From a virus (taxonomy: Duplodnaviria > Caudoviricetes), in IMG/VR virus record IMGVR_UViG_3300012171_000004, positions 1 to 28,276 of that record: 28,276 nt of DNA; one strand, given 5' to 3'. A program made the position numbers and the translations under genes. The number at the start of each line of letters is the position of its first letter. Within the stretch, counting starts at the first letter, position 1. Below, one piece after another: positions 1-28,276 of this stretch. The notes below the pieces were generated by a model that saw nothing but the letters and a program-made list of their open reading frames with translations, was not told where the DNA came from and did not search any database.

Positions 1-342
1 GACCTCACGGGTGCCGACCTCACGGGTGCCGTCGGAGTAACCGCGCCGACAATCCCGAACATCGACGCCGCTATTCTGGCCGCAATCGAATCGCCAAATT
101 GCACGCTCAACATGAGCGATTGGCACACCTGCGAGACAACTCATTGCCGCGCCGGATGGGCGGTCCATCTGGCCGGACTGCCGGGCAAGATTCTGGAAGA
201 TCGCATCGGCCCAGCCGGTGCCGGTGCGCTGATCTACGCGGCATCGCGACCCGGCAAGCCGATCCCGAATTTCTACGACGACAATGAAGAGGCGATGGCG
301 GACATTCGGCGTTGCGCAGCGGAAAGCGAGGCCGCGAAATGA
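1..342 (+). CDS. Pentapeptide-repeat protein, C-terminal part (5' partial)
   Basis: Frame 1 reads DLTGADLTGA, then a domain with WHTCETTHCRAGWAVHLAG, typical of phage pentapeptide-repeat proteins; stop at 340-342. Confidence 0.8.
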   Translation, partial: DLTGADLTGAVGVTAPTIPNIDAAILAAIESPNCTLNMSDWHTCETTHCRAGWAVHLAGLPGKILEDRIGPAGAGALIYAASRPGKPIPNFYDDNEEAMADIRRCAAESEAAK

Positions 343-836
343 TCCCAGCCAAACAAAAAAACCGCTCGCTCTGCGCCAATGGTTGCTGTTTCGAGTGTGA
401 TGCGTGCAACGAAAAGCCAGGCATGGCGATCTTGTGCGCCGATTGCTTGGCGAGACGAACAGCATGCAATTCCAGGGGCCACGAAATGAAATGCTCCATT
501 GCCAGTTGCCCAAACCAAGGCATACCGCGCGACAAAAACTCGCGCGTCCGCGTACTTTGTGCGCGCCGACATGGAGAAAGAACGATGCGAGCCAACGAAC
601 CAGCCTTTGCCCGTCCAGCATTCGCGCCTGATGGCGTCGGCTGCGAAGATTGCGAAATCAGCGCGTCGCAAGACGGCTTGACGATCCGGGAGTATTTCGC
701 GGCGAAAGCCATGCAAGCGCTGATCACCCGCGATGGCGTCTGCAAGCCCCACATCCCGTCAAATTCATTGTCGTATCCGGATTTGGCGGCGAAGGCTGTA
801 GCGATGGCCGACGCGATGATCGAAGCATTGAAGTGA
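339..836 (+). CDS. Hypothetical phage protein; Cys-rich N-terminus fused in frame to a PAF..GLTIREYFAAKAMQ..ADAM domain (alternative start 585)
   Basis: ATGA overlap with upstream stop; internal GGAG..ATG at 585; the C-terminal motif is common in small phage proteins. Confidence 0.6.
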   Translation: MIPAKQKNRSLCANGCCFECDACNEKPGMAILCADCLARRTACNSRGHEMKCSIASCPNQGIPRDKNSRVRVLCARRHGERTMRANEPAFARPAFAPDGVGCEDCEISASQDGLTIREYFAAKAMQALITRDGVCKPHIPSNSLSYPDLAAKAVAMADAMIEALK

Positions 837-860
837 TGCCCATGAAAGCCGGTGACCGGC

Positions 861-1112
861 ATGGACAGCGAAAAGGAGTTTCTGACTGCAAACGAAATGG
901 CCGACAAGCTCGGACTCCAGGTTACTACCTTCAAGCGCCTTGTGGCGACCGGCGTTTTGCCGCACGCAATGCCGATCACTGGCGGAAAACTGAAACTCTA
1001 CAAGAGGTCAGAAATAGCCGGAATGCTTTGGCTGATTGACCTTAGAGCAATGAATCGGCTCAGAAAGTCAACGCCAAACGAAATTGAGGCGGACGCGGAA
1101 GATGAATTGTGA
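861..1112 (+). CDS. Excisionase/AlpA-like helix-turn-helix DNA-binding protein
   Basis: FLTANEMADKLGLQVTTFKRLVATGVLP...LYKRSEI pattern. Confidence 0.7.
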   Translation: MDSEKEFLTANEMADKLGLQVTTFKRLVATGVLPHAMPITGGKLKLYKRSEIAGMLWLIDLRAMNRLRKSTPNEIEADAEDEL

Positions 1113-1218
1113 AGAGGACGATTTTCAGGTTCTTTACCGCTCGCTTGCGCCCATGGGCGTTCGCTGGAAACCACGGCCCCAAATGGTCATCGAAGGTTGG
1201 TAGTATTTTCCGGACGCA

Positions 1219-1337
1219 CAGGTGCAGGCGAAGGGTCGCACCATCGACGATCGAACCGGCAGGCTGACTCTCGTTTTAACCCACATGGAGCCGGTTTGCT
1301 TAGATGGGGCTTCTTGGTTCGAATCCAAGGCACCTGA
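1219..1337 (+). ncRNA. tRNA-like structured RNA (119 nt, non-canonical)
   Basis: Acceptor stem CAGGTGC(1219-25)/GCACCTG(1330-36) plus A; T-arm CTTGG-TTCGAAT-CCAAG (1313-29); GCGA-AGGG-TCGC D-like arm; long inner arm CCATC/GATGG and AACCGGC/GCCGGTT. Confidence 0.6.
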
Positions 1338-1340
1338 CTT

Positions 1341-1686
1341 ATGGCAACGCAACGCGATCTTTTTGGATTCACGACCGGTGCGAGCGACGCATATGGTGCG
1401 CCCCTTGCCGCTGCCGCCGACCCGATCACGAGCCACGAGGCCGCGGCGAAGCACAAGGCGTCCGGCAAGCTCGGTGCCCATGCGGCAATCGTCCTTGACC
1501 TCGTGCGGCGCTGCACGCGGGCCGAACTCTGGCAGTTCACGAGCCGAACAAGCGATCGAGCTAGGCGACCAGACGGAATTGCAACGTCGGCTTTCTGGCC
1601 TCATGAATGAAAAGTTGATTCGGCAAGCGGCTCAGCGACGGTGCAAAGTCAAGGGATCGCGCATGGTCACATGGGAGGCAACATGA
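1341..1686 (+). pseudogene. Frameshifted winged-HTH-type phage protein (DPxTSHxAA family)
   Basis: N-terminus DPITSHEAAAK in the frame of 1341; a plausible C-terminus ELQRRLSGL...RRCKVKGSRMVTW lies in another frame after about 1540. Confidence 0.5.
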
Positions 1687-1841
1687 CACAGAAGCCGTTA
1701 CTACCTGCAAAGAAAGACGACTACTGGCCGTGTGCGTGCGTCAAACGCGACCGCAACGGCAACATGAAGGCGATCAAACTCAACCATCCGCAGGTAACGC
1801 AGTGCCGAGTTTGCAAGTGCACAAAACCCGAAAAGGAATGA
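1683..1841 (+). CDS. Small Cys-rich hypothetical protein
   Basis: GGAGG RBS, ATGA overlap, CAC and CRVC motifs. Confidence 0.55.
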   Translation: MTQKPLLPAKKDDYWPCACVKRDRNGNMKAIKLNHPQVTQCRVCKCTKPEKE

Positions 1842-1860
1842 ACCAACAGGACCGGGCTGG

Positions 1861-2307
1861 ATGCCTGTGGAGGATGGGCTGCATGCTGCGGCCAGACCCA
1901 AGAAGGGACCGGCGCCACGGATCGGCGCCATTTTGAAACAACGGCCGGTCAATGCGTTTGGCAGCGAGCCACACGGGAACGCGTGCACGGTGTACGTGCA
2001 GCCGGCCAACCCACACCGGAGCGGTGCAAGAAGGAGCGCGGCATTGAACGACCGGGAAAAAGACGTGTTGGCATGGATCGTTGCCGCCGCCGATGCGGCA
2101 GACACCGACGGCAGCGACACCGAATGCTTGCTGGCGACTCTCGAGCAAATGCACGATCAAGTGGAAAGCGACATTCCCGGGCTGGCTCACGTCGTCCGCC
2201 GCGGCTTACTGCGAATGCTCCGCGACGTGAAAGACCATGCTCGACGGTTTTCGAGGCAACCCGAGCAATTGCCGGAACCTGGACGTGAACCCAGGCCGGC
2301 GGCCTGA
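1861..2307 (+). CDS. Hypothetical protein
   Basis: 148-aa ORF in operon orientation; start uncertain. Confidence 0.45.
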   Translation: MPVEDGLHAAARPKKGPAPRIGAILKQRPVNAFGSEPHGNACTVYVQPANPHRSGARRSAALNDREKDVLAWIVAAADAADTDGSDTECLLATLEQMHDQVESDIPGLAHVVRRGLLRMLRDVKDHARRFSRQPEQLPEPGREPRPAA

Positions 2308-2370
2308 AAATCGCCGCGCTGCCGCGGGGCGCCCCCGCCTACCGTTGCGGGACGCGGCAGCCGGCGTTTT
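2307..2370 (+). terminator. Long GC hairpin ending in TTTT (possible terminator or processing site)
   Basis: AAAATCGCCGCGCTGCCGCG pairs with CGCGGCAGCCGGCGTTTT; inner CCCGC/GCGGG stem. Confidence 0.4.
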
Positions 2371-2405
2371 GACCAACGAATCTGTTTGTCCATGGAGGGA
2401 CGGTT

Positions 2406-2774
2406 ATGGAGATCGTTCATTTAGCGTTTTGGTGCGCGTTTCTAGCCATCCTGGGTGCGCTAGTTCGCGCCGCGATTTGCCGAGGGCCTCCGATGAAACA
2501 GAAGGCATGCCGACGCGACGAACCATTGACGGACAGCCCGATCGTCGAGAACGACGACGCCCTACCGACGCCCAAGGAATACCGCGGCTATGCCGATCGG
2601 TTGTTCGACGCCATTGTGAAACTGTTTCGCCGCATGCCGGAGCTTCGAAGGTCGACCGTGAAGGAGTTGTTCACCGCCGGTCATACGGAGCTTTCCGACG
2701 TCGGCCCGACGACGCTCGCGCAAAGAACTTGGGCATTCGCCGGCGCGTTGCGAGCAACCGATCCGGCCATTTGA
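2406..2774 (+). CDS. Hypothetical protein with N-terminal transmembrane segment
   Basis: GGAGG RBS; hydrophobic LAFWCAFLAILGALV. Confidence 0.6.
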   Translation: MEIVHLAFWCAFLAILGALVRAAICRGPPMKQKACRRDEPLTDSPIVENDDALPTPKEYRGYADRLFDAIVKLFRRMPELRRSTVKELFTAGHTELSDVGPTTLAQRTWAFAGALRATDPAI

Positions 2775-2824
2775 TCAATCACCGTTTCCTGAACACTCTC
2801 CCAGCCCCATTTGGAGGACAGTCC

Positions 2825-4039
2825 ATGTCGAGTGAAGTTGTTATCGTTCCCAGCGACGCGATCATGCCGGTCATCACGATCGACCAGGCCGTGGCCCGCT
2901 ACAAACAAACGGTTGAGTTCACAAAGAAGATCCTCGTCAAAGACCGGGATTTCGGGACCATCCCCGGCACAGAGCGAAAGGACGCCGAGGGCCACAAGAT
3001 CGAAAACAACACGTTGCTCAAGCCCGGCGCCGAAAAACTCTGCACATTCTTCGGTCTGATCGCCGACTATCAGGACGCTGGATCGATCATCGACTTTGAG
3101 ACTGGGCTGTTTCACTTCTCGTACATTTGCATCCTGATGCGCAAGCCGATTCGCGAAATGATCGACGGCAAACTTTGCATCACCGGCGCCGTCGCGGGCA
3201 CGGGGCTCGGTTCGTGCAACAGTCGCGAACGCAAGTATTTTCGCGGAGGCAAGGCCTGTCCGTCATGCGGCGTTCCGGCGATCAAGCGAAGCAAGTACCC
3301 GCCGAAAGACGCGGCTGGAAAAGTGATTGAGGGTGCGCAACCAGGCTGGTATTGCCATGCCAAGGCCGGCGGATGCGGCGCCAACTTCGCCGCGGACGAT
3401 CCGCTCATTCTTGAACAGGCGCAAGTCAACGACCCGGCCGCCGCGGCCGACCTGGTCAACACCATTCAAAAAATGGCGATGAAACGGGCGCTCATCGCGG
3501 CGACTTTGAACGCAACCAACGCAAGCGAATTGTTCGCTGGCGCGGAAGGTGCGGGTGAGGATGAAGACGAAGAAACCAGTCAAAATGGTGAGAAACAAAA
3601 CGGCGCAACGTCACCGCCGCAAATCAAACCCATCGCGCAGGAATACGCGGACAACCTTCGCAAATGGATCGCCTGGGCCGGCGCCGACGAGAAGCTGATC
3701 TGCCGTCACTACAAGATCGAGCGACTCGAATTGTTGCCGCAGATTTCGTACAAGGACTGCGAAAATCGGCTCAAGCAGAAGCACGTTGATTTCATGGCCA
3801 TGACGCCGCCGCCAACAGACGCGCCGCCATCCGATGCGAAGCCCGAATCCCCGCCGGCAGTCACGGAATTGGAGAAGCTGCACATCAGCATCACGAAAGA
3901 GTTCGAGCGCATCGGGCTGAATCAGGACTCGGTCAGCAAACACCTGAACAAGTTCAAAGTGAAAAAAATCGCCGACTTGTCCGAGGGCGCGAGCAAGCTG
4001 CTGCTCGCCGATTTGAAAAAGATGTCGGACGCGGCGTGA
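2825..4039 (+). CDS. Phage recombination / single-strand-annealing-like protein with inserted Zn-binding segment
   Basis: GGAGGA RBS; DFGTIPG..LLKPGAEKL..GSCNSRE..NTIQKMAMKRAL motifs; CPSC..CHAKAGGC insert. Function inferred. Confidence 0.55.
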   Translation: MSSEVVIVPSDAIMPVITIDQAVARYKQTVEFTKKILVKDRDFGTIPGTERKDAEGHKIENNTLLKPGAEKLCTFFGLIADYQDAGSIIDFETGLFHFSYICILMRKPIREMIDGKLCITGAVAGTGLGSCNSRERKYFRGGKACPSCGVPAIKRSKYPPKDAAGKVIEGAQPGWYCHAKAGGCGANFAADDPLILEQAQVNDPAAAADLVNTIQKMAMKRALIAATLNATNASELFAGAEGAGEDEDEETSQNGEKQNGATSPPQIKPIAQEYADNLRKWIAWAGADEKLICRHYKIERLELLPQISYKDCENRLKQKHVDFMAMTPPPTDAPPSDAKPESPPAVTELEKLHISITKEFERIGLNQDSVSKHLNKFKVKKIADLSEGASKLLLADLKKMSDAA

Positions 4040-4094
4040 TGTGGCGTTGTGTTTTTCCACCATGATGGCGGTTGCCGCCGGAGAGGGATGATTG

Positions 4095-4445
4095 ATGAAA
4101 ACGCAGACCATTGCAATCAAAAGCATCGCCCTCAACGGCGGCAATCGCCAATCGATCGACCAGGCCAAACTGAAAGAGCTGGCCGCGTCGATCAAAAAGC
4201 ACGGCCTCATCAACGCGATCGCGGTGCACGCGACGACTAAAGGCCGCTACGACCTGATCGCCGGCGAACGCCGAATCAAGGCTCACGAGCTGCTCGGCAT
4301 CAAGGCGATCGAGGCGAAGGTCTACACCAATTTGTCCGACAGCGAATTGAGAGAAATCCGCGCCGTCGAGAATTTGCAGCGCGAGGACCTTTCTTGTTGG
4401 GAGGAAGCCGAACAACTTGCCGAACTGCGTGTGAAAACGACTTGA
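4095..4445 (+). pseudogene. ParB/Spo0J N-terminal domain, truncated before the HTH
   Basis: LKELAASIKKHGLINAI, LIAGERRIKA, ENLQREDL..EEA; stops at about 116 aa. Confidence 0.75.
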
Positions 4446-4816
4446 CGCATCCGGAGCACGGTAATCACGGATTCCCTGCCAAGACGGTTTGCGCCGTGGT
4501 CTACCAGCGCAATCTGGACGCTGAGGAGCGCGAGGCGCGCGTGCGCGATTAGTTGCAGCCGAGATCGAGCGATTAAATTCAATTAGTTCGCCCACCAACC
4601 CCAAGGAGTCCGACAACATGACCGACGAACCGAAACAGGCCGACCAGGCCACACCGTCCGAAACGCCAAAGAGCGAAGCGCCGCCCGAACAGGCCGCACC
4701 GCCGGCCGAGACGCCCGCGGGCGGTGGTTGATCAACGTGGCCGCGGCCGGTTCACGGATCGGCTGCGGCGGTTTCCTCAACGGGAAGGCGAAGAAATCTG
4801 CCAAGGGAAAACGCTG

Positions 4817-5185
4817 ATGATCAAGATCGAACTCCCATGGCCGCCGAGCATCAACACGTATTGGACGCTCGCCCACGGCAACATCGTCATCAGCGGCGAC
4901 GGCAAGAAATTCCGGTCGCGCGTCCGCGAGACGATCATCGCCATGCGGCAGGCTGGCCGCATCCCGCAAGAGCCGTTGAAAGGCCGGCTCGGCATCTTTG
5001 TGGAGGCGTTTCCGCCAGACGGCCCAAAGCGAAAACGTGATTTATCGAATTTGTGGAAATGCCTACACGATTCATTGGAGCACGCCGAGCTGTTTCTTGA
5101 CGACGAACAATTTGACGATGATCGAATTGTGCGCCGCGAGATCAAGAGCAACGGGCTCATCATCGTCACGATTTGGGAATTGTAA
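4817..5185 (+). CDS. rusA: RusA-family Holliday junction resolvase
   Basis: IELPWPPSINTYW, PPD..KRDLSNLWKCLHDSL, DDEQF. Confidence 0.85.
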   Translation: MIKIELPWPPSINTYWTLAHGNIVISGDGKKFRSRVRETIIAMRQAGRIPQEPLKGRLGIFVEAFPPDGPKRKRDLSNLWKCLHDSLEHAELFLDDEQFDDDRIVRREIKSNGLIIVTIWEL

Positions 5186-5197
5186 AAGGGCTAACCG

Positions 5198-5971
5198 ATG
5201 ACCTCGACAATTGAATGCGAAAGATGCCACTGCGTTTGCCCGAGAACGGGCCCGGTCCAAAAATACTGCCGCGCGTGTTCTGAAATTATGGACATGCAGC
5301 GGAAGAAGGTTTGGGCTCGTGAGCATCCTCAAGAATATACGCAATCGCGAAAAGACGCGATGGCCAAAGTCCATTCGCTAGTCCGAACCGCCGGCGCCGA
5401 AAAAAGCCGAGAGGCCGCTCAATCAATCGCATGGGACACGCAGCCGGTTAGGCTGAACTGGCTCGCCAGAATAGCCGTTCCGTTTTCATACGCTGCCTCG
5501 AAGAATCACCTATACGCCAGCAGGTGCGTTGGACACATTTCACTTCGTGAGGAAACGAACGCTGTCGAAGATGCAATCGCTGAACGCGTTCGCAACATCA
5601 CTCAAGACCAGCGCATCGCACACAACAAAGTTTGGGTCGATCTCCTTATTCAAAAGAACAACCACAAAGGCGACGCCATCAATTTTCTTGAAGTCATTTG
5701 TGACGGGATAAAACGCGGACTCGGCATCGACGATCGGTGGTTTTGCATTCGTAAGCTCGATTGGGAGATCGTGAAGATAGAACCGATGATGTTCATCGGT
5801 TTTGGCCAAGCGTCCGACGTCGATTGCCAGGTCTGTTGTTACTGCGGGCAAATCAAGCCATTCCATTGTTTCGGAAAACGAAAGACCGGCCACCTTGGCA
5901 TTGCGCGTGAGTGCAAAGATTGCAAGCGCGAGGGCCAACACAGAGCGGCCGCGCCCGTGGAGTTGTTGTGA
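5198..5971 (+). CDS. RusA-like fold protein flanked by CxxC Zn-binding motifs
   Basis: VPFSYAASKNHLY, GDAINFLEVICDGI, IDDRWF resemble the RusA pattern; CxxC pairs at both termini. Confidence 0.55.
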   Translation: MTSTIECERCHCVCPRTGPVQKYCRACSEIMDMQRKKVWAREHPQEYTQSRKDAMAKVHSLVRTAGAEKSREAAQSIAWDTQPVRLNWLARIAVPFSYAASKNHLYASRCVGHISLREETNAVEDAIAERVRNITQDQRIAHNKVWVDLLIQKNNHKGDAINFLEVICDGIKRGLGIDDRWFCIRKLDWEIVKIEPMMFIGFGQASDVDCQVCCYCGQIKPFHCFGKRKTGHLGIARECKDCKREGQHRAAAPVELL

Positions 5972-6186
5972 TGCCACAAGCCAAATGGGAAAAGCGCCTC
6001 GATCAATGTGAGGCGGTTCTTGAGCTGTTGAGCGATTTGCCGGAGCAAGGTGAGGACTTTGCCTTGTCGGCCTCGGAGACCGTCGAGAGCATCGCCCGTT
6101 GGATTGAAACACACGAGGACGTAACGCCGCGCCAGTGCGAGGCGCTGGACAACATTCAGCAAGGCGCCGAGGCGTGGAGACAATAA
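5971..6186 (+). CDS. Hypothetical protein
   Basis: TGATG coupling to the upstream gene; 71 aa. Confidence 0.6.
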   Translation: MPQAKWEKRLDQCEAVLELLSDLPEQGEDFALSASETVESIARWIETHEDVTPRQCEALDNIQQGAEAWRQ

Positions 6187-6209
6187 CACCAACACGAAAG
6201 GAATTCCCA

Positions 6210-7133
6210 ATGGCCAGAGGAAGGAAAACCGCCCGCAAGCCGCGACGCAAAGCAGTCAAGATTCACCTGATCCCACGCCCAGAGCGCAAACCGAAAACGC
6301 CTGACCTGGAATGCCCTTACCACTATCTGGACAAGGCACTCGGATACGCCGAGCACGAGCATCTCGCCGAGGCGAACATTGCCGTTGCCTGGATGCTCGA
6401 CGTTAAAGCCAATGCCGACGGCCAGCTTGTTCTCGGCAAGACACGTCGCGAGGGCGACCTCGACCGGGAGAAAACGTCGCTCCTGGGCGGCGGCAAAAAC
6501 ACGTTCGATTTCATTGTCAGCCTGAACTCAACGGCGTGGAAACACTTCAACGAGAAACAACGCGAAGCCGTGATGTTCCATTGCTTGTGTTTCGGCGGTG
6601 TCGCGCGCGATCGGAAAACCGATGAAGTGATGCGCGACGAGCGCGACCGAATCGTCTATCGAATCAAGAAAGAGGACGTACGCGAATTCGCGGCCGTCAT
6701 TCGTCGATTCGGACTGTACACGCACAGCCTCCAGCAATTCGCCAAGGCCATCGAAGAGGCCCCGCTGTTCAAGGACTTGCCTGACCCGCCGCCGACAAAA
6801 GCGCCCGAAAAAAACCCGAACGAACAAGACGTGCCGAACGAGCCGGATGCCGAATCCAACGGCAAGGTCAACGGCCACGCGCACGCGAACGTTGACGAAA
6901 CCTGGCGCGCCATTCCAATCGGCGAGGCGCTGCAAGGCCTGGGTAGCCGCATCTACAAGGTGTTCGAAGACGCAGAGATCAACACCCTTGGCGACCTCAC
7001 GGACTACCAAGCCAAGAAAGGCGACTTCTGGGTCAAGGACCTGGCCGGCGTCGGACCGAAGGCAGCCGAGGACATCGCGGATGCGTCCGAAGCGTTCTGG
7101 AAACGACACAAGAAGCAAATGGCATCCGCGTGA
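6210..7133 (+). CDS. Phage metallopeptidase-like domain (degenerate) plus C-terminal HhH / RNAP alpha-CTD-like domain
   Basis: AAGGA RBS; HEHLAEANIA, DFIVSLN..W, DVREFAAVIRRFG; C-terminal GLGSRIYKVFEDAEINTLGDL..GVGPKA. Confidence 0.65.
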   Translation: MARGRKTARKPRRKAVKIHLIPRPERKPKTPDLECPYHYLDKALGYAEHEHLAEANIAVAWMLDVKANADGQLVLGKTRREGDLDREKTSLLGGGKNTFDFIVSLNSTAWKHFNEKQREAVMFHCLCFGGVARDRKTDEVMRDERDRIVYRIKKEDVREFAAVIRRFGLYTHSLQQFAKAIEEAPLFKDLPDPPPTKAPEKNPNEQDVPNEPDAESNGKVNGHAHANVDETWRAIPIGEALQGLGSRIYKVFEDAEINTLGDLTDYQAKKGDFWVKDLAGVGPKAAEDIADASEAFWKRHKKQMASA

Positions 7134-7140
7134 TTTCCAA

Positions 7141-7204
7141 GCCTCTCTGCGCGTCGCAGAGGCAACCGGCCGCCGTGTCCTACAAGGCAGCGGCCGGGGT
7201 TTTC
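7141..7204 (+). terminator. Double hairpin followed by TTTT
   Basis: GCCTCTCTGCG/CGCAGAGGC and CCGGCCGC/GCGGCCGG stems in the intergenic gap. Confidence 0.35.
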
Positions 7205-7213
7205 TGAAAAGGA

Positions 7214-7924
7214 ATGGGCATGCAACCGACGGCGACAATTCTGAATTCCGATTGCATCCGCGGCATGGCCGAGATGGTGCCGGGGACCGTGCATCTTGCG
7301 GTGTCGTCGATTCCGTTCGAGGCCCTTTTCGTTTATTCAGGCAAAGATGAAGACGTTGGCAACAACGGCAGCACGATCGACATACTGAAAGGCCGTTTCG
7401 CGCTCAACCTTCGCTTTTTCGCCGAACAGCTTTTCCGCGTGCTCGCGCCTGGGTGCAACTGGTGTTGCCACATTCAGCAGTTGCTGGCCTACAAGAACCA
7501 GCACGGATTCTCTGGCCGCCGCGACTTCCGCGGCGCCACCGTCGACATCTTCGGCGCCGCCGGCTTCCAATTCAAAGGCGAAGTCGCGATCAACAAGGAT
7601 CCGCAGGCGCTGGCAAACAAGCTGAACCTGCACAGCCTGCAATTCAAGACCGGCCACAGTCGCACGGCAACGGATTGGGCGATGGCGCCGAACGATTACG
7701 TACTCATCTTCCAGAAGCCAGGTGAAGTTGCCGTGCCTGTTCGCCCGTTGATCTACCGCGAAGGAAAACGGCCGCTGAAACGCGACGATTGGTTCAAACA
7801 CAACGGCGCTAAAGACGATCGCCGCTACGTCACCTACCTGCGCAATTGGGGCGACGAAGTAAAAGCAAAGAACCCGCGCGGCTGGCTCAGCATGTACGAC
7901 TGGATTGGGCAATTATCCATTTGA
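7214..7924 (+). pseudogene. N4/N6 DNA methyltransferase, N-terminal half, truncated by IS1595 element 1
   Basis: NSDCIRGM, SSIPF (motif IV-like), RVLAPG, DYVLIFQKPG; no FxGxG motif; stop supplied by the IS end. Confidence 0.8.
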
Positions 7925-7963
7925 CTCATCAACGGCCATTTACAGCAAAGGGCGAACCGATGC

Positions 7964-8101
7964 TTAGGTTTTTTTGCGTTTTGCTTTTTTCTTCCGGTAT
8001 CGTTTTTCCGCGCGATCAAGTTCCTTCTTTGGAACCTGCACCAGCTTGCCGAGCAGCGCGTCAAACGCCTGTCCGCCTGTCGGTTTTTTCTCGTCAGCCA
8101 T
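7964..8101 (-). CDS. Small basic IS-associated protein (FDxL..L.QVPK.E.D..K-rich)
   Basis: GGGAGGGAG RBS; three more homologues in the window, each next to an element right end. Confidence 0.7.
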   Translation of the reverse strand: MADEKKPTGGQAFDALLGKLVQVPKKELDRAEKRYRKKKAKRKKT

Positions 8102-8115
8102 TGGACTCCCTCCCG

Positions 8116-9096
8116 TTACTGAATGCCCATGAAACCGGCGTCCCCGATCGCGCACAGCACGCGATAGGTGACGCGCTTGCCAACGACGCCTTGCATCACC
8201 GCATTGAACCGCGAGCCGTCATCCATCAAGCGGAAGTTGAAACGCCAAGCCTCTTCGTCGATGTACCGATCCAGGTGAAACGGCGCGACGTGGACGTAGG
8301 TTCCGCGAATCATCCGCTTCAACAGACTCCAGAAATTTTCGAGGCCGTTCGTGTGGACCTTGCCTTCCGCGTACTTCACGGAATGGTCAACGAAACGGTG
8401 AATGTACCGGGCCGCGATGTTTGCGTAGCTCGTGCTGCTGTCGGTGCAGACGACGGTATCCTTTTCTACGCGGCGCAGGAGTTCGCCCATCAGCGTTTCT
8501 TGTTCCGTGTTCGGGACGACTCTCGCCATGACCTGGCTGGTTTGGTCGCCGCGCTTTTCCCCGCGCTGCAAGACGCCGTGAACGATAGTCTTGCCCACGG
8601 CCCCGCGCCCCTGGATGACGCGCTCGCGTTTGGCCGCGTGCATGTTCTCCGCCAGTCCGCCGACGAAAGTTTCGTCGCTCTCGACTACATCGCGAAATTT
8701 GCGCCCGGTGGGCGTTCCTCCCATTGCCAAGCGGATGCGATGAAGCATGAACCACGCGGTAGGCTGGCGAACGCCGAGCGCCCGCGCGAGTTCGCAACTG
8801 CTGATGCCGTTCTTGGCGTTGGCGATGCACCACACGGCCACGAACCACTTATCCAAGCCGAGCGGCGAATCTTCAAAGATCGTTCCGACCTTGGCGGAAA
8901 ATTGCTTGCGGCATTCCTTCGCCTTGCATTGCAGCATGGACCGGCTGGCGATGACGCCGATCTTGTCGCCGGCGCACGCTGGGCAGACGATCTTGCCATC
9001 GGGCCATTTCTGTTTGACCAGCAGTTGCTGGCAGATAGCCAAGTCAGAGAAATGCCTTACCGCTTCGATCAAGGTTTTTGGGCCGTTCTCGTTCAT
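8116..9096 (-). CDS. IS1595-family DDE transposase
   Basis: Zn ribbon CPAC..CKAKEC, HTH ISSCELARALGVRQPTAW, catalytic-region motifs ESDET, TD, HTNGLENFWSLLKR, YIDEEAWRFN. Confidence 0.96.
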   Translation of the reverse strand: MNENGPKTLIEAVRHFSDLAICQQLLVKQKWPDGKIVCPACAGDKIGVIASRSMLQCKAKECRKQFSAKVGTIFEDSPLGLDKWFVAVWCIANAKNGISSCELARALGVRQPTAWFMLHRIRLAMGGTPTGRKFRDVVESDETFVGGLAENMHAAKRERVIQGRGAVGKTIVHGVLQRGEKRGDQTSQVMARVVPNTEQETLMGELLRRVEKDTVVCTDSSTSYANIAARYIHRFVDHSVKYAEGKVHTNGLENFWSLLKRMIRGTYVHVAPFHLDRYIDEEAWRFNFRLMDDGSRFNAVMQGVVGKRVTYRVLCAIGDAGFMGIQ

Positions 9097-9099
9097 GGG

Positions 9100-9285
9100 T
9101 TACTCTCCACAGAGGCGGTTGTATTCGTCACGCTCGCGCAGGACTTCCTCTGGCGTCTTGCCGTGCCACACGCCGCCGACGATCTTCCCATCGTCGCCGA
9201 TCTTCGGACCGCGCAGCAACTCCAGCAATTTTTGTTCGTCGTCGCCGAACGGCAAGCAATCATCGGGGATCGGTTCAATGGTCAT
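9100..9285 (-). CDS. Small hypothetical cargo protein
   Basis: AGGAG RBS; 3-nt gaps to both neighbours. Confidence 0.65.
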   Translation of the reverse strand: MTIEPIPDDCLPFGDDEQKLLELLRGPKIGDDGKIVGGVWHGKTPEEVLRERDEYNRLCGE

Positions 9286-9288
9286 TGT

Positions 9289-9963
9289 TTACTCCTGGTT
9301 GTGGTCATCGATCAATTGATTGAGTTCGTCGGCGTCGATTTCGTGCCGCATTTCCTTGAGGCGGACGCCCTTGGCCTTCATCAATTCGGCAATTTTCTTT
9401 ACCGTTGGGTATGTGGACGCGAGGCGCTCGCAAACCTCCACGATGTTATCCGACCGTTGCCACGCTGCGACAAAATCGCGCGGATCGATCTTGGCGTTTA
9501 CGGGTCGCCACGCGAGATTATCGGCGCGAATGTTTTTCGGATCACCGTCGGCGTAGGAGATGACGTAGCCGTCCGGCCTTGCGCCGATCCACGATTCGGC
9601 GACCAGCACGGCGGGGACGCAATATACGGACTTGCCGTCCTTTCGCGTCAGCTTGACGCGCCATCGATTGGATTCCTTCGGCGTGATTTTCCTTGGCGGG
9701 TCCGTGTGCGTCGAATAGACAGCGCCGTCAGCGCCGACCAAATACGCCGGGAAGAGTGGGTGGATGCGGACAGGTTCGCCGTCTGGCATTGCCGGCCTAT
9801 CGTCGTGTGGGACATTGCCGACCCCGTGCGGAGCCAAGCCCTGTTTGCGCAACCATTGGGCCACGGCGGATACACTCTTGCCGGTTGCATCTGCGATGTC
9901 GCTGCACGACATGCCGCGATCATACATCGATTGGTACGTCGCGTGGAGTTCTTTTCGTGTCAT
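9289..9963 (-). CDS. HTH + NUMOD4/HNH-like cargo protein, HNH site degenerate
   Basis: GAGGA RBS; MSCSDIADATGKSVSAVAQWL HTH; YLVGADGAVYS; LVAESWIG..ISYADGDPKNIRADNLAW. Confidence 0.7.
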   Translation of the reverse strand: MTRKELHATYQSMYDRGMSCSDIADATGKSVSAVAQWLRKQGLAPHGVGNVPHDDRPAMPDGEPVRIHPLFPAYLVGADGAVYSTHTDPPRKITPKESNRWRVKLTRKDGKSVYCVPAVLVAESWIGARPDGYVISYADGDPKNIRADNLAWRPVNAKIDPRDFVAAWQRSDNIVEVCERLASTYPTVKKIAELMKAKGVRLKEMRHEIDADELNQLIDDHNQE

Positions 9964-9972
9964 GATTTTTCC

Positions 9973-10284
9973 TCATTTGATTGTTACACGGACCAACTGC
10001 GGGAGCGGCCCCTCACTTCGGAGCGGCGGCATCACCGTACATTCAGCCCGCACTCGCTTACCCTTGACCGTGACTTTCCCACGGTAGATCGAGCCGCCGT
10101 TTTTTTGTTTCTCGCTCGCGTCCACGGCGAGCCGGGCCGTCAGGCTCAAGTCGCCAAGCTCGTTTTGAGCGGCGATGAATTCCGGGTTGTCCTCTTCCAG
10201 CTCGCCGCCGCGCCCCGTCAGTGTCATCCACTGACGGACGGCGGCGATGGTGATGTACCATTTCCAGTCGCCTCGGATCGGCAT
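9973..10284 (-). CDS. Hypothetical cargo protein
   Basis: AAGGAG RBS, 103 aa. Confidence 0.7.
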   Translation of the reverse strand: MPIRGDWKWYITIAAVRQWMTLTGRGGELEEDNPEFIAAQNELGDLSLTARLAVDASEKQKNGGSIYRGKVTVKGKRVRAECTVMPPLRSEGPLPQLVRVTIK

Positions 10285-10287
10285 AGC

Positions 10288-10860
10288 TCACTCCTTGGCA
10301 GCGTCGATGATGACTTGAGCGTTCGTGTCGCAGTTACACACGCTGTAGATGGGATCGCCGTCGGTGTATTCGTCGCTGGCGTCTTCCCCGGCGTCTTCGA
10401 TGAGGCGCTCGCTGGCGTCCTTGACCTGTGTCGGCGCCAGATCGGCATCGCGAAATTCGGCGGCGGCGGACGCAGACCAAACGCCGATCTCGCACCAGCC
10501 GCCGGCCTGGTCAGCCGTGAAATCGGCGTCGAGCCATTCTTGGGCCTGATCGTCCGCACAATTCCCGGTGAATCGGTCGCCGTGTCGTTCGAGCGTGTCG
10601 GCCATCTCGATCAGATCGGCGTCGCGTCCGACCATCTTGACCAGCGCCGCCTCGATCTCGTCGGCGTAGTCGTCAGCCTCGTCACCGCCCATCTCCACCA
10701 TTTCGCGGAGAAGGGATTCCATCGCCGCGCGGGGCGAATGGCGGAAATCGGCGACCTGGCGACCGTGTTCATCGCCTTCGATGGGGCAGGACGCTTGGGC
10801 AAAATCCGCCGTCAAGCTGTAGATGTCGCCCATGTACTCAACCGTGTACGTCGTCTTCAT
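10288..10860 (-). CDS. Highly acidic cargo protein (190 aa)
   Basis: First gene after the element promoter; hand count about 46 D+E versus 13 K+R. Confidence 0.75.
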   Translation of the reverse strand: MKTTYTVEYMGDIYSLTADFAQASCPIEGDEHGRQVADFRHSPRAAMESLLREMVEMGGDEADDYADEIEAALVKMVGRDADLIEMADTLERHGDRFTGNCADDQAQEWLDADFTADQAGGWCEIGVWSASAAAEFRDADLAPTQVKDASERLIEDAGEDASDEYTDGDPIYSVCNCDTNAQVIIDAAKE

Positions 10861-10935
10861 GATTTTTCTCGCTTCAAGGGGTCCGACCGTTTCGCCGGTC
10901 GTTCGCGTGTCCGGTGTCATTCACCCGACATCATA

Positions 10936-10963
10936 ATTATACCCGATACTCGTGATGAGTCAA
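10936..10963 (-). promoter_or_regulatory. Sigma70-type promoter overlapping an internal copy of the IR core
   Basis: Minus strand TTGACT-16 nt-TATAAT; the -35 lies in TATACACTTGACTCATCACG, matching the terminal IR. Confidence 0.75.
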
Positions 10964-11091
10964 GTGTATATTCTAGTTATTTCTGAATTTTCTCGAAAAT
11001 AGTTTTCTGTCGTTTCGGACAGGGTATTAGCGTGATGAGTCAAATGGATAATTGCCAAAGGCAAGCATGGAAATCCGAAAGGATGCAAACA

Positions 11092-11646
11092 ATGGCCCGC
11101 ACCGACGACAACTGGATTCAGTCTTTCACTGGCCGGCAAGTATGGCCACTCGATCCGCGCCTCGAGGACATCGACATCCGCGACATCGCGCACCACTTGG
11201 CGATGAAGTGCAGATTCACCGGCGCGGTCAAACGATTCTACTCCGTCGCGCAACATTGCGTCATCGGCTCGCGTTACATCGCGCCTGAGCATGCGCTTTG
11301 GTTTCTCCTGCACGATGCGCCCGAGGCCTACCTATTCGACGCAGCCCGGCCGATCAAGGCCGAGCGGCCATTCATCAAAGAGGACGAAAACCGGCTCATG
11401 GCGTGCATCGCTGCAAAGTTCGAGTTGCCGATGCCGGAGCCAGAAGCCGTGAAGCAGATGGATTATGTGATGCTCCGGACGGAGCGACGAGACTTCATGA
11501 ACGCACCGCCCAGGCCGTGGGCTGACCGTGGGTACGAACCGCTCGCGGAAACGCTGGTGAGCTGGGACCCGGACAAGGCCGAGGCGGAATACCTCATGCA
11601 GTTCGGCAATCTACTGCGAATGCGGCTGCGGAGTATCTGCGAATGA
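11092..11646 (+). CDS. HD-domain phosphohydrolase (YfbR-like 5'-deoxynucleotidase family)
   Basis: IDIRDIAHHLAMKCRFTG, YSVAQH, LLHDAPEAY. Confidence 0.85.
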   Translation: MARTDDNWIQSFTGRQVWPLDPRLEDIDIRDIAHHLAMKCRFTGAVKRFYSVAQHCVIGSRYIAPEHALWFLLHDAPEAYLFDAARPIKAERPFIKEDENRLMACIAAKFELPMPEPEAVKQMDYVMLRTERRDFMNAPPRPWADRGYEPLAETLVSWDPDKAEAEYLMQFGNLLRMRLRSICE

Positions 11647-11689
11647 GAACGAGACCAATTTGTCATGGAATCTTTGGCAGGGATGAACG

Positions 11690-12436
11690 ATGGGCTTTGA
11701 AATACCACTCGATTCGGACTACCCAGAGCATCCGAAGGTTTTGGCCCTGATCGCCTTGCTTGGCGACATGGCCGACGCCATCCCCGTTCGGCTCTGGTGC
11801 TGGTGCGCCAAGTATCAAAAGGACGGCATAGTCCGCGGCGGGCCCGACGCAATTGAAAAGGCCGTCAAATGGAAAAAGAAAAAAGGCGTTTGCCACAAAG
11901 CTCTCATGGAGGTCGGCCTGGTCGATCCCGACGGTATTACCGTCCACGATTGGGGAGACTGGGCCGGTCGAAAAATCGACGCCTACGAGAAGAAAAAAAA
12001 GCGACAAAGAGAGGAGTACGAAGGTCGGAATTCTGCCGGAAGAAACCTGGAAGAAGGTCGGAATTCTGCCGGCATTCTGCAAACCCTAAAAGAAACGAAA
12101 AGAAACGAAAAGAAAACAAACGAAACGAAACGAAACGAAACCGCGCAATCGGCGGAAGAACTTTCGATCGAGCAATTGGCCCAAGATGCGGCTTTCGACG
12201 AGGGTTTTGGCACGAAGCCGGATCGAATCGCCCTTTGGCACAAACACCTCAAAGACCTGGAAAAACGCGGGTTTTCGCTGATTGACCTCGAACGCGAACT
12301 CGCAAACAAGCCGCGAGACACCGAGCCGCCGTGGGAGTTTTACAAGCGTTTGGAGAAGGCCAATGGAAACCAAATTGACCCCTACGCAGGATTCAAAACG
12401 GTCGCCGCCAACGCTAAGGAAGCCCCTGCCGGATGA
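11690..12436 (+). CDS. Phage replication initiator-like protein
   Basis: HPKV..RLWCW..HDW N-terminal domain, internal direct repeats and A-rich tract, followed by a helicase-loader-type gene. Confidence 0.65.
   Translation: MGFEIPLDSDYPEHPKVLALIALLGDMADAIPVRLWCWCAKYQKDGIVRGGPDAIEKAVKWKKKKGVCHKALMEVGLVDPDGITVHDWGDWAGRKIDAYEKKKKRQREEYEGRNSAGRNLEEGRNSAGILQTLKETKRNEKKTNETKRNETAQSAEELSIEQLAQDAAFDEGFGTKPDRIALWHKHLKDLEKRGFSLIDLERELANKPRDTEPPWEFYKRLEKANGNQIDPYAGFKTVAANAKEAPAG
12020..12140. repeat. Putative replication origin: 20-bp direct repeats plus A-rich tract
   Basis: GAAGGTCGGAATTCTGCCGG at 12020-12039 and 12053-12072, then (GAAAC/GAAAA)n; lambda O-like layout. Confidence 0.6.
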
Positions 12437-12977
12437 GGCCGAGACGTTTTGTACAGTGCTCTCGCCTCTCGCGGCCATCTGTCGGCCACCGCTGGACCCC
12501 GAACAAGTTTTGGGATACTTCAACGCCTTGGCCGATCTTCCCCCCGAGGCGATTTTCGTCGCTGCGACCGAGATTGCTGCCGTGCGGCAGTACCCGAGCT
12601 GGCCGATGCCCGGCGAGATCCGGACCGTTGCCGTTCGCTTCATGGCGCCGCAGGTGACGGCTGGCGAGGCCTGGGCCCTGGCACAAAAGGCGGCGCGCCT
12701 GCTCGCCGATCCGTCGATCGACTTCAAAAACGGAAAGCCGGTCGCAGAATGGAACGACCAGATCTTCGCGGCGTTGCCGCCGGCGGTGCAGAAAACGCTC
12801 CGGATTTTCGGCGGACGGCGCATCCTCGAAACGCAAGCCGTGTACGCGAATTTTCGCGACGAGTACGAACGGCAGGTTGCGTTGATCCGTCGACCGCTCA
12901 TGTTGCCGGCGCCGGCGAAAACGTTAATCGCCGGTTTGCTCGCGAAAAGCGACGTTGCGAGGAAACTGATCGCATGA
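12363..12977 (+). CDS. Helicase loader/inhibitor-like (G39P-like) protein
   Basis: YFNALADLP..WPMPGEIR..AGEAW; position after the initiator gene. Confidence 0.55.
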   Translation: METKLTPTQDSKRSPPTLRKPLPDEAETFCTVLSPLAAICRPPLDPEQVLGYFNALADLPPEAIFVAATEIAAVRQYPSWPMPGEIRTVAVRFMAPQVTAGEAWALAQKAARLLADPSIDFKNGKPVAEWNDQIFAALPPAVQKTLRIFGGRRILETQAVYANFRDEYERQVALIRRPLMLPAPAKTLIAGLLAKSDVARKLIA

Positions 12978-13030
12978 CTCAATCCCTCTTCATGACCGGC
13001 GACGCCACGTTCAGCCCATGCGGCCGCTAT
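12974..13030 (+). pseudogene. DUF1643-like protein N-terminal stub, cut by the MITE
   Basis: MTQSLFMTGDATFSPCGRY matches the AxFSxCGxYRY start of DUF1643 proteins; the remainder is absent after the MITE. Confidence 0.6.
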
Positions 13031-13206
13031 GGCAATGACATACTTGACGCATCAAAGGAGCGTGGTTTATTCACGCAGCGTTTGTGATGGGGAGCGTCCA
13101 CAGCTACCCGTGGCCAGACCCTCGCAGCCGATCTAACGGGCATCGGCACAGTGAATTGTGGAGCCGGAGAATAACCGGCCTTTGATGCGTCAAGTATGTC
13201 ATTGCC
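13031..13206. mobile_element. IS1595-related MITE (176 bp)
   Basis: Perfect 28-bp IR GGCAATGACATACTTGACGCATCAAAGG (13031-58 and 13179-206); its first 24 bp are identical to the end at 17446; no TSD. Confidence 0.85.
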
Positions 13207-13227
13207 CAAAAAATCAGGCCCCCCCCG

Positions 13228-13422
13228 ATGTTTGGCCTTTTACTCGCGCTCTCCCTGGTGCTCGGCGCCTGCGTGTTGTTGGTGGGCCGCTTGTTCTGTC
13301 TGGCGGTCTACGGCCCGCTCGATGAGCATAACAGCGATCGCATCGGCTGCGCCTCACTGGTCTCGCTGGTATTGATTATTAGCGCGTTTGTGTTGGCGGT
13401 CGTTGCGCTGTGTTCGCTTTAA
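13228..13422 (+). CDS. Small membrane protein (2 TM)
   Basis: Two hydrophobic stretches; weak RBS. Confidence 0.5.
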   Translation: MFGLLLALSLVLGACVLLVGRLFCLAVYGPLDEHNSDRIGCASLVSLVLIISAFVLAVVALCSL

Positions 13423-13434
13423 GGAGTCCCCTTG

Positions 13435-13668
13435 ATGTTCCAGATCACCAATCCCCGCGACTTGACGCCGGCCGAGATCGACGACTTATTGTTGACGTTC
13501 GATCAAACGGACCCGGCATTGCAACGCCGGATCATCGCGCGTTACATGATCGATCGAACCGTGCTATTGGACGCCTGTAGGAAGACGGCCGCGGCGGATG
13601 AAAGGAACTTCGGCGAGATGCAAGGAATGCTGGAAGCGGTCATACAGAACGTGACGAGGAAACCATGA
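13435..13668 (+). CDS. Hypothetical protein
   Basis: AAGGAG RBS; ATGA overlap with the next gene. Confidence 0.6.
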   Translation: MFQITNPRDLTPAEIDDLLLTFDQTDPALQRRIIARYMIDRTVLLDACRKTAAADERNFGEMQGMLEAVIQNVTRKP

Positions 13669-15125
13669 GCGCGCGGATTCTACAAGGCGACGTGTTCTCC
13701 CAGCTGCCGACGATCAAGCCCCGATCGGTCGATTGCGTCGTTACGTCGCCGCCCTACTGGATGCTCCGCTCGTATCTCCCGAAAGGTAATCTCTTGAAAC
13801 GTTTCGAGTTGGGCCTTGAGAAGACGCCGCAAGAGTACATCGCCAACATGGTCCGCGTGTTCCAGCTGGTGCGCGAGACGATGGCCGATCATGCGACGTG
13901 CTGGATCAACGTGGGGGACACTTACGCGGACGATTCAAAGTACGGCGGCGCAACGGGCGGCAAGCACGTAAAGGCACTGCACGGCCAAACTGGAATCAAC
14001 AGAGAGAAAAAGGAATCGGGCATTGACGCCGGCAACCTTTGCCTCATCCCGCAACGCCTGATGATCGCCTTGCAGGATGATGGCTGGATTGTCCGTAGCG
14101 TGGTGATCTGGCACAAGCCCGCGCCGATGCCGAGTAGCGTGTCAGGTTGGGCATGGAAGCGATGCCGCATCAGGGATCCAAAATTCACGCACACGCAATA
14201 CGGCGGCAAAGGCGCGGAGCTTGACAGGCAATCAGCGTCGGAGCGAATCAAGCAAAACGTCGCAACAAGCCGCGCCAATGGCATGCCGCACGACAGCGCG
14301 ACGGTAGGACATCTCGGCTGGATCGACTGCCCAGGCTGCAAAAAGTGTCGGCCAGCTGGCGGCTACGTCCTCCGCAAAGGCAGCTGGCGTCCCACGTCGG
14401 CGTATGAGCCGATCATCATGCTCGCGAAGACGGCGGATTACTTTTGCGATGGCGAATCAGTTAAGACGCCGAGCAACGGGCATCGCGGTTCGTCGTTCGT
14501 GGATCAACGGGACTTCGACGTTTACGAGAACCTCGGTACGGACGCAAGGGCAGAAGTGAGTAGCGCGAATCTCCGCGACGTTTGGCGTGTCCCGCTTGAG
14601 GACATGAGCAAGGAAGATTTGATCGGCTTCATTCAGAGCATGGACGATGGCCATCTGCCGGACGTATGGCGCATCGCCGCCGAGCCCCTCAAGGACGCCC
14701 ACTACGCCGCCTTCCCCACGGAGTTAGCCAGGAAGTGCCTGCAAGCCGGAACCTCGGCGAAGGGCTATTGTCCAGCGTGCGGCAAGCCGTGGGTGCGCGT
14801 CATCGAATCGAAGTCGGTGCCTCATCCAAGCCCGCGAAAGAACGTAACGAATCGCCAAGGTGCTATCGACACCAAGGGCGGCAACCAGGCGAACGGGAGC
14901 GCATCGACGAGTCCAGAGGTCAACACGATCGGCTGGCGGCCGTCGTGCAGCTGCCCAAAGGATGAACCGCGTCCCGCTCTCGTGCTCGATCCCTTCGCCG
15001 GGAGCGGTCGAACTGGTCAAGCGGCGCAATGGTTGGGCCTCGATTTTGTCGGCGTCGAGTTGAACCCTGTCTACGTGGAAATGGCCGAACGAATCTTGAG
15101 AGAGGACGCGCCGTTATTCGCTTAA
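13665..15125 (+). CDS. N4/N6 DNA methyltransferase (beta arrangement) with Cys-rich insertions
   Basis: VVTSPPY near the N-terminus, HYAAFP, VLDPFAGSG, GVELNPVY near the C-terminus. Confidence 0.92.
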   Translation: MSARILQGDVFSQLPTIKPRSVDCVVTSPPYWMLRSYLPKGNLLKRFELGLEKTPQEYIANMVRVFQLVRETMADHATCWINVGDTYADDSKYGGATGGKHVKALHGQTGINREKKESGIDAGNLCLIPQRLMIALQDDGWIVRSVVIWHKPAPMPSSVSGWAWKRCRIRDPKFTHTQYGGKGAELDRQSASERIKQNVATSRANGMPHDSATVGHLGWIDCPGCKKCRPAGGYVLRKGSWRPTSAYEPIIMLAKTADYFCDGESVKTPSNGHRGSSFVDQRDFDVYENLGTDARAEVSSANLRDVWRVPLEDMSKEDLIGFIQSMDDGHLPDVWRIAAEPLKDAHYAAFPTELARKCLQAGTSAKGYCPACGKPWVRVIESKSVPHPSPRKNVTNRQGAIDTKGGNQANGSASTSPEVNTIGWRPSCSCPKDEPRPALVLDPFAGSGRTGQAAQWLGLDFVGVELNPVYVEMAERILREDAPLFA

Positions 15126-15239
15126 ACCGTTGCCAACGCAAAACAGGCCAGTCAAAAGGGAGTCCGTCGAAAGCCTCAACGCAAAAGCGTACGCGCTTCC
15201 CGCAGCAGGATTTTCGTGTACCGCAAAAAGGAAAATCAA

Positions 15240-15434
15240 ATGGACAGCTATCACACCATCCCCAACACGAATGCCAAAGGCACCCTACTCTGTCTGGGCA
15301 AGTCGATCAGAGCTACATTCATTGATCCTGACGAAGCCGCGTTAGCAGCCGAAGCATTGAACGCGGTGATCGATGCGCCGATAGCGCTCGTGCCCGTCGA
15401 GGACCTCCAGCCCGCCTATCGGATGGAGGATTGA
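15240..15434 (+). CDS. Hypothetical protein
   Basis: AAGGA RBS before MDSYH. Confidence 0.5.
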   Translation: MDSYHTIPNTNAKGTLLCLGKSIRATFIDPDEAALAAEALNAVIDAPIALVPVEDLQPAYRMED

Positions 15435-15437
15435 GCG

Positions 15438-15650
15438 ATGATCGACCGCACCAAGAAAATCAACGGCCACAAGCCAAAGTCCCCGGCCGAACGCCTTGTC
15501 GAAGAGCTGGCCGCATTGAACCGCAAGCGCGAGGAACGCCTGAACCGTTTGGATCGCGATCATCGCATCTGGAATTGGTGCTGGGTCATCTTCGTCGGCG
15601 TCGGGTTGTTGGTTGTTATTGTGCAGATGGTTTCCACGATGCTGAGGTAA
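15438..15650 (+). CDS. Small protein with C-terminal TM helix
   Basis: GGAGGA RBS; WVIFVGVGLLVVIV. Confidence 0.6.
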   Translation: MIDRTKKINGHKPKSPAERLVEELAALNRKREERLNRLDRDHRIWNWCWVIFVGVGLLVVIVQMVSTMLR

Positions 15651-15652
15651 AA

Positions 15653-15792
15653 CCTCTCGCTGACCGCCGTGCGACATGCTGCCCGTCTAGCGCTGCGGGC
15701 GGCTTCTCCGGTGTGCGAAACAAGCCGCGTTACTCGAAGAGCGCGGTTTGGGCTGAGCTATCCGTACTCGATTCACGGCGGTCAACGAGGGG
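15653..15792 (+). ncRNA. Candidate multibranch, degenerate tRNA-like RNA
   Basis: 19-nt closing arms 15653-71 and 15774-92 (17/19 match), two inner hairpins, T-loop-like CCGTA-CTCGATT-CACGG. Confidence 0.45.
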
Positions 15793-15813
15793 CTTTGAGA
15801 CGAAAGGTGTTGC

Positions 15814-16044
15814 ATGAAACCCGAAGCTGAAATCCGCTCGCACATCGAAAGTTTGCGCACCTGTCAACAGATTCCATGCGGCTGCAAGGGCACGGCGCAC
15901 GCGCACGAGTGCATTGCCGGCGGAAAGATGATGAAGGCCGTTGAGATGTCGTTGTTGTGGGCGCTCGGCGAAAATCCGGCGCACGAGGAAATGGTCGCAG
16001 ATTTGCGCCGTGCGGCCGACGATTACAAAACGAGCCTCAATTGA
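15814..16044 (+). CDS. Hypothetical protein
   Basis: AAAGGTG RBS; 76 aa. Confidence 0.6.
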   Translation: MKPEAEIRSHIESLRTCQQIPCGCKGTAHAHECIAGGKMMKAVEMSLLWALGENPAHEEMVADLRRAADDYKTSLN

Positions 16045-16298
16045 ACGTGCCGACCGACGTGTTGACGACATTGACCAGTTATGAAGGTGCCGGGATTCAT
16101 TCGGATTCCAAGCCGCACATCGTCACGAAGGACGGGATACGCCGACTCACGGCAAGGGAGCACGAGAGAGCGCAGGGTTTCCCGGATGATTGGACTGACG
16201 GGCTACAAGATCGAACGCGGCGGATGCTGGTCGGAAATGCAGTGGTGCCGGCGATAGCAGAATGGATCGGCACTCGCTTGATGCGTCAGGTATGTTAA
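16041..16298 (+). pseudogene. C5 cytosine methyltransferase C-terminal fragment (motifs IX-X)
   Basis: IRRLTAREHERAQGFPDDW and GNAVVPAIAEWIG; stop lies inside the IS end at 16279-16302. Confidence 0.8.
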
Positions 16299-16302
16299 TG
16301 CC
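16279..16302. mobile_element. Orphan IS1595-type end
   Basis: TGATGCGTCAGGTATGTTAATGCC; 1 mismatch to the reverse complement of the end at 16472. Confidence 0.75.
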
Positions 16303-16333
16303 CAACCCAAGAGGAAGACGTGATGAACGCCGC

Positions 16334-16388
16334 GTTCGCAAGTTCGCGGGTTCGCGGGTTCGCTCGCGGGTTCGCGGGTTCGCTCGCG
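16334..16388. repeat. GTTCGC-based tandem repeat
   Basis: Perfect 20-mer TCGCGGGTTCGCGGGTTCGC at 16344-63 and 16364-83; six GTTCGC units in total. Confidence 0.85.
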
Positions 16389-16509
16389 TCTGGGGTCCTT
16401 CCCCGGCTTTTGACGTCCGACACTGCACCACGAACAGCCGGAAAACCAAACTTTGTTGCGCAGTTTCGTTGGGCATTAACATACTTGACGCATCACGGAG
16501 CGAAAACGG

Positions 16510-16731
16510 GTGACTGACCTGCGTTCTCCATATCCCTGGTTTGGTGGCAAGATCGGCGCGTATTGTCTGTGGGGCAAGTTTCCCGATTTCGAGGCGACGA
16601 CGAGCAAGCGCAAGGAATCGCTGCCAAGCTGGAAGAAGCAAGAGCGGGCGCTTGTGCCATACTCAATTTCGCTGGCGCTGGCGCTGGCGTGCGAGGCGAA
16701 ATGGAACGGGATCATTGAGGTGGCTGTATGA
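16510..16731 (+). pseudogene. Chimeric remnant: Dam-like N-terminus fused to an unrelated C-terminus
   Basis: SPYPWFGGK is the start of D12-class adenine MTases; the rest (LWGKFP..ERALVPYSIS) is not Dam-like. Confidence 0.55.
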
Positions 16732-16961
16732 ACGCCAAACAAAAGAATGCAGTCGTTCGCTTGGGGAAAGCCCTGGAAGCCTGTCACAAAGCCGGACTGA
16801 TGGGCGGCGTCTATGACGGATCGTTTTGGGCATGGCCAGCCGCCTCGCCTGACCCGCGAGACGGTCCCGACAAAGAGTTCGGAGCGTTCTTTCTCAACGT
16901 CGATGCGGTTGGAATGAAGGCAGAAACCAAGATGTCCCTTGATGGTGGCGCAGGAGCTTAA
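16728..16961 (+). CDS. Hypothetical cargo protein
   Basis: GAGGTG RBS; 77 aa. Confidence 0.65.
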   Translation: MNAKQKNAVVRLGKALEACHKAGLMGGVYDGSFWAWPAASPDPRDGPDKEFGAFFLNVDAVGMKAETKMSLDGGAGA

Positions 16962-16964
16962 TTC

Positions 16965-17240
16965 ATGAATCATTCGGTGAAGTACGTCGAAGGCCGGGTT
17001 CACACGAACGGGCTGGAGAATTTCTGGAGTCTGTTGAAGCGATGCGTTCGCGGAACCTGGGTCCACGTTGCGCCGTTCCACTTGCAGCGCTATCTCGACG
17101 AACAATGCTGGCGATTCAATTTCCGCAAGCTCACCGATGGGCAGCGATTCAGCGCGGTCATGAAAGGTGTTCTCGGCAGACGGATCACGCGGCGCTTGTT
17201 GTGCGCCGAAGGCGATGCCGGATTTATGGGGATCGAGTGA
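16965..17240 (+). pseudogene. IS1595 transposase C-terminal 91 aa
   Basis: HTNGLENFWSLLKR..GDAGFMGIE, homologous to the two full transposases. Confidence 0.9.
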
Positions 17241-17380
17241 TGACGAAATCCAAGGATCGGAAGGAGTTCGACAAGGCAATGGCGGCGCTAGTCCAGGTGC
17301 CGAAAACGGAAATGGACGACGCTCTACGCAAAGAGCGAGAGGCGAAGGCCAAAGCCAAGAAAAAGCGCAAACGAAAGTGA
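17240..17380 (+). CDS. Small basic IS-associated protein
   Basis: MTKSKDRKEFDKAMAALVQVPKTEMDD..KKKRKRK; TGATG coupling to the transposase. Confidence 0.7.
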   Translation: MTKSKDRKEFDKAMAALVQVPKTEMDDALRKEREAKAKAKKKRKRK

Positions 17381-17446
17381 AAAACAGAGTGTCCATTGTT
17401 GCCCTACTGGTTCGCCTTACCTTGATGCGTCAAGTATGTCATTGCC

Positions 17447-17619
17447 AAAGCATTCGATAGTCTCGCGAAGAAATTGGCGCAGGTTCCGCGCAATCTCGTT
17501 GATGCTGCCGAGCAGCGACACGAGAAAAAGAAGCAACAGAAGAAAAAGAAGCGGAAATCATAGTTCGGTATTAGCCTTGCTCGCTGACCCCGGTTGGTGA
17601 GCCAGGTATCCAAACCGCC
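17447..17619 (+). mobile_element. Remnant right end of a fourth related element
   Basis: 17447-17563 encodes KAFDSLAKKLAQVPRNLVD..KKKKRKS*, followed by a degenerate end TGGTGAGCCAGGTATCCAAACCGCC. Confidence 0.6.
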
Positions 17620-17966
17620 CACGGCCCCCGAAGTGAGCAAAGAGAACTCGAACTCACTGAGGGAAGAAAACTCCCGTCGAAAACGCGAAAAGTGCCAGGC
17701 CACGCGATACAATGGCGGCAAAGGAGTTGAACATGTCCCTGAACGAACGCCTAACAAAATACGGAATTCGGTGCAGAGTCTTCACGTACGCGCGTTGCGG
17801 CTGCGTCGGCCCCGGCAACTGGGTCGCATGCCAGAAGTGCGACACCGAAGCAGCCACGGCCAATCCCAAAGAAAGGCAATTATCCATTTGACTCACCACG
17901 GTCAAACCTGTCACATTGACAGGCGCACTATTTCGAGAAATCTTGTCGGATAACTGAATTATACAC

Positions 17967-17994
17967 TTGACGCACCACGCTTTTCTGTTAGAAT
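17967..17994 (+). promoter_or_regulatory. Sigma70-type promoter overlapping an internal copy of the IR core
   Basis: TTGACG-16 nt-TAGAAT; the -35 lies in AATTATACACTTGACGCACCACG. Confidence 0.7.
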
Positions 17995-18073
17995 GTAGGT
18001 GTCAGGACGAATCCTGACGACGCGGTTCGGGCGAGTCCGAACGGTAGGGCTGACAACCCTGGGAGATTGAGCA

Positions 18074-18391
18074 ATGACAAAGAAAAAAGCAGAGTCCGGC
18101 AAGTCCGCGACCCACACTCCTGGTCCTTGGAAATTCATCGAAGGCGACCGGGATCGCATGGCGATGAGCGATGTTGTCTTGGAATCTGATGATGAATTCC
18201 GCATCGCTTACGTTCTTTGCGAATTCAGAAGTGAGCAAGCCCGCGCAACCGACATTGCGAATGCGCGCCTGATCGCCAGCGCGCCGGACTTGCTTGAAGT
18301 TCTGGAAATGGTCGCAACCCTGGATCGCGCCACGACTGCTGGCGAGAAACGTAAAATCGCGGCAGTTATCGCCAAAGCGAAGGGGGCGTGA
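18074..18391 (+). CDS. Phage-type cargo protein (HTPGPW..ANARLIAxAPDLLE family)
   Basis: GGGAG RBS; motif widespread in small phage proteins. Confidence 0.75.
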   Translation: MTKKKAESGKSATHTPGPWKFIEGDRDRMAMSDVVLESDDEFRIAYVLCEFRSEQARATDIANARLIASAPDLLEVLEMVATLDRATTAGEKRKIAAVIAKAKGA

Positions 18392-18394
18392 ACT

Positions 18395-18820
18395 ATGAGG
18401 ATCAAGAAATCCAAATTGGTCGCTCGCGACGAAGTTAATTCGTTGTTGTCGTTTCTGCGCGACTACTCCCGCGCCAAACGCGGCTCGGCTATGGCGCTCA
18501 TCCGAGAGCTTCGCCTGGCTATCCGGCAGGCGAATCACGGACAGAGCGGTGAACTTGAGGACGGGAGCGACGACTATTGTCCTTCGCTGGCGGAAGGCGA
18601 CGTTTTGCTCGCGATCCTGAACATGGTCGAACGAGACTTTGGAATCAAGGTTTCCAGCCTGGACCGTGTTGGGCGCTGTGATTGGGAAATCCTCGATCAC
18701 GTCGAAAAGAAGGTCGAACATTCGGACGAGTGCAAGGCCATCCAGCCGATGCTGTCCGGCACCGACACGAGCGGTTGTCACGCTAACTGCCCTGTTGCCA
18801 AAGCGAAAGGTGGTGCGTAA
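18395..18820 (+). CDS. Hypothetical cargo protein
   Basis: 141 aa, 3-nt gap to the upstream gene. Confidence 0.7.
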   Translation: MRIKKSKLVARDEVNSLLSFLRDYSRAKRGSAMALIRELRLAIRQANHGQSGELEDGSDDYCPSLAEGDVLLAILNMVERDFGIKVSSLDRVGRCDWEILDHVEKKVEHSDECKAIQPMLSGTDTSGCHANCPVAKAKGGA

Positions 18821-19069
18821 ATGGCGAAGAAAAAACAGATGTCCGCGACCGACCTTGCCAAACTCTGCCAGTCGCTCAACGTGCCCGACGAGGCATTCGA
18901 CGGCGATCTGCGCGACGCCGCCGACGACGCAGCGGAATTGATTTTCGAGACCGTCAAAGGTCAGGATTGGGATGAAAAGTTCCAATTCCTGATGGACCAC
19001 GGCTTTCAACCGGGGCGATTGCAACAGTTGATTGAGGAGTACGCCAACACCGGCGGTAATCCTCTGTGA
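18821..19069 (+). CDS. Small acidic cargo protein
   Basis: AGGTGG RBS; abuts the upstream stop; D/E-rich core. Confidence 0.7.
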   Translation: MAKKKQMSATDLAKLCQSLNVPDEAFDGDLRDAADDAAELIFETVKGQDWDEKFQFLMDHGFQPGRLQQLIEEYANTGGNPL

Positions 19070-19153
19070 CGAAACCCCTCCCGCGCGGTGCGGGCTGTCA
19101 ACCTGCCAGTCGCAAGACTGAAAGCCGCGCGGGAGACATTTTTCGAGAACAGC

Positions 19154-19456
19154 ATGACTAATGAACAATGGAAAGAACGCCTGCTGCGAGACACCAGCAG
19201 AGGCGGCTTGTCCGATTACAAAATCAGCGATTTGCGACGTGCAGCGAAAGAGGCAGGCGCGACCGTCGAGCGAGACTCGGAAGGACGATACACCGTCTAT
19301 CAAATCATTGCGCCAGAAGGAAAGCTGTGGGCCGATGGCGCATGCTCCGCAATGCGTGTTGAATGGCTCACTGGATACGGAGATTTCCGCAGTCTCTCGA
19401 TTGGCGGCGCAATTCAGCGCATGGAAGCTGGTTTCATTGACGACGAAGGGGAATGA
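19154..19456 (+). CDS. Hypothetical cargo protein
   Basis: ATG after a structured spacer; 100 aa. Confidence 0.65.
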   Translation: MTNEQWKERLLRDTSRGGLSDYKISDLRRAAKEAGATVERDSEGRYTVYQIIAPEGKLWADGACSAMRVEWLTGYGDFRSLSIGGAIQRMEAGFIDDEGE

Positions 19457-19459
19457 ACC

Positions 19460-20431
19460 ATGAACGACGAAGGCCCGCAAACCCTGATCGAAGCCGTGAA
19501 ACACTTCGCCGACTTGACGCTGTGCCACAAGCTGATGGTCAACCTCAAGTGGCCAGACGGCAAAATCGTCTGCCCGAAATGCGGCGGGGACAAAATCGGG
19601 ATGATTGCAACTCGCTCGCTCCTGCGATGCAACACGAAGGGATGCCGGAAGCAGTTTAGCGCCAAGGTCGGAACCATCTTCGAGGATTCGCCTCTCGGCT
19701 TGGATAAGTGGTTCGTCGCTGTGTGGTGCATTGCCAACGCCAAGAACGGCATCAGCTCGTGCGAGCTGGCGCGGGCTCTTGGCGTGCGCCAGCCTACCGC
19801 GTGGTTCATGCTCCATCGCGTTCGGCTCGCGATGAATACTCCATCGGGCCGCAAGTTTCACAACGTTGTCGAGTCCGACGAAACCTACATCGGCGGCGCT
19901 GCTGCGAACATGCACAAGGCGAAGCGCGAGAAAGTCATCAAGGGCCGTGGCGGAGTCGGCAAGGTCATCGTGCAGGGATTGCTGGAGCGCGGCAACAAAG
20001 ACGACGTTAGCCAGGTCAAGGCCACGGTTGTCCCGAACGTTGAGCAAATCACGCTGATGGGCGAATTGATGCGCCACGTCGAACCCAACACGTTCGTCTG
20101 TACGGATAGTTCCCTGAGCTACGCCAATCTCGCGGCCCGATACGTTCACGAATTCGTCGATCATTCGGTGCAATACGTGCGCGGCAAAGTCCACACGAAC
20201 GGGCTTGAAAATTTCTGGTCGCTTTTGAAACGGATGATCCGGGGAACCTACGTCAGTGTTGCGCCATTCCACTTGCAGCGGTATCTCGACGAAGAGGTTT
20301 GGCGCTACAACCAACGGAAGCTGAACGATGGACGACAGTTCGCTCTGGCGATGAAAGGCACCATCGGAAAACGCATCACGTACCGGCTGCTCTGTGCGGT
20401 CGGGGACGCTGGTTTCATGGGGATCGAATGA
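19460..20431 (+). CDS. IS1595-family DDE transposase
   Basis: CPKC..CNTKGC, HTH, ESDETY, TDSS, HTNGLENFWSLLKR; clearly homologous but not identical to 8116-9096. Confidence 0.96.
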   Translation: MNDEGPQTLIEAVKHFADLTLCHKLMVNLKWPDGKIVCPKCGGDKIGMIATRSLLRCNTKGCRKQFSAKVGTIFEDSPLGLDKWFVAVWCIANAKNGISSCELARALGVRQPTAWFMLHRVRLAMNTPSGRKFHNVVESDETYIGGAAANMHKAKREKVIKGRGGVGKVIVQGLLERGNKDDVSQVKATVVPNVEQITLMGELMRHVEPNTFVCTDSSLSYANLAARYVHEFVDHSVQYVRGKVHTNGLENFWSLLKRMIRGTYVSVAPFHLQRYLDEEVWRYNQRKLNDGRQFALAMKGTIGKRITYRLLCAVGDAGFMGIE

Positions 20432-20664
20432 TGAGCAAGTGCAAGGAATGCAACGGGCTTGGCGACCATTCAAACGCGGCCCTTGGAAGAGGATCGTCGC
20501 ACCCATGCCCTCGGTGTGGCGGAACTGGCGTTGAGCCAAAGCAGAAACCGACTGGCGGCAAGGCGTTCGATGCGCTGGCATCGGCGCTTGTGCGCGTTCC
20601 GAAAGCGGAAGTCGATCAAGCGGCAAAACGATACCGAGCAAAACGGCGAAAAAAGAAAAAATGA
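20428..20664 (+). CDS. Small basic IS-associated protein with N-terminal CxxCxGxG Zn finger
   Basis: CKECNGLG..CPRCGGTG, then KPTGGKAFDALASALVRVPKAEVD..KKKK. Confidence 0.7.
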   Translation: MMSKCKECNGLGDHSNAALGRGSSHPCPRCGGTGVEPKQKPTGGKAFDALASALVRVPKAEVDQAAKRYRAKRRKKKK

Positions 20665-20867
20665 ACGTCATTGGTTTAGCCTTTGCTGTCATCGCGGTTT
20701 GGTGAGTCAAATGGATAATTGCCCAAAGAAACCATCGCGCCGACGGACGAACCAACCGCCGACGCCGACAAGCCGACGCTCATCAGCAAGGAACCGGAAT
20801 GACCACGAACATAGACGACCGAATCGACCAAGTCCTTTTCCCGTTGGGACGAACGCGCTAGACCAGC

Positions 20868-23360
20868 ATGGACAACACCGACCCGCAAGGCCGCAAGAAA
20901 CGCAACCGCGCCAGCCGTCAGGAGCGCGGCTACGACGCCGATTGGTATCGCCTGCAAGCCGAGCACTTGGCGAAACATCCCGTCTGTGTCTGGCTCAATC
21001 CGGACGGCACGCCATGCGGCAAGGCAGCGACCCAGGCTGACCATATCCGCCCGTTCGACGCGAAAGACCCGCTGAGCGACCCGCTGCGGCTCGATCCGAA
21101 CAATTTGCAATCGCTTTGCATCGTCTGCCACGCAAAGAAAACCGCCGAGGACCAACGCGCCAAGTCCAAGCCCGGCCCGAAGGCAATCTACACGCCGGAG
21201 GAGCGAGCTGACCGCGAGCGCGAGCGATCGCGCCGTTTTCGCGAGCAACAGACGAGGACCGGCCAGGAAATCGGGTCGCTGCCTGAAGTGAAGAATTGGG
21301 CGCGTCGCGAGGCGTGTTTGGCCGATCCGGAGAAGTTCTTGCGCGAGTATTTCGGGTTTTGGCCATACTTCTACAAGCCATTCTGTCGCGATCACTTGAA
21401 GGTCATCGAAAAGGGAGAGGACGCGCTTCGCAACGGCGGCAACTTCGCCATCGCCGAACCGCGCGGACACGGCAAGACAACCAAGTGCCGCGGACTGTCC
21501 ATCCGCGGTCTCGCCTATGGCTTCCGACAGTTCGGCTTGTTCGTCGGTGCCGCCAGCGGTCTCGCGCGTCGTTCGCTTAACGCGATCAAGAAAATGATGG
21601 TGGAAAGCAAGTTGTTTCGCGAGGACTTCCCCGAAATCACTTTTTCCGTGCTGGCACTCGGCGGATCGATCAATCGGCAAAAGGGCCAAATGTGCTGCGG
21701 CCAGCCGACCGGCGTTATCTGGTCGAATGAGTACCTTCGCTTCCCGCGCTTGCCAGCGCAGCCGTCGATGCGAGATGAGCAGCACAAGAGCGGCGGGGCG
21801 ATCCTGTTTCCGAGCGGCATTCTCGGCAGCGCAATCACCGGCCTGAACATCGACGGCATTCGTCCCGATCTTGTCGTATGGGATGATCCGCAAACCCGCG
21901 AGTCTGCAATGAAGGATAGCGCGTGTCAAAAACGCGAAGAGATCATCGACGCGACAGTTACGGGCCTGGCCGCGCCGGGCCGGCGCCTTGCGTGCTTCAT
22001 GCCGCTCACTGTCATCCGCGAAAATGATTTGGCTGATCGCTACTTGAATCACACGCTCCATCCTGAGTGGGCGATCGAGCGCACGGCGATTTTGCATTCT
22101 TTCCCTTCGTCAACGCGAAAGAATCCAGAGCAGCCATCGGCGATGGAATTGTGGGAACACAACGCGGAGATCCGCCGCAACTACAATCCGCACGCCGGCC
22201 CCGACGACAAGGCGCGTGCCGCGCGCGAGGCGACGGAGCACTACATCGACAATCAGGCGGCGATGGATGACGGCGCCGTCGCGAGCTGGGAGGATCGTTA
22301 CTTCGAAGATGAAGTTTCGGCAATTCAGATGGCGATGAACATGCACGCGGACAACCGCCGATCGTTCTTTGCCGAGATGATGAACAAGCCGTTGCCGCCC
22401 GAGGGCTTCAACAAGAAGCTGACGGCGGACGAGATTTGCGGCAAACTCAGCGGTGTCGCACGTGAGGTCGTGCCGCTAGACTGCTCGGTGATGACGGCAT
22501 TTATTGACGTGCAGAAAAAGGCTCTCTACTGGATCGTCTGCGGCTGGAAAGAGGATTTCACCGGGTACGTTATCGATTACGGGACGTATCCGAAGCAGGG
22601 GCGGCCGTACTTTACGCTCTCCGATATCTCGACGACGCTGGAACGATTCTTGGACATGAAGGGGGCGGTTGAAGAGGCACCGATTCGCAAGGGTTTGGAA
22701 AACCTGACGACGATCTTGATGACTCGCGAGTGGTCGCGCGAAAACCAGCAGCCGCAAAAAATCGACTTCATGTTGATCGACAGCGGCAAATGGTCCACGA
22801 TGGTCTATGAATTCTGCCGACGCTCGCAATTCTCGCCGCGCGTGCTACCGTCAAAGGGCATCTACTTCGGCGCCGGCTCGAAGAAGGCGACGGGCGAGGG
22901 CACGCTGAAGCCCGGCGACAAAGCGGGTTGGCATTGGTCGCTGCCCGCGGCGAAGGACGAACGCGGCGTGAAGCTCATGCTCTACGACACCAATCCGTAC
23001 AAGAGCCTGATTCACAAGTTGCTCGCGACGTCCATCAAGTCGCCCGGTGCGCTTTCTCTATTTGGCCGAGACCCATCGGCGCATAGAATGTTAGCGGACC
23101 ACTTGCTCGCAGAGCAGGGCGACAACAAAACGAGCGAGCGCACCAGCCGGACGGTTGAAGAGTGGACGCCAAAAGTCGGCGAACCCGACAATCATTTTCT
23201 GGATTGCCTCGCTGGCGCGGCTGTGGCCGCTGGAGCGCAGGGAGTCGCCCTGGATGGCGTGTTCCGTTCGACGAAACCAAAGCCGCGCGGGCCGCGTAAG
23301 ACTATTGACCAGATCAAGGCGGAACGGGCGGCGGCACGCCGCGAGAAAGTTGGAGTGTAA
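20868..23360 (+). CDS. Terminase large subunit (GpA-like nuclease domain) with N-terminal HNH endonuclease
   Basis: RGYDADW..DHIRP..NLQSLCIVCHAKKT (HNH); Walker A PRGHGKTT; Walker B LVVWDD; nuclease motifs FIDVQ, LIDSG, NHFLDC. Confidence 0.88.
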   Translation: MDNTDPQGRKKRNRASRQERGYDADWYRLQAEHLAKHPVCVWLNPDGTPCGKAATQADHIRPFDAKDPLSDPLRLDPNNLQSLCIVCHAKKTAEDQRAKSKPGPKAIYTPEERADRERERSRRFREQQTRTGQEIGSLPEVKNWARREACLADPEKFLREYFGFWPYFYKPFCRDHLKVIEKGEDALRNGGNFAIAEPRGHGKTTKCRGLSIRGLAYGFRQFGLFVGAASGLARRSLNAIKKMMVESKLFREDFPEITFSVLALGGSINRQKGQMCCGQPTGVIWSNEYLRFPRLPAQPSMRDEQHKSGGAILFPSGILGSAITGLNIDGIRPDLVVWDDPQTRESAMKDSACQKREEIIDATVTGLAAPGRRLACFMPLTVIRENDLADRYLNHTLHPEWAIERTAILHSFPSSTRKNPEQPSAMELWEHNAEIRRNYNPHAGPDDKARAAREATEHYIDNQAAMDDGAVASWEDRYFEDEVSAIQMAMNMHADNRRSFFAEMMNKPLPPEGFNKKLTADEICGKLSGVAREVVPLDCSVMTAFIDVQKKALYWIVCGWKEDFTGYVIDYGTYPKQGRPYFTLSDISTTLERFLDMKGAVEEAPIRKGLENLTTILMTREWSRENQQPQKIDFMLIDSGKWSTMVYEFCRRSQFSPRVLPSKGIYFGAGSKKATGEGTLKPGDKAGWHWSLPAAKDERGVKLMLYDTNPYKSLIHKLLATSIKSPGALSLFGRDPSAHRMLADHLLAEQGDNKTSERTSRTVEEWTPKVGEPDNHFLDCLAGAAVAAGAQGVALDGVFRSTKPKPRGPRKTIDQIKAERAAARREKVGV

Positions 23361-23376
23361 ACGAAGGGAGTCACCC

Positions 23377-24318
23377 ATGCCCGACGCAACCTTTGCCCGC
23401 GAAGCCCAAACCGCTCAAGTTACGGTCGAGAACGCCGCGAACGCGAACGAACTCCGCGAAGGCCCAGCCGGCCGCGCTGAATATCTTCAAGGCTCGTCCG
23501 CCGCCATCGCCGGCCAGAACTACAACTACAAAGACATCGACAAGATCGTCATCACAAAGCCCACCGGCATGTCATTTCTGAACGGCGGCCGCGTCTGGTG
23601 GGACCGCACGAACCGCCGCGCTCACTTCAAGCGCAGCGGCAACCGCGATAGCTATCTCGGCACGTCCGTTGGCGACGCGGCGGCGGATGCAACGTCAATG
23701 ACGGTGGATCTGAACAAGCAGCCGTATTATCACATCGACCTACTCAATCCAGATTGGACGAAGGCCAACACCGACGGCCTGGGCGTGACCGAGCTTCGCG
23801 GCGGCGCGGTTCAACTTGCGTTCGATGCCGTCGCGGAAGTGGCGATGGCGAGCATCATCGGGACGATTCCATTCGACGTGGCGGGCAATCCGATCCTGGA
23901 AGGCAAGATCATCATTGTTGATAACGGCGACAACGCCGCGCTCGACGTCGACTTTGGTCTTGCCAGTGGTTCGCACGGGGCGGACTTCGAAACGATCGCC
24001 GAATTCGTCGCGTTCCACATCGACGGCAACACGCTCGACATCAAGGCTCATTCCGACGACACGGCGACGGATGTAACGATCGTTGATACAACGCTGAACT
24101 TCGTCGAAGGCACGGCGTTTGAATTCTGGATCGACTGCCGCGACCGCGATAACTGCAAGCTGTACGTTGACGGCGTGCGCGTGCTGCCGTCCACGGCGTT
24201 CAAGCTGACGGCGGCAACGGGGCCGCTCTTTCCGATTTGCCTGATGGAGAAGACGAGCGACGACACGCCGGCGGATGTGCGGCTGGTGGAATGTCGCGTC
24301 CGAACATCGGAGCAATAA
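23377..24318 (+). CDS. DUF2190-like capsid cement protein with C-terminal beta-rich extension
   Basis: GGGAG RBS; K..G..F..G..VWWD..YLG..V.DAAA.AT..V.LN pattern in the first ~113 aa. Confidence 0.6.
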   Translation: MPDATFAREAQTAQVTVENAANANELREGPAGRAEYLQGSSAAIAGQNYNYKDIDKIVITKPTGMSFLNGGRVWWDRTNRRAHFKRSGNRDSYLGTSVGDAAADATSMTVDLNKQPYYHIDLLNPDWTKANTDGLGVTELRGGAVQLAFDAVAEVAMASIIGTIPFDVAGNPILEGKIIIVDNGDNAALDVDFGLASGSHGADFETIAEFVAFHIDGNTLDIKAHSDDTATDVTIVDTTLNFVEGTAFEFWIDCRDRDNCKLYVDGVRVLPSTAFKLTAATGPLFPICLMEKTSDDTPADVRLVECRVRTSEQ

Positions 24319-24435
24319 TGATGGACATCGTGATGCTGAAAAAACACGCTGCATCAAAAAGGCGTCGGCGTCAGGCGATGGTTCGAGCTATAAACGAGGC
24401 GCACGCGGAATCGAAGCGCCGACGAGACACGAAAT

Positions 24436-24648
24436 GTGGCTGAAACAAAAACAAACGGCCAAGTTCCGCGTGGCGTGCGATGCTCGCGGTGCGGGTGCTG
24501 TGACTTGAGAGTCTACAAAACCGCGAACCTGCCGAACGGTGCGATTCGCCGATATCGTCGATGCAGGCATTGCGGCAAGAATTTGACGACGATTGAGAAG
24601 CCACTTGCGGAGGCCGATTCTAACTCTTCGCCAACTCCAACAACTTGA
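24436..24648 (+). CDS. Zn-ribbon protein (NrdR N-terminus / Ogr-like)
   Basis: CSRCG..LRVYKT..IRRYRRCRHCG..TTIE. Confidence 0.7.
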   Translation: MAETKTNGQVPRGVRCSRCGCCDLRVYKTANLPNGAIRRYRRCRHCGKNLTTIEKPLAEADSNSSPTPTT

Positions 24649-24737
24649 CCAGCGCCCACGTCACGAAAAACGCCACCGGGAATGGGATGCCGCTAATGGC
24701 AAACCTGAAAATCTCGCATAGTTTCGCCTATCGACGC

Positions 24738-24767
24738 TTGACATGCGATAGGCACATCCTCTACACT
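24738..24767 (+). promoter_or_regulatory. Putative promoter for head genes, -35 bracketed by an inverted repeat
   Basis: TTGACA-18 nt-TACACT; GCCTATCG...CGATAGGC flanks the -35. Confidence 0.5.
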
Positions 24768-24919
24768 TAACCACGTAATGAAACACGGCGGCGCGAAGCC
24801 TCGCGCCGTTCTCGACTGGCATAACTCGGCAAGGCTGCCGAGGCGATGTCAAGCAACTCGTTGCCATGCTTGGGCGACGCGAGAAATCGCGCCGCCCTTT
24901 TCTTTTGCATGGCGAAATC

Positions 24920-25129
24920 ATGGATCAAGACGAAATCGACGCCGCTCTCGAAACCGCCGCGACGCGTCCGCAGGAAATGCGGACGGACGAAGGCAGCGTG
25001 AAGATGCCGTCCGTTCAAGACCTCATTGCGCTCGACCAGCACGAAGCGAACAAACGCGCCGCGCGAACGTCGGCTTTCCCCCTGCGCGGGACGAAGGCGA
25101 AGTTCGGCGGCACGACGGGCTGCACCTGA
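24920..25129 (+). CDS. Small gene before portal, gpW-like head completion position
   Basis: 69 aa, TGATG-coupled to the portal gene; call is by synteny with lambda-type heads. Confidence 0.55.
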   Translation: MDQDEIDAALETAATRPQEMRTDEGSVKMPSVQDLIALDQHEANKRAARTSAFPLRGTKAKFGGTTGCT

Positions 25130-26631
25130 TGTTCAACTGGATCAAAAACCTGTTCGGCTTTGTCCGCCCGGTGAAGGCCAGGCAGTGGGAATATTACGTT
25201 TCCACCGACCGCTACGCCCGCCTGAAAGCCAAATACGACGCTGCCAGTCAACTCGACTCGCGCCACTGGGCCAACGCCGACGCTCTGTCCTCCACGTCCG
25301 CCAACTCCCTCGACGTACGTACGAAACTCCGCAACCGCGCCCGGTATGAAATCGCCAACAACTGCCACGCGCGGGGCATCGTCTCGACGCTGGCGAACGA
25401 TGTTATCGGCACCGGCTCGCGCTTGCAGATCGTCCACGATGACGAGTCGCTTTGCAACGCCATCGAAACGCCGTGGAACGAATGGTACGAGGAAATTGGA
25501 TTGGCCGAAAAGCTGCACACGTTCAAGCTCGCCAAGATCGGCGACGGCGAAGGCTGCGGCATGCTCCGCCAGAACGATCAATTGTTTTCGTCCGTCCGGC
25601 TCGATGTCGAAATCTTCGAAACCGATCGCATCACCGATCCATATCAACTCGCTCTTTCCGGCTCGCACGTCGATGGGATCGAACTGGACGAACGAAACCG
25701 GCCGGTCAATTACTACGTCTCGAAATACCATCCGGGCGACACGACGTTTTTTCAGTCGTTCGGACCCGACGGCTTTTCGAAGGTGCCGGCAAAGAACATT
25801 CTGCATTGGTTCCGCCATGACCGCCCGGAACAAATGCGGGGCGTTCCCGAAATCACGCCGGCCTTGCCGCTGTTCGCGCAGATTCGCCGGTACACGCTGG
25901 CTGTTCTCGCCTCGGCCGAGATCGCGGCGGACTTCGCTGCGTTCATCCATACCGACGCGCTGCCGAACGAAGAGGACTCGAGCGACCAGCCGAAAGCCTG
26001 GGACTCCACCGACCTGGAAAAAGGCTTGCTCACGCCGTTGCCGCACGGCTGGGACATCACGCAAATGCGGGCCGAGCAACCGACGACCGGGCATAACGAA
26101 TTCGTCAAGGGGCTACTCCGCGAAGCCTGCCACGCGCTGCTCATCCCCTACAACATCGCGAATGCCGACTTCGAAGGCGATTCCTATGCGGGCGGCCGCA
26201 TGGCGCTTCAGGTCTATCAGCGGTCGTGCAAAGTCCAGCGCTCGCACTTCAACAATCGAATCCTGAACAAGATTTTTGCCGCTTGGTACGAAGAGGCGAT
26301 CCGCATTCCGCGATTGCTGCCGTCCAGCGCTCCGCTGAACGTCACGCAGTTGCAGCGCAAATGGCATTACGACGCGTGGGGCCATGTCGATCCGGTCAAG
26401 GAATCGACGGCAACCGGCATCGATCTTGCCAACGGCGTGACGACCCTCGCGGACGAATGCGAGAAAGAATCCCGCGACTGGCGCGACGTGATGAACCAGC
26501 GGGCCAAAGAACAGGCGTTGGCAAAGAAACTCGGCATTCTCACCGAACCGACGAAGAAAGCCGCGCCGAGCGAAGATGACGAAGCCGACGGCGAAACCGA
26601 AGACGCGGAGGTACAAAATGCCGCCGCTTAA
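25129..26631 (+). CDS. Lambda-family portal protein
   Basis: KYDAA, LRNRARYEIANN..GIV, DGE, DGIELD..PVNY, RPEQMRGVP, WGHVDPVKE. Confidence 0.93.
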   Translation: MFNWIKNLFGFVRPVKARQWEYYVSTDRYARLKAKYDAASQLDSRHWANADALSSTSANSLDVRTKLRNRARYEIANNCHARGIVSTLANDVIGTGSRLQIVHDDESLCNAIETPWNEWYEEIGLAEKLHTFKLAKIGDGEGCGMLRQNDQLFSSVRLDVEIFETDRITDPYQLALSGSHVDGIELDERNRPVNYYVSKYHPGDTTFFQSFGPDGFSKVPAKNILHWFRHDRPEQMRGVPEITPALPLFAQIRRYTLAVLASAEIAADFAAFIHTDALPNEEDSSDQPKAWDSTDLEKGLLTPLPHGWDITQMRAEQPTTGHNEFVKGLLREACHALLIPYNIANADFEGDSYAGGRMALQVYQRSCKVQRSHFNNRILNKIFAAWYEEAIRIPRLLPSSAPLNVTQLQRKWHYDAWGHVDPVKESTATGIDLANGVTTLADECEKESRDWRDVMNQRAKEQALAKKLGILTEPTKKAAPSEDDEADGETEDAEVQNAAA

Positions 26632-28276
26632 CATGCTTGATATCCGCGTCGTCAACCTGCCGATTTCCGCCGAGGCTCATCCGGCGTCGCTCCGCATTTG
26701 CGGCGCGTCGGAGGACTTCGCTATCGAGGCCGCAGCCGATGACGGCGCTGGCAAGGCGAAGAAATGGTCGATGACCGGCTACACCGGCGGCATGATGCGT
26801 CTCGAAGGCTGGTTCTATCCCGTCGTCGTGGACCTCGAAGGGCTGAGCGTCCCGCGCCAGGTGATTCCGACGCTCTACGCGCACGACCGCGAACGGATCG
26901 TCGGCCAAACTTCCGAGATCACCAAGAGCACGCAGCGGCTTCGCCTCGCCGGTACGCTCCGCGAGGATGTGCAGTCGCAGACGCCCGGCGCCATGGCGGC
27001 TGCCGAAATCATCGCGCTCAGCAAAAGCAAGTTCGAATGGCAAGGCTCAATCGGCGCGTCGCCCGATGAAGTCCGTTTCGTTCCCGCTGGCGAATCGTTC
27101 AAGGCCAACGGCCGCAACTTCGACGGCCCGGCCTATCACGTTGTCAAATCGACTCTCGCAGAAATCAGCTTCGTGCCGATCGGCGCGGACATGAATACTT
27201 CCGCCAACGTCGCCGCACAGGCGCACCAAGGAGAGACCATGAATCCCGAATTCGTCGCTTGGCTCAAGGCACAGGACTATACCGAGGCCGAGATTAACGC
27301 TCTGGCCGGCACGAAGCGGCTACCGCTTTTGCAAGCGGCATGGGAAGCGAGCAAGAAGCCCACGCAGACGGTCGTGGCGCCGGTCCAGGCAACTCAGAAT
27401 CCAACGCCTGCGGGCGGCACGTTCAGCGACCAAATGGCGGCCATTGAGCTGGAATCCGCCCGCGTCTCGTACATACGCGAGCGGACCGTCAACGCCGCGC
27501 GGCAGTACGTCGGCGATCAGGAGCGTATCAAGCAACTGACGTTGCTTTGCGAAGGCGCGGTCAACGATCAGAAAGTCACCAAGAACGATTTCGATTTGGC
27601 CTTACTTCGCTTCGACCGAGCGATTGCGCCGACGGTCATCGTGGGCGGTTCCAGCCAAGCGCACACAGAGGATGTCCTCGAAGCGGCAATTTGCATAACG
27701 TGCAAACTGCCAGGCGTCGAGAAGGTGTACAGCGACCAAGTTTTGCAGGCCGCTCACTCGCGATTCCGCCGCGGCATTGGCCTAAAAGAATTGTTCCAGA
27801 TCGCGGCCGAACGGAACAACAGCTACCGCGGATCGACTCGCGATGAGCGGGCGCTTTGTCGCGCGGCGTTCAAAATCGGCCACGATGACATCCGCGCCAG
27901 CGGTGCCGGCCCGTCCACGATTGCCGTTCCGGGCATCCTGTCGAACGTCGCCAACAAGTTCTTGGCCGCGGGCTTCCTCTTCACCGAGCAAAGCCATCGC
28001 CAGATTTCGCGCATCCGGCCGGCCAACGACTTCAAGCAGATGACGACCTACCGGCTGACCGGCGCGAACAAGTTCAAGAAGGTTTCTCCAGGCGGCGAGA
28101 TCAAGCACGGCTCGCTGTCGGAATTGACCTACACGAATCAGGTCGAGACCTACGGCATCATGCTCGGCATCGACCGTCGCGACATCCGCAACGACGATCT
28201 CGGCGCGTTCACTGGCGTCGCCCAAGAACTTGGACGCGGCGGCGGCGACTCGCTCAACGAAGTTTTCTGGGCCGAA
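26618..28276 (+). CDS. Prohead protease - scaffold - major capsid fusion (3' partial; absent from the ORF track)
   Basis: Own translation: YTGG..PVVVDLEG..HD..IVG..WQGSIGA..LAEISFVPIGAD (protease), then NDFK..GEIKHG..ETYG..DIRNDDLGAF (Mu gpT-like capsid); open to the window end. Confidence 0.88.
   Translation, partial: MPPLNMLDIRVVNLPISAEAHPASLRICGASEDFAIEAAADDGAGKAKKWSMTGYTGGMMRLEGWFYPVVVDLEGLSVPRQVIPTLYAHDRERIVGQTSEITKSTQRLRLAGTLREDVQSQTPGAMAAAEIIALSKSKFEWQGSIGASPDEVRFVPAGESFKANGRNFDGPAYHVVKSTLAEISFVPIGADMNTSANVAAQAHQGETMNPEFVAWLKAQDYTEAEINALAGTKRLPLLQAAWEASKKPTQTVVAPVQATQNPTPAGGTFSDQMAAIELESARVSYIRERTVNAARQYVGDQERIKQLTLLCEGAVNDQKVTKNDFDLALLRFDRAIAPTVIVGGSSQAHTEDVLEAAICITCKLPGVEKVYSDQVLQAAHSRFRRGIGLKELFQIAAERNNSYRGSTRDERALCRAAFKIGHDDIRASGAGPSTIAVPGILSNVANKFLAAGFLFTEQSHRQISRIRPANDFKQMTTYRLTGANKFKKVSPGGEIKHGSLSELTYTNQVETYGIMLGIDRRDIRNDDLGAFTGVAQELGRGGGDSLNEVFWAE

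Follow-up and report, generated by a model that had tools for sequence, protein, structure and literature searches.

A clade of passenger-carrying IS1595-family transposons keeps one antisense reading frame open through transposase, cargo and spacers. The openness of this frame, not its protein sequence, is under selection. The frame may well serve as a ribosome bridge that makes backwards insertions non-polar. Three elements of this kind lie in the window, i.e., the whole analysed stretch of 28,276 nucleotides of viral DNA (Table 1).

Elements of the window and their family

Table 1. Features of the three elements and neighbouring phage genes, in window coordinates.
Feature	Position	Strand	Remark
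Phage DNA methyltransferase gene	7214..7924	+	truncated by element 1
Element 1, IS1595-family, passenger-carrying, 3149 bp	7908..11056	-	antisense to phage genes
Right terminal inverted repeat, 24 bp	7908..7931	+	
Antisense ORF of element 1, 1008 aa	7960..10986	+	ATG 52 nt inside right end
Small basic gene behind transposase, 51 aa	7964..8119	-	off register, overlaps transposase stop; family of hypothetical proteins
IS1595 transposase, 326 aa	8116..9096	-	PF12760 + PF12762
Cargo gene, 61 aa	9100..9285	-	hypothetical
Cargo gene, 224 aa	9289..9963	-	HTH + HNH endonuclease domain
Cargo gene, 103 aa	9973..10284	-	hypothetical
Cargo gene, acidic, 190-210 aa	10288..10920	-	hypothetical; start 10860 or 10920
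Predicted sigma70-type sense promoter	10936..10963	-	11/12 matches; overlaps subterminal copy of end repeat
Left terminal inverted repeat	11033..11056	-	
Phage replication initiation gene	11690..12436	+	downstream of backwards element 1, strand as antisense ORF
Non-autonomous element, 176 bp	13031..13206	.	related ends; interrupts phage gene
Orphan end repeat	16279..16302	-	
Element 2, 975 bp	16472..17446	+	internally deleted
Antisense ORF of element 2, 306 aa	16476..17396	-	register of cargo gene and transposase remnant
Element 2 cargo gene	16728-16961	+	
Element 2 transposase 3' remnant	16965-17240	+	
Element 2 small basic gene	17240-17380	+	
Element 3, 2849 bp	17875..20723	+	perfect 24-bp ends; direction of phage genes; within small gene
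Predicted sigma70-type sense promoter	17967..17994	+	10/12; overlaps subterminal repeat copy
Four cargo genes, one register	18074..19456	+	18074-18391 (phrog_1273); 18395-18820; 18821-19069; 19154-19456
Antisense ORF of element 3, 889 aa	18002..20671	-	896 aa from ATG at 20692
IS1595 transposase, 323 aa	19460..20431	+	75% identical to element 1 transposase
Small basic gene	20428..20664	+	zinc-finger-like insert; off register

Elements 1 and 3 are IS1595-family passenger-carrying elements. Both transposases contained the PF12762 DDE and PF12760 zinc ribbon domains (E values of 2e-38 and 1e-06 in element 1, 2e-37 and 2e-08 in element 3), and the 24-bp terminal inverted repeats were identical within each element. 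The 8-bp target duplication of element 3 (17867-17874 and 20724-20731) and of 132 non-redundant relatives was AT-rich (66% AT). Elements 1 and 2 had no target duplication; their joints are shifted in other alleles, and the ends of element 1 are there joined to other flanks. The uninterrupted allele of the 176-bp element was found in three DNA runs. The candidate subgroup within the family is ISNwi1, which has end and catalytic signatures of its own; among the plasmid matches listed for the transposase, the best reached 38.7%. Passenger genes, the mark of the transporter IS of this family, lie between the ends; such members were reportedly described in 2009 by Siguier et al. A zinc-ribbon and DDE transposase, short inverted ends and an 8-bp AT-rich target duplication are given for the family in the accessible text of PMC12561309, and the catalytic motifs of the element 3 transposase, at residues 138, 214 and 246, are like those quoted there for the IS1016 subfamily.

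The ten gene coordinates of the original prediction all translated cleanly, with gaps of 3, 3, 9 and 3 nt in element 1 and 3, 0, 84 and 3 nt in element 3. Each set of five, however, consists of four cargo genes and the transposase, not of five cargo genes, and 10920 is a possible alternative start for the first gene of element 1. The predicted antisense frames of 1008 and 889 codons were confirmed to be open from their ATGs. In the codon-aligned opposite frame there was a single stop per element, at 10984 in element 1 and at 18002 in element 3, compared with 25-39 in the two remaining frames of that strand. The end-to-end antisense ORF (17396-16476) and the 3-nt cargo-transposase gap of element 2 were both present, and a weakly called ORF lies off register at 16510-16731. 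In the ten genes of elements 1 and 3, the codons TTA, CTA and TCA, i.e., antisense stops, occurred in 0/1665 codons, where 14.6 were expected from the Leu and Ser content; 26 hand-picked phage genes of the window had 47 in 5258 codons. The terminase shadow frame, predicted to be broken, contained 6 stops. Nevertheless, chance shadow frames of 473 aa over the terminase and 359 aa over the portal gene occur in the window, and therefore the proof rests on the relatives.

Selection for openness across the clade

Three loci (L001, L114 and L194) that are identical to the window were excluded before counting, as were truncated or stop-bearing transposases (251 relatives kept) and near-duplicates at the 90% level (221 kept). 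The clade comprises 42 relatives, 47-87% identical, of which 38 are complete and 4 are without both ends. Genes of the relatives were called by a simple purpose-made caller. One antisense frame was open over at least 90% of the length in 30/38 complete clade elements. Other transporter IS of the family differ, since such a frame was present in 2/131 elements outside the clade and in 0/8 distant plasmid elements, checked over the transposase. In the clade the frame is 488-1025 codons long and lies opposite largely unrelated cargo.

The proposed depletion of TTA, CTA and TCA was clear in the clade transposases, i.e., 5 in 12,261 codons (0.4 per 1000) versus 12.0 per 1000 in flanking genes and 6.0 in outgroup transposases, and GCA, CCA and GGA were in normal use. 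None of the three codons occurred in 35/38 clade transposases, where 4.3 such genes were expected from their own flanks. The 30 open elements, which were picked for being open, span 20,423 codons in which about 321 stops would be expected, including 143 that fall opposite spacers or off-register genes. Broken frames were found in L010, L248, L222 and L116, all with the right flank on the plus strand, whereas L225 is ambiguous; these are too few to show decay in sense copies. Intact frames persist in sense-oriented copies, e.g., element 3.

These counts bear on whether the frame simply follows, as a by-product, from GC-rich codons and tightly packed genes. The chance shadow frames of the window and the GC3 of 0.76 in clade transposases speak for such an origin. 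However, flanking genes with a GC3 of 0.73 use the three codons 30 times more and other A-ending codons are undepleted; spacers and off-register genes are also open; and 7/8 distant plasmid IS1595 transposases, at GC3 0.63-0.83, carry antisense stops, with 0/8 frames extending more than 120 nt beyond the gene. A by-product is already contradicted by the codon counts, the own-flank expectation and the spacer openness, and is extremely improbable. A functional antisense protein, or a functional domain encoded opposite the transposase gene, is also quite unlikely. The start position is conserved, a Shine-Dalgarno (SD)-like word is frequent, and two database proteins match the first 379 aa (the 2 matches among 8000 candidates in a homolog search with the antisense protein). 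However, third-base identity at four-fold sites was near chance, antisense substitutions were no more conservative than the null, and the length varies over largely unrelated cargo. Following the small basic gene, the antisense N-terminus differs in frame from member to member, and the antisense ORF of element 1 had no Pfam or PHROG match. The earlier claim that openness is conserved and the antisense protein is not was thus supported by codon depletion, expected stops, and synonymous-site and substitution tests.

Cargo genes were originally predicted to be all locked in one register. A strong bias was found, since 44/54 upstream cargo genes were in register versus 107/480 joins of flanking phage genes, but 10/54 upstream and 29/32 downstream genes were off register. 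The register lock is a tendency and not a rule. The odds of 1 in 6561 once given for the gap lengths used a wrong null, as the flanking joins show; nor do the gaps vary independently of the open frame. In register there were 11.8 antisense stops per 1000 codons, versus 33.9 and 25.4 off register. A single register is the cheapest way of staying open, not a requirement; across two off-register PAPS-reductase cargo genes, 52% identical, the antisense frame runs uninterrupted. Cargo would be filtered at capture by the need for an open reverse frame.

Entry, exit and a proposed ribosome bridge

Of the 30 open elements, 27 carry an ATG in register 20-62 nt inward of the right end, against 4 and 1 in the other frames. 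Element 3 has an additional in-frame ATG 31 nt inside its end. The start motif claimed to be conserved occurs in both element 1 and element 3, a sister pair in the tree, but was not seen across the clade. An SD-like word was found at 13/29 antisense starts versus 4.1 in shuffles, and 16/29 were without it. Starts of the ATGA/GTGA type made up 21/29, compared with 140/316 called genes (p=0.006), and in 17 of them the overlapping stop is the first stop met in its frame. Incoming frames ran into the start or stopped beside it in 38/87 cases versus 26.9 in the planted-ATG control, leaving 49/87 uncaptured, and a stop at most 12 nt before the start was weakly enriched (15/29 versus 10.1 in shuffles, p=0.05). 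In element 1, the right terminal repeat stops the incoming methyltransferase frame at 7922-7924.

Promoter scores of at least 10 were found at the left end of 22/30 open clade elements and at the right end of 0/30. A search for an inward promoter at the right end gave 1/30 at score 9 and none at 10. Therefore, the antisense frame likely needs read-through transcripts, and a start codon of its own (27/30) without a strong promoter is what a read-through bridge requires. At its other side, the frame stops 0-130 nt short of the left end, in the region of the sense promoter. The distance from its stop to the next called gene was 57-1179 nt in 10 backwards copies, and more than 400 nt in 5. The left terminal repeat of element 1, read outward, offers the downstream HD-phosphatase gene an in-frame start codon; an outward start of this kind giving an ORF of at least 50 aa was found in 5/9 hand-picked backwards copies versus 5/24 others, partly as expected by chance. 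In 8/40 outgroup elements, a real cargo gene on the reverse strand ends in a stop on which an antisense frame of 262-433 codons begins.

Clade insertions were inside called genes in 14/25 cases versus 19/85 outside the clade, in both directions, an excess that is confounded because 36/42 clade members are viral versus 38/179 outside. Co-directional gene runs hold 22/26 clade insertions (those with both flanks decided as + or -). An incoming transcript is faced by 12/31 oriented clade insertions; by direction, 14 insertions are co-directional and 8 backwards. Backwards copies lie upstream of a replication initiator (element 1 and L216) or terminase genes (L196).

When an element lands backwards in a phage operon, the host transcript would read through its antisense strand. 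Ribosomes would load or re-initiate at the start just inside the right end and then cover the read-through transcript. This cover may block Rho termination or decay, and downstream genes would stay expressed. Rho-like genes were found in three named planctomycete hosts and two close outgroup hosts, 4/5 over the cut-off. Selected openness, the fixed start position, the missing inward promoter, the unconstrained protein and the cargo register bias argue for the bridge. Against it stand the limited share of insertions that face a transcript, the uncoupled frame exit, and outgroup elements that are also backwards without a full frame (22 versus 15; viral contigs 11 versus 4), although 63/97 outgroup elements carry mostly reverse-strand cargo that covers the antisense strand. 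Phage antitermination, if present, would lessen the need for a bridge. In three metatranscriptomes, the unstranded contigs gave shallow coverage of elements 1 and 3, and in two of them no contig covered the terminase part examined.

The frame could instead control the element itself, with translated antisense transcription reaching the left-end promoter and silencing or stimulating transposase and cargo in cis. This is a minor possibility, consistent with a frame that ends near that promoter and not at a host gene, with the promoter-like right-end site of 36/97 transposase-first relatives, some of which couple the frame to their own cargo, and with IS5, where the accessible text of PMC11677980 reports that antisense ins5CB driven from an outside promoter raises transposition about twofold. 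However, it leaves unexplained why starts overlap the stop first met by an incoming frame, and because clade elements lack an inward promoter, it could act only in the 12/31 copies facing a transcript. It is improbable that the frame merely protects backwards-transcribed templates, including excised circles, against R-loops or transcript damage without effect on downstream genes. Harmful R-loops from untranslated antisense RNA are described for cases where Rho fails to stop the RNA (PMC11551753, accessible part), and circles for an IS1595-family element (PMC12561309, likewise), but the named hosts have Rho, and no circle joint was found among the contigs of eight runs, although contigs drop rare forms. 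An intein-like in-frame fusion by read-through was rejected, as element length modulo 3 was even across classes (10, 8 and 12 of 30). A structured RNA or intron found no support: the window gave no match to Rfam, and none of eight runs showed an element being skipped precisely. Intrinsic terminators were few, with 5 sense and 3 antisense in 63 kb, and the window count was no higher than in shuffles.

For the ribosome bridge, chances are even that the following fuller account holds. Ribosomes would cross this multi-gene DNA transposon lineage both ways; an on-ramp of its own would catch those from interrupted genes, a sequence-free reverse frame would make untargeted insertions into phage operons non-polar, and this need would decide which passengers are captured and in which frame.

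Related systems and meaning

No description of an element-long antisense frame in the IS1595 family was found in the literature searched, most subscription papers being beyond its scope, and annotated phages gave 2 distant matches in 50,697 records. The clade frame resembles hed, the 'host expression dependent' ORF of IS900 (IS110 family). According to the accessible text of PMC8141618, citing Doran 1997, hed runs on the strand opposite the transposase gene from end to end of the element and needs host transcription; a frame of that extent was found in 30/38 clade elements. However, hed is described there as having no RBS and start codon of its own, in an element that targets host initiation signals, whereas clade elements have their own ATG, use AT-rich 8-bp targets in either direction, often inside genes, and carry a frame that crosses three to five exchangeable genes. 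Ambigrammatic narnaviruses are alike in a codon-aligned reverse ORF over nearly the whole unit, with an apparently unconstrained protein and translation itself proposed to matter (PMC8316113 and PMC8155312, accessible parts); avoidance of TTA, CTA and TCA and an unconstrained reverse-ORF protein, which mark such ambigrams, were both found in the clade. Those, however, are RNA viruses of eukaryotes whose segments each hold a single gene, and for them translation of and need for the reverse ORF are reported as demonstrated, whereas the clade consists of bacterial DNA transposons with several genes and spacers, for which both are proposed. The ins5CB frames of IS5 are likewise antisense and expressed mainly from outside promoters, but are described as two small ORFs nested in the transposase gene with proposed protein roles, spanning neither element nor cargo (PMC11677980, accessible part). 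The mycobacterial MIRUs are mobile units whose ORF is thought to limit operon harm by translational coupling; as far as PMC12548453 describes them, they are short units with start codons as insertion sites and with coupling at the exit, whereas the clade shows signs of coupling at entry and is uncoupled at exit.

If the bridge is true, selection for being translatable can by itself make a transposon less costly to its host, without any useful protein product. It would explain how elements of 2-3 kb persist in phage operons ahead of genes for replication and packaging. Cargo capture would, moreover, be subject to an additional filter, of which no description was found in the literature searched. 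About 30 diverged elements under selection offer a direct test of what IS900 hed and other shadow ORFs of this kind are for. For annotation, long 'hypothetical proteins' of this kind can be selected and yet be sequence-free. The elements also suggest a natural design for non-polar insertion cassettes.

The elements and the phage record

The window was a complete phage record of 28,276 bases, and its phage genes, i.e., ParB-like, RusA, replication initiator, terminase, portal and head genes, were all on the plus strand. Nine related 24-bp end repeats were found, one of them unpaired. The transposases of elements 1 and 3 matched PF12760 and PF12762 and were 75% identical. By every family feature tested, the elements are IS1595 passenger elements. 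Passenger-carrying IS1595 members are called transporter IS, and ISNwi1 is the name of an IS1595 subgroup. An 8-bp target duplication was present at element 3, and none was detected at elements 1 and 2. Among outgroup loci, 132 target duplications gave a loosely palindromic consensus.

Coordinates of elements and associated features (window positions unless a relative locus, L, is named)
Feature	Position	Strand	Remark
Element 1	7908-11056	minus	bounded by 24-bp end repeats
Non-autonomous unit, 176 bp	13031-13206		bounded by related end repeats
Element 2, deleted	16472-17446		bounded by end repeats
Element 3	17875-20723	plus	bounded by end repeats
Small basic genes	7964-8119, 17240-17380, 20428-20664
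Sense promoter/subterminal repeat overlaps	10936-10980, 17950-17994		elements 1 and 3
Left end repeat with HD-phosphatase gene	11032-11646		repeat gives the gene an in-frame start codon
Region before element 2	16041-16510		looks rearranged; holds an orphan end repeat
DNA methyltransferase 3' fragment	16041-16298
Short tandem repeat	16336-16383
Terminase large subunit	20868-23360		N-terminal HNH domain within same ORF
PAPS-reductase-like genes	L211:5213-6034, L203:6998-7822		phrog_424; behind transposase
Outgroup elements with end-to-end antisense frames	L098:5950-8320, L100:5934-7796		96%, 99%

In the sequencing runs, alternative alleles were found with an element 1 end joined at 7334 and with other flanks at 7908, 11059 and 13031. 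The joint at 7334, found in one RNA run and two DNA runs, leaves out 573 bases and is likely an adjacent deletion. An uninterrupted gene allele at 13030 was seen in runs X7, X14 and X16. From these alleles, we infer recent transposon activity with adjacent deletions. The 176-bp unit splits a phage gene that begins at 12974; the N-terminus of its product presumably resembles DUF1643. In the relative L195, a 439-aa ORF begins at the same left-end-repeat position as the HD-phosphatase start.

Openness of the antisense frame and codon register

The gene gaps and antisense frames of elements 1 and 3 agreed with the values of the original prediction. TTA, CTA and TCA, the sense codons giving antisense stops, were absent from all 1665 codons of their ten genes (14.6 expected from 26 window phage genes). 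Because shadow frames of 359 and 473 aa also arise by chance elsewhere in the window, relatives were tested. About 270 loci came from four scans, with element ends derived from the loci themselves; 251 loci with an intact near-full transposase were kept, 221 of them distinct at 90%. In a midpoint-rooted FastTree tree, elements 1 and 3 were sisters within a 42-member clade that had support of 0.985 and 47-87% identity. Viral contigs contributed 36 members, and all three members with a named genome belonged to Planctomycetota.

Among the 38 clade elements complete at both ends, 30 had one antisense frame (488-1025 codons) open over at least 90% of the element, against 2/131 outside the clade. 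The end-to-end frames of two tree-distant outgroup elements, L098 and L100, possibly arose independently. The codon depletion proposed for homologous elements was borne out, i.e., 5 such codons in 12,261 of clade transposases, compared with rates of 12.0 per 1000 for flanking genes and 6.0 per 1000 for outgroup transposases. Judged by their own flanks, 35/38 clade transposases had none (4.3 expected). The same was true of 43/121 outgroup transposases (14.2 expected), therefore weaker avoidance reaches beyond the clade. Seven of eight distant plasmid IS1595 genes had antisense stops, and the eighth was open just 12 and 6 nt past the gene. Antisense openness is real and under selection across the clade.

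The claim that all cargo is locked in one register held as a strong bias and not as a rule. Upstream cargo shared the transposase register in 44/54 clade cases, compared with 107/480 flanking gene pairs and 38/129 outgroup cargo genes. Off-register genes in the clade included a small basic gene, out of register in most members, and PAPS-reductase-like genes; genes were called with our own amino-acid log-odds caller, and for small genes an off-register placement may in some cases be an error. Most clade elements have the small basic gene behind the transposase, in a variable frame; its protein fell in Atlas clusters containing up to 1072 hypothetical proteins and matched no Pfam family. L211 and L203 each carried one off-register 273-aa PAPS-reductase-like gene (52% identical mutually), and the antisense frame stayed open across it in both. 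Antisense stops numbered 11.8 per 1000 codons in register versus 33.9 and 25.4 off register. In-register placement is the cheapest way to stay open, and it is reasonable to consider openness the selected trait and register its consequence.

Entry and exit of the frame

An in-register ATG was present in 27 of 30 open elements, 20-62 nt in from the right end (other two frames, 4 and 1). An SD-like word preceded 13 of 29 antisense starts (shuffles, 4.1). The start overlapped a stop, as ATGA or GTGA, in 21/29 versus 140/316 called genes, and at 17 of 29 starts this stop was the first in its frame from the element end. Such spacing is the most favourable for translational coupling (PMC12548453). 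In transposase-first relatives with reverse-strand cargo, an antisense frame of 262-433 codons began directly at the cargo stop in 8/40, in the manner of an operon gene.

A strong sigma70-type promoter was found at the left end of 22/30 open clade elements and at the right end of none of the 30, so the clade frame would be readable only on a transcript entering from outside. The sense promoters of elements 1 and 3 overlap a second, subterminal end-repeat copy, which suggests autorepression by the transposase. The exit is looser than the entry: the antisense stop lay 0-130 nt from the left end and, in ten backwards copies, 57-1179 nt from the next called gene.

Proposed role of the antisense frame

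Several related systems have been described. The hed ORF of IS900 runs the length of the element opposite the transposase, lacks a start of its own and has no assigned function (PMC8141618), IS5 carries ins5CB (PMC11677980), translational coupling in MIRUs is thought to spare host genes (PMC12548453), and narnavirus reverse ORFs require translation (PMC8316113). The IS1595 frame resembles hed and the narnavirus ambigrams in working, but belongs to neither. It is distinguished by its own start codon, untargeted insertion and exchangeable multi-gene cargo. A literature search covering mainly open-access papers found no description of such a frame for IS1595 elements.

That the frame is a by-product of codon bias is very improbable; other A-ending codons were used normally in clade transposases. 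A functional antisense protein is improbable as well. Third-base identity at four-fold sites was 0.39-0.44 at 50-79% protein identity (chance 0.36), the clade excess resembled that of outgroup genes with broken frames, and no column reached 90%. The antisense substitution score equalled its null (-0.43 for both), and the antisense N-terminus changes frame between clade members. Narnavirus reverse ORFs were likewise concluded to encode an apparently unconstrained protein (PMC8155312). Protection by the frame against R-loops, or of circles, is doubtful, and self-control of transposition through it is a somewhat better, still unlikely, candidate.

The likeliest role, favoured with modest confidence from sequence comparison, is a ribosome bridge. 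Against it, only 12/31 oriented clade insertions faced an incoming transcript, outgroup elements without a full frame lie backwards too, and the exit is not coupled to the next gene. In its favour, 22/26 clade elements lay within co-directional gene runs and 14/25 insertions were inside genes; element 1 and L216 are backwards insertions with a replication initiator downstream, and L196, also backwards, has terminase genes downstream. Rho ends untranslated transcripts, and a Rho gene scored above the family cut-off in 4/5 named host genomes; therefore, a 2-3 kb backwards insertion would be polar. With the ribosome bridge, ribosomes on the antisense frame would cover the read-through transcript across the backwards element.

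Follow-up and report, generated by a model that had tools for sequence, protein, structure and literature searches.

The window analysed here, 28,276 nt of a Caudoviricetes virus (IMG/VR record IMGVR_UViG_3300012171_000004), contains two elements, E1 and E3, which combine the same transposon chassis with completely different arrays of small genes. With moderate confidence, we regard them as IS1595 transposons that carry cargo and form part of a lineage enriched in phages, likely mobile expression cassettes, in which counter-defence probably has a minority role. They comprise the following features:

7908..11056, minus strand: E1, IS1595-family transporter IS (tIS), 3149 bp, 24-nt inverted repeats (IRs) at 7908-7931 and 11033-11056
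10936..10976, minus: E1 sigma-70-type internal promoter, TTGACT-16-TATAAT, -35 box at 10963 (offset +94), in a partial IR copy
10288..10860, minus: E1 cargo a, 190 aa, net charge -33, alternative start at 10920
9973..10284, minus: E1 cargo b, 103 aa, predicted BECR (RelE/ParE/colicin D-like) fold
9289..9963, minus: E1 cargo c, 224 aa, N-terminal HTH plus HNH endonuclease (PF13384, PF13392)
9100..9285, minus: E1 cargo d, 61 aa, acidic, no family
8116..9096, minus: E1 IS1595 transposase, 326 aa, Zn ribbon and ISXO2-like DDE
7964..8101, minus: E1 trailing basic gene, 45 aa, no Pfam family
17875..20723, plus: E3, IS1595-family tIS, 2849 bp, 24-nt IRs, 8-bp target duplication
17954..17994, plus: E3 internal promoter, TTGACG-16-TAGAAT, -35 box at 17967 (offset +93), overlapped by an IR-like copy
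18074..18391, plus: E3 cargo a, 105 aa, phrog_1273/PF27050 (phage P22 Y8K6 family)
18395..18820, plus: E3 cargo b, 141 aa, no family
18821..19069, plus: E3 cargo c, 82 aa, acidic, no family
19154..19456, plus: E3 cargo d, 100 aa, mildly acidic, no family
19460..20431, plus: E3 IS1595 transposase, 323 aa
20431..20664, plus: E3 trailing basic gene, 77 aa, with an extra N-terminal CxxC zinc-finger-like part

In both elements the IRs are self-complementary at 24/24 positions, within the ~25 bp of IS1595, and E1 and E3 match at 23 of 24 IR nucleotides. The left ends are 75% identical across nt 1-106 (E 1.9e-10), and the similarity continues past the IR, since the alignment of nt 25-130 scored 89 compared to 21.5 ± 7.6 (maximum 48) in 500 shuffles. 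Both transposases, 74% identical as DNA and 75% as protein, pass NF033547 and PF12762, and their Zn ribbon and ISXO2-like DDE were confirmed (PF12760 and PF12762 above cut-off; NF033547 at 187 bits vs a cut-off of 75). The promoters occupy a common position and a basic gene trails each transposase, in support of the shared chassis claimed in the preliminary description. Its claim that each element carries four unrelated cargo genes was confirmed too. The four genes in each are passengers unrelated to transposition lying within the IRs, as in tIS; between left end and transposase, E1 and E3 DNA showed no similarity except one 13-nt chance match, and BLASTP of the four E1 against the four E3 cargo proteins gave no match. 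Junctions between cargo genes are mostly 0-9 nt. An integron-like cassette array was rejected, since no repeated recombination sites between E1 or E3 cargo genes were present among the 20 largest repeat families listed.

The target duplication of E3 is perfect (CAAAGAAA); its insertion breaks a small ORF beginning at 17712, and a terminase gene lies directly downstream. No target duplication was found at the E1 borders, likely because of end-precise deletions and because its 7908 end is joined to other flanks, as seen in runs X14, X22 and X23. The region was recovered without differences in long contigs of two DNA runs, both possibly its source. Among the assembled contigs listed there was no end-to-end joint of the kind that a circular IS1595 transposition intermediate would leave, which says nothing against one.

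The transposases of E1 and E3 fall in a single clade, which has 56 tips and a FastTree support of 0.96. IQ-TREE on a 49-row subset placed this clade, with support 93/96 (the bootstrap of 93 falls below the starred level) and a midpoint root, among Planctomycetota chromosomal elements. In line with the earlier idea of movement between phages, the clade is enriched in phage DNA: it accounts for 33/52 viral matches vs 6/77 genome and 10/79 metagenome matches to the same query, counts that combine unequal samples (all viral matches retained; the best 80 of ~590 listed matches in genomes and metagenomes) and related, non-independent elements (L001 is the same element as E3). Moreover, phage replication, recombination, Mu-type or portal genes flank 4/5 genome members scanned, and phage hallmark genes lie within 5 kb of 0/14 randomly chosen chromosomal elements of the downstream type. 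Perfect 8-bp target duplications border 31/46 complete clade elements, and at viral loci the elements face either way at random relative to the genes around them (same in 15, opposite in 13, mixed in 5).

This clade reverses the layout of its chromosomal relatives, in which the transposase comes first and cargo, including defence-type genes, lies downstream. In the clade, an internal promoter is followed by 1-6 small genes and then by the transposase. Such an upstream layout is present or suggested in 51/56 clade tips; outside the clade it was found in 6/198, plus 6 with cargo on both sides. All 41 complete upstream-type elements carry at least one cargo gene, and the trailing basic gene family was found in 52/52 clade elements having a right end. 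Almost all cargo genes are intact and closely spaced in one orientation; in 24/36 elements the last of them ends -11 to +15 nt from the transposase start. The cargo is also short, with a median of 87 aa compared to 286 aa for the longest defence-type cargo gene of the chromosomal relatives (cargo genes were called with a simple script, and some calls are doubtful).

The E1 and E3 promoters, whose common position had been proposed before, are two of only three sites in the window scoring at least 10/12. An internal sigma-70 promoter was found in 36/45 clade elements (3.6 expected from shuffles) vs 5/172 of the downstream type. The downstream-type elements use the IR's own TTGAC, with a -10 box in 129/172 vs 12/45 clade elements. 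In the clade, the -35 context is IR-like when compared with 58 flanking phage promoters (p 6e-12). RNA contigs from 4/4 metatranscriptomes span parts of E1 and E3, a weak indication of expression because DNA may be present.

Cargo turnover is nearly complete. An upstream cargo family is in common in only 6 of the 820 pairs formed by 41 complete elements, and five pairs with transposases 83-88% identical have just the left end, transposase and right end in common. Thus the cargo is hypervariable rather than constant across homologues, and no resistance or housekeeping genes were identified among it. Note that related genes (70-79% identical) lie upstream of the transposase in locus L026 and downstream in L155. 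The family of E3 cargo a reappears in L010 (once) and L023 (twice). E1 cargo a represents a conserved acidic phage family with no recognisable known fold, whose net charge is -24 to -40 in 27/27 sequences; homologues occur at 15 loci in phage small-gene regions, each more than 5 kb from any IR or transposase. E1 cargo b has homologues 45-99% identical, one of them likewise free in a phage small-gene region and just as far from IRs and transposases. Its predicted fold makes it a possible ribonuclease, a fold-level lead: ranks 2-10 of a structure search were all BECR toxins, including CdiA-CT (Z 6.3, rmsd 3.6 over 92), colicin D (Z 6.2) and ParE, BrnT and MqsR (Z 5.2-5.8), but the highest Z of the search was 7.2, under 8, and Foldseek gave nothing at E<=0.001. 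The L067 cargo gave one PHROG D5-like match, accompanied by an HNH-family domain.

The window also contains several incomplete pieces related to IS1595:

13031..13206, unstranded: MITE, 176 bp, perfect 28-nt IRs belonging to this family, without a target duplication at this site
16047..16302, plus: C5 DNA methyltransferase gene, 3' remnant, ending within the IR at 16279-16302
16472..17446, plus: "element 2", composite ruin, IR at its start and right IR at 17423-17446
16549-16731, plus: fusion in "element 2" of 13 codons of one gene with a methyltransferase-like 3' part
16728-16961, plus: 77-aa gene in "element 2"
16965-17240, plus: transposase piece in "element 2", last 91 codons only
17240-17380, plus: trailing basic gene in "element 2"
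17447..17618, plus: leftover of another element, with a trailing basic gene cut short (to 17563) and a right IR, degenerate, at 17595-17618

The MITE is short, IR-bounded, transposase-less and present at several sites, as L153 and run X21 show a further copy or a different flank. In L153 a MITE supplies a new left end for phage-type genes preceding a full transposase. The methyltransferase remnant is likely the right half of a single-gene cassette, and another flank was seen at 16302 in run X14. Transposase-less cassettes with duplications and the same IR family occur in L028, L038, L061 and L248; together with the MITE and the methyltransferase-cassette remnants, they likely moved in trans. 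"Element 2" was rejected as an intact element, its transposase being reduced to the last 91 codons. The region is riddled with deletions and broken elements, as expected of a decaying prophage, so that some arrays may be neutral debris.

The preliminary description had likened the arrays to acr-aca operons. If they were dedicated counter-defence shuttles, which we consider unlikely, most cargo would inhibit restriction, CRISPR or signalling defences and be expressed early, as acr operons are. The phage enrichment of the lineage agrees with this, and so does the strong promoter immediately before small genes in a mobile element, an acr-aca feature seen in 36/45 elements. One of 112 cargo proteins is Acb2/Tad1-like (29.8 bits, above the Pfam cut-off for the Acb2/Tad1 hairpin; Tad1 weakly, E 0.042), and one solo Cas8g-like protein was found below cut-off (E 1.5e-7 and 5.6e-7). 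Cargo DNA methyltransferases (L011, L082, L028, L153) and PAPS-reductase/SspD-like genes (L024, L028) could protect phage DNA, and DNA mimics are strongly negative in charge, as is the E1 cargo a family. Moreover, chromosomal relatives carry defence-type cargo, and therefore the IS1595 family traffics in conflict genes. However, Pfam, PHROGs, NCBIfam and PADLOC gave no Acr or Aca family match in the cargo, no sequence match to ArdA or Ocr was found, and Pfam HTH domains were present in 0/112 cargo proteins of relatives. The "HTH gene" of the proposed layout is absent from E3, and E1 cargo c was rejected as a stand-alone Aca-type HTH since its HTH is fused to an HNH endonuclease. Cargo described as small and often acidic is acidic in half of the E1/E3 proteins (4/8, pI 4.05-4.9) and not in the other 4/8; more widely, pI is below 5.5 in 39.5% of 81 cargo proteins vs 33.1% of 302 neighbouring small phage genes, which is not significant (Fisher p 0.29; Mann-Whitney p 0.077). 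Known anti-defence matches number 1/112 in cargo vs 0/150 in flanking small genes, no demonstrable enrichment, and the commonest cargo family, P22 Y8K6, is also found outside elements, in the L154 and L161 flanks. The acr-aca likeness is thus weak and, apart from the promoter, not supported. As judged from sequence, recognisable counter-defence cargo is a small minority. Pfam left 105/112 of the relatives' cargo proteins without a match, and new Acrs usually lack homology to known ones, so counter-defence genes as yet unrecognised could be the cargo majority.

Another possibility, which we find rather improbable, is that the cargo is selfish or neutral: phage genes next to an element would be acquired by accident, those of toxin-like or homing type persisting for the element's own benefit and the rest hitchhiking. 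The BECR toxin-like fold predicted for E1 cargo b, the HNH endonuclease of cargo c, the broken elements and end-precise deletions of the region and the new left end provided by the L153 MITE are consistent with this. Against it, the cargo is nearly all intact and packed in one orientation, the promoter is conserved throughout the clade, cargo families such as that of E1 cargo b are conserved, and no recurring toxin-antitoxin pair was seen in the cargo. Very unlikely, in our opinion, are morons, elements that the lysogen expresses and that aid host or prophage against superinfection, retaining the defensive role of the relatives. An own sigma-70 promoter independent of orientation, the prophage settings of genome members, the defence genes of sister elements, a BECR-like protein that could serve as an abortive-infection toxin and the RNA contigs, weak as they are, would suit such a role, but PADLOC found almost nothing above chance level in the cargo except DNA-modification enzymes, cargo genes are far shorter than the relatives' defence cargo, and their homologues are located in phage early-type clusters.

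We therefore return to mobile expression cassettes, whose cargo is likely phage accessory genes of mixed function in freely varying strings between promoter and transposase. The transposase would bind the 24-nt IRs and likely move the unit with an 8-bp duplication, as suggested by the target duplications and by the E1 and MITE ends seen at several flanks. With the sigma-70 promoter lying 60-140 nt in from the left end, cargo is predicted to be transcribed first and transposase last, in any insertion orientation. Because the -35 box lies within an IR-like copy, the transposase would repress its own operon, and an Aca-type repressor would be unnecessary. Cargo is likely swapped by recombination between related co-resident elements, for which left end and transposase would supply the homology on either side, and would be replenished out of phage early operons. 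The midpoint-rooted tree suggests that the lineage derived from Planctomycetota chromosomal elements with downstream defence-type genes. A screen of 200 phage accessory genes, as far as reported in 10.1101/2023.04.06.535777, identified ~10 counter-defence genes, a rate compatible with the sparse matches here.

The IR start GGCAATTAT and the 2.8-3.1 kb size presumably fit the ISNwi1 group with passengers, a comparison by signature and size range; the chromosomal relatives found here are transposase-first, and the clade is reversed. IS1595 tIS are reportedly the subject of Siguier et al. 2009. Known members include MTnSag1/tISSag10 and tISCpe8 (PMC5704250; TnCentral, 10.1101/2021.05.26.445724). 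Like the tIS outlined in PMC5704250, E1 and E3 have a single IS1595 DDE transposase, ~25-bp IRs, an 8-bp duplication and passengers within the IRs. Unlike them, as far as that source describes, the clade is found mainly in phages and prophages, lacks resistance genes, places 1-6 small phage-type genes before the transposase with the promoter moved inside the left end, has a conserved 45-aa basic gene after it, and shows near-complete cargo turnover among close relatives. With acr-aca operons, as summarised in PMC12282945, the clade shares a row of small genes behind a strong promoter in phage DNA and likely autorepression; it differs from that summary in having no Aca-type HTH or Acr homologue, in ending in a transposase, in being IR-bounded and in a repression predicted from a transposase site over the -35 box. 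The MITE, the methyltransferase remnants and the L028, L038, L061 and L248 cassettes, likely trans-moved, resemble mobile insertion cassettes such as MIC231, as presented in PMC3129680, whereas E1 and E3 are autonomous, and the cassettes here are IS1595-type and in phages. The arrays also resemble the phage accessory arrays of 10.1101/2023.04.06.535777, which by that account are small, fast-turnover, mostly unknown genes with a counter-defence minority and P22 Y8K6 in common, but here array and promoter are packaged in a self-mobile transposon.

One transposon lineage thus appears to be phage-specialised, with a rewired promoter. Insertion sequences in phages are usually regarded as damage; this clade offers small accessory genes a concrete way to pass, together with their promoter, between unrelated phage genomes, and its sharply bounded cargo slot turns over completely even between 88%-identical transposases. 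Since the limits of the cargo are set precisely by IRs and target duplications, the ~120 collected genes are a well-delimited counter-defence screening panel. It is a doubtful but larger proposal that the lineage "switched sides", leaving the chromosome for phages, so that from ancestors with anti-phage defence genes came a self-mobile counter-defence cassette, with the promoter moved inward and the transposase as operon repressor being part of the same joint claim. If this were true, the first slot behind the promoter would mark hundreds of unknown anti-defence genes, as aca does for anti-CRISPRs. Whether a transposon changed sides is directly testable, given how its cargo contrasts with the defence genes of the chromosomal relatives.

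Our results show that two of the elements in the window, E1 and E3, are real and are a new variety of IS1595-family transporter insertion sequence (tIS). The features concerned are the following.

7908-11056, minus strand: E1, tIS of the IS1595 family
13031-13206: MITE of 176 bp, with inverted repeats (IRs) of the same family
16472-17446: stretch called element 2 in the preliminary description
17875-20723, plus strand: E3, tIS of the same kind as E1

As the preliminary description had claimed, E1 and E3 have the same chassis. Each is bounded by perfect 24-nt IRs, which differ at one base between the elements, and over 106 nt their left ends agree at 75%, a similarity well beyond that of shuffled sequences. 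The transposases are homologous (74% DNA identity; both pass the IS1595 models) and the promoter position is shared, at offsets +94 (E1) and +93 (E3), both ranking among the top three sigma-70 sites in the window. The four small genes between promoter and transposase (cargo a to d) are without relationship between E1 and E3 in sequence comparison. Both elements may belong to the ISNwi1 group. The window, a complete virus record of 28,276 nt, contains nine IR ends of one family and an internal IR-like copy, and it also encodes a lambda-type terminase, portal and head genes, RusA, a replication initiator, ParB and several DNA methyltransferases. Note that the gpA-type terminase large subunit (20868-23360) carries an HNH domain in frame at its N-terminus, and that short tandem repeats with 8-10-nt units lie at 16336-16383, between two IR ends, and at 12078-12137, inside the replication initiator gene. 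An assembly artefact was rejected: long contigs from the DNA runs X1 and X2 reproduce the region, though they are possibly its source, loci L152 and L001 match it at 100%, and the same layout occurs in dozens of unrelated contigs.

Element 2, previously described as a further element with its own cargo, is instead a ruin. The related locus L153 contains the window's 16549-16969 DNA at 100% identity. There it precedes a full-length transposase that shares 89% identity with the 91-codon remnant of the window, and the 176-bp MITE provides the left end. Element 2 of the window has a left end and 13 codons that derive from a different gene. A remnant of a C5-methyltransferase gene is closed off by the IR at 16279-16302, in the manner of the single-gene cassette L028:396-2005, and 17447-17618 holds an additional trailing gene followed by a worn IR.

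The ends of these elements were found at several sites. The E1 end at 7908 has a different flank in runs X14 (DNA) and X23 (RNA), and in X22 it is joined to 7334, with 573 nt skipped. Alternative flanks in other runs were also seen at ends 16302 and 13031, and the L153-type join 13030/16549 occurs in X14. End-precise joins are the product of transposition and adjacent deletion, and such joins are the likely reason why E1 has no target duplication; E3 has one of 8 bp. A DNA methyltransferase gene (7214-7924) and a small gene (12974-13030) are cut exactly at the E1 and MITE ends, respectively, as adjacent deletions in a decaying or rapidly changing phage would leave them. In the RNA runs, E1 and E3 are partly covered and 21029-21500 is without a contig, a coverage that cannot rank genes by expression.

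Transposase searches (five queries against viral contigs, one each against genomes and metagenomes, these two scans being partial and represented by the best 80 matches of each) gave 264 distinct loci, 254 of them long enough for the tree. IR-to-IR extraction revealed two layouts. In the clade of the window's transposases (56 tips, support 0.96; IQ-TREE 93/96 on 49 rows), cargo lies upstream of the transposase in 41 complete and 10 partial elements, downstream in 4 and on both sides in 1. Outside the clade, the transposase starts approximately 40-90 nt past the left IR and the cargo is downstream (134 complete and 41 partial elements among 198 tips). Within the clade, a return to the other layout can occur: L013 and L016, with transposases 84% identical, have the cargo upstream in one and downstream in the other.

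As suspected, the clade is enriched in phages. With the same query, it accounted for 33 of the 52 viral tips, 6 of 77 from genomes and 10 of 79 from metagenomes (the best 80 in the latter two). The Fisher test of viral versus genome share (p 2e-11) overstates certainty, since genomes and metagenomes were scanned only in part, with the best 80 kept, and the tips are related; of 58 viral loci, 6 were left out of the tree as too short. In support of a prophage setting, among the five of six genome members whose flanks were scanned (E<=1e-5), L073, L075, L082 and L087 are set among phage genes of the replication, recombination, Mu-type or portal kind, the setting of L077 is ambiguous, and the metagenome member L162 adjoins a terminase (E<=1e-5). 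Phage head, tail or replication clusters were found near none of 14 downstream-type chromosomal elements drawn randomly from 30 with long flanks, whose flanks gave one DnaC-like match (both E<=1e-10). Neither the cultured-phage collection, which gave one 37% match, nor the plasmid collection, which gave none, contained a close relative of the transposases. Of 401 genomes from the phylum of a Planctomycetaceae genome, 2 had transposase matches at E<=1e-60, and at all three loci the IR lay at most about 70 nt from the transposase. An exact-IR scan of viral contigs matched the records of E3 itself and L022 only.

In downstream-type elements, TTGAC within the IR serves as the -35 box, and a -10 box follows in 129/172 (47/134 at the right IR, used as control). 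In most upstream-type elements it does not (12/45), and 36/45 have an internal promoter (3.6 expected). The internal -35 box is embedded in IR-like sequence, with CA after the hexamer in 30/36, and its IR-like context score exceeds that of 58 flanking phage promoters (p 6e-12). A transposase-binding site and promoter may have been duplicated inward, and the transposase would repress its own operon. Every clade element that has a right end (52 of 52) carries a trailing basic gene of 40-50 aa, which matches no Pfam family; among downstream-type elements, 55 of 134 carry it. Insertion orientation is random relative to neighbouring genes.

The upstream slot is hypervariable, as proposed from E1 and E3. 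Our simple in-house caller, some of whose predictions are doubtful, gave 121 cargo genes (median 87 aa; 102 of <=130 aa), with 1-6 upstream genes per complete element; the E1 and E3 slots are the second and third longest. An upstream family is common to only 6 of 820 element pairs, one of them identical, three via the P22 Y8K6 family (which includes E3 cargo a) and two weak. For five pairs of close relatives (transposases 83-88% identical), the DNA ceases to align 70-155 nt past the left end, where such similarity was detected, and aligns again from the transposase start. The last cargo gene abuts that start in 24/36 elements. L026 and L155 have related genes in opposite slots. In L028, a 3529-bp element is split by a cassette of 1528 bp that has five small genes and lacks a transposase; element and cassette are each flanked by a separate 8-bp duplication. 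Cargo may be exchanged by recombination. The wider region L028:396-9034, in another phage, packs at least five IS1595-type units, nested and tandem, with duplications, into 8.6 kb; it also contains the C5-methylase cassette, two E1-like left ends and, at 8001-8885, a fusion of the N-terminal part of a transposase with an HNH domain. Close to autonomous elements there are also IR-bounded cassettes that lack a transposase and have perfect 8-bp duplications, at L038:11059-11512, L061:5624-7049 and L248:6120-6627.

What does the cargo do? The preliminary description proposed counter-defence cassettes in an acr-aca-like layout. Aca repressors and Acb2/Tad1 sponges are described in the literature, and one published screen scored about 10 of 200 accessory genes as counter-defence (10.1101/2023.04.06.535777). 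Among 112 cargo proteins of relatives (nine from the extra L028 cassettes), 7 had a Pfam and 19 a PHROG match, including DNA methyltransferases, two PAPS-reductase-like genes, HNH and zinc-finger proteins, DUF5710 and phrog_1273. One protein passed the cut-off for the Acb2/Tad1 hairpin, and one solo protein resembling Cas8g stayed below its own; 150 random small flanking genes gave no anti-defence family and one methylase. No resistance family was matched among the 112, as described, and no Acr or Aca family either. The supposed HTH gene of E1 is an HTH-HNH fusion. Four of the eight E1 and E3 cargo proteins are acidic and the other four are not, and the cargo does not significantly exceed flanking genes in acidity. 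A mainly counter-defence role is improbable, and keeps the small chance we give it because most cargo is without assigned function.

The hairpin gene (L155:1197-1412, PF24729) is the first passenger of its clade element, whose remaining cargo matches the upstream cargo of L026. The Cas8g-like gene (L025:6799-7524; type I-G, PADLOC E 1.5e-7, TIGR04106 E 5.6e-7) has 28 homologues and no sequence relative in the PDB; such a Cas8-like gene, alone in a phage transposon, might act as a CRISPR decoy. A 66-aa phage gene adjoining the L153 element from outside (L153:2468-2668; phrog_1761/phrog_5120) encodes a possibly Acb2-like product. E1 cargo a belongs to a conserved, strongly acidic family found at 15 viral loci, several near-duplicates, with no IR or transposase within 5 kb. 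Cargo a did not match a known DNA mimic or Acr, though it may act as one: the confident model (pLDDT 95.8) had no PDB match at E<=0.001, its best VIA Z was 5.0, and the one BFVD match is an uncharacterised phage protein. E1 cargo b has a predicted BECR-like fold, no PDB sequence match, no Atlas match above 0.75 and one viral homologue, likewise outside any element; the predicted complex of a and b scored 0.02, which speaks neither for nor against a bound pair.

In downstream-type elements, the longest downstream gene is Pfam-positive in 41/131: 16 restriction-modification or methylase, 16 DUF3800, 2 RelA/SpoT, 2 DUF4145, and one each HEPN, HipA, IrrE-like peptidase, trypsin and AlbA_2. DUF3800 is the most frequent single named passenger of these chromosomal-type elements (16/131; e.g. 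L042, L049, L050, L069 and L101). The clade may have descended from chromosomal carriers of defence genes, with cargo that would serve mixed accessory roles.

Published accounts already describe tIS that carry passengers, with IRs of 25 bp and duplications of 8 bp (PMC5704250; TnCentral 10.1101/2021.05.26.445724; PMC3129680). Compared with these, the phage-resident layout with inward promoter and upstream slot is the clade's own variation; we found no paper on this cargo layout in sources other than subscription journals, ISfinder and bioRxiv supplements. The data show an IS1595 clade, enriched in phages, whose promoter has an inward position and whose upstream slot turns over its cargo almost completely; element ends occur at several sites. 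By a slight margin we favour a history in which its transposase would repress itself, its cargo would be exchanged by recombination and serve mixed accessory roles, and its ancestors would have been chromosomal defence carriers.
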